A DNA stretch of 64,000 nt, from contig JBMFIF010000002.1 in assembly GCA_049976445.1 (NCBI GenBank), positions 5,115 through 69,114 of the forward strand, in the 5' to 3' direction. The notes beneath the pieces are model-generated. The model searched no databases, was not told the origin of the DNA, and saw only the letters and a list, made by a program, of their open reading frames with translations. Made by a program: the position numbers and the translations under genes. Below are positions 1-64,000 of the stretch, in pieces (the first letter of the stretch is position 1; the number at the start of each line of letters is the position of its first letter). Source of the DNA: Thermoprotei archaeon. GTDB lineage: Archaea > Thermoproteota > Thermoprotei > Gearchaeales > WAQG01.

Positions 1-46
1 TGAGAAGTGATCCATTATTTAAAGGATAATAAAAGTGTAGGGTTTT

Positions 47-322
47 TTATTTTGTTTTTTGTGTTTTTTGTGCTGTGAGTGTTTTGTGTTTTGTGAGGTA
101 CCAGTATCTTAGGGCTATTGTTTTTCTGTTGTTTGTTGTTTTTGTTGGTTCTATGATTACTTTTCTTGGTATTTCTGTCGAGAGTCTTGTCCTGCATCTT
201 GGGCATCGACCGTTAATACTGTACCTCTTAATCACATCAACGGGACTGATAGCCTCCTCAGTATCATAATACAAAAGATAACCACAAGCCCTACACACAA
301 CACTCATCGGCATCCAACACAC
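47..322 (-). CDS. small zinc-ribbon protein (CxxC-x25-CxxC)
   Basis: 91-aa ORF with two CxxC pairs (CRACG...CPRC). The plus-strand ORF at 75..269 overlaps it and is low-complexity. Confidence 0.35.
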   Translation of the reverse strand: MCWMPMSVVCRACGYLLYYDTEEAISPVDVIKRYSINGRCPRCRTRLSTEIPRKVIIEPTKTTNNRKTIALRYWYLTKHKTLTAQKTQKTK

Positions 323-496
323 CTTGAGGTATTATAAAAATTTCCAAAAAACTACTTATACTTAATCGCATGAAATAATATGATTTTTGATGATAGAAGT
401 TTTGCAGATTCGGTCTACTCTAATAAAATTTTGATGTGAATTAAGTTGAATTTATTCAAATAATATTTAGTTATTTGCTAAATTTTTTTGTAGTAA

Positions 497-1420
497 TTAT
501 ACTAGTCTAGGGCAAACGATGTATAATGGGCATGAAGAACAATATTTAACTTTATCACGGCACCAATATTTTCCAACAAGTTCTAATGCGGAGAGTATTT
601 TTGGGTTTTCAGGGAAAAGTTTGTCGCTTATTTTTTTAACTATTGTTGATATTTTCTCTTTATCCTGTATTTTTGCGTCTTCTTGTGTTATGAAGCCAAG
701 TTCTGTTAATGGTCTTAGTAGGGAATTGGTGATTGGTATTCTGATTTCATTGTGAACGTTCTCCCATAGCCCGTAGACCATTGTTATCTGCCAGATTGTC
801 ATGTCTGCAAATTCTGAATCGCAACTGGGTAGTGTGCTTAATGCTTGGCGAAGTATGTTGAGTGCATCTTTTTGATTTTTGGGTTTTCCATTTGAAATGA
901 TATTATTTATTATTTGCTTTTTTTCATTATATTCTAGATCTGTGTATTGGTTGATATCATCTTTTATTGTATTTACGAGATTCCATGAAAAGTCTATTAA
1001 ATCTTCGACATTACTATTTATTATCCATTTGGCAATTATGCTTAGTGTTTTGGATACTTTTTTAATCTGAGTTTCGTTCATGTTTTTTGCTTGTTTAATT
1101 GTTGAGAATGCTAAAAATACGTGTTCCTCATCTGTATATGATTCGATTGATGATGCAATATCGCCTATCTTATTCATTAATTTCCATGCAATGTGAAGTG
1201 TTTTATTTTTCATGATGTTATTTTGATGGTCTAGAAGGTTCACGAGCATTATTCCGAAGATTAAAGATTCTTTTGATAAGGAAATTTTATTAATACCTAT
1301 TTTACTCATTCGTTTCTCTATTCTATCGTTATTCTTCTCGTTCAACTCATATAATCTTTCTCTGAGATAACTGATGGTTCCATTTTTGATGTTAATCATT
1401 CCTTTGTCTGTTAGAAACAT
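497..1420 (-). CDS. HhH-GPD / endonuclease III-like protein with [4Fe-4S] cluster loop, probably catalytically inactive
   Basis: The C-terminus has VGKYWC-x6-C-x2-C-x5-C, the EndoIII/MutY Fe-S cluster loop. The preceding segment aligns to the HhH-GPD region but lacks the catalytic Lys/Asp equivalents. It lies 75 bp downstream of cdvC on the same strand. Confidence 0.55.
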   Translation of the reverse strand: MFLTDKGMINIKNGTISYLRERLYELNEKNNDRIEKRMSKIGINKISLSKESLIFGIMLVNLLDHQNNIMKNKTLHIAWKLMNKIGDIASSIESYTDEEHVFLAFSTIKQAKNMNETQIKKVSKTLSIIAKWIINSNVEDLIDFSWNLVNTIKDDINQYTDLEYNEKKQIINNIISNGKPKNQKDALNILRQALSTLPSCDSEFADMTIWQITMVYGLWENVHNEIRIPITNSLLRPLTELGFITQEDAKIQDKEKISTIVKKISDKLFPENPKILSALELVGKYWCRDKVKYCSSCPLYIVCPRLV

Positions 1421-1495
1421 AATTAAATCTAAATATAAACCTTCCTGATAATCTAGGATTTTAATCTCAGATTTTGGAAAGTATGAAAGTATAAT

Positions 1496-2638
1496 TTAGA
1501 GTGCTTTATGTTGTTCAAACCATTTTTGATAGCGCTCTATCATATCTTTAGTTATGCTTGGCTTTCTGTTTTTGATCACAATTTTAAAATCTTCCATCGT
1601 AATGCTTCTAGGCTCATTTCTGTTATTATGTTCAAAGAATTCTTCGATAACCTTTATGTGAGCATCTCTACACACATCTAGAATATCGCTAGCTGAGTAA
1701 CCCTCAGTCATTTTAGCTAACTCCTCAAGATCTATGGAAGGGTCTAGTTTAAGTTTTGATGTATAGAATTTAAATAACTCAATCCTAGACTTAAAATCTG
1801 GAGGAGGTACTAGTATTCTTTTTTGGAATCGTCTTATAAAAGCTTCATCTAACATCCAAGGTTTATTAGTAGTTCCGATAACAAATATGAGCCGATCTCT
1901 ATCTTTTTCCATTAATCCATCCATTTCTTTGAGTAGTTGTGTGCGCATTCTAGTCTCACCACCAACTTCCTGAAAATGTATTGATGCTAACGCGTCGACC
2001 TCATCTATAAGAATTATTACTGGCTTGTTCTGTGATTCTAGTCTCCTTGCTTCTTTGAATACTCTAGCAATATTTTTTTCTGATTCGCCAAGCCATTTTG
2101 ACATAACATTAGAACTATCAATAAGCATTACTATAGCGTTAATTTCATTTGCAACAGCTGCCATTAACATAGTCTTACCACAACCAGGTGGACCAAAGAG
2201 AAGAATACCCCTTGGCCAACCCAACGGAAAAAGATCACGTCTCTTTATTGGATACACTATTGAATGAATTATTGCTCTCTTTGCATCTTCAAGACCGATT
2301 ATATCCTCCCATCTAATATTCGGCCTGCTCCCCAAGATATACTCTGCATCAATGTTAGATCTTTCCTTTTCACTACTATAATAATAGTTACCAATTTCTT
2401 CTGGTTGATCTTCTAATAATTTTTCAAGCTCTTCGACTTTATTTCTATACATCATTATGTAACGTGCATAGTTCCTATTCATTATGCTATCTGGATATAA
2501 CTCAATTAATTTCGATAGTGCATCTATAGCTCTTCTATAATATCTAATTGCTTCACTATATTGTTTGTTATTTTCATATTGGATAGCTTTAGTGGCATTT
2601 TCCCGTGCATAATCTAACAGTTCTTTACTCGCATACAT
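1496..2638 (-). CDS. cdvC: Vps4-like AAA+ ATPase CdvC (N-terminal MIT domain + AAA domain)
   Basis: N-terminal helical MIT-like region, Walker A GPPGCGKT, Walker B ILIDEVD, 380 aa, immediately downstream of an ESCRT-III gene. Confidence 0.9.
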   Translation of the reverse strand: MYASKELLDYARENATKAIQYENNKQYSEAIRYYRRAIDALSKLIELYPDSIMNRNYARYIMMYRNKVEELEKLLEDQPEEIGNYYYSSEKERSNIDAEYILGSRPNIRWEDIIGLEDAKRAIIHSIVYPIKRRDLFPLGWPRGILLFGPPGCGKTMLMAAVANEINAIVMLIDSSNVMSKWLGESEKNIARVFKEARRLESQNKPVIILIDEVDALASIHFQEVGGETRMRTQLLKEMDGLMEKDRDRLIFVIGTTNKPWMLDEAFIRRFQKRILVPPPDFKSRIELFKFYTSKLKLDPSIDLEELAKMTEGYSASDILDVCRDAHIKVIEEFFEHNNRNEPRSITMEDFKIVIKNRKPSITKDMIERYQKWFEQHKAL

Positions 2639-2662
2639 TTGCTATCTACTCCTTCAGGTGAT

Positions 2663-3511
2663 TTACTCAGGTTTCAACTTACCGGCACGACTTAAACTGT
2701 CTATTGCCCTCCTTACATCATCAGGAGAAACGCCTAAATATCTAGCACAGTCCATTACATTAAGCTCACCATTATGTTCTAAAACCCACAAATAAACTTT
2801 ATCTTCCAGAGAGAGAAGTTTCTCAGTTCTCACGTTTATAACTTTATTTTGGGTACTTGAACTTTTATCAGACCTTGAAAGCGGGCCCTCTCCTATACTA
2901 ATAGACTCAGCAACCTTTTGAACTTTATCGGTAATCTTCTCTTTAGAAGCTGTAGGAGGTTCAGGTAATAAAGACCTTTCTTTTATCATAGTACCTGCAA
3001 CTGCAGCGGCTTCTTTCAGGATCTTATTCAGATCTGCATCACTTGTATCTAAGGGTAATGTTTCAAATGTATCTGGATATTTTGCACCTAACTGTTCAAG
3101 TACAGCGTTTGATAAGACATTAAGATCGTTTTCAAGTTCTGGTGCGATTTGTGGTATTACAGTACGAACATCGCTTATAAGACCTTGTAATGAGGAAAGT
3201 AGACTAGCAGCATCACCTAACTCAATAATTGTCTCAAGTCGTAACAGTAGTTGCTCTAATGAAATACTTGCACTTTCAACAGATTTAACTAGCTTCCTTA
3301 ATTCAGCTACCTCATTAGCATATATTGTAGCATATTGAGCATTTCCTGATGCTTGAGCTGTTACAACCTTGTCAAACATCTCTTTCTCTTTTTTCCTCAA
3401 CCTGTATTTGGCTAATTCTAAACGTGAAACATAACTTCTAAGTTTTATTATAGTATCATTAATTATATCTTTAAGATCACGCCTTCTTTTTAAAAAATTT
3501 ATTCTAACCAT
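2663..3511 (-). CDS. cdvB: ESCRT-III (Snf7-family) protein CdvB with C-terminal winged-helix domain
   Basis: Snf7-like helical hairpin (YANEVAELRKLVK...), acidic linker and C-terminal wH-like segment (MDCARYLGVSPDDVRRAIDSLSRAGKL). Positioned 24 bp upstream of cdvC. Confidence 0.8.
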   Translation of the reverse strand: MVRINFLKRRRDLKDIINDTIIKLRSYVSRLELAKYRLRKKEKEMFDKVVTAQASGNAQYATIYANEVAELRKLVKSVESASISLEQLLLRLETIIELGDAASLLSSLQGLISDVRTVIPQIAPELENDLNVLSNAVLEQLGAKYPDTFETLPLDTSDADLNKILKEAAAVAGTMIKERSLLPEPPTASKEKITDKVQKVAESISIGEGPLSRSDKSSSTQNKVINVRTEKLLSLEDKVYLWVLEHNGELNVMDCARYLGVSPDDVRRAIDSLSRAGKLKPE

Positions 3512-3635
3512 GATGAATCAGCTCCTTCCCCATAATTAGGGGAAATAAACGAAGAAAAAGTGAGAAAAAATGATTGTTAATAAAAAAGAAAAAATGATAT
3601 GAAAATAAAAAATTATTTAGGCTATTTATATCATC

Positions 3636-3666
3636 CGCCGCTGAGGCATGTTCATAGCCTGCGGCG
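3636..3666 (-). terminator. GC hairpin (CGCCGC-19 nt-GCGGCG) followed on the minus strand by a T-run
   Basis: 6-bp GC stem located 21 bp after the stop of the ESCRT-III paralog, followed by a T-rich tract in transcript sense. Confidence 0.3.
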
Positions 3667-3686
3667 TCCATATTATGCACCTAGTT

Positions 3687-4325
3687 TTATGTAGTTGAGG
3701 GGCCTTTCTCTTTTTCTGGACTTGGAAGCTCTGAAAACTCTTTGCTTCTACTTTCAGCAACAGCCTGTGCTTCTTTGAGTATTTTTTCAGCTTCTTCACT
3801 CTGTGGACCGAAGGCTCCAAAGTGAACGCCTGAGATCTCTCCAGCTTCAGTGAGTACAGATGTTAGTGCTTCGCCTATGTCGCCTAGTTCTCTCTCAGCT
3901 TCAGGTAATATGCCTATTAATTGTCTCTTAACAGCGTTCACAACACCTATTGCAGGTTCGATTGCAGCAACAACATCACCTATCTCTTTAATCGTACCAA
4001 GTCTTAATATTACGGATTCTAGTGCTATCTTACTCTGAAGTACTACTTTGGCAACTTTTCTTACTCCAGCTACTTCGTTAGCATACATGTATGCACGATC
4101 AGAATCATTCTTTATGTACGCGTTAACCAATTGCTCGAAAAGTCTGCGATCTCGCTCTTGTAAACGGTGATAAAGTTGGTCGAGTTTCATAGTTTGAGTT
4201 TCAAGTTTTCTTGTAACTTGGTCGATTTTATTCTTTAACGGTGGTGATGGATATACTGCATCCCTTATTCTTCCCGAAAGGGGCTCTTTCGGCTCCCTTT
4301 CCCATCTTCTTGCGAAGTTTGCCAT
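3687..4325 (-). CDS. ESCRT-III (CdvB-family) paralog lacking the winged-helix domain
   Basis: 212 aa, same Snf7 core pattern as the neighbouring CdvB (YANEVAGVRKVAKVV...LRLGTIKEIGD) with an acidic C-terminus. It occupies the position where cdvA sits in Sulfolobales. Confidence 0.7.
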   Translation of the reverse strand: MANFARRWEREPKEPLSGRIRDAVYPSPPLKNKIDQVTRKLETQTMKLDQLYHRLQERDRRLFEQLVNAYIKNDSDRAYMYANEVAGVRKVAKVVLQSKIALESVILRLGTIKEIGDVVAAIEPAIGVVNAVKRQLIGILPEAERELGDIGEALTSVLTEAGEISGVHFGAFGPQSEEAEKILKEAQAVAESRSKEFSELPSPEKEKGPSTT

Positions 4326-4565
4326 TTATTTATCACCAAATCTATGATAACAAAATACTAAAATAAAAGAGAAGTATTTTGCATACCTCAAAGCATAAAT
4401 GAAAATATGCTATAAAATGTTCATTAAATAACAGCAAAACATTTCATGTATGGGTTATAAAATGGGAATGAAGCATTATGATAAGCAATAAATTAGTTTA
4501 GAATTATTCGTACGTTAAACACTACAAAATCTCGTGTACTTTAAAAAGACACTCATTAGCTTATT

Positions 4566-5957
4566 TTATCCTAACATAAGTTTAATGCTTCTGAGGAAAT
4601 CTGAAAAGCATTCGCGAGCAATGTTTGTTATTGATAAATCTTTTTTACTGATGTTTTTGGATAATCGTTCTATTCTATATGATACAGGTGGATGTGCATC
4701 AAACCATTTTAACCACGAATAGGCTCTAGTAGAGTAATCTTGTTCATACTTGAGTCTTCTATATCCTATCCTCTTTAATGCCTCTATGAGGGAATCAGCG
4801 CTATTTGTATAAAATGCTCCTACTAGGTCAGCTCTTTCCTCAAAAAATTTTGCGATGAAAAATACTGTTGTGAAGGAGAGCATTAGGTATAAGTAAGCTA
4901 ATATGATTGGTATGTTTAATGTTATGAGAATTCTTATGATGTATTCAATAGAGAATAATGTTGATACTATTATAGGATCGTAATTGACTATGTGACTAAA
5001 TTCGTGAGCAATGACAGCCTTGATCTCATTTTCTTTTAATGTCATCAGTAGACCAATCGTTATTGCTATGGTAGCATATCTTTTTGAGATACCTGTTGCT
5101 GCAGCGTTTGATATTGTTGTATTTATTAGAGTGATTTTAGGCATGTTGATACGAAAGTTTTTTCTTACTTCATCAACTAGTCCGTATACATCTATACTAG
5201 TTATCTTAACATTCAGAACGTTTATGCCATATTTGTTTAGTATGTTTGTTACTGTCAGGTTGTCTATGGAGTTGTTTATTTTTATTGTTTGTTCGTAGAT
5301 TTCTTTTTTAATTTGTGCTTTATTTTTAGATATTATGTTAATGCTTTTTATGTATTCATTTTCTGGTATCCAGCATTCGACTATGTATGCGTGTCGATTA
5401 TCTTGAGTGATTTTGTAGTCACTAATTTTTAGCATTATCTTATCTGAGAATAGCAAGATTACATATTGACTTAGAACTAATAATATTGGTAAATAATATC
5501 CTAAAAAGTAAAAGCCGATTGTAGCTATTAGAATTAATATACCAATCATAGCGATTGGGTTTCCTAAAAGAAGTTTTAGTATAATATTTTCTGTTCTCGA
5601 TTTTTCTGTTAAGTAATACTTATCTGTGAAAAGGAAAGCGACGGATTTTGCAGGTTGTTGTAATGTGAGAGCTGGATAGAGTAAGCCTTTTATTATCTCA
5701 TACGCCTTGTTAGCAATTTTAATATCCCCGTTTGACCAGATTACTACCATTGGTTCTTCTTCAGGGACTATTATTGCTCGTGCATTTATTTGTTGTAAGG
5801 ATATCTCTATTGCACTGTAATTCTGGAAAGTTGTTTCTGTAAAAGGTATGTTTTTTTCTTCAATTTTTTTCTTTACATCATTTTTGTTTAAGGATTCTGG
5901 TAATCGATATATGAATGGTATGTTGCTATCTTCTGGACTAGCCAGCATCAAAGTCAC
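4566..5957 (-). CDS. membrane Zn-metalloprotease, M48/HtpX-like (HEXXH)
   Basis: IAHEFSHIV (HExxH) embedded in a multi-TM region, with an N-terminal soluble domain; 463 aa. Confidence 0.55.
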   Translation of the reverse strand: MTLMLASPEDSNIPFIYRLPESLNKNDVKKKIEEKNIPFTETTFQNYSAIEISLQQINARAIIVPEEEPMVVIWSNGDIKIANKAYEIIKGLLYPALTLQQPAKSVAFLFTDKYYLTEKSRTENIILKLLLGNPIAMIGILILIATIGFYFLGYYLPILLVLSQYVILLFSDKIMLKISDYKITQDNRHAYIVECWIPENEYIKSINIISKNKAQIKKEIYEQTIKINNSIDNLTVTNILNKYGINVLNVKITSIDVYGLVDEVRKNFRINMPKITLINTTISNAAATGISKRYATIAITIGLLMTLKENEIKAVIAHEFSHIVNYDPIIVSTLFSIEYIIRILITLNIPIILAYLYLMLSFTTVFFIAKFFEERADLVGAFYTNSADSLIEALKRIGYRRLKYEQDYSTRAYSWLKWFDAHPPVSYRIERLSKNISKKDLSITNIARECFSDFLRSIKLMLG

Positions 5958-6228
5958 CTAAGTAGTTTAGGCTTCTTGAAATGCTAAATTGACCATAAAT
6001 TGTTAATAATTGTGATTGTATGTATGAGATTAGTTCATTAAAGTTTTCTATGAGTTGTTTCTCTGCATTATCAGCTGAGGTTTCACTCCGAACTATATGA
6101 TAATACGCTTTCAAACTTAAGTATCGTGCTGATCTGCTGTTTATTTTTAATCCCATCATGCGTGCCTCGTGTCTTATGAGCTTCTCAATATCTTTAATAA
6201 AATAATGCCAAAATGTCATTTTTCCCAC
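5938..6228 (-). CDS. hypothetical small protein, translationally coupled to the M48-like protease
   Basis: 96-aa ORF whose stop overlaps the protease start by 20 bp; no recognisable motif. Confidence 0.3.
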   Translation of the reverse strand: MGKMTFWHYFIKDIEKLIRHEARMMGLKINSRSARYLSLKAYYHIVRSETSADNAEKQLIENFNELISYIQSQLLTIYGQFSISRSLNYLGDFDAG

Positions 6229-6231
6229 TCT

Positions 6232-7563
6232 TCAGGGGTATATTCGTGTCGGTGTTCTTGGGAACATAATAGCATCTCTAACATGTGGAAGACCAGCTAT
6301 CCATTTTATAAATCTTTCTATTCCAAGGCCAAATCCAGCATGTGGAACAGATCCATACCTGCGAAGATCAATGTACCACTCATAATCTTCTGGTTTAAGA
6401 TCAAAATCCTTAATTCTCCTAAGGAGTAGATCTAGGTCATGTATTCTTTGACCACCACTAGTTATTTCTCCTAATCCAGGGGCGTAGAAATCTGATGAAA
6501 GAGTAACATCTGGCCTTTGAGGATCAGGCATATGATAAAATGACCTAGTAGAGACTGGGAATTTCGTTACAAAAAACGGTGTATCAAAACTGTTTGCTAA
6601 AACTTTTTCAGCTTCAGCACCAAAATCTTCACCCCACTTCATAGAAATCCCTTTAGAAGAAAGTAGGTCCAAGGCTTCATCGTAAGTAATTCTTGGATAT
6701 GGTGGTTCAGAAATCTTTATGCTATCTCTTCCTAAAACTGTTAGCTCACGCTTTCTCTCTTCAATAACCTTCTTCGCAGCATGATATACAAGCTCCTCCT
6801 CTACACGCATTATATCATCATGATCAGCAAAAGCTACCTCAGCCTCTAAATGCCAAAATTCAGTAAGATGTTTAGGTGTTCTGGATTTCTCGGCTCTGAA
6901 TGACGGTTCTAACGAATAAACTTTTTCGAACGCAAAAATAGCAGCTTCTAGATAAAACTGCGAACTCTGTGTTAGATAAGCTGTTTTACCAAAATATCTC
7001 ACAGGAAATAACGTTGCACCACCTTCAACAGCTGCAGTAATAAATATAGGAGCCTGTACTTCTACAAATCCATTTGCATCAAGCCACTCTCTAAAACCCT
7101 TTATAGCCGTTTCTCGTATTCTTAAAACAGCAATGATCTTAGGTCTCCGAAGCTGTAAATGCCTATGATCAAGCAAAAACTTCTTACCAACACCCTTCCT
7201 TATAGGAAAATCATGAGAAACACCAATAATCTCAACAGACTTAGCACTAATCTCAACACCACCAGGAGCCCTAGGATCTTTCCTTAACGTACCAATAACT
7301 TTCAAAGATGCCTCCCTATCCAATTGCGCAATCATATTATAAACATCTTCGCCTACAATATTCTTTCTAACAGCAACCTGTATAGACCCAGTACTATCCC
7401 TTAAATTAATAAAAGTTAGACCACCATGAACCCTTAAATTTTCAGCCCAACCTAATAACTCAACCTCTGAACCTTCATCCTTAGAAACGATATCCGATAC
7501 AAACATCCTCTTACCTAATGCAATCCTTCTTACATTATTTGCCACACTTAACCACTCCACCAC
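6232..7563 (-). CDS. aspS: aspartyl-tRNA synthetase (class IIb, archaeal type; AsnRS not fully excluded)
   Basis: Class II motifs FRAEKSRTPKHLTEFWHLEAE, GGQRIHD and GFGLGIERF; N-terminal OB fold; 443 aa. Confidence 0.8.
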   Translation of the reverse strand: MVEWLSVANNVRRIALGKRMFVSDIVSKDEGSEVELLGWAENLRVHGGLTFINLRDSTGSIQVAVRKNIVGEDVYNMIAQLDREASLKVIGTLRKDPRAPGGVEISAKSVEIIGVSHDFPIRKGVGKKFLLDHRHLQLRRPKIIAVLRIRETAIKGFREWLDANGFVEVQAPIFITAAVEGGATLFPVRYFGKTAYLTQSSQFYLEAAIFAFEKVYSLEPSFRAEKSRTPKHLTEFWHLEAEVAFADHDDIMRVEEELVYHAAKKVIEERKRELTVLGRDSIKISEPPYPRITYDEALDLLSSKGISMKWGEDFGAEAEKVLANSFDTPFFVTKFPVSTRSFYHMPDPQRPDVTLSSDFYAPGLGEITSGGQRIHDLDLLLRRIKDFDLKPEDYEWYIDLRRYGSVPHAGFGLGIERFIKWIAGLPHVRDAIMFPRTPTRIYP

Positions 7564-7593
7564 TTCAGCTCATTCCTATCTGATACAAACAAA

Positions 7594-7601
7594 AATATTT
7601 A
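7594..7601 (-). promoter_or_regulatory. TATA-like box for aspS
   Basis: AAATATTT about 30 bp upstream of the aspS ATG on the minus strand. Confidence 0.3.
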
Positions 7602-7723
7602 TCGCTTTCAAAACATCTTCACAAAAAATAAAATAGTAAGTCATTCATAAAAATTTGTACGCTTTGCTAAATAATTCGGAATTACTTCTTAAAGTTATTA
7701 TATCATTCAAGAATAGTAAAGTA

Positions 7724-7731
7724 TTTATAAA
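7724..7731 (+). promoter_or_regulatory. TATA box (TTTATAAA) for the DUF47 gene
   Basis: Consensus archaeal TATA about 26-30 bp upstream of the ATG at 7757, consistent with a leaderless transcript. Confidence 0.45.
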
Positions 7732-7756
7732 TGTTGTGCTATGAAAATGTTGCATT

Positions 7757-8431
7757 ATGATGAAAAGTATTAAAAGTCTGTTACATAGTAGAGAGCATGA
7801 TATTTTACGAATGGTAGTGGAACAAACTACGATTGTGCGTGATTCTATCTTTTTACTTGAGGATTTATTTCAGAAATTAAAGAATGGAGATTGGGGATAT
7901 GCGATAGAAAAAAGTTTAGAAATTGCTAGGGAAGAGCATAAGACTGATGTCAAGCGGGAAGAGATAGCTACTAAAATCTTTAAAGAAGCCTATATGCCAG
8001 ATTTCAGAGAAGCAATATTAATGCTAATTGAGAAAATAGATGAAGTAATAGATTCAATAAAGGATACTTCCAGAATTATAACGCAGAGAAAATTTGATGA
8101 AAAAATATTGAATGTTTTAGAGCCGGAGTTCACTGCTTATGTTAAATTATGCGTGAAAGCTGTTGAAACGATGTATTTTTCAATAAGCAAGCTTATTATT
8201 AACATTGATGAATCTATAAAACTTATAAATGAGATTAAATCGTTAGAGGTTCAAGTTGATGAGATGAAAATGTTATTGATAAAGCGCATATATAACATAG
8301 ATGAGAAAACAATCAGCATATTAACACTACTTCAAATTAAGGATGTTATTCTCTTTATGGATAATATTGTTGATAATGCTGAGGATGTCGGTGATGTTCT
8401 TCAACTCTTATACTTTACTATAAAAAGTTAA
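7757..8431 (+). CDS. PhoU-like DUF47 family protein (Pit accessory protein)
   Basis: 224-aa all-helical protein typical of the DUF47/PhoU_div family, adjacent to a PiT-family permease. Confidence 0.5.
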   Translation: MMKSIKSLLHSREHDILRMVVEQTTIVRDSIFLLEDLFQKLKNGDWGYAIEKSLEIAREEHKTDVKREEIATKIFKEAYMPDFREAILMLIEKIDEVIDSIKDTSRIITQRKFDEKILNVLEPEFTAYVKLCVKAVETMYFSISKLIINIDESIKLINEIKSLEVQVDEMKMLLIKRIYNIDEKTISILTLLQIKDVILFMDNIVDNAEDVGDVLQLLYFTIKS

Positions 8432-9266
8432 GTATCAAATACACGAATAAGGAAATAGTTGTTCCAATAATTGGTGCTATGATCCAGTTCTTAAACATTT
8501 TCATAGAGCTGCCAACACGTAGGCTTCCCTTGGCAAGGTTTATACCGATTAGACTTCCTGTTATTGTTTGAGTTACTGATATTGGTATACCTATTGCTGT
8601 GAAAAATTGTATTATGATATTGGACGAAAGGAGAGCTGAGACAGTTGCTATACGACCTAATCTGCTGAGACGAAAACCAACTTCAATAAATATTCTTTTG
8701 CTCATTATAAGTAATCCTAGTGCACCAGCGATACCATTGATTAATAAAAGTTCAGTATAACCAATCTGTATTGAAGAAACCCTAATAATAGATATAATAA
8801 AACCAATCACATTCGCACCAACCAAATACGAATTATATAAACTCATAAACACGATTAGAAATTTTATCTTAAAACTTAAACCTACATCAGGCTTTAAAAA
8901 TGAATACCTATAAAAGATATTATAAAAAAACGCTGACAAAAATACTGATACTACAACACTAACTATCCATGATATAACAGTAAACAAAAAATAATTCCAA
9001 TTGATCATAAATATTCCTGCTGCTGCAAACCCCGCTATAGAAACTATCACCAATTGAGATACTGAAGTAGGAACACCAATTGCACTCAATAATATAAGAG
9101 TGACTATTGATGAAATCATTATGGATAAGAGCTCATCAGGTTTGCCATTAACTATCAACGTACTACCATAATTAATCATTAACGTTGCGTTTATTATAAC
9201 ACCAGCAAGAATCCCTAAAGCACAAAAAAACACAGCAGTCTTTCTCTTTAAAATGCCTGAACCCAT
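8418..9266 (-). CDS. PiT-family inorganic phosphate/sulfate permease
   Basis: Two GxPxS(V/T)(S/T)Q...G...G signatures (GVPTSVSQLVIVSIAG; GIPISVTQTITGSLIG), multi-TM, 282 aa. Confidence 0.55.
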   Translation of the reverse strand: MGSGILKRKTAVFFCALGILAGVIINATLMINYGSTLIVNGKPDELLSIMISSIVTLILLSAIGVPTSVSQLVIVSIAGFAAAGIFMINWNYFLFTVISWIVSVVVSVFLSAFFYNIFYRYSFLKPDVGLSFKIKFLIVFMSLYNSYLVGANVIGFIISIIRVSSIQIGYTELLLINGIAGALGLLIMSKRIFIEVGFRLSRLGRIATVSALLSSNIIIQFFTAIGIPISVTQTITGSLIGINLAKGSLRVGSSMKMFKNWIIAPIIGTTISLFVYLILNFL

Positions 9267-9367
9267 AAGAACAGCCGGATTAATAGCAGAATTGTTTCCA
9301 CCACTTGTTAAGCTTAAAATAATACCCGCAGATAAAATTATAATCTCTTTAATAATTCCTATTCACC

Positions 9368-10051
9368 TCAAATAAAAGGAACTCCATACAATATTGACAT
9401 CAACGCCCTAACTATTATAATCCTCACACCAATCCATGCTGAAATTAACATAAATGTGGCAGCCAGTCTATTAGCACTTAAAATCTCACTTGCAGCATAA
9501 GATTGAAGAACAATACACCAAGTTATCGGTACAACATCAGCAATAAAAACATCTAATATATAATAAACACTATTAGACTGTGCCCATTTAATTAATGCCT
9601 CTTGAAATTGAATAGATAATGGAATACCAGCCTCATAATTGTACTGTATCCTTGGGAGAAAAAGTATTATAATTCCAGAAATTAACCGTCCAAGACCAAG
9701 TAATAACAGCAAATAAAACGAGAACAGCACGAATATCTTATAATACTCGTGCTTTACAGAAACAAGAACAAGAAGCATAGTCGAGAACAATATTAATCCA
9801 GACCCCTCAATAAGATATATAATAAATTCAGAAGAATAATACTGAAAAGTATTACCAAAAATCCCATTAATTTCTATGATCTTCGACGCAGAAGCATACG
9901 ACTTAAACATGGAAAAGAATAGAAATATCATGAAAGCCATCATCGGGCTTAGTAGATCCGGTGCTACTCGTTCTTCCTCCATTAATGCGCGTGGATTATA
10001 AACAATCCTCGCCAACCGCCTTATCATTCGTTTAACGATAATTAATGACAT
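9368..10051 (-). CDS. integral membrane protein (Yip1-like?)
   Basis: 227 aa with 5-6 predicted TM helices; no catalytic motif recognised. Confidence 0.35.
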   Translation of the reverse strand: MSLIIVKRMIRRLARIVYNPRALMEEERVAPDLLSPMMAFMIFLFFSMFKSYASASKIIEINGIFGNTFQYYSSEFIIYLIEGSGLILFSTMLLVLVSVKHEYYKIFVLFSFYLLLLLGLGRLISGIIILFLPRIQYNYEAGIPLSIQFQEALIKWAQSNSVYYILDVFIADVVPITWCIVLQSYAASEILSANRLAATFMLISAWIGVRIIIVRALMSILYGVPFI

Positions 10052-10204
10052 ACATTCTCTTTAATTGTAATTATCGAAGTATAAATAAATTTATTCAACA
10101 AAAATAATACTCCTTTGGTAGCGTTAAGAAAGTAAGCTTAAACATCAAGAATAAATATGTCATTCTCTTTCTTCTTCTAAGGTAAACTTTATTTTGCAGA
10201 GTAA

Positions 10205-10214
10205 GATAAAAATA
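10205..10214 (+). promoter_or_regulatory. TATA-like box for cdc48
   Basis: GATAAAAATA about 20-28 bp upstream of the ATG at 10233. Confidence 0.3.
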
Positions 10215-10226
10215 AGTGGTTAGTGA

Positions 10227-12443
<2,217 letters not shown>

Positions 12444-12476
12444 AAGTATTCTATTTCATTTTATTTAGAAATTATG

Positions 12477-12680
12477 TGCTTTGTTGCATAATTCGTGCAT
12501 GATTTTGTGGAGCGTTTCACACATTCCCCCAAATTTCATGATACTTACTGATGTGGTTTTATGTATGCTAGTTAGGAGTACTCATTAAAATTGTGAGAAA
12601 ACATCATCAAACTCTCAACACACAAGAATCCTATACATAAAAAACACATCAAAAACACATCAGAATTATGCAACAAAGCA
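12477..12680. mobile_element. MITE-like element: 18-bp perfect terminal inverted repeats (TGCTTTGTTGCATAATTC) around about 168 bp of non-coding sequence, flanked by AAATTAT direct repeats
   Basis: IR arms at 12477-12494 and 12663-12680. AAATTAT lies at 12469-12475 and 12681-12687. The interior contains a tandem AAAACACATCA. Confidence 0.4.
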
Positions 12681-12818
12681 AAATTATAAAAAGAATTTCG
12701 TAGAACTTAGTTTGTGAAAATATTCTTAGATAGCAAAATTTTAATATGCTTATCCTGACCTTATTATCATTTTATTATATCTTAAAAATATTTAAGTAGC
12801 GCACCATATTAGTTATCG

Positions 12819-14201
12819 TTGGTGAGGATATTGGATGTTTATGGTAAGAAGCGAAAACGGGTTGTGATAATGGGTGCTGCAGGTCGAGATTTTCATAATT
12901 ATAATATTCTTTATCGTAATAATACAGATTACGAAGTTGTTGCGTTTACTGCAACACAGATACCGGGCATTGCTGGTCGTAAATATCCACCTGAATTAGC
13001 TGGCCCACTTTATCCTCAAGGAATACCTATTATGAGCGAAAATGAATTATCTCAAATAATAAAAAAGTATAATGTTGACGAAGCTGTATTTTCGTACAGT
13101 GATGTGCTTTATAATGACATAATGCATAAATCTTCAATAGTGTTGAGTTCCGGAGCGAACTTTAAGCTGATAGCTCCAGAAAAAACCATGATAAAGTCGA
13201 ATAAACCTGTTATAGCAGTTACTGCTTCGCGTACTGGTGCTGGAAAAAGTACAGTGTCTCGTAAGCTTGTCTCGCTGTTTAAGGAAGAAGGAATACGTAT
13301 TGTAGTTGTGAGACATCCTATGCCTTATGGAGACCTTTTAAATAGTGTTGTTATAAGACTTGAAAAGCTTGAAGATTTAGATAGATTAAATCTAACAATA
13401 GAAGAGAGGGAGGAGTTTGAACATTACATGAAAATGGGTATTGTAGCATATGAAGGTGTTGATTATGAAAAAATACTTAAGAACGCTGAAAGCGAGGCTG
13501 ACATAATTATTTGGGATGGAGGAAATAATGATACACCATTTTATAAGCCAGATCTTTACATAACAGTGGTCGACCCTACCAGACCAGGGCATGAAACGGG
13601 CTCGTATCCTGGAGAAATAAATGTTATGATGGCTGATTTAATAGTAATCAGTAAGATTAATACTGCAAAACCTGATGATGTAGATACTGTAGAGAAAAAT
13701 GTGCGTAAGCTTAATCCTAAGGCTACTATAGTTAAAGCAAAATTTGAAATTTCGGTTGACAACCCTCAAATGATAAAAGGTAAGAAAGTTGTAGTTGTTG
13801 AGGATGGGCCTTCTGTAACGCATGGTCACATGCCCTTTGGAGCTGGTTACATTGCTGCAAAACAATATGGGGCTTCAGAAATTGTTGATCCTAAACCATA
13901 TGCACAAGGCATATTTAAAGAAATCTATGAAATGTATAAACATACAGCCAATGTAGTACCAACAATAGGTTATGGTGCAGAACAAATGAAACAGTTACAA
14001 GAATTCATTAATAAAATACCTGGGGATACAGTAATATTGGGGTCGCCATCAGATATAAGCCGATATCTCAAGTTAAATAAGCCTGTTGTTCATGTAAAAT
14101 ATGAGATGGTTGATGTAGGAGAACCAAACTTCAGCTCTATAATAAAACAATGGATAGCTAAAAAAATTAAGAAAGCAAAATTGATAGCTTCTCAGTCATG
14201 A
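12819..14201 (+). CDS. P-loop protein, possibly cyclic 2,3-diphosphoglycerate synthetase family
   Basis: 460 aa; N-terminal GAAGRDFHNYN-type segment and internal P-loop ASRTGAGKST. Length and layout resemble cDPG synthetase, but the family assignment is from memory only. Confidence 0.35.
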   Translation: MVRILDVYGKKRKRVVIMGAAGRDFHNYNILYRNNTDYEVVAFTATQIPGIAGRKYPPELAGPLYPQGIPIMSENELSQIIKKYNVDEAVFSYSDVLYNDIMHKSSIVLSSGANFKLIAPEKTMIKSNKPVIAVTASRTGAGKSTVSRKLVSLFKEEGIRIVVVRHPMPYGDLLNSVVIRLEKLEDLDRLNLTIEEREEFEHYMKMGIVAYEGVDYEKILKNAESEADIIIWDGGNNDTPFYKPDLYITVVDPTRPGHETGSYPGEINVMMADLIVISKINTAKPDDVDTVEKNVRKLNPKATIVKAKFEISVDNPQMIKGKKVVVVEDGPSVTHGHMPFGAGYIAAKQYGASEIVDPKPYAQGIFKEIYEMYKHTANVVPTIGYGAEQMKQLQEFINKIPGDTVILGSPSDISRYLKLNKPVVHVKYEMVDVGEPNFSSIIKQWIAKKIKKAKLIASQS

Positions 14202-14240
14202 AAATCTCTTTTCGATTGTAATAATTTTTAGTAATTGCTC

Positions 14241-14564
14241 TTAAATTTTTGGTTTGTAAATAGGATTCCTATCATCATGTGCTATAAGCTCTACAGCACC
14301 CTCACTTTCGAGTCTTTTAAGTAACCTTTTTGCCTCCCCCATTTTCACACTAAATTGGCTGGAGATCACCCATGGAGACAAATATTTAAAATTCTTTAAC
14401 TCCGCTTTTACCCTGCCCATCAATGATGTGTCAACGATTGCTGTAGTAGTTTTGCTCTCTTTCTTTGTTTCTTTGACTTCTTTAGCTTTTTTCTCCTTCT
14501 TCATCTGTTCTTTTAGCTGTTCTTTCTCAAGTTGTTTTATACTTTTCTTTCCTTTACCTCCCAT
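14241..14564 (-). CDS. rps25e: ribosomal protein S25e
   Basis: MGGKGKK Lys-rich N-terminus and C-terminal winged-helix segment (YLSPWVISSQFSVKMGEAKRLLKRLESEGAVELI) matching archaeal S25e; 107 aa. Confidence 0.7.
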   Translation of the reverse strand: MGGKGKKSIKQLEKEQLKEQMKKEKKAKEVKETKKESKTTTAIVDTSLMGRVKAELKNFKYLSPWVISSQFSVKMGEAKRLLKRLESEGAVELIAHDDRNPIYKPKI

Positions 14565-14589
14565 ATTACTCCCTTAATTATTTAGACGA

Positions 14590-14994
14590 TCACGTAAATA
14601 AGCTTATTTCTTCATCAGAAAGAGGCGACCATGTACTCTTCATCTCTGAATTTATTACATAATCTCGTATCTCGTTCATTTTAATAAAAACCCACTTGCG
14701 TGCTTTAGTAAACCGTACAGCACCTACAGCTTCTCTTATAGGATAGTAAGAAAAATATTCTAACCAATCATAAAGCCTCTTAACCTGTTCTCTAGGTATT
14801 TTAACGTTATTGTTTTTGGTGGTCTTAACCTCAAAGAATACTATTCTGTTATTTTTTGTGGCGAAACCATCAACGATGGAAGCTGGTATTCTACGTCCTT
14901 TCCAACCAAATTTTGAAAGATATAAAAACAGATCGCGTTCTCCACGCTTACCCTTATATTTTCCGCTTACTTTCTTTAGGCTCCGTTTTTTCAT
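14590..14994 (-). CDS. hjc: Holliday junction resolvase Hjc
   Basis: GERDLFLYLSKFGW...RIPASIVDG...VFFEVKTTK: the nuclease-fold E-x-D-x-EVK pattern of archaeal Hjc/Hje; 134 aa. Confidence 0.7.
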   Translation of the reverse strand: MKKRSLKKVSGKYKGKRGERDLFLYLSKFGWKGRRIPASIVDGFATKNNRIVFFEVKTTKNNNVKIPREQVKRLYDWLEYFSYYPIREAVGAVRFTKARKWVFIKMNEIRDYVINSEMKSTWSPLSDEEISLFT

Positions 14995-15075
14995 GTCAGC
15001 ACTATGTTTAAATAATGCTTAAACTTAAATATTCTTTGTCTTTCAAAGATAAACTAGGTTTAGGTTGGATGCTCT

Positions 15076-18000
15076 ATGGGCAGGATAAATCAACTACCCC
15101 AAAAATATACGCCAGTTAATTATGAGCTAGAGATCTTTGACTTTTGGGATAAAAATAACGTCTATCACAAAGTTGTGGAATCAAGAAAAAATAGACCGAA
15201 ATTTTACTTTCTTGATGGTCCTCCATATGTAACAAACCCTATACATGTGGGAACTGCATGGAACAAAATAATTAAAGATGCATTCCTCAGGTTTTACAGA
15301 ATGAGAGGCTACATGGTTTGGGATAGACCTGGTTATGATATGCACGGATTACCAATAGAAGTTCAAGTCGAAAAAAACCTAGGATTAAAAACTAAGCGCG
15401 ATATTTTAAAACTCGGCGTAGAAAAGTTCGTTAACGAATGCAGGGAATGGGCTTTAAAAAATCTGAAAATACAAGAAAGACAGTTCAAGGAACTGGGAGT
15501 TTGGATGGACTGGGAACACCCTTACAGAACAATAGAAAATGAGTACATAGAAGCAGCATGGCTTTTTATAAAACGAAGTTCAGAAAAAGGATTACTTGAA
15601 CATGGTGAAAAAGTTGTCTTCTGGTGTCCAAGATGCCAAACAGTACTTTCTGGATATGAAGTAACAGAAGAATATAGAGAGGTGAAAGATCCATCAATTT
15701 ACGTAAAATTTAAAGCAAAAGAAATAAACGCAAATCTTCTCATATGGACAACTACGCCGTGGACATTACCTGGTAACGTAGCAGTAATGGTTCACCCAAA
15801 AGAAACTTATGTGAAAGCAAAAGATAAAAAAACTGGAGAAATCCTAATCGTCGCAAAGAAAAGACTTGAACCCATCGAAAAAGAAACTGGGGTAACTTTA
15901 GAAATAATTGATGAATTCCCAGGTTCAAGACTCGAAGGCATTACATATGAACACCCACTTAGAGATCTTATTCCAATACAATCAGACCTAATCCATAAAG
16001 TTGTATTAAGTGAAGAATATGTAAGTATGGAGGAAGGAACTGGCTTAGTTCACTCTGCACCTGGTCATGGTAGAGAAGACTTTGAGGTCGGTATGAGATA
16101 TAAACTCCCCGCACTAAGTCCTGTTGACGATGCTGGAATATTCACACTCGATGCTGGACGTTATTCTGGAATGTACGTTAAAGACGCTGACAAAATAATA
16201 ATCGAGGATTTAAAAAATAAAGGAGCATTATTATATGCTGGCGAAATAATCCACAGGTATCCGCATTGTTGGCGATGTAAAACACCATTGATACAAAGAT
16301 TATCTAAACAGTGGTTTATTACTGTGAGCAAAATTAAGGATGAATTGGTCAAGTTATCAGATCAACCAATATGGGTACCACAATGGGCCCTTGAAACTAG
16401 GTTTAAACCATGGTTACGGAATGCACATGATTGGGCCATATCAAGACAAAGATATTGGGGAATCCCGTTACCAATATGGAAATGTGAATCGTGCGAACAT
16501 AACATAGTAATAGGTTCGCTCGATGAACTAAAGAATTTAGCTATGTCAATACCGAATGAACCAATGGACTTACATAGACCATGGGTTGATAAGGTTACAC
16601 TAAGATGTCCAAAATGCGGTGGTCCAGCAAGAAGAGTACCTGATGTTATCGACGTATGGATAGATTCGGGAGTAGCTCCATGGGCTAGTTTAAAGTATCC
16701 ATCAAAAAAGGAGGATTGGGAATACTTAAAACCAGTCGATTTAGTAATAGAAGGACAAGATCAAATTAGAGGATGGTTTTATTCTCTCTTCACATCTGGA
16801 TATATTACGTGGAACATACCAATCTATCGTAAAGTAATAATGCACGGTTTTGGTCTTGATGAGACAGGTAGAGCAATGCACAAAAGCTTAGGTAATGTAA
16901 TCAATCCTGATGACGTGATTCCAAAGTATGGCCGCGATGCATTAAGATTATTCGAATTATCAAACGTGATATGGGAGGACCTAAGGTTTTCAATGAATGG
17001 TGTAAAAGAAGCATTCAGAACATTAGGCATAATATGGAACACATTCTATTTTGCATCATTATATATGAATCTTGATAAATTTGACCCCATAACGAACAAT
17101 ATAGATCGTTTAGGAAAATATCTACGTAATGAAGATAAATGGTTATTATCAAGATATCAGAAAATCATAAAATATATGACAGAAAGCATGGAAGAAGGTA
17201 GAATACATGACGCTGTCAGGACGATAATAAACTTTCTAGTGGAAGATGTCAGCCGATGGTATGTGAAATTAATAAGAAGAAGAGTTTGGATAGAACCTAA
17301 TGATCCTGATAAACTTGCTGCTTATACAACACTATACACAGTATTGGAAGGATCATTAAGATTACTCGCACCTTATGTGCCGTTTATAACGGAGAAGATT
17401 TATCAATCGATGTTCCGTAATGCACAATCACCACTTAGCGTCCATATGCTAGACTGGCCCTCTCCTCGTGAAGACTTAATAAACGAGAAACTTGAAAGGT
17501 TGATGGATATAGCAAAACAAATCGTAACAGCATCAAGCATGGCAAGACAAACAAAGGGTATGAAATTAAGAAAACCAGTTCAAAGAGTTATAATAGTTTC
17601 TAAACAGAGTGAAGTCTTAGACACCATAGAAACTTATGAGAATATGTTAAAAACACAGATGAATACCAAAAACATCCTCCTGGCACAGAGTGAAGAAGTT
17701 GAGAAAAAATTAAAGACAATAGAAGTCAAACTTAATCTTTCAAAAGCTGGGCCTATACTTAGAGAAAATGTAAATTCAGTAATCGAAGCATTAAAGAATA
17801 TGAACGGGTGGGAAGTATTAGATGTTATAAACAAAAACGGATTCATAGAACTTAGTACTAAAAAAGGTGTAATTAAGCTTGACAAAGAAATGCTCATCTT
17901 TGAGGAAAAAGTTTCTGGTGACTTTGCAGTAGGACAATTCGATGGAGGATGGGTATATGTTGATTTAAGAATACCAAAAGAGCTTGAAGCGGAAGCTTTA

Positions 18001-18294
18001 GCAAGAGAGATAGTAAGGAGAGTACAAACAATGCGAAAACAGCTCAATCTACCAGTAGACGCTTTCATTAAGGTTCACATAGCAGTTCCAAGCCAAGATG
18101 AAACAGAATTACTTCGTAAAACAAGAAAATACATAGCAAGTGAAGTTCGAGCACGAAACCTCAGAATCTCCTTAAGAAAGCCAAGTAAAAAAATGAATCT
18201 AGTACAAGAATGGGAAATAGAAAACGATACGTATATCATTGGAATTTCACTTATAATAGAAAATCCTGCACTCCAAAACAAAGTTGAAGGATAA
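15076..18294 (+). CDS. ileS: isoleucyl-tRNA synthetase
   Basis: Class I HIGH-type motif (PIHVGTAWN), KMSKS-type motif (AMHKSLGN), editing-domain insert, zinc-finger-like WCPRCQT and CPKCGG; 1072 aa, typical of archaeal IleRS. Confidence 0.9.
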   Translation: MGRINQLPQKYTPVNYELEIFDFWDKNNVYHKVVESRKNRPKFYFLDGPPYVTNPIHVGTAWNKIIKDAFLRFYRMRGYMVWDRPGYDMHGLPIEVQVEKNLGLKTKRDILKLGVEKFVNECREWALKNLKIQERQFKELGVWMDWEHPYRTIENEYIEAAWLFIKRSSEKGLLEHGEKVVFWCPRCQTVLSGYEVTEEYREVKDPSIYVKFKAKEINANLLIWTTTPWTLPGNVAVMVHPKETYVKAKDKKTGEILIVAKKRLEPIEKETGVTLEIIDEFPGSRLEGITYEHPLRDLIPIQSDLIHKVVLSEEYVSMEEGTGLVHSAPGHGREDFEVGMRYKLPALSPVDDAGIFTLDAGRYSGMYVKDADKIIIEDLKNKGALLYAGEIIHRYPHCWRCKTPLIQRLSKQWFITVSKIKDELVKLSDQPIWVPQWALETRFKPWLRNAHDWAISRQRYWGIPLPIWKCESCEHNIVIGSLDELKNLAMSIPNEPMDLHRPWVDKVTLRCPKCGGPARRVPDVIDVWIDSGVAPWASLKYPSKKEDWEYLKPVDLVIEGQDQIRGWFYSLFTSGYITWNIPIYRKVIMHGFGLDETGRAMHKSLGNVINPDDVIPKYGRDALRLFELSNVIWEDLRFSMNGVKEAFRTLGIIWNTFYFASLYMNLDKFDPITNNIDRLGKYLRNEDKWLLSRYQKIIKYMTESMEEGRIHDAVRTIINFLVEDVSRWYVKLIRRRVWIEPNDPDKLAAYTTLYTVLEGSLRLLAPYVPFITEKIYQSMFRNAQSPLSVHMLDWPSPREDLINEKLERLMDIAKQIVTASSMARQTKGMKLRKPVQRVIIVSKQSEVLDTIETYENMLKTQMNTKNILLAQSEEVEKKLKTIEVKLNLSKAGPILRENVNSVIEALKNMNGWEVLDVINKNGFIELSTKKGVIKLDKEMLIFEEKVSGDFAVGQFDGGWVYVDLRIPKELEAEALAREIVRRVQTMRKQLNLPVDAFIKVHIAVPSQDETELLRKTRKYIASEVRARNLRISLRKPSKKMNLVQEWEIENDTYIIGISLIIENPALQNKVEG

Positions 18295-18327
18295 TTTTTT
18301 ATTTTTATAAAAACATATTCAAGACAA

Positions 18328-18951
18328 ATGCTAAATGATTTAATAAGAAAAATACTTTGGGACCTAGCGCTAAAAAGAACTTTAAACAAAAATGACCTAG
18401 AAACATTAGGAATAACTGATGAAAACAACCCGGCATTAATAATAAGCACAGCATTAAGAAACGGATTCCAACTTAACGAAATATTAGAAATATTAACATG
18501 GCAAAATTTTGAACTTATAGTAGCTGGAGTTTATGAACTAAATAATTTCACTACAATAAGAAACTTTCACTTCATGTCGCAAAATAAAAGAAATGAAATT
18601 GATATTATAGCAATCAGAGACAAATATGTTCACGTGATAGAGTGCAAGCATTGGATAAGAACTAGAATATCAAGCAATATATCACGTATTGTGAATAACC
18701 ATTTATCAAAAACACTACTCTTCAAAAACATTGCAGAAAAAATTTTAGCGCCATTAACCATAAACAAATCAATGATGATATTAATACCAGTAATAGTCAT
18801 ACCACCAAAAAGTGTGCCAGAAAACGTTTCAGGTATTCCAATTGTAACATTGTACCAATTACAAGATTTCATAAACAAATTTGAGGATTATATAGATGAA
18901 ATCGAACATATACCAATAAAAATTACAAAAGATGAGAGCCTTGTCCTTTAG
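18328..18951 (+). CDS. PD-(D/E)xK nuclease-fold protein
   Basis: DIIAIRDKYVHVIECKHW matches the D...E-x-K restriction-endonuclease-like core; 207 aa. Confidence 0.4.
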   Translation: MLNDLIRKILWDLALKRTLNKNDLETLGITDENNPALIISTALRNGFQLNEILEILTWQNFELIVAGVYELNNFTTIRNFHFMSQNKRNEIDIIAIRDKYVHVIECKHWIRTRISSNISRIVNNHLSKTLLFKNIAEKILAPLTINKSMMILIPVIVIPPKSVPENVSGIPIVTLYQLQDFINKFEDYIDEIEHIPIKITKDESLVL

Positions 18952-18985
18952 GGCAATGAAGTATTGTAAAAATGAACGAATAACT

Positions 18986-19738
18986 TTATTCACGTTTTGA
19001 CCATTGCAATAGCAAATTCTGTATAAAAACTTGAGAATCCTTTTTAGTGAAGTCTATACTATACCTTGCTAACTTAATTCTAACAGCATGCACGATACTT
19101 CCTGTTAACTGATTTACTCCTTCTTTAACATACTGCTCTCTAATTACAACAGTTCCAAATTTTTCCCAACTATCGATCGAATTAATGTCAATACCTAAAG
19201 TATATAATTTAGAAACGATTTCTGGTCCCTTAACATTAGTTAAATCTTCATGGATGTATGCTTGTGCATATGAGTTCAAAAAATTTCTATATGAATGTGC
19301 TGATCTCCATATTAAATAATTTATTATATCGTTTATACCATCAACCTTAACAATACGTCCATCAAAACCGATAGATCTTTTAGTAAGATCTTCTATTTTG
19401 TTAGCAAAGATTGATGCTGTATACGATGCTGTTATGGTAAGCAATTTCTCAACTCTACCATTAAAAGGAACATTGCCCAAGTATAAGTAATTTATTTCGT
19501 CAGAGAATGTATAAGCAAGAACTACATTAAAACCAATATTTCTCATGAAATCCTCAACCACTTGTATCATCAGTTCGTGAAAGCGTTTATCGAATGGTTT
19601 TTTAAGATTAAGATCTTTAGCCAATTTATGAAAATTATTACCATCAACTCTTATTATAAATGGTGCATCTACACGTAATCCACTAAATATTTCTTTAGAC
19701 CTAAAATATTGTTCTAAATAATTAAAATCAATTGTCAC
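18986..19738 (-). CDS. thg1: tRNA(His) guanylyltransferase Thg1-like
   Basis: 250 aa with the Thg1 signature IIRVDGNNFHKL near the N-terminus. Confidence 0.55.
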   Translation of the reverse strand: MTIDFNYLEQYFRSKEIFSGLRVDAPFIIRVDGNNFHKLAKDLNLKKPFDKRFHELMIQVVEDFMRNIGFNVVLAYTFSDEINYLYLGNVPFNGRVEKLLTITASYTASIFANKIEDLTKRSIGFDGRIVKVDGINDIINYLIWRSAHSYRNFLNSYAQAYIHEDLTNVKGPEIVSKLYTLGIDINSIDSWEKFGTVVIREQYVKEGVNQLTGSIVHAVRIKLARYSIDFTKKDSQVFIQNLLLQWSKRE

Positions 19739-19806
19739 AAAAATATTTACTCACTTCATCGATATTAATTTATTATAGTAGGTAGTAATATTGTTGTGAT
19801 TAGCTA

Positions 19807-20748
19807 ATGTATCAGGTGAAAATAATTAGTATCAATGAAAAGGATGAGATGGTCCAGAATTATCCGTCCAGAATACTTTATGAAGAAAAAGCTGATATAT
19901 ATGGTGTAGCTGTAAAACTTCTTACTGATTTAGATTGGGTTGACGAAAATTGGAGACGCAACTTCTATGCAATGTCAGATAGAATACGAAGTCATGCAAG
20001 ACTTTATGTCACGTTTAACAAGGAATATCCAGAGAATAGTGTATATTATGACCCTTTCACAAAGACAGCTTTCCTTTTTAACTTTGACTATTATGGTTGG
20101 ATTAAATCAATAGCATTAAGTTTAGCAGGTGATGTGTTGGAAGATGAACATGGAATATATTCAATACATGGCGCGTGTGTTGATGTAGATGGTTTAGGAG
20201 TAGTAATACTTGGGGCTTCTGGTGCAGGTAAGACAACACACACTTATGGTTTAATGAGAAGGGAAAAAGTTAGAGTAATAGCCGACGATTGGTTCTTCGT
20301 AAGAGGTGAAGAAAACCTTTTAGCATTCAGTAGTGAGAAGAATTTCTATATAAGAGCTGATATTGCCTCAATATGGCCTGAATATAAAATGCTAGTTGAA
20401 AAAGCTCAATTTGATAATAAAGGAAGAGCAATAGTGGATCTTCGATGGGTTGTCGGTAAGTATCGAATCCTACCTTTCACAACACTTAAGAAAACAATCA
20501 TCCTAATTAGAGATCAAAATGAACCAAGAATAATCATAAGGCCTTCATCAGATGATGCATTACAGCTATTAAAAGCTCAAGGATACGGTAATCCTCATTT
20601 CTTAGTTAACGATGAGAGAAAACAACGTATAAGAGAAGCATTTTTCAGAAAATTACTCAACATGACTGACGTATACATAGTCAATACAAGAAAAACTCCA
20701 GAGGAAACACAATCAGAGATAGCTAAAATTCTCAATTTAACCATCTAA
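19807..20748 (+). CDS. HPr-kinase C-domain-like P-loop protein (putative Ser/Thr kinase)
   Basis: IHGACVDVDGLGVVILGASGAGKTT closely resembles the HprK Walker-A/capping region; 313 aa with an unrelated N-terminal region. Confidence 0.45.
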   Translation: MYQVKIISINEKDEMVQNYPSRILYEEKADIYGVAVKLLTDLDWVDENWRRNFYAMSDRIRSHARLYVTFNKEYPENSVYYDPFTKTAFLFNFDYYGWIKSIALSLAGDVLEDEHGIYSIHGACVDVDGLGVVILGASGAGKTTHTYGLMRREKVRVIADDWFFVRGEENLLAFSSEKNFYIRADIASIWPEYKMLVEKAQFDNKGRAIVDLRWVVGKYRILPFTTLKKTIILIRDQNEPRIIIRPSSDDALQLLKAQGYGNPHFLVNDERKQRIREAFFRKLLNMTDVYIVNTRKTPEETQSEIAKILNLTI

Positions 20749-21738
20749 AGGACTCGCTTTTATATTAAGCTTCCTATTAATGTATCCTGCTAACTCAGAA
20801 GAGAAACCATATAATGTATAAACCATCTTTGGCCTAGACTCCTCAACATACTTCAGCAATCCCTTAAAATCAGAATGAGAACTTAACGGAAAATACTGTA
20901 AACCATTGTTAGAATTATGATAGTTCAAAGACCAACCAGTACATACTGACCCAACTGCCTTACCAATACTTTTTGAATTTATCATACTAACAATTTTAGA
21001 CACTTCTGATGTCGCAGCAATGATGAGCTCGCCACCATCAAAGACAGACTTTATTTTGTGTTCAATCAGCTCATAATCAAGTTTAAACTTATGTTTATCG
21101 AACACTTTATTAATATTATAAATTCTTTCGGTAACAACCACTCTGCCAAATTCTTTATTAAAAAGATATGTAAGTTCCTGAGCTTTACCTAATGGATACA
21201 CACCAATAACAACTGTACGTCCATCCTTAATATTAGCAGCAACCCATGATAATATTTTTTCATAAATAAAAGAACGTGGAGGAAAAATATAATCCGGACG
21301 ACCATATGTACTCTCAATTATTAATACATCAAGATCTTTCATTATGTATGCAGGATCATCAACGATAGAACCGTAAATATTAAAATCACCAGTATAACCG
21401 ATTCTTAAATTATAAAACTCCAATAAAAATTCTAACGAACCTAAAACATGACCAGCATTATAAGCCTCTACGATAATATCATCATAACTCTTAAAATCGT
21501 TTGGCCGAATAGTACTAACACCTCGGCGCATCTTCCTAACCCTTTGGAAGACTATATCCATAGTAGGAGGAGATAACAATAATACAGAATTGTCATTACC
21601 GTTAACACCTTTAACATGGTCAGAATGAGCATGTGAGATTAAAATCAAGTCACCACTAAACCCTTGCATCGAATCAAAAACAATCCGTTTGCCGCTTAAC
21701 TCCAATAACAACTTTCCATTGTACTCAAGCCTATACAC
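20737..21738 (-). CDS. metallo-beta-lactamase fold nuclease, beta-CASP family (small)
   Basis: HAHSDHVKG (HxHxDH), a later D/H motif and a C-terminal SHSDF...VYTLYGFSSE resembling beta-CASP motif C; 333 aa. Confidence 0.5.
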   Translation of the reverse strand: MYRLEYNGKLLLELSGKRIVFDSMQGFSGDLILISHAHSDHVKGVNGNDNSVLLLSPPTMDIVFQRVRKMRRGVSTIRPNDFKSYDDIIVEAYNAGHVLGSLEFLLEFYNLRIGYTGDFNIYGSIVDDPAYIMKDLDVLIIESTYGRPDYIFPPRSFIYEKILSWVAANIKDGRTVVIGVYPLGKAQELTYLFNKEFGRVVVTERIYNINKVFDKHKFKLDYELIEHKIKSVFDGGELIIAATSEVSKIVSMINSKSIGKAVGSVCTGWSLNYHNSNNGLQYFPLSSHSDFKGLLKYVEESRPKMVYTLYGFSSELAGYINRKLNIKASPLDG

Positions 21739-21937
21739 GCGTTATATCCTCCCTTAACAAATATTTAGCATAATAATCTAAAAAACTTATCGAAGAATTA
21801 ACTTTCATTATAGACTCTAGAAATGAAAAATGAGAGAACAATAAACATTTAAAGATTAGATCATCGCACATTTTTGCTAATTATTAAATACACTAGAATA
21901 TATAACCTCATCAGACGAATAAAACTTGGTGTAAAAA

Positions 21938-22240
21938 ATGATAGATACATATCTGATAAACATGGTGTTTTGGATAACAGTATTCGCTGTAGCAGGAGCA
22001 ATCCTACAGATGAAAACAAAGGCATTCGGAATAACAATAGGCTTAGGTGGTGTAATGTACACACTCTTATCAGCAGTACAAGACGCAGTAAACGCAGGCC
22101 CAACAATACTCGACTACTTCCCATTCCCAGCAGCCGAAGCATTAATAATACCCTCATGGTTCATCTCAATATTACTATTCGTAGTCTCAATGGTAGTAAG
22201 CTTTACAGTAGAACGATCAGTACACCAACCAACATTCTAA
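21938..22240 (+). CDS. small membrane protein (3 predicted TM helices)
   Basis: 100-aa hydrophobic ORF. The overlapping ORFs 21861-22251 on both strands look like shadow frames. Confidence 0.3.
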   Translation: MIDTYLINMVFWITVFAVAGAILQMKTKAFGITIGLGGVMYTLLSAVQDAVNAGPTILDYFPFPAAEALIIPSWFISILLFVVSMVVSFTVERSVHQPTF

Positions 22241-22373
22241 CAGCGTACTAAAATTTTTTGTAAAAACTTTTTGTTTTCTAATATCAGGTATTTAAAATTA
22301 ATTTTACTAATATTGTATCACATTTTAATAACAATTTAAATATACTGCTACGTTAAATATTTATTTCACCATT

Positions 22374-22383
22374 TTTTTATATA
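22374..22383 (+). promoter_or_regulatory. TATA box (TTTTTATATA) for the oxidoreductase operon
   Basis: About 20-26 bp upstream of the porG ATG at 22400. Confidence 0.4.
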
Positions 22384-22399
22384 CCTTGAGGGTAATGTA

Positions 22400-22957
22400 A
22401 TGCTAGTTGAGTTTAAGTTTCATGGAAGAGGCGGTCAAGGTGCCGTGACCGCCGCAGATCTTCTCGTAAAAGCTGCTTATTTGGAAGGCAAATGGGGGCA
22501 ATCATACCCATTCTTTGGTGCTGAACGCAGAGGCGCACCCGTAACCGCATATGCAAGAATTTCAGATAAACCATTAAAAGTTCATTACCAAATTTATGAA
22601 CCTGACGTAGTAGTTGTCTTAGACCCTTCAATACCCAAACTAGTAAACGTAACAAGTGGACTCAAGCAAAACGGCATCATAATAATAAACACTGGAGGAA
22701 GAGAAATAGAATCATTAAAAATAGAACGTGGAACAGTATATACCGTGAACGCAACGGCTATAGCAATAAAACTAAACTTAGTCGTTGCCGGATGGCCAAT
22801 AGTAAATACAGGAATATTAGGCGCCGTAGCAAAAGCAACCAACATAATAAAAATTGAATCACTAGTGAAAGCAATTAAAGACACCTGGAAAGGAAACGCA
22901 GGAGAATCAAACGCTAAAGCAGCACTAATAGCATATGAGGAGGTAACAAAACTATGA
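22400..22957 (+). CDS. porG: 2-oxoacid:ferredoxin oxidoreductase gamma subunit
   Basis: FHGRGGQG N-terminal signature; 185 aa; first gene of a four-gene operon with 4-bp overlaps. Confidence 0.8.
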   Translation: MLVEFKFHGRGGQGAVTAADLLVKAAYLEGKWGQSYPFFGAERRGAPVTAYARISDKPLKVHYQIYEPDVVVVLDPSIPKLVNVTSGLKQNGIIIINTGGREIESLKIERGTVYTVNATAIAIKLNLVVAGWPIVNTGILGAVAKATNIIKIESLVKAIKDTWKGNAGESNAKAALIAYEEVTKL

Positions 22958-23217
22958 GCATTAAAATACCATTGACACCAATCTCACACCCCACTGTAGG
23001 TGCATCAGGTAAGACTGGCTCATGGAGAACAACAAAACCCATCATTAATTATGATAAATGTAAAGATTGTCTTATATGCTGGATGTACTGCCCCGAAAGC
23101 TCCATAATAAGAACTGAGAAAGATAAAGTATTGATAGAATATGAATACTGTAAAGGTTGTGGAATATGTGCTAATGTCTGTCCATTTAAAGCTATTGATA
23201 TGGTTGAGGAGGAGTGA
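22954..23217 (+). CDS. porD: 2-oxoacid:ferredoxin oxidoreductase delta subunit (2x[4Fe-4S] ferredoxin)
   Basis: CKDCLICWMYCP and CKGCGICANVCP motifs; 87 aa. Confidence 0.85.
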   Translation: MSIKIPLTPISHPTVGASGKTGSWRTTKPIINYDKCKDCLICWMYCPESSIIRTEKDKVLIEYEYCKGCGICANVCPFKAIDMVEEE

Positions 23218-23220
23218 AAG

Positions 23221-24408
23221 ATGGCACAAACATTAGTCATAAATGGTAATCATGCAGCAGCCTATGGTGCAAAAGTTTCAAAAGTTCAGTTCATATCAGC
23301 ATACCCTATAACACCACAAACTGTTATAGTAGAACGATTAGCGCAAATGGTAGAAAGTGGTGAATTAAACGCAAAATTTATCAGAGTTGAGTCAGAACAC
23401 AGCGCACTCGCAGCATGCATAGGTGCCGCCTCAGCAGGACTTAGAACATTCACAGCAACATCCTCACATGGATTAGCATACATGCATGAAATGATCATTT
23501 GGGCTGCTGGTGCACGATTACCAATAGTAATGCCAGTAGTAACACGAGCTTTCGCACCACCATGGAGTATCTGGGATGAACACACAGACATACTATTAGA
23601 AAGAGATACCGGATGGATAGTATTTATGGCTGAAAACAATCAAGAAGTCTTCGATACAATAATACAAGCTTACAAGATTGCAGAAAACGAAAACGTTCTC
23701 TTACCAGTTATGATAGGAATGGATGCATTCATACTCTCACACACAACAACACCAGTCGAGATACCAGACCAAGAACTTATAGATAACTTCCTCACGCAAG
23801 AGAGCAAAAGACCATTTATCCTAGACCCAAACAACCCGATAACACATGGAAGCCTTACATACCCAGAATGGTATATGGAATTCAGATACCTTCTTTATAA
23901 AGCAATGATAAATGCAAAATCAGTAATAAAAGATACTTCAAACCAATGGGCAAAACTTACCGGAAAATACCATGGAGATCTGATAGATTGTTACAAGTGC
24001 GCAGATGCCGATGTAAACATAATAACAATAGGAGCACCATCCGGTGATGCAAAAGAGGCTGCTGACATACTTAGATCAGAAGGATATAGAACAGGTGTGA
24101 TAAGATTACGCGTGATAAGACCATTTCCATCAGAAGAACTTAGGCAAGCAGCACATAATTCAAAAGTTCTCATAGTAGTAGATAGAAACTTATCACCAGG
24201 AATAGGCGGAATACTATTAAACGAAGTAAAAGCAGCACTACAAACGATGAAAAAACAACCCTTAGTACATGGGTTCATAGCAGGATTAGGAGGACGCGAT
24301 ATAACACTCCAAAACTTTATATCAATGTTCAAGAGAGGTTACGAAATACTAGAAAAAGGTGAAGAGCCAGGTACAGAATGGATCAACCTTAGAAAGGAGG
24401 TGCTCTAA
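23221..24408 (+). CDS. porA: 2-oxoacid:ferredoxin oxidoreductase alpha subunit
   Basis: 395 aa, pyruvate-flavodoxin/ferredoxin oxidoreductase domain I and II pattern, operon context. Confidence 0.8.
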   Translation: MAQTLVINGNHAAAYGAKVSKVQFISAYPITPQTVIVERLAQMVESGELNAKFIRVESEHSALAACIGAASAGLRTFTATSSHGLAYMHEMIIWAAGARLPIVMPVVTRAFAPPWSIWDEHTDILLERDTGWIVFMAENNQEVFDTIIQAYKIAENENVLLPVMIGMDAFILSHTTTPVEIPDQELIDNFLTQESKRPFILDPNNPITHGSLTYPEWYMEFRYLLYKAMINAKSVIKDTSNQWAKLTGKYHGDLIDCYKCADADVNIITIGAPSGDAKEAADILRSEGYRTGVIRLRVIRPFPSEELRQAAHNSKVLIVVDRNLSPGIGGILLNEVKAALQTMKKQPLVHGFIAGLGGRDITLQNFISMFKRGYEILEKGEEPGTEWINLRKEVL

Positions 24409-24498
24409 ATTACATCAATAAGAGAAATTCCTAGAGAAGAATACCTATTACCAGGCACAGCAGCATGCCCAGGATGTGGTTTTACAATAGGATTAAGA

Positions 24499-25308
24499 AT
24501 GGCACTAAAAGCATTAGGACCAAAAGTAATAATGGTTGTACCAGCAGGATGCACCTCAATAATACAAAGCCCATATCCATACGTTTCTATAGGAGTACCA
24601 CTATTAAACATCGCATTTGCTGCAGCAGCATCAACAGCATCAGGAATAGCAGCAGCACTAGAATACAAAGGGGATAAGGAAACCACAGTCCTAGTATGGG
24701 CAGGAGATGGAGGAACAGCAGACATAGGAATACAAGCGCTCAGCGGAGCAGCAGAAAGGGGCGATAATTTCATTTACATATGCTATGACAATGAAGCATA
24801 CATGAATACTGGAATACAAAGAAGCGGAGCAACACCATTCGGAGCATGGACAACAACCACATGGACTGGCAAAAAAGAATTCAAAAAAGACATCCCCATG
24901 ATTATGGCAGCACATAAAATACCTTACATTGCAACAGCATCAATAGCATACCCAATAGACTTCTACGATAAACTAAAGAAAGCCAAAACATACAAAGGAT
25001 TAAAATACTTACACATACACGCACCATGTCCACCAGGCTGGAAAATCCCAACAGACAAAACAGTAGAAATAGCAAAACTCGCAGTAGAAACAGGATTATG
25101 GGTACTCTACGAAATAGAAAACGGAGAGTTTAGACTCACAGGCCCTAGCAAAATACTCATAGACAAAAACAGAAGAAAATCAATAGAACAATACATCAAA
25201 ATACAAGGAAGATTCTCACACATGACAGACGAAGATATAAAAACACTCCAAGAATGGATAGATAAACAATGGGAACAATATACAGAAATGCTTAAACAAC
25301 GAAAATAA
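24499..25308 (+). CDS. porB: 2-oxoacid:ferredoxin oxidoreductase beta subunit (TPP-binding); true start probably upstream
   Basis: WAGDGGTADIG TPP motif. The conserved N-terminal LPGTAACPGCG motif lies in frame upstream of the first ATG (24409-24498) with no ATG/GTG/TTG available. Confidence 0.8.
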   Translation: MALKALGPKVIMVVPAGCTSIIQSPYPYVSIGVPLLNIAFAAAASTASGIAAALEYKGDKETTVLVWAGDGGTADIGIQALSGAAERGDNFIYICYDNEAYMNTGIQRSGATPFGAWTTTTWTGKKEFKKDIPMIMAAHKIPYIATASIAYPIDFYDKLKKAKTYKGLKYLHIHAPCPPGWKIPTDKTVEIAKLAVETGLWVLYEIENGEFRLTGPSKILIDKNRRKSIEQYIKIQGRFSHMTDEDIKTLQEWIDKQWEQYTEMLKQRK

Positions 25309-25571
25309 ACAAATAACTGACAAAACAATACAGAAACATCACAATGAGTTATCTAAATATATAGCCCATGCATTAACGAGCTGGCTTCATCTGCTGGTTC
25401 AGGGAGTGTCACGATTTCCTCGTCACATAGAGAATGCAACACTGAAAAACATGCTAAACGTTGGAACCTTGAACCGTAAGGTGTGCTTTCAACAAACGGA
25501 TTGGAGAACGACCAATGAAGCCTAACCGAAGAAAAAGCTGGAAGCTCTCAACTTAAGTCGAGGAGAGGACG

Positions 25572-25952
25572 TTACATACTAAGACTTAATAATGTTAATT
25601 CATCAATTGTTTGATTAAACAATGCCTCATAAAGACCAGCGACCCTCTCTAAAATAATAATACCTTTAGTTAACACGTTATACCTAAACTTTACTTGCAA
25701 CTCATCTATTGGAACAACATCAAAAGGAATTCTTAAAAACTCTTCTAATCTAGCAGAAAGTAATGCATAATATTTAAACTCCTTATTCATAGAATAAATG
25801 GCAATATCAACATCCCTAAAACTTTTTAACTCCACAAAACTACCAAATATGATTGCTAGAAGCACATCTTTTTCACTCTCAAAAAACTCTCTAATGGAAT
25901 TCATGACAGTTTTCTTATCAATCCTATAATACTTAAATCTTGAAAGCATCAC
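25572..25952 (-). CDS. minimal nucleotidyltransferase (MNT), antitoxin-type
   Basis: GSFVELKSFRDVDIAIY (GS...DxD) pol-beta-type NTase motif; 126 aa; overlaps the HEPN gene by 20 bp. Confidence 0.7.
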   Translation of the reverse strand: MMLSRFKYYRIDKKTVMNSIREFFESEKDVLLAIIFGSFVELKSFRDVDIAIYSMNKEFKYYALLSARLEEFLRIPFDVVPIDELQVKFRYNVLTKGIIILERVAGLYEALFNQTIDELTLLSLSM

Positions 25953-26355
25953 TAATCCTCCTAATAAAATTCATAACATTAACAAAATCACTTCTAATAT
26001 TCTCATATATCTTCTCGTCAATAATAATCCAATATCTATGAACAAGTAAATTTCGCAACTTAAACATGCTCACAAAATCCTTATACTCTTCATCAATCAA
26101 AAGACCCTTATCTCTTAAAATATTTAAGGCATGAATTGAAGATTCAGGTTCAACATTATAAAATCTCCTAACAATGTGAAGAGCTAAAGCACTCAAAGCT
26201 TCAGCAATCACAATGATATGATATCTAACTGCATACCTCTCAGTAAGACTTATTTCTTCAAACGACTTACTAACATAATCACTAATAATATTTATAGATT
26301 CCATAATATCTTTAATAAGTTTCTTAATAAAATCTCTATTAACATCCACTCTCAA
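25933..26355 (-). CDS. HEPN domain protein, toxin-type
   Basis: RNLLVHRY (R-x4-HR HEPN motif); 140 aa; upstream partner of the MNT gene. Confidence 0.65.
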   Translation of the reverse strand: MRVDVNRDFIKKLIKDIMESINIISDYVSKSFEEISLTERYAVRYHIIVIAEALSALALHIVRRFYNVEPESSIHALNILRDKGLLIDEEYKDFVSMFKLRNLLVHRYWIIIDEKIYENIRSDFVNVMNFIRRISDAFKI

Positions 26356-26526
26356 TTCACTCCAAGAAAACTAAGAAACCACAATTTAAAAAGATATTCA
26401 ACAAACTCTCATAAAAACCAAAATAAATAAAAATTAACGGGAATAAGCAAGACGCTCATACAAAAAAGAAGAAAACCAACAGAGCAATACATAAAGATAC
26501 AAGGCGTGTTCTCAAGCATGACTAAT

Positions 26527-26673
26527 GATAAAAGAAGGACAAACTTCACCCTTCAGGGTGGAGTAAATTTAAATACTCAGACACACTATACTCTACAGTA
26601 GCACCCATAAAGGGGTGTAACCCTCAAGACCTCGGGGAACCCTCGCACCTTCAGGGCGGGGAAGAGGTCAGAC
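26527..26673 (+). repeat. GC-rich repeat element, long form (two CTTCAGGGYGG cores 98 bp apart)
   Basis: GATAAAAGAAGGACAAACTTCACCCTTCAGGGTGG ... CCTTCAGGGCGGGGAAGAGGTCAG. Related to 35193-35241 in inverted orientation. Confidence 0.5.
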
Positions 26674-26983
26674 AAAAATTTAACTATCAATAAAATAATT
26701 AACAATTTTTGAAATATAATATTATTTTGTTATCCTGAATATCCTGCTGTGAGTATAAATAAGTATGTGCTGTTTGTATTAGTTATTATGACTAATGTAT
26801 GATTGCTATTGACCTGTTGTGGTCCTACATCGGCATAAAGTGTTATTAATGTTTTTGGTGTTACGGATTGGGAGTCTTGTCGAATATTATAATATCTGTA
26901 CGGTGGAAATATTATATCGTTTGTGGGTATGTTTGGTATATTTTGGGATGCGTTAGAAGTGTAAATTCTAGTTCTCATGATAA

Positions 26984-28093
26984 CTAAATGAGTTCGTTAA
27001 TTTTAGTAGTAAGTCTTTTATATTCATCTTCAATTTTAAGTGCTAGTTCATCTGGGTTTAATTTCATCTTTATTTGTGCTATTAATGCTGTTCCGCCTGC
27101 TCCTACTCCTTCCTTCACATAACCATTTTCGTACGCTTTAAGTCCATAAAATTTTGATTTCGAAAAATTTAGTGTTGTGGCAATTATTGGTATTTTTTCG
27201 ATTTGGCTTACTAAACCTATAATATCGGAACTCCTGTCTTCTATAATCCATTTAGTGGTTCCAATTGCTACCTTGTCTAAATTAATATTCTTATGTTTCA
27301 ATAGTGCTAGCACTGAAGACATTTGAGTTCCACCGGCTAATAATACATGAGAGTTTATTTTTACTATGCCCTCAGTTAATCCTGCCATAGCTATCATCAC
27401 AGGATCACCAACTTTGCTCGCAGCAAGTAAAGGATTTTCTTTAGCTTGCTTGATACTTAGGTTAGCATTTTTTAAGCTCTCCTCAGCTATCCTTATTTTT
27501 AGATCATGCGGGTTATTAGCATCTGCACTACTTATTTTGTATCTAGCGTCATAACCAAGGGCTAAGAGAAAAGTTAGAGTGGTTGTAGTGCCACCTGGTA
27601 TACTTTCACCGATGAGAACAGTATCAGCTAATAATCCCAACTCTTTACCAAAAAGTTTAGCATTTTCATATATTGTGATCGCATCATCATATTTCATGGC
27701 GTTTCCAGTCCTTATATCATTACCGACAACACCACCTACATCTATGAAAGGAACTTTAGGTTTTACATAACAACCAGCGTTTACTACAAAGAAGGGTATG
27801 TTGAGTAGTTGTAATACTGTCCTAGTTATTATTGCGGGTGTTGGAATACCATCAGGCGTTGTTGGTATTACGTTGAAACTGATAACCTTACCATAAAAAA
27901 GATACTCTATATCACCAGTCGGAGTATATAGTGTTGCTTCGGGGTTAGCCCCAGCTATACTAAGACCAGGAATTTTTGATGTTAATGTTGATCCTATTAC
28001 ATAGACAGCTAGCAGGTTAGATTTTTCTATACGTTTAGTGAATTGTTCTCCTTTTTCAGGCATGTACGCATACATAATACTCATACAAACCAC
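26984..28093 (-). CDS. cobT: CobT-like nicotinate-nucleotide--dimethylbenzimidazole phosphoribosyltransferase (archaeal type)
   Basis: IGESIPGGTTT glycine-rich loop and overall archaeal CobT-like layout; 369 aa; cobamide gene neighbourhood. Confidence 0.6.
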   Translation of the reverse strand: MVCMSIMYAYMPEKGEQFTKRIEKSNLLAVYVIGSTLTSKIPGLSIAGANPEATLYTPTGDIEYLFYGKVISFNVIPTTPDGIPTPAIITRTVLQLLNIPFFVVNAGCYVKPKVPFIDVGGVVGNDIRTGNAMKYDDAITIYENAKLFGKELGLLADTVLIGESIPGGTTTTLTFLLALGYDARYKISSADANNPHDLKIRIAEESLKNANLSIKQAKENPLLAASKVGDPVMIAMAGLTEGIVKINSHVLLAGGTQMSSVLALLKHKNINLDKVAIGTTKWIIEDRSSDIIGLVSQIEKIPIIATTLNFSKSKFYGLKAYENGYVKEGVGAGGTALIAQIKMKLNPDELALKIEDEYKRLTTKINELI

Positions 28094-29035
28094 CTAAACA
28101 GGATATGCTCCACATGTTCTACAATATTTTGAATCCGCTGGCACTCCAGCACCACAAAATGAGCATCTTTTTTCATTAGATTTGGGTTTAGGTATATTAC
28201 CGATAATCTCTTTGAACAATTTATAATAATATGCCTGTTCATAATCTCTTAGAATTATTTCTTTGCCCAATTTTTCGAACTCTTCTTTATTAATCATTTT
28301 ACTAATTATCTGTGTGAGGGTTGTGGAACCACTGCCAATTTCGATGGGATCTTTAGTTCTCCATACAATTTCGTCAGGTAGTAATCCTTCTATTGCTTTT
28401 CTGACAATCCATTTTCCATAAATACTGTTTCTTTCTTCATGAACCTTAAATTCAGGAGGAATGCTCAATGCAAAATCCACGAATTCACGATCAATATAAG
28501 GTTGTTCAATCTTTAACCCTAGGCTTTCACCTAGAGGAACAGCTGAAAAGAACCAACGTTCTGATAATTCTTTAATATATTTTTCAAGTTCTTGTGGTTT
28601 CATTTTATACATGTATGAGTAGCCGGCAAACAATTCATCACCACCATCACCTGTTACTATTGATTTGAGACCTAGCTGTTTCGCATAGGATAGTGCTATA
28701 TAAATTGTAATACTATTACGTATTTCCATCGGATCAAAAGTCCTAAGCACGTGAATGACATTTCTAACAGCCTCAAGGGCTTCATCCAATTTGAATATTT
28801 TTATCTTATGATCAAACCCTAAAAATTCTGTTACACGCTTAGAATAATAAAGATCAGGCCCAGGATTTTGTTCAAAAATTGCAGTAATAGCAACCGGTTT
28901 TAGGTTTTTCATTAAAAAGGCTAAAACACTGGTGTCAAGACCCCCAGAAAGAAGTATTGCTTCTCCTTGATGTCTTTTGACTGAAGCTTCCAGCTTATTA
29001 AGAAGTTCTTTTGTTAAAATATTCACTGTAATCAT
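28094..29035 (-). CDS. asparagine-synthase-related PP-loop ATP pyrophosphatase with C-terminal zinc ribbon
   Basis: LSGGLDTS PP-loop (SGGxDS); C-terminal CSFCG...CRTCG; 313 aa; immediately upstream of cobT with a 1-bp gap. Confidence 0.55.
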   Translation of the reverse strand: MITVNILTKELLNKLEASVKRHQGEAILLSGGLDTSVLAFLMKNLKPVAITAIFEQNPGPDLYYSKRVTEFLGFDHKIKIFKLDEALEAVRNVIHVLRTFDPMEIRNSITIYIALSYAKQLGLKSIVTGDGGDELFAGYSYMYKMKPQELEKYIKELSERWFFSAVPLGESLGLKIEQPYIDREFVDFALSIPPEFKVHEERNSIYGKWIVRKAIEGLLPDEIVWRTKDPIEIGSGSTTLTQIISKMINKEEFEKLGKEIILRDYEQAYYYKLFKEIIGNIPKPKSNEKRCSFCGAGVPADSKYCRTCGAYPV

Positions 29036-29037
29036 AT

Positions 29038-29054
29038 GGTTGGATTATCCAATC
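29038..29054. promoter_or_regulatory. operator-like repeat copy 1 (GGTTGGATTATCCAATC)
   Basis: Starts 3 bp from the ATG of the minus-strand PP-loop gene; near-palindromic TGGATTATCCA core. Confidence 0.4.
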
Positions 29055-29124
29055 AAGTATTTAAACTTTTTGTATCCTCATGAAGATTAAACAATATGTC
29101 AGAAACGTTAGCTTTAAATTCTTT

Positions 29125-29139
29125 GGTTGGATTATCCAG
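29125..29139. promoter_or_regulatory. operator-like repeat copy 2 (GGTTGGATTATCCAG)
   Basis: Overlaps the annotated TTG start of the btuF-like gene; 87 bp from copy 1 with TATA-like boxes between. Confidence 0.4.
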
Positions 29140-30383
29140 ACTTGGTGAATAACTTGAGTGATAGGAATACTCGTTACTTATTAAGTCTAATAATTATAAT
29201 AGTGATAGTACTGGGAGTTACTATACCTCTTTATATGGAAATTAATTCTTTAAGAGATGAAATTTCTAGATTACGTAATGATATATCAGCACTTAGTTTA
29301 AGTTCTAAGCAACTTACCTCACAGTTTAATAGTAGTCTCACACAATTAAATGCAGCTTATAAGAGCCTTGAAGATAGGTATAATAAATTATTTCAACAGT
29401 ATTCATCATTGTCTGAAAGTATTAAGTATCCTTTTACAATTACTGATGCTCTTGGAAGAACTGTAACGATAGTTTCAAGGCCAGTTCGAGTTATAAGTAC
29501 GGCACCTAGTGTGACAGAAATGCTTTTTGCTATAAATGCAGAAAAACTTATTGTAGGTGTTGATAAGTATTCAGATTATCCGCCTACAGTAAAAGATTTA
29601 GTTAAAAATAGTACAATTAAGCTGGTTGGTGGTTTTTCGACTGTTGATGTGGAGGCTATTGTAGCACTAAAGCCTGATATTGTATTTATGACACCGGGCG
29701 TGCAAACACCTTTCGTATATAGGTTAGCAGAACTTGGACTAACCGTCGTCGCTTTAAAGGAAGATAGTATATCGGATGTGTTTGATTCGATAATGCTCGT
29801 AGGGAGAATTCTTGATAAGATTGATGGGGCATTAAACGTTGTCGCATCTATGAAGTCTAAAATCACTTATGCGTTCTCAAAGGTTGAGAATTATATTAAA
29901 TCTGTTAATATTACAAGGGTTAAAGTGTATTGGGAAGTATGGCCTGAACCAATATATACCGTTGGTTCACAAAATTTTATAAATGATATAATTACACTAG
30001 CAGGAGGGGTTAATATTTTTGGTGATATAAAATCAGGCTATCCAGTCGTAAGTTCTGAGGAAGTTATAAACAAAACTCCTGATGTTATAATAACAACTGA
30101 TCATGGTGGGGTTTATGGATCGCCACAGGATGTATTAAATATGATCAGGAATAGAACTGGATGGAATGTAATACCAGCTATAAAAAGTAATAGAGTTTAT
30201 GTGTTAACGGGCCAGTTTGGGTCTATGTTTATAAGGCCTGGTCCAAGAGTTGCAGATGCAATTCTTCAACTTGCCGTAATATTATATCCTGAGGCATTTG
30301 GTATGAGTAAAATCATGATACCGAACATAATAAGCACATCGTTTAACGTTACAACATATATTAGTTTGTTAATTGTTTCATAA
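29127..30383 (+). CDS. btuF: ABC transporter substrate-binding protein, BtuF/FhuD-like (cobalamin/siderophore class)
   Basis: Signal-anchor TM, then class III SBP pattern (RVISTAPSVTEMLFAI...GVDKYSDYP); start ambiguous (TTG 29127 or GTG 29145). Confidence 0.65.
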   Translation: MDYPDLVNNLSDRNTRYLLSLIIIIVIVLGVTIPLYMEINSLRDEISRLRNDISALSLSSKQLTSQFNSSLTQLNAAYKSLEDRYNKLFQQYSSLSESIKYPFTITDALGRTVTIVSRPVRVISTAPSVTEMLFAINAEKLIVGVDKYSDYPPTVKDLVKNSTIKLVGGFSTVDVEAIVALKPDIVFMTPGVQTPFVYRLAELGLTVVALKEDSISDVFDSIMLVGRILDKIDGALNVVASMKSKITYAFSKVENYIKSVNITRVKVYWEVWPEPIYTVGSQNFINDIITLAGGVNIFGDIKSGYPVVSSEEVINKTPDVIITTDHGGVYGSPQDVLNMIRNRTGWNVIPAIKSNRVYVLTGQFGSMFIRPGPRVADAILQLAVILYPEAFGMSKIMIPNIISTSFNVTTYISLLIVS

Positions 30384-31410
30384 TACAATGAGCAGTAATT
30401 ATATACAAAGGAGATATTCCCGCCTTATTTTTTCTGTTATTGTTCTAATCATGTTAGTAGGAGTTTTAAGTATATTATCCATTAGTGTTGGTTCTGCGTT
30501 TATAAATCTGCCGGAATCTTTAAAAGCTTTGGTTGATTCTGATAACGTTGATGTATATACAAGAATTATAATATGGGAGATTAGAGTTCCTAGGACATTA
30601 AGCGCTATTTTTATAGGAATGTTGATGGCTTTAGCTGGGCTTTTTATGCAGACTGTTACTCTGAATCCTCTTGCTGATCCTTATTTAACAGGTATGGCTT
30701 CTGGTGCACTGTTAGGTGTTAGTATAACTATTGTGCTTTCACCTTTAATCGTTAGTCCTTATGTTATAGTTATCTCAGCGTTCTTTGGAGCCTTGTGCGC
30801 CATGATATTAACACTTCTAATTGCAAGTAAATTTCGCTTAGATCCAATAGGACTCATACTGGGAGGTGTTGCAGTCTCTATGATTTTTTACTCATTTTCT
30901 GCGATACTTCAGTTTATTGGAGGTGAAAAGATGGTTATGATAATTATATGGAGTCTTGGAAGCTTGAGTACTGCATCATGGTCAAGAACATGGTTTACTG
31001 GCATTACTGCAATAATTCTTATACCCCTTTCTATAATTATGTACAAATCGTTGAATGCTTTATTACTTGGTGATGAGAATGCACAAAGTATTGGTGTAAG
31101 TCCGAAGTTAACACGATCATTTTCCTTGCTAATATCCTCAATTGCCACGGCAATCTCAGTGTCAATGTTTGGTGTGATAGGCTTTGTTGGATTAGTAGCA
31201 CCTCATTTAGCACGTCTCGCATTAAGGAGCGGTGATCATTTAATAGTCATACCAGTCACATGTCTTGTTGGATCCGCTATCATGCTTTTAAGTGATGTGA
31301 TAGCTAGAATAATAGGTTCTCCTGGAGAATTTCCGTTAACTCCTATAATGAGTTTAATTGGTGCTCCGCTACTTATTTATTTAATGAGTAGGAGGTTTAA
31401 AAATGGTTAA
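30373..31410 (+). CDS. btuC: ABC permease BtuC/FecCD family
   Basis: 345 aa, about 9-10 TM helices, FecCD-type conserved glycine-rich segments. Confidence 0.8.
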   Translation: MFHNTMSSNYIQRRYSRLIFSVIVLIMLVGVLSILSISVGSAFINLPESLKALVDSDNVDVYTRIIIWEIRVPRTLSAIFIGMLMALAGLFMQTVTLNPLADPYLTGMASGALLGVSITIVLSPLIVSPYVIVISAFFGALCAMILTLLIASKFRLDPIGLILGGVAVSMIFYSFSAILQFIGGEKMVMIIIWSLGSLSTASWSRTWFTGITAIILIPLSIIMYKSLNALLLGDENAQSIGVSPKLTRSFSLLISSIATAISVSMFGVIGFVGLVAPHLARLALRSGDHLIVIPVTCLVGSAIMLLSDVIARIIGSPGEFPLTPIMSLIGAPLLIYLMSRRFKNG

Positions 31411-32179
31411 ACTAATCATAGATAATCTTTCTGTTAATTATGGTTCAATAAAAGCATTAGAAGATATTAGTATAAAACTTGACAAAGGCATGATGGTATC
31501 AATAATAGGACCTAACGGTTCTGGAAAGACAACACTTCTCAGATCTATAGCAAGAATAGTAAAACCAGTAAAAGGTGTAATCTATATTGATGGAAAAAAT
31601 ACTAACGAACTATCATTAAAAGATCTAGCTCATCATGTATCATACACATCTACATTGAAAGTAAAAGAGGGTTTTGAACTCACAGTGGGCGATATAGTTT
31701 TTATGGGTAGATATCCAAGAACTGGATTTATGATGAGTCATACTGATGAAAGAATTGTGAACGATGTATTAAATAAGTTTCGCATTACTCATTTAATGAA
31801 TAGAAAAATAGATGAGCTTAGCGATGGTGAACGGCAAAAAACCTTTTTAGCAAGAGCCTTAGCTCAAGAATCAGAAATAATACTTGTAGATGAACCATTA
31901 GCGCATCTTGATCTAAAAGCACAACTTGAAGTCTTAAAAATACTTAAAAATGAAGCAAACGATGGAAAGCTTGTAATAATGACCTCACACGAGATAGACT
32001 TACCGATTAAATACAGTGATGTATTAATAGTAATGAAAAAAGGAGAAATATTAGCAGCAGGAAAACCTAATGAAATACTAACAGAAAAAATAATAGAAAA
32101 TGCTTATGGTGTTAAATGTCGTATAATCAAAGATAAAGAATATTCACTTATAGTACTTCTTGACACACTCAGTGATTAG
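31403..32179 (+). CDS. btuD: ABC ATPase BtuD/FepC-like
   Basis: Walker A GPNGSGKTT, signature LSDGERQ, Walker B ILVDEP; 258 aa. Confidence 0.8.
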   Translation: MVKLIIDNLSVNYGSIKALEDISIKLDKGMMVSIIGPNGSGKTTLLRSIARIVKPVKGVIYIDGKNTNELSLKDLAHHVSYTSTLKVKEGFELTVGDIVFMGRYPRTGFMMSHTDERIVNDVLNKFRITHLMNRKIDELSDGERQKTFLARALAQESEIILVDEPLAHLDLKAQLEVLKILKNEANDGKLVIMTSHEIDLPIKYSDVLIVMKKGEILAAGKPNEILTEKIIENAYGVKCRIIKDKEYSLIVLLDTLSD

Positions 32180-32181
32180 TA

Positions 32182-33282
32182 ATGAAGGAATTAAAACAAC
32201 CAGTACACGGTGGTAGAGTATGGGATGCAGCAGAAAAACTCAACATAAACGTTGAAAAGATTATAGATTTTAGTACAAATACAAATCCATTAGGACCTCC
32301 AAAACAATTAATAACAACATTAATAAAAAATATTAACACTGTTGCTTATTATCCAGATCCTGACTATAGAACATTAAGGATGGAATTGGCAAGGTTTTAT
32401 AACATTAATGAAGAGAATATTATAGTTGGTAATGGTGCAACTGAACTTATACATCTATTTGCACAAACATTCATCTCAGAAAATGACAGAGTAATAATAC
32501 CAATACCCACGTTTGAAGAATACCAATATGCATCACAGAAAGTTAGCGCAAGAATTATTTATATAAAGTCAAAAAACAATATGCACATAAACATAGACAA
32601 AATAATATCAAAAATGAACAATACAAAGGTCATATTTGTATGTAATCCAAATAACCCAACAGGAATATTAGAAAAACAAGAAGATATACTCAATCTAATA
32701 AAAGAGGCTAATAAGAGAAACGTACTAGTTTTTCTTGATGAAAGCTTTATGGATCTAGTAGTTACAAAAAAGCCGTACACGTTAATAAGATCAGTAAACA
32801 TGTTTGATAATCTTTTTATAATAAGATCACTAACAAAAATCTTCAGCATACCCGGATTAAGGATAGGTTTTGGTGTATCTTCAAAGTACTTAATAAAAGA
32901 ACTTAATAAACATAAAATACCATGGAATGTCTCAACACTTATTGAAAAAACTATTCCAGAAGCACTAAAATATGCAAGACAATATCTAAAAACATCAAGA
33001 AAAATAATCAAACAAGAAAGAAACTATATGATAAGTGAACTATCGAAAATTGATGGTATTAAAGTAATAAGCGGTGATGCTAATTTTCTCTTCATAGATA
33101 TAAGTGAAACTGGACTCACATCATCAGAATTAGCAGATCAATTAATAAAACATCGTATACTAATACGAGATTGTAGCACTTTTACAGGACTGAACAACTC
33201 GTACATAAGAATAGCAATAAAGAAACACCGAGAAAACATACTACTAATAAATGCTCTGAAAACAATAGTGATAAGAAAATGA
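32182..33282 (+). CDS. cobD: L-threonine-O-3-phosphate decarboxylase CobD-like (class II aminotransferase fold)
   Basis: HisC-like PLP enzyme with Lys in IRSLTKIF; 366 aa; cobamide cluster context. Confidence 0.6.
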   Translation: MKELKQPVHGGRVWDAAEKLNINVEKIIDFSTNTNPLGPPKQLITTLIKNINTVAYYPDPDYRTLRMELARFYNINEENIIVGNGATELIHLFAQTFISENDRVIIPIPTFEEYQYASQKVSARIIYIKSKNNMHINIDKIISKMNNTKVIFVCNPNNPTGILEKQEDILNLIKEANKRNVLVFLDESFMDLVVTKKPYTLIRSVNMFDNLFIIRSLTKIFSIPGLRIGFGVSSKYLIKELNKHKIPWNVSTLIEKTIPEALKYARQYLKTSRKIIKQERNYMISELSKIDGIKVISGDANFLFIDISETGLTSSELADQLIKHRILIRDCSTFTGLNNSYIRIAIKKHRENILLINALKTIVIRK

Positions 33283-34235
33283 ACTCCTTCCACACAAGTA
33301 TAATAATTTTAGTATTAGCAGTACTCATAGATATATTATTTGGAGAACCTCCACTCAAAGTTCATCCAGTAGTTTGGGTTGGTAGATTAATTAAATATTT
33401 GGAACGTTACTGTCATGGAGGAAGCACTCAACTAGAGAAAATTAAAGGTACGATGATGGCTATATCAGTAATTATAATATCCATCACAATAACATACATC
33501 GCTTTAAAAATAGTACAGTCTTATCTCGGTTTATATGGATACATAATAATAGCATCTATAATATTCAAAACAACTTTTTCAATACGATCCATGAAAGATC
33601 ACATAAAACCAATAGCTATCTCGTACGAGAAAAATAATAAAGAAAAGGCCAAAGTATTATTGTCACGAGTCGTAAGAAGAAATCCCTGGCAACTCACTGA
33701 TGAACAAATAATCTCAGCTGCAATAGAGACGACAGCAGAAGGCATAGTAGATGGTATAACATCAGCATTGTTCTATTACAGTATACTTGGAATACCAGGT
33801 GCAATAATGCAACGAGTTATAAACACATTGGACTCAATGGTTGGGTATAAAGATGAATATTATAAGAATGTAGGATGGTTCTCAGCAAAATTAGATACAA
33901 TAATAAACTTTATACCAGCTCGTCTCACAGCAATTACTATAGTACTGGCATCATTAATTTTAAAAAAAGATTATAAATTAAGCTTTAAAATAGCATTAAC
34001 AGACCATAAAAATACTGAAAGTCTTAATGCGGGATGGCCAATGTCAGCAATGGCAGGCGCTCTAAGAATACAACTAGAAAAACCCGGACATTACAAACTT
34101 GGGATTCCAATGCAAAAACTAAAGCCAGAACTCATATACGATGCATTAAACATAATGTATACATCAACAACACTTTTCATAATAACAATAATAATTCCTA
34201 TACTTATTCTCTTTAATATCTACCTATTTTTATAA
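33279..34235 (+). CDS. cbiB: adenosylcobinamide-phosphate synthase CbiB
   Basis: LDSMVGYK...GWFSAKLDTIINFIPARLTA matches the CbiB/CobD-membrane family signature; 318 aa, multi-TM. Confidence 0.7.
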   Translation: MNSFHTSIIILVLAVLIDILFGEPPLKVHPVVWVGRLIKYLERYCHGGSTQLEKIKGTMMAISVIIISITITYIALKIVQSYLGLYGYIIIASIIFKTTFSIRSMKDHIKPIAISYEKNNKEKAKVLLSRVVRRNPWQLTDEQIISAAIETTAEGIVDGITSALFYYSILGIPGAIMQRVINTLDSMVGYKDEYYKNVGWFSAKLDTIINFIPARLTAITIVLASLILKKDYKLSFKIALTDHKNTESLNAGWPMSAMAGALRIQLEKPGHYKLGIPMQKLKPELIYDALNIMYTSTTLFIITIIIPILILFNIYLFL

Positions 34236-34342
34236 TTAAAAAACTTACCAGAAAGCACGTGTTCACAAAATGAAATGATCTGATTTTTCGTTATCATTTA
34301 GTTATTTGCGTTAATTTTAAAATATAAGTTTTATAAATTATT

Positions 34343-35158
34343 TTGATAAAAATGTGGTATTTAGATACTCTAGACCGTAAACCTTTAGGTAGAACAAGAG
34401 AAACTGTACCTGCGATCGGTATTGGAACATGGGCTGTAAGGGACTTTAATAAAGCCGAAACAGCTTTAGTTAAAGCAGTAGAGCTTGGGCTTAATATGAT
34501 AGATACTGCAGAAATGTACCACACAGAAGAACTTGTAGGTAAAGTTATCAAAAAGGTTGGTAAAGAGAACGTTTTCATAACAACTAAACTTTTACCTGAA
34601 CACTTTTCAGATGTTGACAATGCATTAAATGCAGCTAAATTAAGCCTTTCAAGATTAGGAATTAATATTGTCGATTTAATTCTAATACACTGGCCTAGAA
34701 CCTTCACACCCATCGAAAAACAAGTCAGAATACTAGAGGCAATAGCCAACGCAGGGTATTCCAGATACATAGGTGTGAGTAATTTTAATGTTAACCAGCT
34801 TTCAAAAGCAACACAATCAACCAAAAAACATGAAATAGTAGTAAACCAAGTAAAATATAGCGTGTTAGATCGAACAATAGAGGATAACTTATTATTATAT
34901 GCTATAGAGCATGGTATAACAATACAAGCATACACACCATTAGAGAAAGGTAAGGTTTCAAACAATAAAATTTTATCTGAAATAGGTAAAAAATACAATA
35001 AGACACCAACACAAGTAGCATTAAATTATCTTATCTCTAACCCCATGGTGACTGCAATACCAAAAACAGAAAAAATCGAAAGAGTATTAGAATTTAAAGG
35101 ATCATTAGGATGGAGACTTATGAAAGAGGACATAGAATTCATTAAGAGCAAAATTTAA
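34343..35158 (+). CDS. aldo/keto reductase
   Basis: AKR motifs (IDTAEMYHTEELVG; LIHWP); 271 aa. The overlapping minus ORF 34294-34998 is a shadow frame. Confidence 0.8.
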   Translation: MIKMWYLDTLDRKPLGRTRETVPAIGIGTWAVRDFNKAETALVKAVELGLNMIDTAEMYHTEELVGKVIKKVGKENVFITTKLLPEHFSDVDNALNAAKLSLSRLGINIVDLILIHWPRTFTPIEKQVRILEAIANAGYSRYIGVSNFNVNQLSKATQSTKKHEIVVNQVKYSVLDRTIEDNLLLYAIEHGITIQAYTPLEKGKVSNNKILSEIGKKYNKTPTQVALNYLISNPMVTAIPKTEKIERVLEFKGSLGWRLMKEDIEFIKSKI

Positions 35159-35192
35159 CCCTAAAAACCTTTAGCTTATCCAGCTATCCTTT

Positions 35193-35241
35193 CTCTGACC
35201 TCTTCCCCACCCTGAAGGGCGAAGTTTGTCCTTCTTTTATC
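35193..35241 (-). repeat. GC-rich repeat element, short form (inverted relative to 26527-26673)
   Basis: Reverse complement GATAAAAGAAGGACAAACTTCGCCCTTCAGGGTGGGGAAGAGGTCAGAG equals the long form with the segment between its two CTTCAGGGYGG cores deleted. Confidence 0.5.
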
Positions 35242-35298
35242 AACGAAGAGTGAAGCTTAAATAAATTTTTCAAATAGAAGAATCGTAAGTGAACAAAA

Positions 35299-36411
35299 AT
35301 GAATAACACTCAAAACGTAAAAATCTATTTTAAAGATAATACACTCATCATCGAATCAGCATCAGAAATGGAAGTACTGAGTAGTGCTGTATTCAATGGT
35401 GGAAGACAAAAAGCACAATATATAATAAACTATAAGGTTTCTAAAACCTTTGATGATCCAAAACCAGCACTATACCTAAAAAATGTAATAGAAAAACTAG
35501 GATTACCTCACGATTCAACAATAGGATTAATGACAGCTGCTGATGTTCACAATGCTTCAATAATTAATGAAGGACCAGTTACAGCAATAATTACTGCAGG
35601 CCTTTCAAATACAGCAACCGCCGGTGATGATATAGCAGTACAAAACATCGGAACGATTAATATGATTATTATAGTAAATGGATTACTAAACGAAAACGCT
35701 TTTGTAGATGCAATAATAACTGCCACAGAAGCAAAAACAGTAGCACTTGATCAATTAGATATTATAAGTAGAGTATCAAGAAAAAGAGCAACAGGAACAA
35801 CAACTGATTCTATAGTAATAGCATGCACACAACAAGGTGAAAGATATGAATATGCAGGCACAGCGACAAAAATAGGTAATATGATAGCTAAAAGTGTCAT
35901 AAAAGGTGTTTTAGAAGCCATAAAACTCCAGGAAAATATAACATCATCTAGACCAATATTAAAAAGATTAGAAGAAAGAGGAATTACACTAAAGGATCTC
36001 GTAGAAACGGGTATGGAACTTTATATACATCACCCAAGCATGGGAACAATAGAGAACGCAAGAAAAACATTAGAAGAAATATTGATAGAATCAATGAATG
36101 ATATAAATGTTGCATCATTAATTATTGCCGGAATAAGGATAGAGGAGGAAGGAAGAAAGGGTTTAATACCTGGTCTTACAAGAGAAGAATTTGAAAAAGA
36201 TCCTGTAAATCTAGTGGCTGATGAGTTAATAGGAATGGCTATAGCTGATTACATAGCAGGTTCAAGAGGTATTTTTGAATATGTCAGGTTTGATAGAATA
36301 AAACCAGGCATTATCAGAAATCTAGGGCCCTTCATGGATGACATAATCGGAGCATTAATAGGTGGAGCGTCATCACTCATGTATACAAAATTACTTAAAA
36401 AACAGAAGTGA
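35299..36411 (+). CDS. cbiZ: CbiZ-like adenosylcobinamide amidohydrolase domain protein (extended)
   Basis: N-terminal region resembles the CbiZ family; 370 aa, longer than canonical CbiZ; directly upstream of cobS/cobY with overlapping stops and starts. Confidence 0.4.
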   Translation: MNNTQNVKIYFKDNTLIIESASEMEVLSSAVFNGGRQKAQYIINYKVSKTFDDPKPALYLKNVIEKLGLPHDSTIGLMTAADVHNASIINEGPVTAIITAGLSNTATAGDDIAVQNIGTINMIIIVNGLLNENAFVDAIITATEAKTVALDQLDIISRVSRKRATGTTTDSIVIACTQQGERYEYAGTATKIGNMIAKSVIKGVLEAIKLQENITSSRPILKRLEERGITLKDLVETGMELYIHHPSMGTIENARKTLEEILIESMNDINVASLIIAGIRIEEEGRKGLIPGLTREEFEKDPVNLVADELIGMAIADYIAGSRGIFEYVRFDRIKPGIIRNLGPFMDDIIGALIGGASSLMYTKLLKKQK

Positions 36412-37151
36412 TCAAGTTGATAAAACAATTAAAAGCCCTCTTATCATTTCTTACAATAATACCAGTAAAAGAGGAACACGATCTAAAAACAATTGCAGAA
36501 GGTATACACCTCTTTCCATTGATAGGATTTTTCACCGGAATCCTAACAGGATTTATAGCATACCTTATCTCAAGAGTATACCTAAGTCTTTTAACGGGAA
36601 TAATAGCAGTATCATTCCTGGAATTTATAACAGGACTTCACCATTTTGACGCATTGTTAGATTTTGGTGATGGTATTATGGCTAAAACAACACCAGAAAA
36701 GAAAATAGAAATTATGCATGATAAACAAACAGGAAGCGGCGGATTCTGGTTAGGTATTACAATAATTGGAATAAAAATATTTTCAATATCACAATTACAT
36801 GGATTACAACTCTTTACAGCAATAATTCTTTCAGAAATCTCCGCAAAACTTTCAATGGTAATAGGAATGTGGCTAGGCAACCCAGCTTACCCCTCTAGTA
36901 CAGCAGTACCGTTCATAGAAGAAGCACATAAAAACCCTAAAAAACCATTAATAGCTCTTATATTCTCATTATTCATAGCATTACTCTTCATGACAGAAGG
37001 AATATTAATGATAATTACAAGCATAATAGTGGCAGTAATCATTGAACATCTATCACAAAAACATTTTAAAGGTATAACTGGCGATGTATTGGGATCCATG
37101 GATGAAATAACATCAGCTCTCTCATTATTAGTATTAGTGAGCATAATATGA
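36408..37151 (+). CDS. cobS: adenosylcobinamide-GDP ribazoletransferase (cobalamin synthase) CobS
   Basis: 247-aa polytopic membrane protein of CobS size and topology, in an operon with cobY. Confidence 0.6.
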   Translation: MIKLIKQLKALLSFLTIIPVKEEHDLKTIAEGIHLFPLIGFFTGILTGFIAYLISRVYLSLLTGIIAVSFLEFITGLHHFDALLDFGDGIMAKTTPEKKIEIMHDKQTGSGGFWLGITIIGIKIFSISQLHGLQLFTAIILSEISAKLSMVIGMWLGNPAYPSSTAVPFIEEAHKNPKKPLIALIFSLFIALLFMTEGILMIITSIIVAVIIEHLSQKHFKGITGDVLGSMDEITSALSLLVLVSII

Positions 37152-37768
37152 TAAAAATTAAAGCTCTAATCATGGCAGGAGGAAAAGCAACCAGAATGAA
37201 TAACATAGAAAAACCCCTCATAAAAATATGCGGAACCACAATGATAGAAAGAATACTCAATGCACTAAAGAACACTAAGTGCATAGAAGATGTATATATA
37301 ACAACAAGTAAAAATACGAAAAACACAGAAATCCTACTTAAAACCTTAGGATATAAAACAATAACAACTTCAGGAGAAGATTATGTAGAAGACTTAAAAA
37401 ACACAATTATAAAACTAAACATAAAAGATCCCATATTAGTATTACCATCCGATCTACCATTAATAACACCAAATACAATAGAACAATTAATCAATATTTA
37501 CATACAAAACAACTCTCCACCAACAACGACGTTTTACATACCATTGCAACTACTAAAAACAAAAATACGAACAAACTACATAGAACAAATAAATAATATA
37601 AAAGTAATACCATCTGGCATTAGTATAATAAAAGGATCATACATTACGCAAAATGTAATACCGCAAATAAACATAATAGTCGAAAACACAGAATTAAGCG
37701 TTAACGTGAATACGTTATTAGATATAAAAATTGCACAATCAATTTTATGCAAAAGAAATAATAAGTAG
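37148..37768 (+). CDS. cobY: adenosylcobinamide-phosphate guanylyltransferase CobY (archaeal NTP-transferase type)
   Basis: MAGGKATRM nucleotidyltransferase G-loop; 206 aa, as in archaeal CobY. Confidence 0.6.
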   Translation: MIKIKALIMAGGKATRMNNIEKPLIKICGTTMIERILNALKNTKCIEDVYITTSKNTKNTEILLKTLGYKTITTSGEDYVEDLKNTIIKLNIKDPILVLPSDLPLITPNTIEQLINIYIQNNSPPTTTFYIPLQLLKTKIRTNYIEQINNIKVIPSGISIIKGSYITQNVIPQINIIVENTELSVNVNTLLDIKIAQSILCKRNNK

Positions 37769-37802
37769 TTAAATCAAAGATAAATTTGACATATTATTTA
37801 TT

Positions 37803-37903
37803 TTATACTCAAGAAGATACTAATGAAATTAAAGAAACATTACTAAAAATTAATACCATGGTCAATGAACCGAAAAATAGCTCGATGATACTTAAAACAA
37901 TAT
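37803..37903 (+). repeat. direct repeat copy A (about 100 bp), containing a truncated 5' fragment of an ABC permease gene
   Basis: About 80% identical to 40488-40590. Encodes MVNEPKNSSMILKTIF*, a decayed copy of the N-terminus MIVNELANSSMILKTIEE of the permease at 40543. Confidence 0.65.
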
Positions 37904-38278
37904 TCTAGGATGTTCATTGCAGAAACAGTGTACCACTATTCGTTATCCCTACCCCTCCATGAGGGATTACGGTTCCATCCTTCAGTACTATGTTTAAGAC
38001 TCCAACGATATCTGAATTCATTACTTAATTACAGTTTGGACAATAAATAATCCTTTATGCAATGCTCTTTAGTCCAAAAATTTCAATCGGTTTTGATTAT
38101 TTTCTCAGTAAATTATAAAATAAGTTCAATTTCAAGATAACTCATATATAGGTCAGTAATTATAGTAAAAATTTAAACACTAAACTTTTCACTAATAAAC
38201 AACTAGATAATTATTGTCTTGAAAAACATTTAGAAAACATTTAAATGCAGTTTCTTACACAATACTACGGGAAAGTTC

Positions 38279-38530
38279 GTGGAGAAATCAATTGAAGAGT
38301 TTGAGAAAGAAATCGAGAAAGTAAGTAGATACAAGATTAAAGCCATGATTGCATTACTTAAGCTCAGAGAAGAATATGGTGCGGAATATTTAAAAAAGAA
38401 ACGTGGAGCTATACGAAATAAGGATGAACTTCGTAAACTTGCTGAAGCCTGTAAATTAAACTGGAAATTTATGGAAGAGGTGGGAATAATACGACGCATC
38501 AACAACAAGGAAATAATAATAGCAATATGA
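38279..38530 (+). CDS. small helical protein (GTG start), possible antitoxin/regulator
   Basis: 83-aa ORF overlapping the downstream NTase-fold gene by 4 bp (ATGA). Confidence 0.3.
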   Translation: MEKSIEEFEKEIEKVSRYKIKAMIALLKLREEYGAEYLKKKRGAIRNKDELRKLAEACKLNWKFMEEVGIIRRINNKEIIIAI

Positions 38531-39120
38531 TCTCAGAATTTAGAAATCAATTTAAATTGTTTAGTGAAAAACTATTATTCATCAAAGATACTACTATGAG
38601 ATTTCTTATGTTATTGGCATTCATTAATACTTTTTTAGAAAAACATGCCTTAGGCAAAATAATAATCTCTAGAGGTTTTGCTGCTGAATTTTATAGCGGG
38701 GGTGGGTACAAAACTTTAGATGTTGATGTGATAGTTGAAGGAAAAACTGAAACCGTAAACCTGTTAAAAGAACTTTTAAAATCAATTGGCTATATTGAAT
38801 CTGGCAGATTTTATGTAGCAACACTATCAAGTTTAGTTGATAAAGCGCTCGACATAGTCGGAGTAGTTTATGACAAACCTAAACCACCCATAAAAATAAA
38901 AACAAACGAATACCATGTTTACATGATACCACCTGAAGAAGCAATAATTTATGCTTTAGCAGCAGCTAAATACTGGCTCTCAGTTTCAGATTTTGAAAGA
39001 GCTGTCTTAGTTTATGTAGTACAAAAAGAAAACCTTGATATCGAATACCTTAAAAAACGAGCTAGAGAAGAAAATGTTACAGAGTATCTAACCAAAATTA
39101 TAGAAATCGCAGAAAAATAA
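38527..39120 (+). CDS. nucleotidyltransferase-fold protein (GGG...DVDV motif), function unknown
   Basis: SRGFAAEFYSGGGYKTLDVDVIV resembles a G[GS]-x-DxD minimal NTase core; 197 aa. Confidence 0.3.
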   Translation: MISEFRNQFKLFSEKLLFIKDTTMRFLMLLAFINTFLEKHALGKIIISRGFAAEFYSGGGYKTLDVDVIVEGKTETVNLLKELLKSIGYIESGRFYVATLSSLVDKALDIVGVVYDKPKPPIKIKTNEYHVYMIPPEEAIIYALAAAKYWLSVSDFERAVLVYVVQKENLDIEYLKKRAREENVTEYLTKIIEIAEK

Positions 39121-39206
39121 TCCTATCTATATCACCTGTGGGTCTTATAATTGTGTAATTTCTTATAAAAATTAACAAAAAAGAGAAGATCGAAAAACTA
39201 TGAAAA

Positions 39207-39452
39207 GTGAAGAATAAAGAATATAATGACCTATCTCCTAAAGATCGGAATATAGCTATGGTTTTTCAAAATTATGCTCTCTATCCTCATATGAGTGTTT
39301 ATGATAATATTGCATTTCCTTTAAAAATGAAAAATTTTCTAAACTTGAAATTGATAAGAAGGTTAAGTATGTTGCTGAACTATTCAGGGCGGAGAGCTCT
39401 CCGACGAGTTTCGTGCTCATGGAGGTCAACGGCCTACACCCCAGTCAGTTCT
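39207..39452 (+). pseudogene. MalK-type ABC ATPase remnant (lacks Walker A, frameshifted after KMK)
   Basis: [29 protein letters not shown] is the Q-loop region of sugar ABC ATPases. No upstream Walker A. A shifted frame continues [18 protein letters not shown] and then diverges. Confidence 0.6.
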
Positions 39453-39470
39453 GTAAACACAGAACTGACT
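39443..39470. terminator. perfect 12-bp stem / 4-nt loop hairpin (AGTCAGTTCTGT-AAAC-ACAGAACTGACT) followed by a T-rich tract
   Basis: Read directly from the sequence; lies between convergent genes. TTTTATTTTTTAT at about 39513-39525. Confidence 0.45.
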
Positions 39471-39559
39471 AATATGTTATATAAGGAGGTCAGAATTCAT
39501 TATTACCAGCTATTTTATTTTTTATAGAAAAAAGCAAGGAATGTTTATTCTTAATGAGA

Positions 39560-40354
39560 TTATTTCCTAGTTACATAGAAGCTGGTTCCATCTGTAGTTA
39601 ATGGTGATGGTTGGGCTAACACTTTTCCATTGTTACTTACCATTATTACATATTCGTGTGGTAGGTCTCCTATTCGAGCAGTTATGCCACCGATGGTAGC
39701 ATAGTTTGTGTTCTGAATGTTTGTATAATCATAACCGTAATATGCTGTTCCAAAATTAGCGAGTATAGTTAAGCTTCCAGCTATTGCTGGCCTTTCTTCT
39801 ATCCATTCTGCAGATAGCATGGATGAAGTGTAGTTAACAAGTATTGAAAAGTGTTCGTTTTGTGTTAAATCATTTAGTGTTATGTTCCATTCTTGTGTTG
39901 TAGTATTTATTATTCTTACCATGAATATCATGGCAAACATATAGTCTCCTGGTTTCACAACATAACCTGATATTCTGGTTTCCGAAGCTGGCAGTAATTC
40001 ATACCATGCATAATAGAAAGTTTGGCTTTGCCATGAATCGGATTCGGTACCTGTTTGGATTAAAGAATTATCTCCTGAAAAGAAACCACCTATACCAATC
40101 CACTGAGATGAGTAAACAGGCTTTTTGCTTGGTTGGACTGTTTGAACTATCCATGAACCATTAACTGCAGTAACGGAGGGTGTGGGATTAGTAAAGCTTG
40201 ATGCTACAACATATCCTGCCCAATTTAAAGAATATACTTGATTTTTCGGAACATTATGCGATGCTGTTACATCTGTAGTTGGTGAGAAGCTCGGTATTAA
40301 AAGTAGTAATATTACTATGCTTATTATGTTCACGTAACGATTTTTATAGCTCAT
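39560..40354 (-). CDS. secreted G1-family (eqolisin / scytalidoglutamic-type) peptidase homolog
   Basis: Signal peptide; SLNWAGYVV near the mature N-terminus; SSQWIGIGG (catalytic Gln context) and SAEWIEERP (catalytic Glu context) match the peptidase G1 family; 264 aa. Confidence 0.65.
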   Translation of the reverse strand: MSYKNRYVNIISIVILLLLIPSFSPTTDVTASHNVPKNQVYSLNWAGYVVASSFTNPTPSVTAVNGSWIVQTVQPSKKPVYSSQWIGIGGFFSGDNSLIQTGTESDSWQSQTFYYAWYELLPASETRISGYVVKPGDYMFAMIFMVRIINTTTQEWNITLNDLTQNEHFSILVNYTSSMLSAEWIEERPAIAGSLTILANFGTAYYGYDYTNIQNTNYATIGGITARIGDLPHEYVIMVSNNGKVLAQPSPLTTDGTSFYVTRK

Positions 40355-40487
40355 GATTTATTTTAGTTTTACAAGTTAATAAGCTTACTTGTTAATTGGT
40401 TAATAGTGAAGTTACAAAAGAATGAAGTCCTAAGCTTTAAAGGGCGAGAAGATCATATATTAAACTCTGGAAATTTGTAATTTGATA

Positions 40488-40590
40488 TTATACTCAGGAA
40501 GATATTAATAAAATTAAAGATAACTCACTATCAAAAATTGGTATGATAGTTAATGAGCTGGCGAATAGTTCGATGATACTTAAAACAATA
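40488..40590 (+). repeat. direct repeat copy B (about 100 bp), forming the promoter and 5' end of the ABC permease gene
   Basis: See copy A; spacing between copies is about 2.7 kb. Confidence 0.65.
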
Positions 40591-41436
40591 GAGGAGAATT
40601 ATGATAGTTTCATAGAAACTGTTCTGAGCGATGTGAGCAGTGAGATTAGTAGGTTGTCTATTCATTTCGTTGGATTACAAAATTTTGCAACACTCTTTAC
40701 TGATTCTAGATTTCCATATTCAATTTTTAAAACAATTCTCTTCGTGTTAACCAGCGTACCTTTAAAGGTTATTTTTGGAATTATAATAGCATTTCTTTTT
40801 TCAAGTCCACTAATTTACGGTAGAAAAATTATGCGAGCAATGTTATTAATTCCATGGGCTCTACCAGTACTCCTCTCAGTAACAACATGGAGAATGCTAT
40901 TTGCCCCCGATGGCCCATTAGCCTTGATTCTCAGTCAGATGTTAAATTATAAATTCAGCATCTATACTCATGAATGGGATGCATTTTTTGTGTATAATAT
41001 TGTAGAGATGTGGTTAGCATACCCATTCATAATGACTATAACAATGGGTGCAATAGCAAGTGTACCTAAAGAATTTATAGAGGCATCATATATGGATGGG
41101 ATAAGCGTTTTCTCTCGGTTTAGAAAAATCATGTTACCTTTAACAATTAAACCTATACTCTTTGCAACAATACTTACTAGTGGCGCATCGTTACAGGCGT
41201 TTATGGTACCGTTACTTATAAACGATGGTGGACCAACAACTATGATAAAGTTACCAGGATTTACTTCAACCCTTGGAAATGCAAACGAATTAATGATCCT
41301 TTATGGATACAATAGAGCCTGGCTAGATCAACAATATGGTCTTTCGACAGCTACATTTCTCGTAGTCGTCGCTATTCTATTCATATATGCATTAATATGG
41401 TTTTACTTCATCTATAGAAGAGGTACCACAAAATGA
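40543..41436 (+). CDS. ABC sugar transporter permease (MalF-like)
   Basis: EAA-type motif region (FIEASYMDGISVFSRFRKIMLP), 6 TM helices, 297 aa. Confidence 0.75.
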   Translation: MIVNELANSSMILKTIEENYDSFIETVLSDVSSEISRLSIHFVGLQNFATLFTDSRFPYSIFKTILFVLTSVPLKVIFGIIIAFLFSSPLIYGRKIMRAMLLIPWALPVLLSVTTWRMLFAPDGPLALILSQMLNYKFSIYTHEWDAFFVYNIVEMWLAYPFIMTITMGAIASVPKEFIEASYMDGISVFSRFRKIMLPLTIKPILFATILTSGASLQAFMVPLLINDGGPTTMIKLPGFTSTLGNANELMILYGYNRAWLDQQYGLSTATFLVVVAILFIYALIWFYFIYRRGTTK

Positions 41437-42287
41437 AAGTATTCAAATTTAGGTATTATATTATCAAACTGACATTAACATTAGTTGCAATACTAATAGT
41501 CTTTATGATTCTTTATCCATTGATGTATGATATCATGACTTCAATAGTAAGTGGACAAACATTAGTGACAAGCATTAATGATATGACAAAACGTGGTCTA
41601 TCAGTATCGCATTATTTATCAGCCATAACTGATCCACATTTCATTAACGCAACAATAATAAGTATTATGGTAGCATTAGTGAATATCATATTATCACTAC
41701 TAATAATAACACCAGCAGCCTATGCATTTTCAAGGTTTGAGTTTTTCGGAAAGAACACATTACTAATACTTTATCTAATACTTAGTCAAATAGGTGGAGG
41801 GTTTGGAATTGCAAGCGTAATAGCATTGTACGTATTTTTATTAAAACTTAATGCATTAGGGTTACCTGTAATAGGTAATCCATTAGTCTTACCAATCATA
41901 TACACATCCACAGCAGTGCCATTCCAGACGTGGTTAATCAAAAACTATTTTGACTCATTACCTAAAAGTTTAGATGAAGCTGCATTTATAGATGGTGTTA
42001 GATGGAATGATATAATATTCAGAGTGATCTTGCCAGCATCAAAACCAGCTATTATAATCATAGCATTATTTGCATTCATGGGGGCATGGGGAGAATTCAT
42101 AATAGCCAATTTTCTAAGAATTGAGACATTAGCGGCATACATTTATGAAACAGCCACAGGACAAACAATATATTGGAGTGACTTCGCTGCAAGAACACTA
42201 CTTTTCGCAATACCAATAATCATAATGTACGTGTTGACACAAAAATACATAGGAGAAGCAATGAAGTACGGAGCTGGAAAACTCTAA
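41433..42287 (+). CDS. ABC sugar transporter permease (MalG-like)
   Basis: LDEAAFIDGVRWNDIIFRVILPASKP EAA motif; 284 aa. Confidence 0.8.
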   Translation: MKVFKFRYYIIKLTLTLVAILIVFMILYPLMYDIMTSIVSGQTLVTSINDMTKRGLSVSHYLSAITDPHFINATIISIMVALVNIILSLLIITPAAYAFSRFEFFGKNTLLILYLILSQIGGGFGIASVIALYVFLLKLNALGLPVIGNPLVLPIIYTSTAVPFQTWLIKNYFDSLPKSLDEAAFIDGVRWNDIIFRVILPASKPAIIIIALFAFMGAWGEFIIANFLRIETLAAYIYETATGQTIYWSDFAARTLLFAIPIIIMYVLTQKYIGEAMKYGAGKL

Positions 42288-42362
42288 ATACTTATAACTA
42301 AAATTAAAATCTTATTCTTTATACTAAGTAAGAGTTACCTGTGTTTATGTTTATATTTATTT

Positions 42363-43319
42363 GTGTTTTTGTGTTATGTGGTGCTAGAAATGGTTAGAAT
42401 TTTGGTTACTGATCAAGTTCATGAAAGTGGTTTAAAATTGCTCAAAGAAAATAATTTTGATGTCGATGTTTTACTGGGAATTGATGAGGGTAATCTTGCG
42501 AGAATTGTTGGTAATTATGATGGATTGATCGTAAGAGGGAGGACTAAAGTTACTGAAAGAGTTTTAGAAAATTCTGGTAAACTTAAAATCATAGTACGAG
42601 CAGGTGTAGGACTTGATAATATAGATTTAAATGTTGCAAAGAAAAAGGGTATTTTTGTATATAATACACCTGGTGCGCCTTCTGTCGCTGTCGCGGAATT
42701 AACTGTTGGTTTAATTGTATGTGTTTTGAGAGGTATTGGTAAGGGTTATTATGATCTCAGGCATGGTAAATGGAGTAAAAATGAACTCATGGGTCGTGAG
42801 ATTCGTGGTAAGGTTGTGAGTATTATAGGGTTTGGGAGGATCGGTTATGAAGTTGCTAAACGTCTTAAAGCGTTTGATGCAAAAATTGTAGTCTATGATG
42901 TAGATAGGAATAGAGAAATTCTTGCAAGAAGTCTTGGTGTTGATTTTGCTAATAGTTTAGAAGAAGCTCTTTCAGTTGGTGATATAGTTACACTTCATGT
43001 GCCTTTATTGCCTGAGACTAGACATTTAATTAATGCTGAGAAAATAAAAATTATGAAACGCGGGGCTTATTTAATCAACGTAGCACGTGGTGAAGTTATT
43101 GATGAAAAAGCTCTACTTGATGCACTAAAGAACGGTCAGTTATCTGGCGTAGCATTGGATGTTTTTTCAGTTGAGCCTCCTAAAGAACCTTGGGAGCTTG
43201 AATTACTTTCTCTTCCAAACGTGATCGCAACGCCACACATAGGAGCTCAAACAATTGAAACTCAAGAGGCTGAATCATTAGAAGCTGCAAAAATCATTAT
43301 AGATTTCTTTAAAAAATAA
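42363..43319 (+). CDS. D-isomer-specific 2-hydroxyacid dehydrogenase (phosphoglycerate dehydrogenase / glyoxylate reductase family, no ACT domain)
   Basis: GFGRIGYEVAKR NAD-binding motif, catalytic R (NVARGEVID) and H (PHIGAQT); 318 aa. Confidence 0.8.
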   Translation: MFLCYVVLEMVRILVTDQVHESGLKLLKENNFDVDVLLGIDEGNLARIVGNYDGLIVRGRTKVTERVLENSGKLKIIVRAGVGLDNIDLNVAKKKGIFVYNTPGAPSVAVAELTVGLIVCVLRGIGKGYYDLRHGKWSKNELMGREIRGKVVSIIGFGRIGYEVAKRLKAFDAKIVVYDVDRNREILARSLGVDFANSLEEALSVGDIVTLHVPLLPETRHLINAEKIKIMKRGAYLINVARGEVIDEKALLDALKNGQLSGVALDVFSVEPPKEPWELELLSLPNVIATPHIGAQTIETQEAESLEAAKIIIDFFKK

Positions 43320-43432
43320 TTTTTTATTAAATTTTGCAAAATTAAAGTGGTTATTGGTTTGCATATACATGATTGTTATTTTATCGTTTGTAAAAATATA
43401 TTAATCAATTAATTTATTTTCAGTATGCTGAA

Positions 43433-44152
43433 ATGAGTGTTGTAGAGCTAAAGAATGTGACAAAGGTTTATAGGTTGCCTGGCGCACCAGAGGTTTGGGC
43501 ATTAAGGAATATAAACTTGAAAGTAAGGAGAGGGGAATTTCTATCTATAATGGGACCTTCAGGTCATGGGAAAACTACATTGCTTCAGATTATAGGTCTG
43601 CTTGATAAACCAACATCTGGAACTGTTATTATAAATGGTGTTGAAGTTAATGGTCTTAGTGATAATGAGCTTGCAAGGTTTAGAAATAAAGTATTAGGAT
43701 TTGTTTTTCAACAGTATAATTTGATTAATAGAATGAGTGTCCTAGAAAATATAGAGATACCATTAATAATAAGAGGGATTCCTAGGAGTAAAAGAATTGA
43801 GATTGTGAAAGAAGCATTAATGATGGTTGGCGGGGATCTTACATGGCTTACTAAAAAGCCTTCTCAATTATCAGGTGGTCAACAACAGAGAGTAGCAATA
43901 GCAAGAGCTATCGTGGGTAATCCAGAAATAATATTAGCGGATGAACCGACTGGTAATCTCGATTCAGAATCTTCTAAGATAATAATGGAAACATTTGTGA
44001 AACTTAATAAAACTGGTAAAACAATAATCATGGTCACGCATAATCCTGAAATTGCCATGTGTAGCGAAAGGATAGTATTAATTAGAGATGGTATCATAGT
44101 TGGTGAAGAAAGATCAGACCCTAGTAAAAGCATTCTTTATGTTAAACGTTAA
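43433..44152 (+). CDS. ABC ATPase, MacB/LolD/FtsE-like
   Basis: GPSGHGKTT, LSGGQQQRVAIARA, ILADEPTGNLD; 239 aa. Confidence 0.8.
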   Translation: MSVVELKNVTKVYRLPGAPEVWALRNINLKVRRGEFLSIMGPSGHGKTTLLQIIGLLDKPTSGTVIINGVEVNGLSDNELARFRNKVLGFVFQQYNLINRMSVLENIEIPLIIRGIPRSKRIEIVKEALMMVGGDLTWLTKKPSQLSGGQQQRVAIARAIVGNPEIILADEPTGNLDSESSKIIMETFVKLNKTGKTIIMVTHNPEIAMCSERIVLIRDGIIVGEERSDPSKSILYVKR

Positions 44153-44220
44153 CCTCCTATATTTTGTGAAGATAAACTAAAAACTTAAATTTATCTGAGA
44201 ATTATTAATTTGAGTAAAAA

Positions 44221-47200
44221 ATGAAAAATCGATTTATTGCTGCATTTTTGATGATTTTTATTTTATTGGAGATTCCGCTGTATCTTCAATCTGTGTTTGC
44301 TTCAGGTAATTTTACGTTAGTATCTACATTATGGGGTTCTCAATCTAACCCTCAAAAGGTTTATCCTGGAAGTAGTAATGTAAGATTTATTGTTCTAATT
44401 AGGAATGATTATTCAAATTTAGTCAGTGTTGTTGGGTATCTCAGCTTACCTTATGGATTTTCTGGTACGAATGGTGGAAATGTTTTAAGTGCTGTCGGTT
44501 ACATATCAACAAATAACACTATAAGATATAATATAAATAAGGGGGAAATCTTTGAACTTGATTATTTCTTAAATATAGCTGGCTTTTTAGCTCCGGGCAC
44601 TTATTACGGTAATTTGACCTTGAATTTTACTAACTCTACATTTTCAAACGGTAATTTTACTATGAATGTGCCAATGACAGTTAGTAGTTTTCCAACATTT
44701 AATTTTCAAATTATTAGTGTATACTGGTCAACAACTGGAGGTACTATAGTTAACGCTGTACCTGGCACAAGAAACGTTGAACTTAACGTTATTCTTAAAA
44801 ATATTGGCACTGACAATATCAATAGTATATCGGCTCAACTAATTCTAAACAAGCCATTTAATCCTAATAAAGTTATGAGTAGTGCACAGCAAGTAAATAA
44901 AGGCAGCACGTTTACGCTAACGTTTACAGGTATTTCAATTGATTTTGCCAGCGCACCTGGTAACTATATGGAACAGTTAATGATTAACTCTACTTTTATT
45001 GGATACGGAGGAGCTACTAGCACATACACAAATATGATTAATTTATCATTAGTAATAGGGAACTATTCAAATGCAGGAATACAAATTGTTAGTGTTCAGT
45101 GGAATGGTGGTGAAAAGGTTTATTCCGGATCTAGGAAAGTTTCATTAGATGTAGTAATACAAAACATGGGAAGCTACACAATAAGTAATATGTTATCACG
45201 TATAATTCTTCCTAGTGGTTTCACCAATGCATATGGTTCAAACATAATTAATACAACATCTACTGCTGTCCTAAATTACGGAAATAGTATTACATTAAAC
45301 TTTAGTCCAATATACATAGGTGACTCTACAAAACCTGGTATTTATTATGTTAGACTTGTTATTATGTCAGTTGTTTCAATAGATAACACAAATCTGATAG
45401 CAAAGGATAATTTTACCATACCGATTTATGTTAATGATTTAATAACACCAATTGATCTGGTAAGTGTAGATTGGTCTTATAATGGAAATCCAGCACCTGC
45501 TTTACCAGGATCGCAATATGTAATACTGTCAATCACTTTTGTAAATAGAGGAGAAGATACATATTCAGGTTTTCAACCGAGGTTAATACTACCCCGAGGT
45601 TTTACGGTCTTTGGAACTAGTGCAGATCCTGGTCCTATTACGCCAGGTTCAATATTTACGGTTAGATCTTATGTGAATGTTAGTGATACCGTATTACCAG
45701 GGAATTATATTGCGAATTTAACTTTAAGGTTTAGTGTAAATCCATCAGGTATAAATACTGTTGGATCGATGAACTTCTCAATACCACTTTACATAATGGA
45801 TCCTAAAGGTTTTGATACCAAAATATCCATAGTAAATGCTTATTGGGGCACTGGTACCCCTAATCCAGTTTATCCAGGATCTAAAAATGTACCTTTAACT
45901 GTTGAGATTGTTAATGTTGGACTTTATACAGCACAAGCTGTTCAAATAGGTATTTCTGCTCCTGAAACTTTCACACCAATAATTAATTCAACTAGCGTCA
46001 CATCTACATTACCTTCAGGTTCCTTTGCCTCTGCTGTCTTGTATTTTGATATATCACCACATACTACTCCAGGATCTTATGTGTTCTTAGTGAACGTGAA
46101 ATATTTTATAAGTGTTTATGGTGCAACAATATATAGATATGTTAAATTTGTTTTTGTATTGTATGTATCTCAACCAACTTCAGGGCCTCCATATATTAAT
46201 GTAGTTAATTCGGGTTGGCTTAATAATTATCCTGTATATCCTGGGACTCAGAATGCTACATTCAGTTTAACTATAAACAATGAGGCGCCATTTCCGATTG
46301 CTGGGATTCATTTAAAACTTGTTTTACCTAGAGGATTTACACCTGGAGTCAATGGAGTAGAATCATACATAGGAGGCCCAATACAGCAATGGCAAACAGC
46401 GTCTGCAAGTTTTAGTATAAATGTTAATGCGAGCACATTACCTGGATTATATACTGCATCCTTAAAAATTGATTATATTTTATTGAGTGGAGGAAATAAC
46501 TTAAAGAATAGCGAAGAGAAAGAGATAGTACTACGTGTAAACTCGTTAAAAGGTTTTGAATATATTACATATAATTGGGTCGGATATGCTCCGAACCCGG
46601 GTAATGTAGGAGCTACTTTGATTGTTCTTGTCAGAAATACAGAGGTGCCAACTATGAAGGGAATCGTTGCAGAGATTCAGTTACCAAAAGGTTTTAACTC
46701 TACAATAACTGGGACAAGAGTTTTTAATGTAACACCTTATATATTTACTTCTATAAATCAGGTTCAGAATTTATTACAACGCACACCTGTTTCTAGCTTA
46801 CAATTTATGGTTCCTCAACAAGCAACACAAGCAAATCTCGGAGATTTCCTGGCAATACCTATATCAGTATCTATTAACAAAAATGTAACCCCAGGCTATT
46901 ATCCGATAATAATAAAGCTTAATTTTTTAGATCAATGGAATGTTGTTAGGAACGTTATAGTTAATGGAGACTTCTGGCTACCAGGTTCATCAAACATTAT
47001 TCAAGTTGTAGAAGGAAAATCTAAGTTATTAGTTGGTAATAGGACTGCAGAAATCAATATATATCTTAGGAATAATGGTTCATCGTCAGTTTACAACGTG
47101 TATGTTGCAATAACTAACATGGAAGCACCAATCTCGATATCGTCAACTGTGAAATATATACCTATAATTGGGCCCAATTCTGAAGTGCCCGTATCATGGG

Positions 47201-47799
47201 TTGTATCCGTAAGCCCTTCAATCAGTTATTTGGGGTCAGTACCGATAGTACTTTCAATTACTTTTGTAGATCCTGCAGGCTTCAGGCATAATATTACTCA
47301 GACAGCAATTCTTTTCATAGAAGGTCTTGCTGAAATAAAGTTCGTTGATGTAACCGTGGAGCCAAAACCTATCTATTTAGGTTCCACAATAACAATATCG
47401 GCAACATTAATCAACTTAGGAACTTATAAGGCCGGAAACGTTGAGGCATGGTTAGAGGGTAATGACATAATTACACTTTCTAATTCATATACGTTTGTGG
47501 GTGATATAGATGTTGGTTCGCAAATACCGATAAGTTTATCAGCTAATATAAGCAACAAAGCTGTAAATAAAACAATCGTGTATATAGTAATTAAATTTAA
47601 GAATGTTTTTAATGAAATAACGACTGAACGGTATCCGATAGTTCTGAACATTACATATAAACCTCCACAGACGCAAACACAAGCGCAGAGTCTTATTTTA
47701 CCAAATGTATACGAACTTTTAATAATTGTAGCTACTGTTATATTCCTATCAGTAAGTGGATATATGATCTATCTCTTGTATAAGAAAACAAAGCATTAA
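44221..47799 (+). CDS. large secreted surface protein with about 8-9 repeated beta-sandwich (CARDB-like) modules and a C-terminal TM anchor
   Basis: Signal peptide; recurring (V/I)YPGS/T-x-NV...L/V-x-N-x-G modules about 110-130 aa apart; C-terminal hydrophobic helix + KKTKH; 1192 aa. Confidence 0.6.
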   Translation: MKNRFIAAFLMIFILLEIPLYLQSVFASGNFTLVSTLWGSQSNPQKVYPGSSNVRFIVLIRNDYSNLVSVVGYLSLPYGFSGTNGGNVLSAVGYISTNNTIRYNINKGEIFELDYFLNIAGFLAPGTYYGNLTLNFTNSTFSNGNFTMNVPMTVSSFPTFNFQIISVYWSTTGGTIVNAVPGTRNVELNVILKNIGTDNINSISAQLILNKPFNPNKVMSSAQQVNKGSTFTLTFTGISIDFASAPGNYMEQLMINSTFIGYGGATSTYTNMINLSLVIGNYSNAGIQIVSVQWNGGEKVYSGSRKVSLDVVIQNMGSYTISNMLSRIILPSGFTNAYGSNIINTTSTAVLNYGNSITLNFSPIYIGDSTKPGIYYVRLVIMSVVSIDNTNLIAKDNFTIPIYVNDLITPIDLVSVDWSYNGNPAPALPGSQYVILSITFVNRGEDTYSGFQPRLILPRGFTVFGTSADPGPITPGSIFTVRSYVNVSDTVLPGNYIANLTLRFSVNPSGINTVGSMNFSIPLYIMDPKGFDTKISIVNAYWGTGTPNPVYPGSKNVPLTVEIVNVGLYTAQAVQIGISAPETFTPIINSTSVTSTLPSGSFASAVLYFDISPHTTPGSYVFLVNVKYFISVYGATIYRYVKFVFVLYVSQPTSGPPYINVVNSGWLNNYPVYPGTQNATFSLTINNEAPFPIAGIHLKLVLPRGFTPGVNGVESYIGGPIQQWQTASASFSINVNASTLPGLYTASLKIDYILLSGGNNLKNSEEKEIVLRVNSLKGFEYITYNWVGYAPNPGNVGATLIVLVRNTEVPTMKGIVAEIQLPKGFNSTITGTRVFNVTPYIFTSINQVQNLLQRTPVSSLQFMVPQQATQANLGDFLAIPISVSINKNVTPGYYPIIIKLNFLDQWNVVRNVIVNGDFWLPGSSNIIQVVEGKSKLLVGNRTAEINIYLRNNGSSSVYNVYVAITNMEAPISISSTVKYIPIIGPNSEVPVSWVVSVSPSISYLGSVPIVLSITFVDPAGFRHNITQTAILFIEGLAEIKFVDVTVEPKPIYLGSTITISATLINLGTYKAGNVEAWLEGNDIITLSNSYTFVGDIDVGSQIPISLSANISNKAVNKTIVYIVIKFKNVFNEITTERYPIVLNITYKPPQTQTQAQSLILPNVYELLIIVATVIFLSVSGYMIYLLYKKTKH

Positions 47800-47809
47800 G
47801 TGATTATTT

Positions 47810-49027
47810 ATGATAAGGGTTAGTGATATTTTTAGATTCGCTTTCTCGATACTAACTGAAAAGAAATTAAGAGCTATTTTAACTATTATAGGAATAGCAA
47901 TAGGCCCTGCTGCTATGGTCACGATAATAGGTACAACCCAAGGATACTCGTTAACTATAGTAAATAGTCTCACTTCATTAGGCCAGAACATTATTGTAGC
48001 TTTTCCTGAGAAAGGTTATAGTTTTACTGATAATACAGTTAACACTCTTAAATCATTAAGCTATGTGAAAACAGCAATACCATTTTATACTTCACAAGGT
48101 ATAATAAAAAGATCTGACGGATCACAACTTACTGTTTCAATTTATGCCACTAACCTAGATGAATTGTTTAAAGCCGTTTCTAGTTTAGAACTTGAAAGTG
48201 GTATTATTCCTAATCCTACATCATACACATCAGGCATATTAGGTCATGATATAGTATATAAGGATAATAATAAGTTGATCAATGTGGGCGATTCCGTAGG
48301 AATAAAGATTGTCATTGCAAAAGGTAATAATTTAGAAGTAAAAAATATCAATGTAAGGATTTCTGGTATATTAAGTAAATACGGCAGTGCATTAGTCCTT
48401 AACCCTGATTCAACACTATTTTTGCCTCTTCAAGCCGGTCGCTCATTACTATCGATGAACAACTACAGTGGAATATTGGTCGTTGCAGTAGATAGTTCGC
48501 ATGTGGTGAATATAGTCGATGAAATCAAAAATAAATATCAAGATTTAGTAACCACATTTGCATTCCAACAGATTGCTAATATAATTAGTTCAGTCGTAGA
48601 TACATTAAACTTTCTGCTTTTTGCTTTATCTTCATCAGCATTTAGTGTAGCAGTTACTGGAACAATGGCTACCATGTTCACATCTGTGATAGAAAGAAGC
48701 AAAGAGATAGGCGTGCTTAAAGCAATGGGATATTCGAATGCGCTTGTTCTATTGTTAATCACAACTGAGGCACTTTTAATGAGTTTATTAGGGGGCATAA
48801 TGGGAGTAATAATTGGAGCTATTGGAGCTAACATCCTTTCTTCGGCAGGTTCGTTTGTAATTAGGGGAGTAAGCGAATCAATAACAATAAAAGCAGGGCC
48901 TTTAATAACTATTGATCTAATATTAAGGTCTATAGGTATGGCTATAGTTGTTGGTATAATAGGGGGTTTCATACCAGCTTATAGAGCATCTAAGATACAA
49001 CCAGCTATTGCACTTAGATACGAGTAA
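47810..49027 (+). CDS. FtsX/MacB-like ABC permease (4 TM helices with a large extracytoplasmic domain)
   Basis: N-terminal TM, about 230-aa extracellular domain, three C-terminal TM helices of FtsX type; 405 aa; follows the ABC ATPase. Confidence 0.7.
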   Translation: MIRVSDIFRFAFSILTEKKLRAILTIIGIAIGPAAMVTIIGTTQGYSLTIVNSLTSLGQNIIVAFPEKGYSFTDNTVNTLKSLSYVKTAIPFYTSQGIIKRSDGSQLTVSIYATNLDELFKAVSSLELESGIIPNPTSYTSGILGHDIVYKDNNKLINVGDSVGIKIVIAKGNNLEVKNINVRISGILSKYGSALVLNPDSTLFLPLQAGRSLLSMNNYSGILVVAVDSSHVVNIVDEIKNKYQDLVTTFAFQQIANIISSVVDTLNFLLFALSSSAFSVAVTGTMATMFTSVIERSKEIGVLKAMGYSNALVLLLITTEALLMSLLGGIMGVIIGAIGANILSSAGSFVIRGVSESITIKAGPLITIDLILRSIGMAIVVGIIGGFIPAYRASKIQPAIALRYE

Positions 49028-49038
49028 TAGTTTAATTT

Positions 49039-50127
49039 TTAAGTATCTTTCTCCATGCTTTTTATTTTCTTTAATATGTAACGGTCTATTATTGCTGTTA
49101 GACCGTATTTACTGAATGCTTCAAGTTCAGCTTTTAGGCCTATCTTCTTAAATGCTCTAAGTTGTTCTGCCCATATGCCATCGCTATATCTAGGGTCTCT
49201 TTCTAATGTTATTAAACGTTGTACATCGATAGTGTTTAGTTTAAGTGCAGGTAAGTCGTATTTTTTAATATCTGTTGCCCATATGCCCACCCACTTGGCA
49301 TTAGGTGTTGCTAGAAATGGTATATGAGCTGCTTGTGCTGATCCTGATGTGATGACCCTTGCGATGTGCATTCCCCATGGATCCGCATCGGTAAGAATGT
49401 ATACCGGTAGTCCTAATTCTTCATGTAATCTTCTTATGACAATTCTGGTAAATCTTGGTGCTTGGCCTCCGGTATCTATAAGGATTGCATTTAGTTTGTT
49501 GTAAAGCCCTTCTTCTATGAATCTTCTAAACATTGCTCCTTTTTCTACAGCTATAACCATTCTTGCGTTTGTTTCGATGAATTTTGCTGTTGCAATAGAA
49601 AGTCCTATGTTTTTGCCATCAGGATCTGACATTAAGTTTACCTTTAATCCTGCGTGGCTTTCAGGTGTTGTATATTCAATGGTCAAATCACCAAATATCG
49701 AGCTTTTCTCTTCAGGTAGAATGTTAAATGTTTCGCGTGGTACACCTAGTATGCTTTCTAGCTCAACAACTACATTATCTGATTCATCTTGTTCATCAAA
49801 CTTGATTGCTTCGTCGTTGAATGAATGATAGTATAGATCTCTGAGACTGCACGATTTGCCCTTATCTACTAGATTTGTTTTTGCAAAAGCTGCAACCCAC
49901 ATTAATCTTGCGAATGCCTTTGATTGTTTTATGTTTGAACTGCTCCTTATTGACATTTTTTCTCCTAATTTTACTACTCCTTTTTCTGGGTCATATATGA
50001 TGTTTGAAACGCTTCTTACAGGCAGTTTTATTTTTGGATATAAACCAGATTCTAACTGTTTATATACTTCAAGACCAAGAAGTCTTAATCGTTCCGATAT
50101 ATTCATTCTATCGTTATTCATACTCAT
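49039..50127 (-). CDS. top6A: DNA topoisomerase VI subunit A (Spo11 homolog)
   Basis: CAP/winged-helix region with the catalytic Tyr context and Toprim DxD (YILTDADPWGMHIA); 362 aa; stop overlaps the top6B start. Confidence 0.85.
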   Translation of the reverse strand: MSMNNDRMNISERLRLLGLEVYKQLESGLYPKIKLPVRSVSNIIYDPEKGVVKLGEKMSIRSSSNIKQSKAFARLMWVAAFAKTNLVDKGKSCSLRDLYYHSFNDEAIKFDEQDESDNVVVELESILGVPRETFNILPEEKSSIFGDLTIEYTTPESHAGLKVNLMSDPDGKNIGLSIATAKFIETNARMVIAVEKGAMFRRFIEEGLYNKLNAILIDTGGQAPRFTRIVIRRLHEELGLPVYILTDADPWGMHIARVITSGSAQAAHIPFLATPNAKWVGIWATDIKKYDLPALKLNTIDVQRLITLERDPRYSDGIWAEQLRAFKKIGLKAELEAFSKYGLTAIIDRYILKKIKSMEKDT

Positions 50128-51683
50128 TGTTTTGCTACCTCCTCTATTTGAGTTTCAGTAAGTACTGGTTCAGGTAATCCTGTAAGTTCAGAAGAATACT
50201 TGGCAATGAGCTTTAAATATTTACTTAAAACATTGAGTCGTGTACGATTTATCTCTTCAAAGCGTTTCTTATTTAGATATGCAGATAAGTGTCTTGCATT
50301 TTCTCTTAATCCAAGCTCTATTTCTCTTGCTACCTCAGGCTGTTCTGCGATGTACTCTTTTCCTACAGTCTTATAAGGTATTTTTGTGGAACAAATGTGG
50401 ACAAAGAATGCGATGGGTTCATTGTAGATTTTAATCTTGTAATTGTTCCAGTCAATCCTTTTAATAACTTTCATTGAGACATCACTGTATACATCATAAA
50501 GGAGTGGAATTTTATTAGCAAACCTGTAAAGATTTACCTCACCTTCGCCTGCAGGTTGTATTTTTCCTCCATAAGCAATTGCAGTTTCAACAATAAATGG
50601 ATGACCTTCATAAGATGATGGAGGTCTTTGAACAGCATGCACAAATTCTGCACCTGTAGATTCTTTAATGCCAATTTTTAATAGGTCTTCACCTATGGGT
50701 GAAAGACCAGATGCATCAGGAGGTAAAAATTCGCTAAAGTTTTTCATTGCCGCAGAAAGCTTTACTATCATATCCTGGTTTAATTTTTCAACACGCAGAT
50801 CTGGCTGAAAACCTACATACTCTAGGAATTTTTCTGCTTTCTTAGGACCCACACGCTGAAAATTCTCTATTAAAAATTCTTTTAGAGTCATACCTTTAGA
50901 TTTCGTTATCAACCTTTTTAATAACTCTACATCTACACCATGCGGATGTGGTAAGATTTCATGTGGTTTCTTTGGCATATTTTCTGTCTTTCTTTCAAAC
51001 GTATACATCACACCATCTGGATCAATAAACCTGATCGATGCGTAAGGTAGTATCATAGATGTTTGCCACAAATACTCTATTATACGATTTTTTGCTTTAT
51101 AATAATCTCCTATAAAAGAAAAGCTTATCATTGTTCCATGCCAATCATCCGTGTTCTCAAGTATTTTTCTTTTAAGTTGTAAAGGTTTATTTCTGGTTAT
51201 GTCTATCATTAATTCATAGTAATAAATAAACCGAGATCCTAATGTTGCGGATGCGACTTCAACTGTAGTATTAGTGGTAATTTGCCCATAAAGTATAGCC
51301 ATTTTGCCGCCTAGGCCAAATAATCCTCTGGCTTGTCTTAACCTGTATTTAGAACCATAAAAAACTTGCCCAAACGCTGAAGGAATATGCTCTTGAGGAA
51401 CTCCACCACCATTATCTATAACACGTATTTTAAGTAATTCTCCATTCTCCGTCATTTTGCTAGTAAGCACTCCGTTAGTGTCATCAACTTTTATCATGCG
51501 TATTTCAACATCAGGAGGTATTCCATTATTCTCACATGAATCTAAAGAATTCTCGACAAGTTCCCTGAGTATTGTATATGTAGCTCTGGCAGAATTGTCA
51601 AAGCCCGCTATTTCCTTGTTTCTATAGAAAAAATCAGCAGGAGAAATGGATTCATACTTTTCTTCTATCAAATCAAGCTTCAC
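50124..51683 (-). CDS. top6B: DNA topoisomerase VI subunit B (GHKL ATPase)
   Basis: Bergerat-fold motifs (ELVENSLDS; DNGGGV; GLGGKMAI); 519 aa. Confidence 0.85.
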   Translation of the reverse strand: MKLDLIEEKYESISPADFFYRNKEIAGFDNSARATYTILRELVENSLDSCENNGIPPDVEIRMIKVDDTNGVLTSKMTENGELLKIRVIDNGGGVPQEHIPSAFGQVFYGSKYRLRQARGLFGLGGKMAILYGQITTNTTVEVASATLGSRFIYYYELMIDITRNKPLQLKRKILENTDDWHGTMISFSFIGDYYKAKNRIIEYLWQTSMILPYASIRFIDPDGVMYTFERKTENMPKKPHEILPHPHGVDVELLKRLITKSKGMTLKEFLIENFQRVGPKKAEKFLEYVGFQPDLRVEKLNQDMIVKLSAAMKNFSEFLPPDASGLSPIGEDLLKIGIKESTGAEFVHAVQRPPSSYEGHPFIVETAIAYGGKIQPAGEGEVNLYRFANKIPLLYDVYSDVSMKVIKRIDWNNYKIKIYNEPIAFFVHICSTKIPYKTVGKEYIAEQPEVAREIELGLRENARHLSAYLNKKRFEEINRTRLNVLSKYLKLIAKYSSELTGLPEPVLTETQIEEVAKQ

Positions 51684-52317
51684 CTCCTAAACTTTTTAAT
51701 GATCTTATTTTCTGAGCTGACTTAAAGCGTTCTAAGAATCTATAAACTGCAGTATGCGGCGAACCATCAATCAACATTTCTATAGCCCTTTTAGCTGCTT
51801 GAAGTTGCTCAAAATTACCTATTATGACTACCTCATTATTGCTAATACTAATACTTGCACCAGTAAACTCGATTATTGTGGATTTAGTCTTACCACCAGC
51901 TCCGATAATTCTCCCCTTCACTCTAGTAATGTCATTAGACGATGATAAATAGTCCTTAAGATTTATTATTTCCATAAAAGTATCAGGGTCTCGTAACCTT
52001 AATGTATCGTTTGGATCAAATCCGTATCCGTAGGCTTGGATCATTTCTCTTGCTCTTATTATATCGCTCTGTCTAGAATCTTTATCAACATCAATAGTAA
52101 TTTCACCAGTCTCTCTCTTTACAGTAATTTTGGTTCCAGTAACTTTTTCTACCTCACGAATAAACCAAGAATCTTTACCTAGTATAGATTTAAGACGAGT
52201 CTCAGGAATACTAATAACAATCCTTGAAGGATACATACTGCTCACTGCCAATCCAAAATAAATTATACTTAATCTTATTTTTATCTTGTTACCACAACTG
52301 TTTAAAGGTACAGTCAA
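51673..52317 (-). CDS. KH-domain RNA-binding protein (two KH modules, Dim2/Krr1-like)
   Basis: IIGAGGKTKSTI GXXG loop and a second KH-like segment; 214 aa. Confidence 0.5.
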   Translation of the reverse strand: MTVPLNSCGNKIKIRLSIIYFGLAVSSMYPSRIVISIPETRLKSILGKDSWFIREVEKVTGTKITVKRETGEITIDVDKDSRQSDIIRAREMIQAYGYGFDPNDTLRLRDPDTFMEIINLKDYLSSSNDITRVKGRIIGAGGKTKSTIIEFTGASISISNNEVVIIGNFEQLQAAKRAIEMLIDGSPHTAVYRFLERFKSAQKIRSLKSLGGEA

Positions 52318-52336
52318 TGAATATAAATGAAATATT

Positions 52337-52906
52337 TTATCTTGAATCGCTTAATAATTCTTCTATTAAATGTTTTAATACGCTTAATTCTCCTTTTTCA
52401 ACAAGCTTTAAAGCTTCGGATGTACTATTATTTACAATATCGTTCACATTGTAACCAGACGACAAATATCTTCTACCTTGCAATACCGTGGATACATGAT
52501 CGGCCAGTTTTACTAATTGTGCCTCAATACTCTTTCTTTCTAAATATTCTGCAAAAAATTTCTTTATAATATCCATTTCATCCTTAAACATATCAGAGAG
52601 AATCATCATTTCTATGTTTTCCTTCATGCTCATTGGAAAGTACTTACCTAATGATTTAGGAATGTCTCCAGTGATTGCCTCAGCCCAATCATGAATTATA
52701 CTCATAGAAAGCGCCTTTGATAAATCAACTTGAACACCAGAATATATAACTCTTTGAGAAAACATGAGTACAAGACTTGAAACCTCAAAAATGTGTTCTG
52801 CAACAGTTTCACATAATTGCAATGGAACACCACGTTGAATCCATCCAATCCTAGGAATATTCTTCAAAACACCTATGAACTCAACAAAATCATGAAACTT
52901 TGACAT
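52337..52906 (-). CDS. HD-domain phosphohydrolase (YfbR-like)
   Basis: H...HD...D pattern (HIFEV; IIHDWAEAITGD); 189 aa. Confidence 0.6.
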   Translation of the reverse strand: MSKFHDFVEFIGVLKNIPRIGWIQRGVPLQLCETVAEHIFEVSSLVLMFSQRVIYSGVQVDLSKALSMSIIHDWAEAITGDIPKSLGKYFPMSMKENIEMMILSDMFKDEMDIIKKFFAEYLERKSIEAQLVKLADHVSTVLQGRRYLSSGYNVNDIVNNSTSEALKLVEKGELSVLKHLIEELLSDSR

Positions 52907-53083
52907 ATGAATACCTATTTAATCTTCGCATAAATATTTTACCATCAAATATGCAAAGCTAATCTCGTTATACGCTATGGGCATGATGGGGTTGTGAAGC
53001 ATGAAGCTCCCCAATTTTAGTTGGGAGTAGTTCACTTTAGAGTTAAGTTTATTTTTAATGGAGGTTTTAGTAAATAGATTAGA

Positions 53084-54721
53084 ATGATTGATGTAAGATA
53101 TTTAATTAATCAAATGAGCCTTGAAGAAAAAATTGGTAACCTGTTTATGTTTGGTTTTGACAGTACTGATGACAGTAGAGCTGTTACAGAAAGATTAAAA
53201 ATTATTATCGACCAGTATCATGTTGGAGGAATAATTTATTTTTCTAGAAATTTAAAGAGTGCTAAACAAGCTGCTGAACTTTCTAAATCAATACAATCGT
53301 TATCAAGGCGTAACAATTATGTGTTGCCCGTTATCATAGCAACGGATCAAGAAGGTGGTAATGTAGTCAGACTAAGAGATGGCACAATATTTCCTGGTAA
53401 TATGAGTCTTGGTGCTATAGGTTCTAAAAAGATTACTTATGAGGTAGGTCGTATTATTGGTAAGGAATTGATCTCAGTAGGAATAAACATGAACTTGGCA
53501 CCAGTTTTAGATGTGAACACAAATCCTGTAAATCCTGTGATAGGTATTAGATCGTTTGGTGGTGATCCTGAGATGGTCGCATCGTTAGGTGGAGCATACA
53601 TTGAAGGTCTTCATTCTGAAGGTGTACTAGCCGTAGCAAAACATTTTCCAGGACATGGTGACTCATCGTTGGATTCTCATTTGGATCTTCCAATAATAAA
53701 TAAAGATCTTGACGAATTAATGAAGATTCATATAAAACCATTCATGGATGCAATTAGTATGTTTAATGTTGATGCAATAATGACTGCACATGTAGTATAT
53801 CCAGCTCTCGACAAAGAAAATCCTGCAACGCTTTCTAGAAAAATATTAAGAGAATTTTTGCGCGAAAAATTAGGATTCAATGGGGTTATAATGACAGATG
53901 ATATGGAGATGAGAGCAATAAGTGATAGATATGCACCTGGTGATGCTTCTATTAAGGCATTAAAGGCTGGTGCAGACCTCATACTTTTCTCTCATACATA
54001 TTCTAAACAAATTGAGGCTTATAATACTGTTCTTAAGGCAGTAGAAAATGAGTATATTACAAATGATGAGTTAGATGAGAAGGTTAGAAGGATTCTTCAG
54101 CTTAAACTTCGCGTTATAGATCATATGAGTAAAATAGATCCATCGATTGTCGGTAAGAAGGAACATCGTGACTTTGAATTAGAAGTCGCTAGAAAGGCTG
54201 TAACATTGTTAAAAAATAATAATAGAGTATTACCAATTAAAGGTGAACGAGAGGTTATAATTGTTGAACCAAAAATAGGTATTTCATCACAAGTTGAAGA
54301 AAAATATCAACCATTATATTTATCTGAAATACTTAAGAATTATCTTAAAATAAAGAGTGTAGTAGTTAATAAGGATTTAAACGATGATTATTACAGTAAG
54401 TTTTCCAAACTCTTAGAAAGTAATAGTGCTGCTGTATTTTTAATCGTAATTTCGTCTAAAGATGGTGTTGAATTCTTTAATAAAATAGTGCAGAATAATA
54501 ACTATAATAATGATACTGTAGTGGTTCTTTTTAAGAATCCTTTTCTCATAAATTATTTAAATACTAATCGCAGTGATTCAATAATAATAGGATACGCTTA
54601 TACACAGTGTATGATTATTGCAATTAGTGAGCTTATCATAGGAAAAATTAAGCCTAATGGTAAATTGCCAGTTAACTTAAATGAAGAGTATAAAATTGGT
54701 TATGGTATGAGAGATTTTTAG
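53084..54721 (+). CDS. glycoside hydrolase family 3 beta-N-acetylhexosaminidase-like (NagZ-type N-domain plus C-terminal domain)
   Basis: KHFPGHGDSSLDSHLDLP signature; 545 aa. Confidence 0.7.
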   Translation: MIDVRYLINQMSLEEKIGNLFMFGFDSTDDSRAVTERLKIIIDQYHVGGIIYFSRNLKSAKQAAELSKSIQSLSRRNNYVLPVIIATDQEGGNVVRLRDGTIFPGNMSLGAIGSKKITYEVGRIIGKELISVGINMNLAPVLDVNTNPVNPVIGIRSFGGDPEMVASLGGAYIEGLHSEGVLAVAKHFPGHGDSSLDSHLDLPIINKDLDELMKIHIKPFMDAISMFNVDAIMTAHVVYPALDKENPATLSRKILREFLREKLGFNGVIMTDDMEMRAISDRYAPGDASIKALKAGADLILFSHTYSKQIEAYNTVLKAVENEYITNDELDEKVRRILQLKLRVIDHMSKIDPSIVGKKEHRDFELEVARKAVTLLKNNNRVLPIKGEREVIIVEPKIGISSQVEEKYQPLYLSEILKNYLKIKSVVVNKDLNDDYYSKFSKLLESNSAAVFLIVISSKDGVEFFNKIVQNNNYNNDTVVVLFKNPFLINYLNTNRSDSIIIGYAYTQCMIIAISELIIGKIKPNGKLPVNLNEEYKIGYGMRDF

Positions 54722-54729
54722 GTGATCTA

Positions 54730-55842
54730 ATGGAGTTGTATTATGGAACACCTGAAGAAGCCGGATTAAATAAGGTACGATTAGATAAGATTCATGAGTT
54801 TATGAAAAAATACGTTAATGATGCCTTTCCAGGTGCTGTAATACTTATTGCGCGTAAAAGTGTAATTGCATTTCATGAAGCATATGGCAGCTCACAGATT
54901 ATACCAGTAAAAAGAGAAATGACAAGGGAGACAATATTTGATCTAGCATCTCTTACTAAACCTCTAGCAACATCAATAATAACTATGAGACTAGTTGAAG
55001 ATGGTCTTATAAATCTAAGACAAAAAATTTCAACAATATTTGATGAAATAGGGAAAGATGAAATAAAGCGCGAAATTACATTATGGCATTTGCTCACTCA
55101 CACATCTGGGTTACCTGCATGGGAACCTTTTTACAAAGGCTTTAAAGACAAAAAAGAAATAATTAAAGCTGCACTTAGCGCATTTCCTTCAAGCAAACCC
55201 GGTGAGAAATATACATATAGTGATCTAGGCTATATTATTTTAACTGGTATTGCAGAAGAAGTTTCTGGTAAAACATTTGACAAATTATTCGAAGAATATG
55301 TAGCATCACCATTAAGCCTTAAAGATACAATGTTTAATCCACCGGATTATTTAAAATCCCGCATAGCAGCTACAGAATTATGCGAATGGAGAGGAGAAGT
55401 TTTAGTTGGTTCTGTTCATGATGAGAATGCATATGCAATGGGTGGTGTAAGCGGTCATGCTGGACTTTTCTCAACAGCATTGGATATCGCTAAGATAGCA
55501 CAAATGATGCTTAACGGTGGAATCTATGGATCAAAAGAAATCTTATCTAGATCTTCCGTTCAGATTATGATAAAAAATCATGTTAAAAATTTAGGTGCTG
55601 GTTATGGTTTAGGGTGGATGATAAATAATGCCCCCAATGGAACATCAGCTGGAGATCTGTTTTCTAAAGAATCTTTTGGACATACTGGCTTTACAGGAAC
55701 ATCTCTTTGGGTTGATCCGGAAAAGGAGTTAATAGCAGTTTTACTTACTAATAGAATACATCCCTCAAGACAAAATACAAAACTTATAGAACTAAGACCA
55801 AAAATACATAACCTGATAGCATCAACTTTAACAAGATATTAA
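54730..55842 (+). CDS. beta-lactamase-fold serine hydrolase (class C / D-aminopeptidase / esterase family)
   Basis: SLTK (SxxK), YSD and HTGFTG (K/HTG) motifs; 370 aa; 8 bp after the GH3 gene. Confidence 0.7.
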   Translation: MELYYGTPEEAGLNKVRLDKIHEFMKKYVNDAFPGAVILIARKSVIAFHEAYGSSQIIPVKREMTRETIFDLASLTKPLATSIITMRLVEDGLINLRQKISTIFDEIGKDEIKREITLWHLLTHTSGLPAWEPFYKGFKDKKEIIKAALSAFPSSKPGEKYTYSDLGYIILTGIAEEVSGKTFDKLFEEYVASPLSLKDTMFNPPDYLKSRIAATELCEWRGEVLVGSVHDENAYAMGGVSGHAGLFSTALDIAKIAQMMLNGGIYGSKEILSRSSVQIMIKNHVKNLGAGYGLGWMINNAPNGTSAGDLFSKESFGHTGFTGTSLWVDPEKELIAVLLTNRIHPSRQNTKLIELRPKIHNLIASTLTRY

Positions 55843-55870
55843 TTTCTGAAATTCACATACTTTCTGTTGG

Positions 55871-55960
55871 TAGTTGAATCATTTTAGGATAAATTTTATA
55901 CTGTTTTAAGAAATGATGGGTATGAATTGGTTCATACTAATCTGGTTCCACTACCGTTCT
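55871..55960 (+). repeat. about 90-bp direct repeat, copy 1
   Basis: GGTAGTTGAATCATTTTAGGATAAATTTTATACT...GTATGAATTGGTTCATAC...; about 85% identical to 60521-60610. Confidence 0.6.
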
Positions 55961-56204
55961 AGAGGGAAAAGAAATCAAATGCATAAGAGGACCCTACAAT
56001 CATATCAGGAGGAAGCTCCAGAAGAAGGGACTCCTAAAAAAGGATAGAGGAGGCATGAGCCCTCTTGAACTGGCAAATGAGGTTGGAGGATAAAGCCCCC
56101 AGCTGAACATCAGAAGCTCAGCCTTTTAGGAGTAGCTCATATAATCGACATTATTGTGTATAATGAATCTCAGTACTTAAGCTCACCAATTTTTCTATAA
56201 TTAT

Positions 56205-56576
56205 TTAATGTTGTTCATTATTGAGAAGGAATTCAATGTATTCTTTTATTACTGTAGCATTATTTCTTTCTTTGTCTTTGGTTGCATAAAGTAATGTTAT
56301 GCTATTTTTTTGTTTTATTATCTCGATTAATTTTTGTAATGAAGGATTATTTTCTAATTCTTTAATATACCTTTTTTTAAATTCATTCCATTTAGCGGGA
56401 TCATGAGAAAACCATTTCCTTAAATCATTTGAAGGTGCAATATCTCTAAGCCATAAATCTATTTTTGATTTCTTTTTGCTTAATCCTCTAGGCCATAGTC
56501 TATCTACTAAAATTCTGTAACCATCATCTTCAGATGGTTCTTCGTAAATTCTTTTTATTTTAATCATTTTTCTCAT
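56205..56576 (-). CDS. DUF488 family protein
   Basis: 123 aa; YRILVDRLWPRGLSK...LWLRDIAPS pattern typical of DUF488. Confidence 0.55.
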   Translation of the reverse strand: MRKMIKIKRIYEEPSEDDGYRILVDRLWPRGLSKKKSKIDLWLRDIAPSNDLRKWFSHDPAKWNEFKKRYIKELENNPSLQKLIEIIKQKNSITLLYATKDKERNNATVIKEYIEFLLNNEQH

Positions 56577-56711
56577 TAAAAAAGTGAATTCTCATCTAAA
56601 TATTTTTGACGGGCATTAAATAAAAATCATCATTAACCATTATTTGAGTGTTAAATCAGATAATATTAAAATTGATTAGTTAGATAAGTGAGTTTTGAGA
56701 TTTTTATTAGA

Positions 56712-57284
56712 TTATTGTACTTTAAATAAAACATCTATGATCTTTTGTATATATTCATAAGGTTGCTCTACGCGTTCAGCAAAATCCATAGAAATAACAT
56801 AATAAAATAAATTTCCAAGGAATATTTTTAAATAAAACTCATCGATCATTTTTCCAGTTAGGTTCTGTATTTTTTCTTTTAATTTGGTATAGTTTGAGTG
56901 ATGAATTTTTTTGAAGGTTTCTTTAATTTCACTGTATCTATTTGCTATTCCTATGGAATAAAGGAAAAGTTTTCTTTCAATGGGGTCATTGTATTTTAGA
57001 ATATATTTTAATGCTAGATCATTAAGCATTTCTTTAACATCATTATAATGTTTTTCTATTACATTGTTTAATACTTCAACTGGTGAAACACTGATAGCAA
57101 TCTCTTTGATTAATTGCTCTTTGCTTGTAAAATATGTATAAAATGTGCCTTTGGAGAGTTTAACTTTTTCCATTATTTCATCTACTGTAGTCAAGTCAAA
57201 ACCTTTTTCAGCGAATATTTGACGTGCAGCCATGATGATTAATTTCTTTTTTTCGTTATTGCTATTCCTCATAATCCTACACAT
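56712..57284 (-). CDS. TetR/AcrR-family transcriptional regulator
   Basis: N-terminal HTH (IMAARQIFAEKGFDLTTVDEIMEKVKLSKGTFYTYF); 190 aa; divergent from the radical-SAM genes. Confidence 0.75.
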   Translation of the reverse strand: MCRIMRNSNNEKKKLIIMAARQIFAEKGFDLTTVDEIMEKVKLSKGTFYTYFTSKEQLIKEIAISVSPVEVLNNVIEKHYNDVKEMLNDLALKYILKYNDPIERKLFLYSIGIANRYSEIKETFKKIHHSNYTKLKEKIQNLTGKMIDEFYLKIFLGNLFYYVISMDFAERVEQPYEYIQKIIDVLFKVQ

Positions 57285-57372
57285 AATTTAGTTCTGCATA
57301 GTTATATACTTTTTGGCTAACTAGTCAGTCAAAAATATAAGTATCTTTAAAGAAATATATAAGTGAGAAATT

Positions 57373-58896
57373 ATGGGTAATACTAATGGTTCGAATTCAA
57401 TGGTTAATGCTATAGAATCATTTAAGGGTATTGTAGATAATCCATTGAGTAAGTATTTATTAAGATATTTAACTGGTTATTGTGAGAAGGATCATGAGAA
57501 TCGGTTAGAGGTTGCTCTTGAACTTTACTTAGGAATTAGGAAAGATGCTTGTTTTTCTTGTCGATCAGCTTCTAAGGTTGTTAGTTACATTGTTAAAAAA
57601 GGTGCAAAGAGTTTTGGAGTTAGTGAGGATCAATTAAAAAGTACTATGAAAGATTCGTATTGGAGAAGAGGTCTTATTAGTGTACTTAAAGGTATAGCAT
57701 TTTTTGGTGTTCGCAAGCCGTTTGTACCAGGGGCTCCGTTTCAAGTCGTATGGAATATAACCAAAGCGTGTAATATGAACTGTTTGCATTGTTATGAAAG
57801 CGCTGGCATAAAGGGTAATGATGAACTCACTTCTGAACAAATTCATCAGGGAATAGATATACTTGCTGATGCTGGCGTAACTATCTTAGCGTTTTCTGGA
57901 GGTGAGCCAACAATACATCCTAATATAGTAGAATTCATTAGTCATGCTCACAATAGGGGAATGTACGTAGCTATTGCTACTAATGGTTATGTTTTAGCCA
58001 ATAAGTATGTTATAAGAAAATTAAAGAGTGCAGGTTTAGGATATGTACAGATTAGTCTAGATGGTCTGAATCCAAACACTCATGACTCATTTAGAAGGGT
58101 GAAGGGTGCTTGGGAACATGCTGTTCGTGCAATAAAAAATAGTATTGAGGAAGGATTATTTGTTGAAGTAGCTACTACTGTTACAAAATACAATATTAAT
58201 GAAATACCTGAAATGATTAAGTTTGTCAGAAATCTTAAAGCTAATTGGTTTATGTTATATAATTTTGTCCCTACAGGGCGTGGGAAAGAGATTATAGAAA
58301 GTGATCTTTCACCGAGAGAACGTTTTGATCTTTTAAAATTAGCCTATTCAGAAACAGGTGATGGTGGTTTGCAAGTGCTTTCCACAGCTCCTCAGTATGC
58401 TGCTGTTGCGCAAATGTTTAATAAGAATGGTAAGAATATAATACCAACTCATTTCTATAATCCTGAATATAATGATCCAAAAATACGTCAGTTAGCAGAA
58501 TTTATTGGTGGTTGTGGTGCTGGGAGGTTTTATATATCGATCGAGCCAAATGGAGACATATATCCATGCGTATTCTTTCCACATGTAGATGAAGTAAAAA
58601 TCGGTAATTTGTTAAAAGATGATTTCGAAAAACTTTGGAGGGAACATGAGTTATTATGGAAATTACGAAATAAGGATATTTTAGAAGGATTCTGTGGTAA
58701 ATGTGCGTTTAGATATACATGTGGGGGGTGTCGAGCTCGTGCATATAATTATTTTGGCAACGTATTAGCACCTGACCCAGGATGCATTTTTAATTCTAAA
58801 GAATGGAATAAATTAAGGTCTGAATTGCTTATTAAATATCATGCAGAGGAAACACCAGCAGGTAATATTCTCATAAGAATAAATGATACACCATGA
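57373..58896 (+). CDS. radical SAM enzyme with C-terminal SPASM domain and a Cys-bearing N-terminal extension (candidate tetraether-synthase / GDGT-MAS-like)
   Basis: CNMNCLHCY (Cx3Cx2C) at about residue 133; C-terminal CGAG...PC...CGKC...CGGC SPASM cysteines; N-terminal region with GYC/DAC/FSC; 507 aa. Confidence 0.75.
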
Positions 58897-60341
58897 CGCG
58901 CATTATTCTCATAAATCCTATAGATAGAACTCAGATCACTAATAGGCTTGGACTAAAAGCACCACCACTAAATTTAATGTACCTTGCGTCTGCGCTTGAA
59001 AAAGCTGGATTCTATGTTAAAATTATAGATGCTAATCTTTATAATATACTACCGCATCAAATAGCAAGAGTAATAAAAGGGTTTAGACCTGATATTATTG
59101 GTTTAACAGCTGCAACCGCTACCATAAAAACTGCTTTACATTATGTATCAGAAATCAAAAAGGCTATATCAAACGTATTTACCATAATAGGTGGACCTCA
59201 TGTTACTTTTCTTCCAACAGAAACATTGAATATGTCAAAAGATTTAGATGCGGTAGTTATAGGTGAAGGTGAAGAAACCATCGTCAAGATAGCAGAATCT
59301 TATGAAAAAAGTAATCCGGAATGGCTTTCTAACATAAGAGGAGTGGCTTATAGGATAAAAAATCATGATTCAAGTAAAATAAAAATCACACCCCCAAGGC
59401 CTTTTATTAAAAACTTAGATTTAATACCATTCCCGGCTCGTCATTTAGTACCGTTTAACGAATATAAGCTGTACAACAAGGATACACCCATAGGTAGTAT
59501 GATTACAAGTAGGGGTTGCGTTTTTGCATGTAATTATTGTTCATCCTCGCACCTGATGGGAAGAATGTTTCGAGCACGCAGTTCAAAAAATGTAGTTGAT
59601 GAAATCGAAGAATTAGTATACAAATACAATGTTGATACAATCGAATTTATTGATGATATTTTCACTCTAAACAAAAAACGTGCATTAGAGATTGCTAAGG
59701 AAATACGCTCTAGAAAAATTGATATAAACTTTGTTGCATCATCTAGAGTTGATACTATAAACCGTGAATTATTAACAGAATTAAAAAAAGCTGGGCTTTC
59801 AACAATGTATTATGGTGTAGAATCAGGTTCAGAACGCGTTTTAAAATTAATGAATAAAAGAATCACGTTATCACAAGCGGAAAAAGCCATAAATGAAACT
59901 AAAAACATTGGTGTTAGTACACTAGCATCATTCATACTAGGTTATCCAGGTGAAACTCTTAATGAGATGTGGGCCACTATAAAATTCTCTATAAAACTTA
60001 ACCCAGATTATGCACAATTCTCCATACTCACACCATATCCTGGGACACCAATATACTATGAACTTAAACAAAAAGGATTAATCGCTACAGAAGATTGGGA
60101 TAAATACACAGTATTAGACCCAGTTATAGAATATGAAAAATTAGGATTAAGCAAACACATAGTCTCAAAAATGCTCAGAGAAGCATATTTAAGATTTTAT
60201 CTAAGACCAAGATACTTATTAAAACGAATAACAATGTTAAAGGCTCTAATATATACAATGATCAATACTTATATCTTACCTATTTTTCAACACAAAGACT
60301 CATTAGGTTGGTATAAGGACCTAAGCACTCATCACGATTGA
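58893..60341 (+). CDS. B12-binding-domain radical SAM enzyme (class B)
   Basis: N-terminal Rossmann-like cobalamin-binding region; CVFACNYC (Cx3Cx2C); 482 aa; start overlaps the upstream radical-SAM stop by 4 bp. Confidence 0.75.
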
Positions 60342-60520
60342 AGACAGAAGATTTTCACTCCTAAAATGCTCACCAATCTGTTGTCACTCCTTTAAACCTT
60401 CATTATAGAAAACTGTTCAAAAATATTACTGATAGAAATTTAATGCTTTTTTACATAATTTTTGTCCCTTAATCTTCATAAAGTGATGATGAATCTTTCA
60501 TCGTTGAGCTTATTTATTGG

Positions 60521-60610
60521 GTAGTCGAATCATTTTAGGATAAATTTTATACTATCTTAAGAAAAGATGAGTATGGATTGGTTCATACTAACCTGACTCC
60601 ACCACATATT
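60521..60610 (+). repeat. about 90-bp direct repeat, copy 2
   Basis: See copy 1. The internal hairpin GTATGGATTGGTTCATAC differs from copy 1 by A to G, which keeps pairing as a G-U wobble. Confidence 0.6.
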
Positions 60611-60738
60611 TATCAAGTAGCATTTTTCAAACTACAACACACACAATTATGTAGCAAAGCAAAACTTAATTAATCTTTATAAATTGTTTACGATATCTAT
60701 TTATTCATAAAATGATAAATTCTCTTGAGGTGTTTTAA

Positions 60739-62775
60739 TTGAAAATATTACCGTGGATCATTATAGTGATGATCTTAAACTTAATGTTCGTAATGCAAGC
60801 ACCTATTCACGCACAAACGTTACCTCCAAACAGAGCAATAATATTCCCAACACCATTATCACCTGCGGTTGTTTTAGTTGGATCAACATTTAATGTTACA
60901 ATAAATGCGCCTCAAAGTGCATTAAATTGGACAGCCCAAGGATATGGTATTAAACTAGTAAATAATACATTAATATCTTTAAACACGACATTTTACATTA
61001 CCAACACTTATTATAATTCATCAAATAGCCTGTGGATCTTAAGTTTAAACGTACCTGATACTACGATACCCGGACTTTATACGCTTCAGGTTATCTTTCG
61101 TCTCGGTAATTCGATTTTAAAATATGTTCAGGAAAAAAGTGTATGGATTCTTGATAAATGGCCTGATAGGTTACGTATTGCTCAATTTACCGATGTTCAT
61201 ATAGGTGTTCCTGAGGCGATAAGTCTCTTTACTACTGGGATTATTAGTGCTCAACTATTTAATTCAACTGTAGTATTCATAACTGGAGATGATGGTGATA
61301 CTGCGGCTGAATGGCAAGAACTAACTTTTAGGCAGCTTTCATTACTTGCACCCACACTACCAACTTTTGCCATACCTGGAAATCACGATGCTAGAACAAC
61401 AGCCTATGATGATTATGTAGGGCCTCGTCAATACTTCACAAACTTAGGAAAATTCCTTGTAATAGGAATAGATACAGGTGAAAATGGAGCTATATCTTAT
61501 AACACACTACGATGGATGCAACAAGTACTAATGTTATATGGCGATAATAAAGTCAAAATACTCCTTATGCATCATCCCTTATTCAGTACCAAAGTACAAG
61601 GTTATCTCAGCACATCATTATCAAACGTTTCAACATCAATGCTATATTATAGCTGGGCTGCTAACCCTGACATCGCCAAGGCTCTTCTCAAGACTATAGA
61701 AGACTTTAACATCACATTAATCTTAGCTGGCCATGTGCACACAGACAGAATTGTTGTAGTAAATTCAACAGTAACAAAATCACTACACTGGTTTATAACC
61801 ACTACAACAACAGGAGAAGGAAGGCCTGAATATAATGGTTTTAGAATAATTGACATAGATAAAGAAGGCCATGTTAACATACCTTTCATGCCTCCATGGG
61901 GAAAAATCGAACAATATCCGAATAGTATTCCTATAGATAAAACATGGTCACAAGGATACTTAGATGCAAGACTCATATATAATAATAAAAAAATAGTAGT
62001 AACAGTTAACATTACTAATGCTCTAACTTACGTTAATTTAAATTCTGTAATAATACTTAACTCAAACAGTAGTGTTACGTTATCAAACTATAAAACATAT
62101 ACTAACTCTTATGGATCAAGCGCTTCAGCAACATTATTAAGCAGTACAAGTATTGCAGGATTAAACTATTATGCAGTAAAAATAAACGTTCCATCAAGAA
62201 GTGGTATAAGAATAACATTAGCACCATATGATGATACTGATGTACCAACAGGAAAAATAGTATACACATTACCACTTCAACCAGAACCTAATGCCCCAAT
62301 ATCGGTATACATACAAGCATCCGATACAGGCTGGGGTATCTTGAGAGTATATGCAGAATATTTATATCAAAATAAAGAAACTGTTATCGAATCAACATAT
62401 GAACAACCATACTATAAGATAACATTACCAGGATTTCCACCTGGAACAGTTATTAATATTACAATAAAAATTACTGATGTTGCAGGTCATGCTACAACAT
62501 TGACCCTGCCCATAAACTTCGGCATCATATCTACTACATCTACTACGACGTTAACCCTAACTACTACGACCACAACATCAACTACATCAAAAACCACTAC
62601 AACAATCACAACGACCACTACAACTATAACCACCACGAGTACACCATTATTAACAACCACTACAGAGACCTTAATAACGACCAGCCCAGTTAGTATTATT
62701 AATCCATTAACCGTTATAATAATAGCCATAGTAATAGGAGTGATACTATTTGTTATAATTGTCAGACGTAAATAA
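60739..62775 (+). CDS. surface-anchored calcineurin-like metallophosphoesterase with N-terminal beta domain, Thr-rich stalk and C-terminal TM anchor
   Basis: Signal peptide; GNHDARTT and GHVHTDR phosphoesterase motifs; about 60-aa Thr/Ser-rich linker; terminal hydrophobic helix + RRK; 678 aa. Confidence 0.6.
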   Translation: MKILPWIIIVMILNLMFVMQAPIHAQTLPPNRAIIFPTPLSPAVVLVGSTFNVTINAPQSALNWTAQGYGIKLVNNTLISLNTTFYITNTYYNSSNSLWILSLNVPDTTIPGLYTLQVIFRLGNSILKYVQEKSVWILDKWPDRLRIAQFTDVHIGVPEAISLFTTGIISAQLFNSTVVFITGDDGDTAAEWQELTFRQLSLLAPTLPTFAIPGNHDARTTAYDDYVGPRQYFTNLGKFLVIGIDTGENGAISYNTLRWMQQVLMLYGDNKVKILLMHHPLFSTKVQGYLSTSLSNVSTSMLYYSWAANPDIAKALLKTIEDFNITLILAGHVHTDRIVVVNSTVTKSLHWFITTTTTGEGRPEYNGFRIIDIDKEGHVNIPFMPPWGKIEQYPNSIPIDKTWSQGYLDARLIYNNKKIVVTVNITNALTYVNLNSVIILNSNSSVTLSNYKTYTNSYGSSASATLLSSTSIAGLNYYAVKINVPSRSGIRITLAPYDDTDVPTGKIVYTLPLQPEPNAPISVYIQASDTGWGILRVYAEYLYQNKETVIESTYEQPYYKITLPGFPPGTVINITIKITDVAGHATTLTLPINFGIISTTSTTTLTLTTTTTTSTTSKTTTTITTTTTTITTTSTPLLTTTTETLITTSPVSIINPLTVIIIAIVIGVILFVIIVRRK

Positions 62776-62804
62776 TTATTCTAATTTTTATTTGAAGCGT
62801 TTAC

Positions 62805-63758
62805 TTAAATTATTTTACTAAGAATCATTCCAATAATATAAAAAATACCGAAGAGTAAAGTAAATTTAGATGTTTGTGGTGCAGCAGTATTTGGAATTTG
62901 TTTTGAAAAGCGTTTTATAAGGCTTATTAATTTTGGAAGTGTTAAGAAGATTATAAGTGATGGAATTCCCAAAATGTTAATGATAATGAACAATATAACT
63001 AAAATGAGCGGTGATGTTACTAATATATAGTATAATTTTAATGCATTTTGTTTTCCAATAAGGATTGGTAGTGTCTTTATATTTGAAGATTTATCATATT
63101 CATAATCTCTTATTCCATCAATTAATAATACAGCTGCTACGAGTAATCCTATTGGGAATGAGATTAAAATTGGTTTGAAGGAGATTATTCCGGTTTGTGC
63201 ATAATAAGAACCTAAGAATATTAATGGTCCCCATACTATAAACACGGCTAGCTCTCCTAATCCTTTATACTTGTATTTTAATGGTGGACCAGTGTATTCT
63301 AACGATATTAATGCACCGATCAAGCCTAAAAATAAGATTAAAGGTCTTCTTAAGAGGTATAAAGAAAATCCTGCTAAGACTGCTACAAAAAAGTATCCTA
63401 TTGATATTTTAAGCGTGTGGTGCGGTTTAAAGATGCCTGATATTATAGGATGTGGTCTGTATCTTGTGGTTGGGGCATCGGGCTTATCTACCCCATAAAG
63501 AGTATCAAAATAGTCGTTTATTACATTCGTATAAGCGTGCAGTGAAATAGCACCTATTAAAGTAATTAGATAAATAATTGGATTAAAGATGTTAAGTTCA
63601 TAATAAGCATAAGCAATTCCTGATGTTACGGATGCGATTGTCATAAGGAAACTCCAAGGCCTAGTTATATACACTACATTTATAATAAATTTCCAAAGAT
63701 TATTAAAAGAACTTGGCATTATCATCACTTCTTTACAACAATATAGGAAAAATGACAA
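62805..63758 (-). CDS. UbiA-family membrane prenyltransferase
   Basis: NVINDYFD...D...P...RP.P..G first Asp-rich motif and a second motif later (LIDGIRDYEYD); about 8 TM helices; 317 aa. Confidence 0.6.
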   Translation of the reverse strand: MSFFLYCCKEVMIMPSSFNNLWKFIINVVYITRPWSFLMTIASVTSGIAYAYYELNIFNPIIYLITLIGAISLHAYTNVINDYFDTLYGVDKPDAPTTRYRPHPIISGIFKPHHTLKISIGYFFVAVLAGFSLYLLRRPLILFLGLIGALISLEYTGPPLKYKYKGLGELAVFIVWGPLIFLGSYYAQTGIISFKPILISFPIGLLVAAVLLIDGIRDYEYDKSSNIKTLPILIGKQNALKLYYILVTSPLILVILFIIINILGIPSLIIFLTLPKLISLIKRFSKQIPNTAAPQTSKFTLLFGIFYIIGMILSKII

Positions 63759-63984
63759 TAACTAACTCTAGCCAAATGATATGCGTAATCATTGATGGTA
63801 TAATACCAAATTGATAAGCTACGTATCCTGTGACTAATCCTACTATTAACGCTGCTATTACTAATATATAATTAAAAGTGGCTATGTGAACCATCGAATA
63901 GTAAATCGATGATAAAATCCATGGATATTGTACATTATTAATGAATATGCCTTGGATAAATCCTCTCCAATAGATTTCTTCCAT
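63733..63984 (-). CDS. CPBP (CAAX protease / Abi) family intramembrane protease, C-terminal part (gene continues beyond window end)
   Basis: EEIYWRGF (EExxxR) and later His-containing motif in hydrophobic context; the ORF probably continues to the right of the window. Confidence 0.45.
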   Translation of the reverse strand: MEEIYWRGFIQGIFINNVQYPWILSSIYYSMVHIATFNYILVIAALIVGLVTGYVAYQFGIIPSMITHIIWLELVIVIFPILL

Positions 63985-64000
63985 TATGCCTATTATTATT

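Follow-up and report, generated by a model that had tools for sequence, protein, structure and literature searches.

The locus studied here raises the question of how two copies of one short piece of a sugar-permease gene came to lie about 2.7 kb apart, on either side of a secreted peptidase gene and a small gene cassette. The window, by which we mean the whole 64,000-nucleotide stretch of archaeal DNA analysed, carries the copies as direct repeats at 37797..37902 and 40482..40590, both on the plus strand. The original prediction had read direct repeats of about 100 bp here as the mark of a rearrangement that split an ABC sugar-transporter locus, and the repeats themselves are real: 85 of 109 bases are identical (78%) with one 3-nt indel, the pair scores 87.8 bits (E = 3e-20 against the whole window), and repeat search and blastn returned no third copy in the 64-kb window. 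The local G+C of only 26-29% around the repeats could suggest a chance match of AT-rich, low-complexity sequence. However, when 100 random 64-kb sequences were drawn from a first-order Markov model with the dinucleotide content of the window, the best match averaged 27.1 bits and never exceeded 33.7 bits, so that AT-richness does not explain the repeats, and each copy by itself matches one and the same part of a gene that another organism has intact. The probability of a chance match is thus virtually nil, and the composition test proposed by the original prediction was passed.

The similarity stops sharply at both repeat ends. The left flanks gave P ~0.4-0.5 for further similarity and the right flanks gave P 0.04 copy against copy and 0.31 against the intact gene, and the tests for leftward or rightward extension were not significant. 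The left boundary is common to both copies within 2 nt, with unrelated left flanks, and the last 21 nt of the upstream copy are identical in both. No terminal inverted repeats were found at the ends of the interval by the repeat search. No tRNA genes were found, excluding a tRNA-type attachment site, and Rfam returned no match at gathering threshold in the whole window and none at E <= 1 in 37700-40650.

The origin of the repeated sequence is apparent from a sister lineage (93% nucleotide identity), which retains the intact transporter locus. In its two loci (L020 and L021) the order is malK 3′ end, GH13 amylase (on the opposite strand), binding protein, 494-aa permease, second permease, 2-hydroxyacid dehydrogenase and ABC ATPase, and more distant relatives have the same gene order. 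Window positions 40485-43823 correspond to L020 4404-7728 at 93.3% nucleotide identity, and both repeat copies map to L020 4402/4404-4509, that is, to codons ~178-213 of the 494-aa MalF-like permease (P0001). The sister-lineage contig ends at its malK, and a metagenome scan with the sister-lineage GH13 protein for the region upstream of malK returned only a 36% relative. The species under study has lost most of malK, the amylase and the binding-protein gene in full, and permease codons 1 to ~177. The original prediction had proposed a search of related genomes for an empty site, and none was found; within the species, all five samples show the same arrangement, 99.8-99.97% identical to the window and free of polymorphism at this arrangement.

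The downstream copy had been taken for the promoter and first 17 codons of an ABC permease; instead, the whole of it is former internal coding sequence. It represents the first ~106 nt of the surviving permease part, as indicated by the alignment to L020 and by a tblastn match of a related permease (L002) reaching back to 40492. Positions 40485-40542, following a TGA at 40483, are now untranslated, and the peptide that they would encode ahead of the ATG at 40543 (YYTQEDINKIKDNSLSKIG) aligns to P0001 residues 180-197, whereas the rest of the copy contains the first 16 codons of a 297-aa ORF (40543..41436, plus strand). This ORF, with 96% amino-acid identity to P0001 residues 198-494, is the 3′ 60% of the permease gene; it starts at an internal Met, and 197 codons are missing at its 5′ end. 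It matches BPD_transp_1 in Pfam (E = 1.5e-12), and its relatives are named arabinogalactan oligomer/maltooligosaccharide permease in the sources. Relatives have a full-length MalF-like architecture of TM1, a long external loop and a core (~480-500 aa), which is not found here: TM1 and the greater part of the ~210-aa external loop are missing from the truncated product, and hydropathy indicates that the core from TM2 on is kept. The MalG-like second permease (41433..42287, plus strand; Pfam BPD_transp_1) is intact, with 277 of 284 residues identical to the L020 protein. Neither a binding-protein gene nor an intact malK is present within the 64-kb window, and the complete ABC sugar importer locus of binding protein, two permeases and ATPase is not found here.

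The upstream copy is an orphan, decayed MalF-like permease fragment (ancestral codons ~178-213) with 80.6% identity to L020 4402-4509. It has a 3-nt deletion and a reading frame open for 40 codons, and it reads ...MVNEPKNSSMILKTIF*, a decayed version ending in a stop as originally described. To its left, with a stop codon 28 nt ahead of the repeat, lies cobY (37148..37768, plus strand), assigned to adenosylcobinamide-phosphate guanylyltransferase by Pfam NTP_transf_3 (E = 7.8e-18) and by the source name of its product. It is the final gene of a cobalamin-salvage operon that is conserved in seven of the fetched loci, in which the genes after cobY differ; nothing from the downstream neighborhood of cobY relatives with ~70% identity matches the window. 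The 29 nt between the cobY stop and the upstream copy have no permease similarity (P 0.48).

Because the genes between the direct repeats, those of the peptidase and of the NTase-fold cassette, have no relation to sugar transport, and because the permease gene runs on directly from the downstream copy, a single accessory segment of 2.6-2.7 kb could be supposed to have inserted here, with the ~106-nt repeats as a long target-site duplication or as attL/attR. The flanks and the contents of the interval argue against this. An attL/attR pair would enclose an integrase gene, with the target gene continuing outside both repeats, and neither is the case: it is cobY, not the 5′ part of the permease, that lies to the left of the upstream copy, and the ORFs in 37903-40484 (an 83-aa gene, a 197-aa gene, a malK relic and a peptidase gene) include no integrase family match and no intact transposase gene. 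Nor do the repeats have the form of a target-site duplication, being 106 nt long and 78% identical, without terminal inverted repeats or an intact transposase. Furthermore, the copies have diverged by 22%, compared with 99.9% identity among the samples of the species.

The malK relic also bears on the single insertion. It lies at 39200..39435 on the plus strand and covers codons ~68-150 of the ~370 of this sugar ABC ATPase gene (tblastn to residues 74-113 of the L002 MalK, E = 3e-15); translations and alignment to malK of three relatives show changes of frame and, near 39334, a deletion of 13 nt. Its order and orientation relative to the permease are ancestral, which speaks against the interval being one accessory insert; most simply, the relic would have been left in place. 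A hairpin at 39443..39470 has a perfect 12-bp stem and a 4-nt loop (self-match; fold z-scores of -3.4 and -3.7), and ahead of it, at 39385-39396, lies a 12-nt palindrome, GGAGAGCTCTCC.

The 83-aa gene (38279..38530, plus strand) is the first of a two-gene cassette and in seven other loci always precedes a partner of 171-198 aa; its product has no significant family match and no recognized fold, and it is a candidate antitoxin. The second gene (38527..39120, plus strand) encodes a 197-aa NTase-fold protein, a MenT/AbiEii-like candidate toxin. Foldseek with its AlphaFold2 model (pLDDT 87.6) placed the NTase-like 5uvd, MenT1 (8an5/8an4) and ANT(2'')-Ia at the top with TM ~0.5, and matches to MenT1, TglT and ANT(2'') had E of 1e-3 to 1e-2. 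The GG...DxD motif (G59, G60, D65, D67) is invariant, and the protein has no Pfam, NCBIfam, AbiEii or PADLOC match. The pair is a candidate toxin-antitoxin-like unit. The original prediction had asked whether the peptidase and this pair travel together elsewhere, which they do not: in three other contig groups the cassette occurs alone, in unrelated contexts and never beside a G1 peptidase, with matches (71-74% nucleotide identity) confined to its two ORFs. By these contexts the cassette is independently mobile. No match came from scans of viral contigs with either the peptidase or the 197-aa protein.

The G1 (eqolisin) glutamic peptidase gene (39560..40354, minus strand) matches Pfam Peptidase_A4 (E = 2e-22), carries the NCBI name G1 family glutamic endopeptidase and encodes a protein with a hydrophobic N-terminus. 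It takes up the site once filled by the genes for the GH13 amylase and the binding protein and by the 5′ part of the permease. The product matches aspergillopepsin II (1y43) with E = 3.5e-7, and the Gln of LIQTG and the Glu of AEWIEE, the catalytic pair of G1 peptidases, are retained in the alignment to aspergillopepsin II and scytalidopepsin B. The 130-nt spacer that follows (40355..40484) is unrelated to the ancestral locus, with no similarity to L020; it presumably serves as the divergent promoter region of the peptidase and the truncated permease, with a TATA-like TTTAAA at 40437-40442.

Directly beside the upstream copy, the stretch at 37917..38093 on the minus strand is probably the end of an IS200/IS605-type tnpB gene, a C-terminal relic with the second CxxC of the zinc ribbon, a RuvC-III motif and two in-frame stops, whose stop codon lies 11 nt from the end of the repeat. 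The profile matches span a 23-26-aa stretch only, namely PF07282 with E = 7.6e-4 (profile positions 38-60 of 60; 20 bits, under the cut-off of 26.3) and NCBIfam guided_TnpB with E = 0.026 (positions 362-387 of 389, sub-threshold). A phmmer search with the 35-aa relic against 1.84 billion representatives gave no TnpB and one unrelated repetitive protein, the PDB gave no TnpB match and noise only, and no intact copy of the element was present in the window or the fetched loci. When the segments 37903-38278, 39121-39212, 39333-39559 and 40355-40484 were compared with the window and all loci, only this tnpB-like motif emerged.

All of the contents listed by the original prediction, the small-protein/NTase pair, the malK pseudogene, the perfect hairpin and the minus-strand G1 peptidase, were seen, and its view that a rearrangement split a sugar ABC-transporter locus stands; the part that made the interval one accessory insert does not, given the malK relic and the mosaic content. 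The 2.6-kb interval is a mosaic of a probable tnpB relic, an NTase cassette, a malK relic, a hairpin and a G1 peptidase. In addition to the above, the cassette is found alone elsewhere and never with the peptidase, and IS200/IS605 elements make no target-site duplication (PMC8612924, PMC10055086). The single-insert model is largely refuted, and we regard it as very unlikely. The repeats are probably a rearrangement scar, remnants of one internal stretch of a MalF-type permease, rather than a target-site or attachment-site duplication made by a mobile unit of 2.7 kb. They mark a sugar-uptake locus that has come apart and been replaced in part, a case of ordinary genome decay and not of a new mobile element.

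For this scar we propose that the permease would first have been cut at nucleotide ~4402 of the ancestral locus, and that the first ~106 nt of the truncated gene would then have been copied about 2.7 kb upstream, a duplication that could have formed part of a rearrangement in several steps with which an insertion sequence was associated. The orphan upstream copy would have decayed afterwards, while the truncated permease and its partner would have been held by purifying selection. No genome intermediate between the intact and the broken locus was found, so that the order of events can only be inferred. For truncation followed by duplication to account for the common left boundary, the duplicated tract must have started precisely at the junction. 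Campbell-type integration, tandem duplication followed by deletions, and insertion-sequence-mediated recombination with scarless excision were also considered, and each of the three needs an extra coincidence for the shared left boundary.

The divergence of the copies bears on when this could have happened. The upstream copy carries 16 private substitutions (105 aligned nt), the downstream copy 5 and L020 2, the pattern that an unconstrained upstream copy should give. Since the sister split, 60 of 358 4-fold sites have changed, which would lead to ~9 changes over the whole time; the 16 of 105 plus the indel observed in the upstream copy amount to about 1.7 times this expectation, with P ~0.03 by our own rough Poisson estimate, made without a tool. 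This excess would place the duplication at or before the split, after which the sister lineage keeps the intact gene. The differences by codon position (3, 6 and 9) are not different from uniform, and 7 substitutions run from AT to GC and 7 from GC to AT by our own count from the alignment; these counts do not separate neutral decay from coding-constrained divergence.

The same observations could be accommodated by a foreign upstream copy, that is, a fragment of a relative diverged by ~20% that arrived with an insertion-sequence end or with the cassette by recombination, so that its divergence predates arrival and does not date the truncation. Such an origin would agree with a divergence greater than the 4-fold-site rate allows since the split, with a sole indel that is in frame and leaves 40 codons open, with the balance of substitution directions (again our count) and with the adjoining mobile-element relic, and long-term selection on the truncated gene would no longer be needed. 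Nevertheless, it leaves unexplained why the left boundary is the same within 2 nt as that of the resident truncated gene; moreover, no donor-like sequence was found, with L020 the best match among all fetched loci, and the differences by codon position, not distinct from uniform, lend it no support. A foreign copy is therefore considered unlikely, and the duplication within the locus is retained as the preferred reading.

The state of the surviving genes is the other side of the question. The dN/dS against L020 is 0.060 for the truncated permease, 0.067 for the MalG-like permease and 0.060 for the neighboring dehydrogenase, two-lineage values that cannot date a loss of constraint, and polarization assigns 7 amino-acid changes to the window branch and 5 to that of L020. 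Hence a very recent truncation might be supposed, with the permease pair dead, the low dN/dS a reflection of its functional past and the upstream fragment an older, unrelated relic; the lack of a binding-protein gene and an intact malK in the 64-kb window and of TM1 in the truncated product would fit. Against this, the upstream copy, old as it looks, is tied by the common left boundary to the truncated allele, neither ORF is interrupted in a genome of 34% GC, the window branch has no excess of amino-acid change, and all five samples have the arrangement in a fixed state with no polymorphism. We find recent death highly improbable and infer that purifying selection went on acting on the truncated permease and its partner. 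It is possible, as a tentative suggestion, that the truncated MalF-like core and its MalG-like partner form a working transporter half, under selection since soon after the split, expressed from a new promoter in common with the peptidase gene and supplied with a binding protein and an ATPase by genes elsewhere. As a still weaker addition, the 21 identical bases might have been kept as the guide of the insertion sequence's RNA.

These results carry a caution for annotation. The 297-aa "ABC permease", which carries the JGI contig name arabinogalactan oligomer/maltooligosaccharide transport system permease protein, corresponds to the last 60% of a 494-aa gene whose binding protein, amylase and ATPase have been lost at the locus, and maltodextrin uptake should not be inferred for the organism from these genes. 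Beyond that, the locus provides a dated and well-bounded case of a catabolic locus dismantled and overwritten in an uncultured Thermoprotei member, in which a secreted acid peptidase gene and a small mobile cassette have done the overwriting and one breakpoint retains a trace of an insertion sequence. Should selection really act on the truncated pair, the locus would offer a natural experiment on how small the core of such importers can be.

Prophage attachment sites inside coding genes duplicate gene ends, as does element e14 in the icd gene of E. coli. The present locus resembles this arrangement in having a direct repeat of ~100-165 nt, formed by a gene piece and its diverged copy, that brackets non-homologous DNA, with one copy joined to the working part of a gene. 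It differs in that the repeated piece is internal and not a gene end, that cobY stands on the outer side of the upstream copy, that no integrase is present and that the bracketed mosaic includes a relic of the host locus. The five-helix minimal core is known in type I ABC importer permeases such as MetI, and the truncated product likewise keeps TM2 to the last helix; here an acidic tail of ~59 residues (4 K/R, 8 D/E) precedes TM2 and could stay outside the membrane, and the locus has no cognate binding-protein or ATPase gene. The 83/197-aa cassette shares with MenT/AbiEii pairs a small upstream gene overlapping that of a ~200-aa NTase-fold protein, the GG...DxD motif and occurrence as a unit in varied contexts, whereas it differs in lacking an AbiEii profile or PADLOC match, in its modest fold matches (TM ~0.5) and in a small partner of no recognized fold or family.

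The "peel and paste" IS200/IS605 family (TnpA/TnpB) makes no target-site duplication (PMC8612924, PMC10055086), and its RNA has a flank-derived guide (PMC8612924). The present locus is similar in that a tnpB-like 3′ end lies directly beside the upstream copy and in that the 21 nt identical in both copies approximate the guide length (PMC8612924); unlike a typical element, what is left is a fragment of ~180 nt with stops and sub-threshold profile matches. Because the family makes no target-site duplication (PMC8612924, PMC10055086), such an element alone cannot have made the repeat.

There is no new kind of system here, and the locus is a rearrangement scar of a known kind, with two observations that it does not explain. 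One is that both copies begin at the same ancestral nucleotide; the other is that the upstream copy looks old, yet the truncated pair has a dN/dS of 0.06. Compared with the relics of operon decay by illegitimate recombination, the locus stands apart in the identical upstream breakpoint of two fragments and in a truncated gene and partner without sign of decay; it shares with them the malK and permease fragments in ancestral order, the loss of neighboring genes with unrelated DNA in their place, and one orphan fragment diverging freely.

The two copies of the repeat occupy 37797-37902 (upstream) and 40482-40590 (downstream), essentially where the original prediction had placed them, and its reading of the open reading frames (ORFs) at both copies agrees with the translation. 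The repeat search returned two in-register blocks with a 3-nt offset between them, which blastn against the whole window joined into a single alignment (85/109 identities, one 3-nt gap, 87.8 bits, E = 3e-20), recovering no third copy. Among 100 random 64-kb sequences with the dinucleotide content of the window, the best match to the upstream copy scored 27.1 bits on average and 33.7 at most, so the match is not due to low G+C (26-29% locally at the repeats), and the suggestion that AT-rich composition could explain the similarity fails. The similarity breaks off abruptly: the left flanks resemble each other no more than shuffled sequence does (P ~0.4-0.5), and a rightward extension to ~37930 was weak between the copies (P 0.04) and unsupported against the intact gene of a sister lineage (P 0.31).

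The origin of the repeated sequence could be read from intact loci. Relatives of the permease encoded at 40543 (57-71% amino-acid identity), found in Desulfurococcales, Pyrodictiaceae and Sulfolobales genome bins, share a locus order of a large unannotated ORF (1136 aa in the distant relative L002), MalK ATPase, a 678-aa opposite-strand ORF, binding protein, ~500-aa permease and second permease. The 297-aa ORF of the window aligns to only the last ~300 residues of these permeases, and the permease similarity runs on upstream of its ATG, as far as 40492. A protein search recovered P0001, a 494-aa permease 96% identical across the entire 297 aa, on the sister-lineage contigs L020 and L021, where the malK 3′ end is followed by an opposite-strand GH13 alpha-amylase (in L020 at the position of the relatives' 678-aa ORF), a 453-aa ORF in the binding-protein position with no Pfam match on record, the 494-aa permease, the second permease, and a 2-hydroxyacid dehydrogenase and ABC ATPase, the last two common to the window. 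L020 4404-7728 aligns with window 40485-43823 at 93.3% identity, and L020 4402-4509 with the upstream copy (37798-37902) at 80.6%. Both copies are therefore codons ~178-213 of the ancestral permease and fall in the long external loop that separates TM1 (residues ~18-48) from TM2 (~257-285). The 297-aa ORF starts at an internal Met also present in P0001, and a TGA precedes the downstream copy at 40483. The downstream copy had been taken to include a promoter, a reading that cannot be kept: this is former coding sequence, with similarity to P0001 continuous upstream of the ATG. The mal locus was intact in the common ancestor with L020 and has lost most of its genes in the window lineage; the repeat is a single piece of the permease gene, present twice.

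The interval between the copies is a mosaic. Nearest the upstream copy, a minus-strand fragment (38093-37917) reading ...RIIYCPNCN*VMNSDIVGVLNIVLKDG...*, with two in-frame stops, carries a CPNC zinc-ribbon half and a D.VG.LNI motif; its stop codon lies 11 nt from the end of the copy. It matched the C-terminal ends of PF07282 (Cas12f1-like/TnpB zinc-ribbon domain; E = 7.6e-4, profile positions 38-60/60) and NCBIfam guided_TnpB (E = 0.026, positions 362-387/389), both under the curated cut-off. The fragment probably represents the 3′ terminus of a tnpB gene of the IS200/IS605 type. A two-gene cassette follows (38279-39120), encoding 83-aa and 197-aa proteins. Its relatives in other Thermoproteota bins (65-79% amino-acid identity) are never split, the same pair occurring throughout L030-L036, and nucleotide similarity there (71-74%) is restricted to the two ORFs. 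The neighbors elsewhere are an aromatic amino-acid operon, an MNT/HEPN pair (once, directly before the cassette) or glycosidase genes; neither a G1 peptidase nor mal genes accompany it, so the proposed co-travelling of peptidase and nucleotidyltransferase pair was not borne out. The cassette has no family match in Pfam, NCBIfam or PADLOC, the 197-aa protein included. A confident structure model of the latter (pLDDT 87.6) has as best structural matches nucleotidyltransferase-fold proteins, including MenT1 toxin and ANT(2′′)-Ia (TM ~0.5), and a GG...DxD motif is invariant in the protein and its relatives; the model suggests a nucleotidyltransferase fold nearest to MenT-type toxins.

Beyond the cassette, 39200-~39435 is a malK relic that spans codons ~68-150 and has undergone frame changes and a 13-nt deletion; its order and orientation relative to the permease are those of intact loci. 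Directly after it, the locally G+C-rich stretch 39385-39470 contains a 12-nt palindrome, GGAGAGCTCTCC, and a perfect 12-bp hairpin; it folds better than shuffled sequences (z-scores -3.4 and -3.7), matches nothing in Rfam and occurs only once in the window. The minus-strand G1 peptidase gene (Peptidase_A4, E = 2e-22; conserved Gln and Glu motifs, hydrophobic N-terminus) and the 130 nt upstream of it, unrelated to the ancestral locus, occupy the position of ~5 kb of ancestral sequence comprising the malK 3′ part, amylase, binding protein and permease 5′ part.

Five other samples of the window species (L017, L018, L019, L038 and L039) are 99.8-99.97% identical to the window. The first three carry the full arrangement with zero polymorphism across 37769-40590; L038 spans only the junction at the downstream copy and L039 only DNA downstream of the repeat. 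The arrangement is fixed in the species samples, and the empty-site configuration expected in related genomes was found in none of these data. In L017-L019, elsewhere 99.9% identical to the window, ~40-45 nt (CTGACCTCTTCCCCACCCTGAAGGGCGAAGTTTGTCC...) of the spacer between the aldo-keto reductase gene and cbiZ (window ~35195-35238) are missing, the indel being edged by a short CTTTCT-like repeat. In relatives whose cobY is ~70% identical, the cobalamin operon is conserved, and the genes after cobY encode a winged-helix regulator and a glycosyltransferase; having mal remnants next to cobY is therefore specific to the window lineage. Within the operon, the cobD-cbiZ slot is lineage-variable, holding the aldo-keto reductase in the window (34343-35158), an acylphosphatase in L022 (7416-7967) and nothing in L024-L029 (L024 7949-8156). 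A short TnpB-like C-terminal motif, VMHADVVGVLNIAVRYGAIM*, also follows cobY in L024-L029, at a distance of 1.6 kb (~12234-12303) and in the opposite relative orientation; this could be coincidence or a common old insertion.

Over 105 aligned nucleotides, private substitutions number 16 in the upstream copy (plus a 3-nt deletion), 5 in the downstream copy and 2 in L020, making the upstream copy the fast-evolving one. Both copies start at the same ancestral nucleotide (L020 4402 vs 4404) and have unrelated left flanks, so that the upstream copy was probably made from an already truncated permease gene. Its end coincides with the start of the tnpB relic. Insertion of IS200/IS605 elements duplicates no target sequence, and their excision leaves no scar (PMC8612924, PMC10055086), thus the insertion sequence cannot itself have made the repeat; it can mark a breakpoint and promote rearrangement. 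The originally predicted rearrangement of a sugar-transporter locus is upheld, whereas its signature of a single insert is not, given the mosaic interval and cobY lying left of the repeat. A single insertion event is accordingly less favored than a multi-step history, which would include truncation and replacement, partial duplication, and insertions of the insertion sequence and the cassette.

Mismatches between the copies are uneven: the last 21 nt, at the tnpB-relic end, are identical (P 0.003 for that end, chosen post hoc; 0.07 for such a run anywhere) and the remainder is 73% identical. The identical stretch (37882-37902 and 40570-40590) is the same in L020. In the IS200/IS605 family, the element RNA takes its guide from the ~16 nt beside the right end (PMC8612924). 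The 21-nt length approximates that of the flank-derived guide of TnpB-associated RNAs, a link that is only a lead. The left junction of the downstream copy (40482-40486) reads TTGAT, the target motif of ISDra2, a well-studied family member (PMC8612924). The intact relative lacks the motif at this point, and in AT-rich DNA its occurrence may be accidental.

At fourfold sites the window and L020 differ at 60/358 (16.8%), ~9% per lineage, and the private divergence of the upstream copy is 15% plus an indel; by divergence, this copy appears at least as old as the split from L020 (P ~0.03 for at least 16 changes with ~9 expected, a rough Poisson estimate made by hand). The dN/dS is 0.06-0.067 for the truncated permease, its partner and the neighboring dehydrogenase, with 7 polarized amino-acid changes on the window branch and 5 on that of L020. 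The old orphan copy set against the low dN/dS of the truncated pair constitutes an age paradox. If the orphan copy derives from the truncated allele, purifying selection would have acted on the pair through most of that period; otherwise, the orphan copy predates truncation or was imported. The truncated permease is predicted to consist of the membrane core beginning at TM2 and an acidic external tail, raising the possibility of a naturally truncated permease core still in use.

The repeat recalls the duplicated gene ends of prophage attachment sites inside genes. Unlike them, it brackets DNA without an integrase, the target gene does not continue left of the upstream copy, and the bracketed DNA is a mosaic including a relic of the host locus, and on these grounds it is not an attachment-site repeat; nor does it pass as a target-site duplication. 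The best classification of the repeat is a scar of rearrangement in a maltodextrin-uptake locus undergoing decay; such scars are already known, and this one is well documented.

Follow-up and report, generated by a model that had tools for sequence, protein, structure and literature searches.

Two copies of a short repeat beside radical-SAM genes

The window, which is the whole 64-kb stretch that was analysed, contains a block of genes encoding a DUF488 protein, a TetR regulator, a SPASM radical SAM (rSAM) protein and a B12-binding rSAM protein. On either side of these genes, as the initial annotation had noted, lies one copy of a short repeat. Copy 1 is situated 26 nt past the stop codon of a beta-lactamase-family gene, in the spacer that this gene shares with the convergent DUF488 gene, and copy 2 is situated 178 nt past the stop codon of the B12-rSAM gene and 131 nt ahead of the TTG start of a Metallophos gene. 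A repeat search of the 64-kb window matched 55869-55954 to 60520-60605 on the same strand (88% identity over 86 nt; BLAST E ~1e-22 within the window; 4651 nt between the two starts). Alignment with a third locus, found in a metagenome contig, gave the unit sharp borders, with similarity vanishing at once outside GGTAG...CCAC. The ~90-bp direct repeats annotated initially at 55871-55960 and 60521-60610, with ~85% identity, correspond to this feature, their ends having been placed a little loosely. We refer to the repeat as family A. Copies 1 and 2 are its only members in the window, and that they should be 4.65 kb apart and otherwise absent from 64 kb is somewhat unexpected under random scatter. 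The features discussed below are as follows.

55869..55956, + strand: copy 1 of the ~88-nt repeat, with sharp borders in the three-locus alignment
60520..60607, + strand: copy 2 of the ~88-nt repeat, with sharp borders in the three-locus alignment
2030-2117 of metagenome contig L011, - strand: copy 3, 93% identical to copy 1 and 91% to copy 2
55869..55880, + strand: 5' terminal inverted repeat (TIR) of copy 1, GGTAGTTGAATC, read from the sequence
60520-60531, + strand: 5' TIR of copy 2, GGTAGTCGAATC, read from the sequence
55944..55955, + strand: 3' TIR of copy 1, GGTTCCACTACC (reverse complement GGTAGTGGAACC)
55876..55902 and 60527-60553, + strand: invariant 27-nt block GAATCATTTTAGGATAAATTTTATACT, the same in four of four distinct sequences
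55920..55937, + strand: 18-nt palindrome or hairpin of copy 1, GTATGAATTGGTTCATAC, with a 7-bp stem and a 4-nt loop
60571-60588, + strand: palindrome of copy 2, GTATGGATTGGTTCATAC, in the window sequence, with an A to G change (G-U)
60444..60661, no strand assigned: family-B MITE unit of 218 bp that encloses copy 2, with 18-bp TIRs TGCTTTTTTACATAATT and AATTATGTAGCAAAGCA

The ends of the repeat are inverted with respect to each other. Matches over the 12-bp TIRs number 10 in copy 1, 9 in copy 3 and 8 in copy 2, and 11 in the three-copy consensus (GATTCCACTACC); by a binomial estimate, at least 11 of 12 at fixed ends has a chance probability of <1e-5. The terminal helix (helix 1) was 90.9% paired in the named-structure evaluation.

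Between these ends, conservation follows a clear layout: an invariant block with a TATA-like sequence, a variable spacer, a conserved hairpin and a variable tail. The 27-mer GAATCATTTTAGGATAAATTTTATACT is shared exactly by copies 1 and 2, against a chance expectation of 0, and the probability of an invariant run of that length is ~0.02-0.045. Only one of the 16 variable columns falls in the first 34 nt (p ~0.002, for a split chosen post hoc). Within the block is the archaeal TATA-like sequence AAATTTTATAC, and the ATG within the palindrome follows the first T of TTTTATAC at a distance of 28 nt. Based on this geometry and on comparison with conserved promoters, the TATA-like box may act as a promoter element. 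The palindrome itself was found in both window copies, as annotated initially, and nowhere else in the window at up to 3 mismatches. In copy 3 its loop reads TTGA in place of TTGG.

Copy 2 is nested in a second repeat, family B, and copy 1 is not. The family-B unit is flanked by AAATTTAA and AAACTTAA, which match at 7 of 8 positions as an 8-bp target duplication, and homology with a sister genome restarts immediately to its right. Family B is a bona fide MITE. An apparent 63-nt length difference in one spacer (L101) is no real variant, since Ns fill a gap in the scaffold there, at the border of the family-B unit.

Distribution of family A and of the radical-SAM genes

Family A occupies at least three unrelated intergenic loci in at least two genomes, and the known loci number three. 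The neighbors of copy 3 are a gene for a DAO-type FAD oxidoreductase and genes for hypothetical membrane proteins; the cassette, TetR and rSAM genes are absent nearby. Copies 1 and 2 are only 88% alike, each being nearer to copy 3 (93% and 91%, respectively). Exact 20- to 22-mers present in every copy served as queries. A 22-mer had no match in 185,579 GTDB species genomes, and neither this 22-mer nor a 20-mer from the hairpin matched any viral contig. The 20-mer had four matches in metagenome contigs, of which the one in L011 is a true copy and those in L012-L014 are due to chance. An nhmmer profile of the element found no additional copies in 1.57 Mb of fetched loci, and a "distant" blastn search with copy 1 and the adjoining GC-rich island found nothing similar in plasmids or phages. 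Relatives of the beta-lactamase protein in the species genomes are at most 51% identical, and the lineage is therefore missing among the species representatives. Absence from the metagenomes is weak evidence because that collection evidently lacks the JGI contig of this locus (L002). The initial annotation had suggested a search for further copies, and named as refuting outcomes many dispersed copies unrelated to the cassette (a generic repeat), or neither transcription nor structural covariation. In kind, the analysis gave such an outcome, with an unrelated copy and no covariation, although the extra loci number one, not many. Assemblers break contigs at repeats, and two contigs from other assemblies (L097 and L104) stop within the element. 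Contig ends of this kind hint at more copies beyond the known three.

In all five assemblies of the species, wherever the contigs reach, both copies are present and flank the cassette, and no solo or empty site was seen among them. In a sister genome, GCA_038881895.1, the TetR-rSAM-rSAM genes are followed directly by the same Metallophos-UbiA-Rce1-ADH genes as in the window, with the repeat absent (L003). This genome is without the element at the spacers equivalent to those of copy 2 (L003) and copy 3 (L098), which are too diverged for a precise empty site to be aligned; the gene-proximal promoters at both spacers are conserved there despite the missing element. Relatives at 85-87% identity have TetR-rSAM-rSAM in another neighborhood, again with the repeat absent, and their conserved core does not include DUF488. 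A 26-bp palindrome, TTTTTGNCTAACTAGTCAGTCAAAAA, located at 57310-57335 in the divergent spacer between the TetR and rSAM genes, is kept in every relative, including those free of the repeat. The conserved unit is TetR-rSAM-rSAM, which has a palindromic, operator-like site to itself.

A probable MITE-like family and competing explanations

We consider family A to be probably a new, low-copy MITE-like repeat family of this uncultivated, AT-rich archaeon. The unit is short (~88 nt, below 500 bp) and non-coding, the only ORF through it being an orphan, and it has TIRs (GGTAGTTGAATC versus GGTTCCACTACC). The changes seen in its stems are one-sided or pair-breaking, as decaying DNA repeats would show. 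Copies 1 and 2 would have arrived by separate events in spacers that lie only by chance to either side of DUF488-TetR-rSAM-rSAM, and their movement, present or past, would have relied on a transposase supplied in trans. No target-site duplication common to the three copies was found at any border offset for k = 2-9; copy 2 alone has TATTTAT on both sides, at offsets unfit for copies 1 and 3. Old MITEs may have lost their target duplications (PMC10969869). Neither the window nor ~1.5 Mb of fetched loci yielded an autonomous element or a transposase bearing these TIRs, and the TIR had no match in the IS605/TnpB copies of L003. The uneven spread of substitutions, with its invariant 5' third, fits functional constraint better than it fits a purely selfish, decaying element. 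The TATA-like box in that third might be poised to fire outward through the palindrome, which would make the copies candidate portable promoters; alternatively, a protein may bind the palindrome.

A different explanation, that the copies are paralogous sRNA genes in which the 5' third is a BRE/TATA promoter and the hairpin and tail form the RNA, appears unlikely. The succession of invariant TATA block, variable spacer, conserved hairpin and variable tail suits such a gene; the hairpin stem is retained in every copy, the hairpin differing only by a G-U and by a single base of the loop, and the + strand of copy 1 folds with z = -2.9. However, copy 2 folds best as the other strand (z = -4.5), the predicted start site coincides with the hairpin's 5' arm or falls within it, a conserved oligo-T terminator is missing inside the unit, and this reading accounts neither for the TIRs nor for the 25 conserved nt that precede the TATA box. 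Two-sided changes affected none of the 30 predicted pairs, with a covariation term of -0.19 kcal/mol (four distinct sequences, with low power). Likewise, the 18 pairs of the named structure had no two-sided change, and four cells were broken in the terminal stem (four distinct sequences). The A to G stem change in copy 2 had been taken initially to suggest an RNA-level structure. It does give a G-U pair on the + strand, but no stem has a compensatory change and so a single G-U proves nothing. Rfam yielded no match at the gathering threshold over the whole window, and for both spacers and copy 3 no family rose above noise (E >= 0.18, far under gathering scores). An RNA structure is thus unsupported, and the sRNA gene proposed initially keeps only the low probability given above.

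A variant of this explanation is that the repeat might encode an L7Ae-binding K-turn RNA, which copy 3 brings to mind with GAA-AUGAUGA-[hairpin]-UAAC-CUGA-UUC. Its C box (AUGAUGA) and D box (CUGA) are perfect and lie on either side of the hairpin, closed by a stem of 3 bp, as in archaeal box C/D and K-turn RNAs. In two of the three copies, however, the boxes are degenerate (AUGAUGG and CUGG in copy 1, AAGAUGA in copy 2). Box C/D sRNAs have C, D', C' and D boxes with two guides of ~12 nt. The 22 nt between the C- and D-like motifs, the only such motifs present, is too little for D'/C' boxes and guides, both of which are absent, and no curated model matched; the initial annotation had also judged this spacing too short for a C/D-box sRNA.

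It is somewhat less probable that the repeat is a portable archaeal expression module. Its TATA box and an ATG 28 nt further on, inside a 5' hairpin or operator, would generate a new transcript wherever the unit is inserted, and selection for promoter activity would hold the 5' third invariant. At copy 1 the module would drive an adjoining stretch of ~200 nt that is GC-rich (~50%) and hypervariable between strains, and would yield a structured sRNA or, alternatively, a de novo microprotein of 41-44 aa, antisense-convergent with DUF488. Two haplotypes and a recombinant of the two exist for 55903-56155. Folding of the GC-rich island with alifold on both strands, in two haplotypes, did not separate the strands. 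The island was also considered as a remnant of a beta-lactamase pseudogene, and this candidate was rejected (blastx E = 0.69).

We regard it as improbable that the palindrome is an operator for a dimeric transcription factor, such as the TetR of the cassette, with one such site to either side of the cassette. Operators bound by helix-turn-helix dimers typically have this 7-4-7 palindromic form, and the TetR gene does lie between copies 1 and 2. Against this, the divergent TetR/rSAM spacer has the different palindrome described above, conserved in all relatives, whereas that of the repeat is missing from the TetR-rSAM-rSAM relatives; copy 3 has no TetR or rSAM neighbor, and a similarity of 88 nt with sharp ends and TIRs is much more than an operator would need. 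Downstream of copies 2 and 3, the genes have conserved promoters of their own and keep their promoter-proximal sequence in element-free relatives, which makes the initially suggested role as a cis-regulatory element for the flanking transcription units unlikely as well.

Mobilization of the 4.65-kb block as a single unit, whether with the repeats as att sites or target duplications or as a MITE-flanked composite, is highly improbable. MITE-flanked cassettes are known in bacteria (PMC10969869), and copies 1 and 2 are in direct orientation about a functionally coherent block. The right junction, from rSAM to Metallophos, is ancestral, being present in L003 without repeats, and the core shared by relatives omits DUF488. 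The nesting of copy 2, but not copy 1, in another MITE argues against paired block boundaries. For att sites, the identity of 88%, with each copy closer to copy 3, is further contrary evidence; no integrase, transposase or recombinase gene was found in the block, and no tRNA or tmRNA as an att target. The initial suggestion of a mobilized cassette is contradicted by these data. The check that it named, for the cassette's presence or absence between a single repeat copy, showed no empty or solo form among the five species assemblies. Because another copy lies at an unrelated locus, the repeats neither bound the radical-SAM cassette nor serve as its dedicated regulator, and they are not att sites.

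Equally improbable is a small protein gene, perhaps for a RiPP precursor that the radical SAM enzymes would act on, beginning in copy 1 as an ORF of 44 aa (or 41 aa if leaderless) with copy 2 as a decayed paralogue: although JGI called the ORF (55913-56047) as a gene and its ATG at 55922 has the 28-nt distance to the TATA-like box that the leaderless rSAM gene has, a search of 5.8 billion proteins matched the same locus only, the frame stops early in copies 2 (MDWFILT-stop) and 3 (MN-stop), all three between-strain substitutions within it change the amino acid, and relatives with the same rSAM pair lack it. We therefore rejected the ORF as a conserved or precursor peptide.

Relation to known MITEs

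The MITE-like assignment of family A agrees with the published description of prokaryotic MITEs in size, location between genes, AT-richness, TIRs and a putative promoter (PMC10969869). Compared by description, family A resembles the archaeal families SM1-SM4 in being shorter than 500 bp, non-coding, AT-rich, intergenic and dispersed, in having TIRs and a stem-loop, and in nesting in other repeats. SM1-SM4 are present in 25-44 copies per genome in Saccharolobus (Sulfolobus) solfataricus (PMC10969869). Family A differs from them in its three loci, in having no detectable target duplication or partner IS, and in a 5' third far better conserved than its 3' TIR.

The Correia repeat-enclosed elements of Neisseria and other promoter-bearing MITEs are likewise short and bounded by TIRs. 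These elements contain outward promoter motifs together with a protein-binding site or an RNA hairpin, and are found up- or downstream of genes (PMC10969869); in family A the invariant TATA-like box and the palindrome are the comparable parts. Correia elements are bacterial, with sigma-70 promoters, IHF sites, a TA duplication and >100 copies, whereas family A is of low copy number and its promoter is a motif match to the archaeal TATA box.

For this archaeon our analysis is mostly a correction, in that neither the limits of a mobile radical-SAM or RiPP-like island nor the regulation of one should be deduced from the repeats. Two small families, A (~88 bp) and B (~200 bp, with an 8-bp target duplication), are added to a catalogue of archaeal MITE-like elements that is sparse outside the Sulfolobales and haloarchaea, and these repeats break metagenome assemblies of the lineage. 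Should the TATA-like block prove to be active as a promoter, family A would represent an archaeal counterpart to the promoter-bearing MITEs of bacteria.

A short dispersed repeat at three loci

Repeat searches of the window recovered an 86-nt direct repeat (55869-55954 and 60520-60605; 88% identity, spacing 4651 nt, BLAST E ~1e-22) on either side of a DUF488-TetR-radical SAM (rSAM) cassette. This agrees with the initial annotation, which had also placed the palindrome and the intervening genes correctly. The two copies have an exact 27-mer in common, where none is expected by chance, and no other palindrome match was found in the 64 kb with up to three mismatches tolerated. A third copy, c3, was found on an ENA metagenome contig (L011).

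55869-55956: c1, with the 18-nt palindrome GTATGAATTGGTTCATAC at 55920-55937
60520-60607: c2, with an A-to-G variant of the palindrome at 60571-60588
L011 2030-2117, minus strand: c3
Between c1 and c2: DUF488 (-), TetR (-), SPASM rSAM (+) and B12-binding rSAM (+) genes
Outside the block: GH3 and beta-lactamase-family genes upstream, a metallophosphoesterase (Metallophos) gene downstream

In an alignment of the three loci the unit starts with GGTAG and ends at about CCACYRMC, and all similarity is lost immediately outside. Its termini are inverted repeats, GGTAGTTGAATC and GGTTCCACTACC, that match at 10/12 positions in c1, 9/12 in c3 and 8/12 in c2 (11/12 with the consensus 3' end, GATTCCACTACC). 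The interior runs from an AT-rich block that is invariant and contains a TATA-like AAATTTTATAC, through a variable spacer, to the palindrome and then a tail that again varies.

The search for more copies that had been proposed thus yielded one extra locus, which has no cassette genes as neighbors; c3 lies between a divergent DAO-type FAD oxidoreductase gene and genes for hypothetical membrane proteins, and is closer to c1 (93%) and c2 (91%) than these are to each other. The c3 locus is also present in GCA_023255895.1, whose contig begins inside the repeat. A 22-mer of the repeat had no match among 185,579 species representatives, a set that does not include the lineage of the window (best beta-lactamase relative, 51% identical). 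The window has a G+C content of 33.8%, and its neighboring genes for topoisomerase VI A and B and a KH/PNO1 protein, with PurP in relatives, indicate an archaeal genome.

We consider it probable, with moderate confidence, that the repeats represent a new low-copy MITE-like dispersed repeat. Traits of MITEs as published (PMC10969869) that the repeat has are its size, non-coding nature, AT-rich intergenic location, terminal inverted repeats (TIRs) and nesting in another repeat; dispersal, as seen at three loci, and absence from the sister-genome spacers, which are too diverged for an exact empty site to be aligned, may be added to these. No target-site duplication common to the three copies was seen, no partner IS with the TIRs of the repeat in the window or the other loci examined, and no high copy number in scans of species genomes, metagenomes and viral contigs, and for this reason we use the label "MITE-like".

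Promoter, RNA and coding readings

A functional reading, in which the repeat acts as a portable promoter or the copies form a small family of sRNAs, is kept alive by the uneven conservation along the unit: only one of the 16 variable columns (of 88) falls in the first 34, and an invariant run of 27 has p ~0.02-0.045 under random placement. In addition, TTTTATAC starts 28 nt ahead of an ATG inside the palindrome, the same spacing as in the leaderless genes of this lineage, which makes an outward promoter plausible as judged by motif and geometry alone. The repeat is not, however, the native promoter of the genes that follow c2 and c3, since promoter-proximal sequence of both Metallophos (3' of c2) and a 116-aa gene (3' of c3) is conserved in the sister genome, which has no repeat. 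The suggested cis-regulatory role for the flanking units is therefore unlikely.

For the TetR-SPASM rSAM-B12 rSAM unit, the probable TetR operator is predicted elsewhere, at a 26-bp palindrome, TTTTTGNCTAACTAGTCAGTCAAAAA (TTTTTGGCTAACT/AGTCAGTCAAAAA; 57310-57335), between the divergent TetR and rSAM genes. This palindrome is unrelated to that of the repeat. It hardly varies among all the relatives at 85-90% protein identity, and TATA-like boxes lie on either side of it, 24-27 nt from the TetR and rSAM start codons. This three-gene unit (57373-60341) is conserved in at least three different neighborhoods (L003-L010, L095, L096), with homologues at ~55-65% identity in Thermoplasmata and methanogens; no precursor-peptide ORF was seen beside it.

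As to RNA, folding extends over the full unit; c1 folds on the plus strand with z = -2.9 and c2 folds better on the minus strand (z = -4.5). RNAalifold of four distinct sequences gave 30 pairs with a covariation term of -0.19 kcal/mol; none of these pairs, nor any of the 18 of the terminal stem and hairpin, was changed on both sides. The single G-U pair in the hairpin, from which an RNA-level structure had been proposed, is its one one-sided change and carries no weight because half of stem transitions still pair on a given strand. In the terminal stem, pairing is broken in four cells, and of the changes in its 3' arm two still pair on the plus strand, two on the minus strand and two on neither, a pattern with the look of neutral decay in a DNA inverted repeat. 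Rfam gave no match at gathering thresholds and noise alone at permissive ones. Around the c3 hairpin the C motif (AUGAUGA) and the D motif (CUGA) are both perfect; a canonical C/D sRNA is ruled out by the 22-nt spacing, as had been anticipated, by the lack of D'/C' boxes and by degenerate boxes in c1 and c2.

A 44-aa ORF starts in c1 (55913-56047). It is an orphan, a search of 5.8 billion proteins having recovered the same locus alone; its frame stops after 7 codons in c2 and 2 in c3, and all three strain substitutions within it alter the amino acid.

Relation of the repeats to the cassette

The B12-rSAM protein has exact matches in the MAG GCA_049973215.1 (L001) and a JGI metagenome (L002); the next-closest genome, labelled Thermoprotei archaeon, is at 90% protein identity. 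In the sister genome GCA_038881895.1 (L003), TetR-rSAM-rSAM-Metallophos-UbiA-Rce1-ADH-HTH are ordered as in the window, genes upstream of TetR differ, and neither a c1-like nor a c2-like repeat was found at the locus. Thus, the rSAM/Metallophos junction is older than c2. Relatives at 85-87% identity (L004-L010, L095, L096) have the TetR-rSAM-rSAM core with a cation-efflux gene on one side and an HMP gene on the other, also with no repeat found, which places DUF488 outside the conserved unit. All assemblies of the window's species (L100-L104) have c1, and those with contigs reaching far enough (L100-L102) have the cassette and c2 as well. On these comparisons the repeats are not tied to the cassette. 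An att or target duplication of a mobilised cassette is essentially refuted by the repeat-less synteny, the unrelated c3 locus and the lack of any solo or empty form in L100-L104.

Insertions and a hypervariable patch

A second repeat family, family B, encloses c2 in one of its units.

60444-60661: family B unit, 218 bp, enclosing c2; termini match the TIRs of the next element
12477-12680: family B element, 204 bp, with 18-bp perfect TIRs (TGCTTTGTTGCATAATTC)
L011 7-209 and L003 5408-5597: other members

The first unit is flanked by 8-bp direct repeats AAATTTAA and AAACTTAA, and the second by AAATTATG and AAATTATA, each pair matching at 7/8 positions. Members are ~200 bp with varying internal sequence; L011 ends in one copy, and in the assembly L101 a scaffold gap falls at the edge of another. 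Judged by these sequence features, family B is a bona fide MITE. Immediately to the right of the 218-bp unit, the window is again homologous to the sister genome. In L003 the rSAM/Metallophos spacer is occupied by an IS605/TnpB insertion instead, which marks this spacer as a hot spot that has received insertions more than once. The sister genome has several IS605-type TnpB copies (11669-12975; 1-396; 2465-3814), each with a small HTH_17/MerR-like ORF.

A GC-rich island (55960-56160) lies in the non-coding spacer that separates c1 from the DUF488 stop, with 50.8% G+C at 56005-56124 (z ~+3). It may represent a structured RNA that is not annotated. A hairpin at 56049-56065 differs between strains by a double change of G:C to A:U, through which it still pairs, by a G-U that becomes G:C and by a loop altered from AUGA to GUGA; two haplotypes are too few to settle its strand or structure. 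Rfam gave no match to the island, the best hit being a weak C/D-box sR46 (E = 0.011, minus strand, 56116-56158). A 24-nt match (83%) of 56090-56113 (ATAAAGCCCCCAGCTGAACATCAG) to 55625-55648 (ATAATGCCCCCAATGGAACATCAG) in the 3' part of the beta-lactamase gene is probably due to chance; blastx (E = 0.69) gives no support for a beta-lactamase pseudogene remnant.

L001, an assembly of the same species, is 99.83% identical to the window over 15.1 kb, and 14 of the 26 differences, nearly all transitions, fall within 253 nt (55903-56155), a divergence of ~5.5% compared to ~0.08% elsewhere. This patch comprises the c1 spacer and the GC-rich island, and begins directly where the invariant 34-nt block of c1 ends. 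L103 combines the window and L001 haplotypes by recombination, and in L104 the spacer takes a third form. The patch may have arisen by gene conversion, with an unseen paralogous copy as donor, or by import of an allele. The hypervariable patch may perhaps be more interesting than the repeats at this locus.

What the first reader, a model, noticed from the sequence alone, without database searches (positions are those of the whole stretch)
56205..63758. TetR-controlled pair of radical-SAM enzymes (SPASM type plus B12-binding type) next to a UbiA prenyltransferase: candidate membrane-lipid modification module
The 507-aa SPASM radical-SAM enzyme has an N-terminal Cys-bearing extension and the size of tetraether-synthase (GDGT-MAS/Tes) homologs. 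The 482-aa class-B (cobalamin-dependent) radical-SAM enzyme resembles the family that includes GDGT ring synthases, and it is translationally coupled to the first. A TetR regulator is divergent. A UbiA-family prenyltransferase whose first motif resembles that of DGGGP-synthase-type enzymes lies 2.4 kb away. The same window carries a full cobamide salvage cluster that would supply the B12 cofactor. Together this suggests an inducible isoprenoid-lipid tailoring system; alternatives are RiPP-like peptide maturation or cofactor biosynthesis.
Basis: inference. Interest (0 to 1): 0.65.

Follow-up and report, generated by a model that had tools for sequence, protein, structure and literature searches.

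The report
TetR-linked GMGT synthase and methylase operon
The two radical-SAM genes are this archaeon's copies of Gms and Gmm, enzymes described in 2024 that cross-link and then methylate the two chains of tetraether membrane lipids; the pair itself is ordinary, and the only new element is a neighbouring TetR-type repressor with a conserved operator.

Summary

"Membrane-lipid tailoring" is the right process, but the families are wrong. The SPASM enzyme is not Tes/GDGT-MAS. It has an AhbD-like core plus a ~120-aa six-helix N-terminal domain, which is the published architecture of GMGT synthase (Gms). It is 55% and 54% identical to the proteins of Methanothermobacter thermautotrophicus and M. 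marburgensis, both known producers of methylated GMGTs.

The B12 enzyme is 55% identical to the gms-linked partner at a locus encoding the M. thermautotrophicus Gms, so it is read as the GMGT methylase Gmm. The UbiA protein is MenA-like, not DGGGP synthase, and is not part of the conserved unit.

A TetR gene next to gms was found in none of the lipid papers read. It recurs in this lineage (divergent), in Methanobacteriaceae (co-directional) and as a 680-aa TetR–Gms fusion in one M. thermautotrophicus record. A conserved 26-bp palindrome sits between the two TATA boxes. The Gms N-domain also carries a CxxD/C…CxxC motif.

Verdict: new member of a known kind, modest interest.

The parts
56712..57272 (-). 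TetR-family transcriptional regulator (186 aa from M5; the longest ORF starts at 57284)
   Evidence: PF00440 TetR_N, E 2.2e-16. It is 65-84% identical over its full length to the divergent TetR next to gms-gmm in relatives L088, L084 and L085, whose proteins start at the residue aligned with M5. No NCBIfam equivalog cutoff is reached. The best solved relative is the uncharacterised 2eh3.
57302..57308 (-). TATA-like box of the tetR promoter (TATATAA on the minus strand), 29 nt upstream of ATG 57272
   Evidence: Read directly from the sequence and conserved in relatives. Promoter function is inferred from archaeal BRE/TATA geometry and was not tested.
57310..57335 (.). 26-bp imperfect palindrome TTTTTGGCTAACT|AGTCAGTCAAAAA, the candidate TetR operator. 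Its A/T arms coincide with the BRE positions of both divergent promoters.
   Evidence: Inverted repeat I3: 13-nt arms, 85% complementary, no spacer. It is the best-conserved block of the intergenic region in L088, L084, L085 and L086 while flanking intergenic sequence diverges. Its 20-nt core occurs once in the 64-kb window with up to 3 mismatches, against 0 expected by chance. Binding is inferred.
57336..57343 (+). TATA-like box of the gms-gmm promoter (TATAAGTA), 29 nt upstream of ATG 57373
   Evidence: Read from the sequence and conserved in relatives. Function is inferred.
57373..58896 (+). gms: GMGT synthase homologue, 507 aa. N-terminal six-helix domain (about residues 10-111), radical-SAM core with C133/C137/C140, and a SPASM domain with seven Cys (C381, C399, C441, C444, C450, C453, C471).
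   Evidence: Pfam Radical_SAM + SPASM. AhbD model 241 bits and NirJ2 model 248 bits, each below its cutoff of 500. The AF2 model shows six N-terminal helices, as described for MoGms. 55% and 54% identical to the M. thermautotrophicus and M. marburgensis proteins.
58893..60341 (+). gmm: cobalamin-dependent radical-SAM GMGT methylase homologue, 482 aa, translationally coupled to gms by an ATGA overlap. It ends in a hydrophobic, amphipathic-looking C-terminal segment.
   Evidence: Pfam B12-binding + Radical_SAM. 55% identical over 460 aa (E 3e-173) to the B12 enzyme directly downstream of gms at a locus (L089) encoding the M. thermautotrophicus Gms. 58-59% identical to M. subterraneum proteins, a species the paper lists as gmm-encoding. 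A B12 partner lies directly next to gms in about 40 of 88 loci. The overlap is shown, and Tg-gms/Tg-gmm also overlap.

Best explanation
The unit is tetR <-> gms-gmm.

**Shown or strongly supported**
- gms and gmm form one translationally coupled transcription unit.
- Gms is an AhbD-derived radical-SAM/SPASM enzyme with one SAM cluster, two auxiliary [4Fe-4S] clusters and a lipid-binding helical N-domain. By homology to characterised Gms enzymes, it abstracts hydrogen from a chain carbon of a GDGT tetraether. It then forms a C(sp3)-C(sp3) bond to the opposite biphytanyl chain, giving the H-shaped GMGT.
- Gmm is a class-B (cobalamin) radical-SAM methylase that adds one to three methyl groups to the GMGT alkyl chain.

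**Inferred**
- A TetR dimer binds the 26-bp palindrome lying exactly between the two divergent TATA boxes.
- That position overlaps both BRE sites, so binding would repress tetR itself and gms-gmm until a ligand releases it. The ligand is unidentified and probably hydrophobic or amphiphilic.
- Cross-linking and methylation of the membrane monolayer would therefore be inducible.
- Cobamide for Gmm can come from the salvage cluster 20 kb upstream.
For: **Architecture of Gms**
- CX3CX2C motif plus a seven-Cys SPASM domain.
- AhbD and NirJ2 are the best curated models, but both score far below cutoff.
- The ~120-aa N-terminal extension is predicted as six helices. [quoted passage not shown]

**Link to known producers**
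- 55% identity to M. thermautotrophicus WP_269889702.1 and 54% to M. marburgensis ADL57959.1.
- The paper names both species as methylated-GMGT producers whose gms clusters with gmm.
- The window protein falls in one subclade with them in a crude NJ tree.

**Gmm**
- 55% identity over the full length to the gms-adjacent B12 enzyme at L089, the locus encoding the M. thermautotrophicus Gms.
- ATGA overlap with gms, as in T. guaymasensis.
- Adjacent to gms in about 40 of 88 loci.

**TetR**
- Divergent tetR-gms-gmm is conserved in four loci from relatives while the flanks change.
- A TetR gene sits directly upstream of gms in 15 Methanobacteriaceae-type loci, plus L089 and L090.
- An in-frame 680-aa TetR-Gms fusion exists in one M. 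thermautotrophicus record.
- The conserved, unique palindrome lies between symmetric TATA boxes, each 29 nt from its ATG.

**Mechanisms of the enzymes** come from the literature on orthologues.
Against: - No lipid data exist for this organism, and neither tes nor grs is in the window; the pair are its only CX3CX2C proteins.
- I could not retrieve the experimentally characterised sequences (T. guaymasensis, T. celer, P. furiosus, M. okinawensis). The published BLAST thresholds therefore could not be applied, and the link to function runs through Methanothermobacter homologues.
- B12 radical-SAM homologues of Gmm are functionally labile: they include Cgm, Pgm, the desaturase Ted and the cyclase Grs.
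- The TetR proteins of this lineage and of Methanobacteriaceae share only the HTH region. They are not demonstrably orthologous.
- Most gms loci have no adjacent TetR.
- Operator binding and the ligand are untested.
- The promoter elements are read by eye. The only promoter scanner available is for sigma-70 promoters and is irrelevant to archaea.
Confidence: 0.82

Rival explanations
1. Gms is correctly identified, but the B12 partner is not a GMGT methylase. Instead it methylates unbridged GDGTs (Cgm/Pgm-like), desaturates them (Ted-like) or cyclises them (Grs-like).
For: Homologues of Gmm carry out all of these reactions at 31-34% identity to Tg-Gmm. Some genomes have gmm without gms, which suggests GDGT methylation. 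No curated model reaches its cutoff; the best is BchE at 243.6 bits against 481.
Against: It is translationally coupled to gms. It is 55% identical over its full length to the gms-linked enzyme at L089, the locus encoding the Gms of M. thermautotrophicus, a producer of methylated GMGTs. The closest solved relatives include an sp3 C-methyltransferase, QCMT (9CCB).
Confidence: 0.12
2. The TetR gene is a bystander, or regulates only itself or some other target. On this reading gms-gmm is constitutive or controlled elsewhere, for example by temperature.
For: Most gms loci lack an adjacent TetR. Other lineages have a winged-helix or a MerR-like gene upstream instead. The TetRs of the two lineages are alike only in the HTH. 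The published stimulus for GMGT is temperature (abstract).
Against: The tetR-gms-gmm block stays together while both flanks change. The association recurs independently in Methanobacteriaceae and as a TetR-Gms fusion. The only conserved element in the shared 100-bp control region is a palindrome centred between both TATA boxes.
Confidence: 0.25
3. A heme or other tetrapyrrole/cofactor pathway: an AhbD/NirJ-type decarboxylase working with a BchE-like cyclase.
For: The best curated hits are NirJ2 (248 bits), AhbD (241 bits) and BchE (244 bits).
Against: All three are at about half their cutoffs. AhbD lacks the N-terminal domain. Homologues at 55-60% identity occur in Methanobacterium and Methanobrevibacter. 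My own understanding, not tested here, is that these organisms do not make heme. No tetrapyrrole genes were found beside the pair.
Confidence: 0.03
4. One reading: a Tes/GDGT-MAS-type tetraether synthase plus a Grs ring synthase, assisted by the UbiA prenyltransferase.
For: The size is similar (507 aa), the N-terminal extension bears Cys, and Grs and Gmm are homologous.
Against: Similarity to GDGT-MAS is limited to the radical-SAM core. The C-terminus is a canonical SPASM domain, and the core resembles AhbD. UbiA is MenA-like and not conserved with the pair.
Confidence: 0.02
5. A RiPP maturase pair acting on a small precursor peptide.
For: SPASM enzymes and B12 radical-SAM methylases are common in RiPP clusters. 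Weak model hits include the mycofactocin maturase, AlbA, PqqE and ApyD. The best structural matches are SkfB and SuiB.
Confidence: 0.01

Closest known systems
GMGT synthase Gms (also Hbs). Characterised copies: T. guaymasensis X802_RS00105, T. celer A3L02_02305, P. furiosus PF0647, M. okinawensis METOK_RS04425. Sources: Garcia et al. 2024 (PMC11214058) and Li et al. 2024 (PMC11186832).
   Same: AhbD-like radical-SAM/SPASM core, a ~100-120-aa helical N-terminal domain, a length of about 500 aa, and a B12 radical-SAM gene immediately downstream and overlapping. The published family already includes 145 Thermoprotei sequences.
   Different: No direct sequence comparison with the characterised enzymes was possible here. 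This copy has a divergent TetR gene and an operator, which neither paper mentions. Its N-domain carries C37-x2-D40...C60-x2-C63, a feature not discussed in the papers.
GMGT methylase Gmm (T. guaymasensis X802_RS00110)
   Same: A class-B cobalamin radical-SAM enzyme, encoded directly after gms with overlapping stop and start codons. It is 55% identical to the gms-linked copy at a locus encoding the M. thermautotrophicus Gms.
   Different: Activity is unproven here. Family members have diverged to GDGT methylases (Cgm Saci_1785, Pgm), a desaturase (Ted) and cyclases (Grs).
AhbD heme b synthase / NirJ (TIGR04545, TIGR04055)
   Same: These are the best-scoring curated models for residues 125-474, with the same SPASM cluster layout.
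   Different: Scores are about half the family cutoffs. AhbD has no N-terminal domain. The substrate of the Gms family is a lipid, not a tetrapyrrole.
Tetraether synthase Tes / GDGT-MAS (MJ0619, PDB 7TOL)
   Same: A radical-SAM enzyme of similar size that makes a C(sp3)-C(sp3) bond between isoprenoid chains. Published mechanistic proposals treat the two alike.
   Different: Only the radical-SAM core aligns. Tes has different N- and C-terminal cluster domains and a rubredoxin-like domain.
Divergently transcribed TetR repressor-operator units (the bacterial TetR/TetA and QacR type; archaeal FadR of S. acidocaldarius)
   Same: A TetR_N HTH protein encoded divergently from its presumed target, with a palindrome in the shared intergenic region.
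   Different: The target would be tetraether cross-linking and methylation genes. The operator sits between archaeal BRE/TATA elements. The ligand is unknown. No curated TetR subfamily model is reached.

Membership tests
Gms (GMGT synthase) | Radical-SAM CX3CX2C motif plus a SPASM domain with 7-8 Cys for two auxiliary clusters | tested here: met
   C133/C137/C140, and C381, C399, C441, C444, C450, C453 and C471, all invariant in alignment A1.
Gms (GMGT synthase) | Core homologous to AhbD but not an AhbD orthologue | tested here: met
   TIGR04545 AhbD scores 241 bits over residues 125-474 against a cutoff of 500; NirJ2 scores 248 against 500.
Gms (GMGT synthase) | An N-terminal extension of ~100 aa (COG4001) that forms a separate helical domain (six helices in MoGms) | tested here: met
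   Residues 1-120 precede the core. AF2 predicts six helices, at 10-21, 24-33, 44-53, 61-80, 85-91 and 95-111, with pLDDT 63-92. The COG4001 label itself could not be checked because no COG library was available.
Gms (GMGT synthase) | Falls in the clade that holds proteins of confirmed GMGT producers, separate from AhbD | tested here: met
   55% and 54% identical to the M. thermautotrophicus and M. marburgensis proteins, and in the same NJ subclade. The tree is crude: NJ on 134 representatives that include fragments.
Gms (GMGT synthase) | BLASTP E <= 1e-80 to Tg-Gms WP_062369926.1 and length >= 400 aa (the published search criterion) | not testable with these tools
   Length is met (507 aa). 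The Tg-Gms sequence could not be obtained: the genome scan returned no Thermococcales and the supplements hold no sequences.
Gms (GMGT synthase) | Converts GDGT to GMGT | not testable with these tools
   Needs heterologous expression and LC-MS.
Gmm (GMGT methylase) | N-terminal B12-binding domain plus a radical-SAM domain (class B) | tested here: met
   PF02310 at 89 bits (residues 16-133) and PF04055 at 94 bits (residues 203-365).
Gmm (GMGT methylase) | Encoded next to gms, often overlapping it | tested here: met
   ATGA overlap at 58893-58896. The same arrangement occurs in about 40 of 88 loci.
Gmm (GMGT methylase) | Groups with the Gmm of methylated-GMGT producers | tested here: met
   55% identical, E 3e-173, to the gms-adjacent enzyme at L089, a locus encoding the M. 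thermautotrophicus Gms. No tree with a MoeK5 outgroup was built.
Gmm (GMGT methylase) | BLASTP E <= 1e-65 to Tg-Gmm WP_062369928.1; methylates GMGT | not testable with these tools
   The sequence was not retrievable, and activity needs an experiment.
Tes / GDGT-MAS | Full-length homology, including the N- and C-terminal cluster domains and the rubredoxin-like domain | tested here: not met
   7tol aligns only at residues 128-327 with E 1.3e-13, no better than BlsE, SkfB or PqqE. Foldseek aligns ~220 columns at TM 0.36-0.37.
AhbD / NirJ heme-pathway enzymes | NCBIfam equivalog cutoff | tested here: not met
   241 vs 500 (AhbD), 248 vs 500 (NirJ2), 203 vs 515 (NirJ).
Grs (GDGT ring synthase) | Clade membership with Saci_1585 or Saci_0240 | not tested
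DGGGP synthase (for the UbiA gene) | NCBIfam DGGGPS models | tested here: not met
   48.8 vs 296, 22.4 vs 353 and 18.4 vs 278. By contrast MenA TIGR00751 scores 110.4 vs 102.15 and PRK05951 scores 239.1 vs 239.
TetR family regulator | N-terminal TetR_N HTH plus a helical ligand domain of ~190 aa | tested here: met
   PF00440 at 59.8 bits, residues 16-62. 121 solved TetR structures match, most over the HTH region, and the best (2eh3) aligns residues 13-166. DNA and ligand binding were not tested.

The most novel reading that the evidence does not exclude
tetR-gms-gmm is a ligand-gated module: a TetR-family sensor sets how much the archaeal monolayer is cross-linked and methylated.

- The sensor has been recruited at least twice, divergently in this Thermoprotei lineage and as the first gene of the operon in Methanobacteriaceae. 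In one M. thermautotrophicus record it is even fused to Gms.
- It would be the first dedicated transcription factor and operator known for tetraether tailoring.
- It would give a molecular handle on the amphiphile- and temperature-induced lipid remodelling reported in 2024-2025.

A second, independent novelty is possible. The Gms N-domain may hold a previously unrecognised mononuclear metal site (CxxC/D...CxxC), functionally analogous to the rubredoxin-like iron of Tes.
Probability: 0.4. Interest if true: 0.55.

Novelty: new member of a known kind. Interest (0 to 1): 0.33.

Why it matters
GMGTs and their methylated forms are used as environmental and paleotemperature biomarkers, and they are thought to stiffen archaeal membranes under stress.

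The enzymes have been known since 2024, so finding another Thermoprotei copy adds little by itself.

What is useful is the regulatory context:
- a compact tetR-operator-gms-gmm unit in this lineage;
- the same gene triad at a locus encoding the Gms of M. thermautotrophicus, a cultured methanogen.

Together these make the question "what signal switches on tetraether cross-linking?" directly testable. EMSA, ligand screening and a regulator knockout would do it.

The conserved Cys motif in the N-domain suggests a metal site. The 2026 review states that Gms has no rubredoxin domain, and none of the papers read here mentions such a site.

Tried and rejected
- **Tes/GDGT-MAS identity.** Rejected by sequence and fold comparison with 7TOL.

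- **Retrieving characterised Gms and Gmm sequences.**
  - The PNAS paper has no held supplements.
  - The Nat Commun supplement holds figures only.
  - The single genome-contig scan used two strict peptide patterns. It returned 80 loci, none from Thermococcales or Methanococcales.
  - The AFDB50 fold library was unavailable.
  - Twenty cluster look-ups of 50%-identity representatives gave no Thermococcales names.
  - They did give the M. thermautotrophicus and M. marburgensis proteins, which I used as the bridge instead.

- **Orthology of the TetR proteins across lineages.** Pairwise BLAST aligns only the HTH. I therefore claim recurrent association, not a conserved orthologous regulator.

- **Other operator copies.** None in the window.

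- **Precursor peptide.** None credible.

- **UbiA, the metallophosphoesterase and DUF488 as parts of the module.** Rejected by comparative synteny.

- **Other radical-SAM genes (tes, grs) in the window.** None found.

- **Promoter and terminator scan.** The scanner is sigma-70-based and uninformative for an archaeon.

- **Family tree.** The NJ tree does not cleanly separate sequences with and without the N-domain, because fragments are included. I use it only for the local subclade.

Full report
**1. What is in the sequence**

The region holds six ORFs, annotated by Pfam and NCBIfam.

| Coordinates | Strand | Size | Identity |
|---|---|---|---|
| 56205-56576 | - | 123 aa | DUF488 |
| 56712-57284 | - | 190 aa | TetR_N regulator |
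| 57373-58896 | + | 507 aa | Radical_SAM + SPASM |
| 58893-60341 | + | 482 aa | B12-binding + Radical_SAM |
| 60739-62775 | + | 678 aa | Metallophosphoesterase with signal peptide, Thr-rich linker and C-terminal membrane anchor |
| 62805-63758 | - | 317 aa | UbiA-family protein |

- The two radical-SAM genes overlap by ATGA.
- They are the only proteins in the window with a CX3CX2C motif.
It spans 29127-37768 and encodes BtuF/C/D-like proteins, CobD, CbiB, CbiZ, CobS and CobY.
- The window has ~33% G+C and encodes a Vps4/CdvC-type ATPase. A 100%-identical copy of the SPASM protein is labelled 'Thermoprotei archaeon'.

**2. The SPASM enzyme is not Tes**

- Against all PDB sequences, GDGT-MAS (7TOL) matches only residues 128-327, at E 1.3e-13. 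BlsE, SkfB and PqqE match better.
- A Foldseek search with an AF2 model gives SkfB, SuiB, PqqE and anSME as the best full-length matches. GDGT-MAS aligns only over ~220 columns, at TM 0.36-0.37.
- The best curated models are NirJ2 (248 bits), AhbD (241 bits) and TIGR04053 (232 bits). All are far below their cutoffs, and all cover residues ~121-477 only. This leaves a ~120-residue N-terminal extension unexplained.

**3. Literature match for both enzymes**

Two 2024 papers describe exactly this architecture.

- Garcia et al. (PMC11214058) identified GMGT synthase (Gms) as an AhbD homologue, 36% identical to M. barkeri AhbD. It carries a ~100-aa N-terminal COG4001 extension predicted to form a hydrophobic lipid pocket.
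- Expressing three Thermococcales genes in T. kodakarensis made GMGTs 59-73% of the monolayer lipids.
- Li et al. (PMC11186832) showed the activity in vivo and in vitro for the M. okinawensis enzyme. [quoted passage not shown]
- Garcia et al. also showed that the B12 radical-SAM gene directly downstream, which overlaps gms in T. guaymasensis, encodes a GMGT methylase (Gmm).
- They report gms-gmm clusters in Thermoprotei, Nitrososphaerota and the methylated-GMGT producers M. thermautotrophicus, M. marburgensis and M. kandleri.
- Their family census already counts 145 Thermoprotei Gms and 129 Thermoprotei Gmm sequences.

**4. Tests of that lead**

*Architecture.* The AF2 model of the window protein (pLDDT 71.9) has six helices in residues 10-111. 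These are followed by the partial barrel and the SPASM region. The N-domain modelled alone gives the same six helices (pLDDT 76.7).

*Homologues.*
- The protein has thousands of relatives.
- They are 57-63% identical and full-length in Methanobacterium, Methanobrevibacter, Nitrososphaeria and Geothermarchaeales.

*Bridge to known producers.*
- I could not retrieve the Thermococcales or M. okinawensis sequences.
- A search seeded with a Methanothermobacter homologue, followed by a cluster look-up, recovered two named proteins: M. thermautotrophicus WP_269889702.1 and M. marburgensis ADL57959.1.
- The window protein is 55% identical (248 of 452 residues) to the first and 54% (245 of 450) to the second.
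- It sits with them in one subclade of a crude NJ tree.

*The B12 partner.*
- A locus encoding the exact M. thermautotrophicus Gms sequence (L089) is TetR + gms + B12 radical-SAM.
- The window B12 enzyme is 55% identical to that partner over 460 residues, E 3e-173.
- It is 58-59% identical to proteins of M. subterraneum, a species the paper lists as gmm-encoding.
- Across 88 loci, a B12 partner lies directly next to gms in about 40.
- Its closest solved relatives are AprD4 and the sp3 C-methyltransferase QCMT (9CCB).

I therefore assign the pair to Gms and Gmm. One caveat: Gmm-family enzymes are functionally labile, and include Cgm, Pgm, Ted and Grs.

**5. What belongs to the unit**

| Locus | Relation to window | Arrangement |
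|---|---|---|
| L088 (GCA_038881895.1) | tetR-gms-gmm block 87% nt identical | Divergent tetR + gms + gmm |
| L084, L085, L086 | Gms 85% aa identical | Divergent tetR + gms + gmm |

- In L084, L085 and L086 both flanks are different genes.
- In L088 the left flank is unrelated. An IS605/TnpB element sits between gmm and the metallophosphoesterase-UbiA-Rce1 block.
- UbiA is therefore a neighbour through local synteny only.
- UbiA is also MenA-like: TIGR00751 scores 110.4 against a cutoff of 102.15, while the DGGGPS models score below 50 bits against cutoffs of 278 or more. It is more likely a quinone-type prenyltransferase than a lipid-core enzyme.
- DUF488 and the phosphoesterase are not conserved with the pair.

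**6. The regulator**

*Recurrence.*
- An HMM built from the window TetR, the M. paludis TetR and the 15 ORFs they matched finds a TetR ORF directly upstream of gms in 19 loci besides the window.
- 13 are co-directional, in Methanobacterium- and Methanothermobacter-type loci.
- 2 are divergent (L071, Methanobrevibacter acididurans; L069, an unnamed Methanobacteriota MAG).
- 4 are divergent in the window's own lineage.
- L089 and L090 add two more co-directional cases.
- The TetRs of the two lineages align only in the HTH. Within the window's lineage the whole protein is 65-84% conserved.
- One M. thermautotrophicus record (WP_432703743.1, 680 aa) is an in-frame TetR-Gms fusion. This is a Rosetta-stone type of functional link.
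- Other lineages have a winged-helix or a MerR-like gene upstream instead.

*Literature.*
- Neither Gms paper mentions a regulator for gms-gmm.
- The 2025 preprint on GDGT methylases does not either. Its only 'TetR' is the tet-inducible expression system, and it does note MarR genes near cgm and pgm.

*Control region.*
- The 100-bp control region has a symmetric layout.
- The tetR ATG is at 57272, the start supported by the relatives. A TATA box at 57302-57308 lies 29 nt upstream of it.
- The 26-bp palindrome TTTTTGGCTAACT|AGTCAGTCAAAAA spans 57310-57335.
- A second TATA box at 57336-57343 lies 29 nt upstream of the gms ATG at 57373.
- The palindrome is the best-conserved intergenic block among relatives. 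It occurs nowhere else in the window.
- Repression of both promoters by a TetR dimer, relieved by a ligand, is the natural reading. It is inference only.

**7. Rivals**

- *Heme or other cofactor pathway.* The model scores, the extra N-domain and the distribution in Methanobacterium and Methanobrevibacter argue against it. That these methanogens lack heme is my own understanding and was not tested here.
- *Tes + Grs.* Excluded as in section 2.
- *Open sub-questions.* The exact activity of the B12 enzyme and the reality of TetR control remain unresolved.

**8. Comparison, novelty and verdict**

- The pair is a new member of the published Gms and Gmm families, not a new kind of system.
- Two side observations may be new:
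  - a recurrent local TetR regulator, with an operator candidate here and a fusion in Methanothermobacter;
  - a conserved C37-x2-D40...C60-x2-C63 motif in the N-domain.
- Of 75 family representatives that have the N-domain, 30 carry CxxC...CxxC, 14 CxxD...CxxC, one CxxH...CxxC and 30 none.
- The model places the first pair on a beta-hairpin and the second at a helix N-cap.
- A 2026 review states that Gms has no rubredoxin domain.
- Interest is modest. The finding is largely explained by known biology, but it offers a concrete way to study how tetraether cross-linking is regulated.

Noticed in passing
window 57373-57738 (Gms residues 1-122), and family representatives P0241-P0390: The Gms N-terminal domain carries Cys37-x2-Asp40 ... 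Cys60-x2-Cys63. Of 75 N-domain-bearing family representatives, 30 have CxxC...CxxC, 14 CxxD...CxxC, one CxxH...CxxC and 30 none. AF2 places the first pair on a beta-hairpin and the second at the N-cap of a long helix, a geometry typical of a mononuclear metal site. A 2026 review says Gms lacks a rubredoxin domain.
   Followed up: partly
L083 5930-6095; L089 5880-6010; proteins P0459, P0449, P0452: In Methanothermobacter, tetR is the first gene of tetR-gms-gmm. About 30 conserved Gms N-terminal codons lie upstream of the first canonical start codon. In L083 TetR and Gms share one frame, separated only by a TAG. In L089 they are offset by +1. In WP_432703743.1 (680 aa) they are fused in frame. 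This suggests non-canonical initiation, reinitiation, readthrough or a real fusion protein.
   Followed up: partly
window 29127-37768: A complete archaeal cobamide uptake and salvage cluster: BtuF-like binding protein, BtuC permease, BtuD ATPase, CobD-type aminotransferase, CbiB, CbiZ (with a PgpA-like C-terminal part), CobS and a CobY-like nucleotidyltransferase. It is a plausible source of the Gmm cofactor but is not specifically linked to it.
   Followed up: partly
L088 11669-12975, compared with window 60343-60661: In the close relative (GCA_038881895.1) an IS605-family TnpB/OrfB element with a small MerR-like HTH gene is inserted between gmm and the metallophosphoesterase gene. Further TnpB copies lie upstream. 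The left flank of tetR is unrelated between the two genomes, so tetR-gms-gmm behaves as a discrete block.
   Followed up: partly
L087 703-1191 (-); L038 4833-5462 (-); L055 4822-5454 (-): In gms-gmm loci without a TetR, other HTH proteins lie divergently upstream. The 68%-identical relative L087 has a 162-aa winged-helix-like protein. Two Methanobacteriaceae loci have a ~210-aa MerR-like protein. Local regulators of different families may be a general feature of gms loci.
   Followed up: no
window 53084-55842; L088 6187-7548: A GH3 (NagZ-like) glycosidase and a beta-lactamase-family serine hydrolase are encoded 8 nt apart, upstream of the tetR block. The relative L088 instead has a Peptidase_S13 (DD-peptidase family) gene next to tetR. 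The 2025 preprint reports that penicillin G and hexanoate induce GDGT methylation and that cgm neighbours penicillin amidase. This may be coincidence.
   Followed up: no
window 60739-62775 (+): A 678-aa calcineurin-like metallophosphoesterase with an N-terminal signal sequence, a long Thr-rich low-complexity linker and a C-terminal transmembrane anchor. It is probably a glycosylated surface enzyme and is unrelated to the lipid genes.
   Followed up: no
window 62805-63984 (-): The MenA-like UbiA prenyltransferase is followed on the same strand by a CPBP/Rce1-like intramembrane protease, cut off by the window end. The same pair occurs in L088. The prenyl acceptor is unknown.
   Followed up: no
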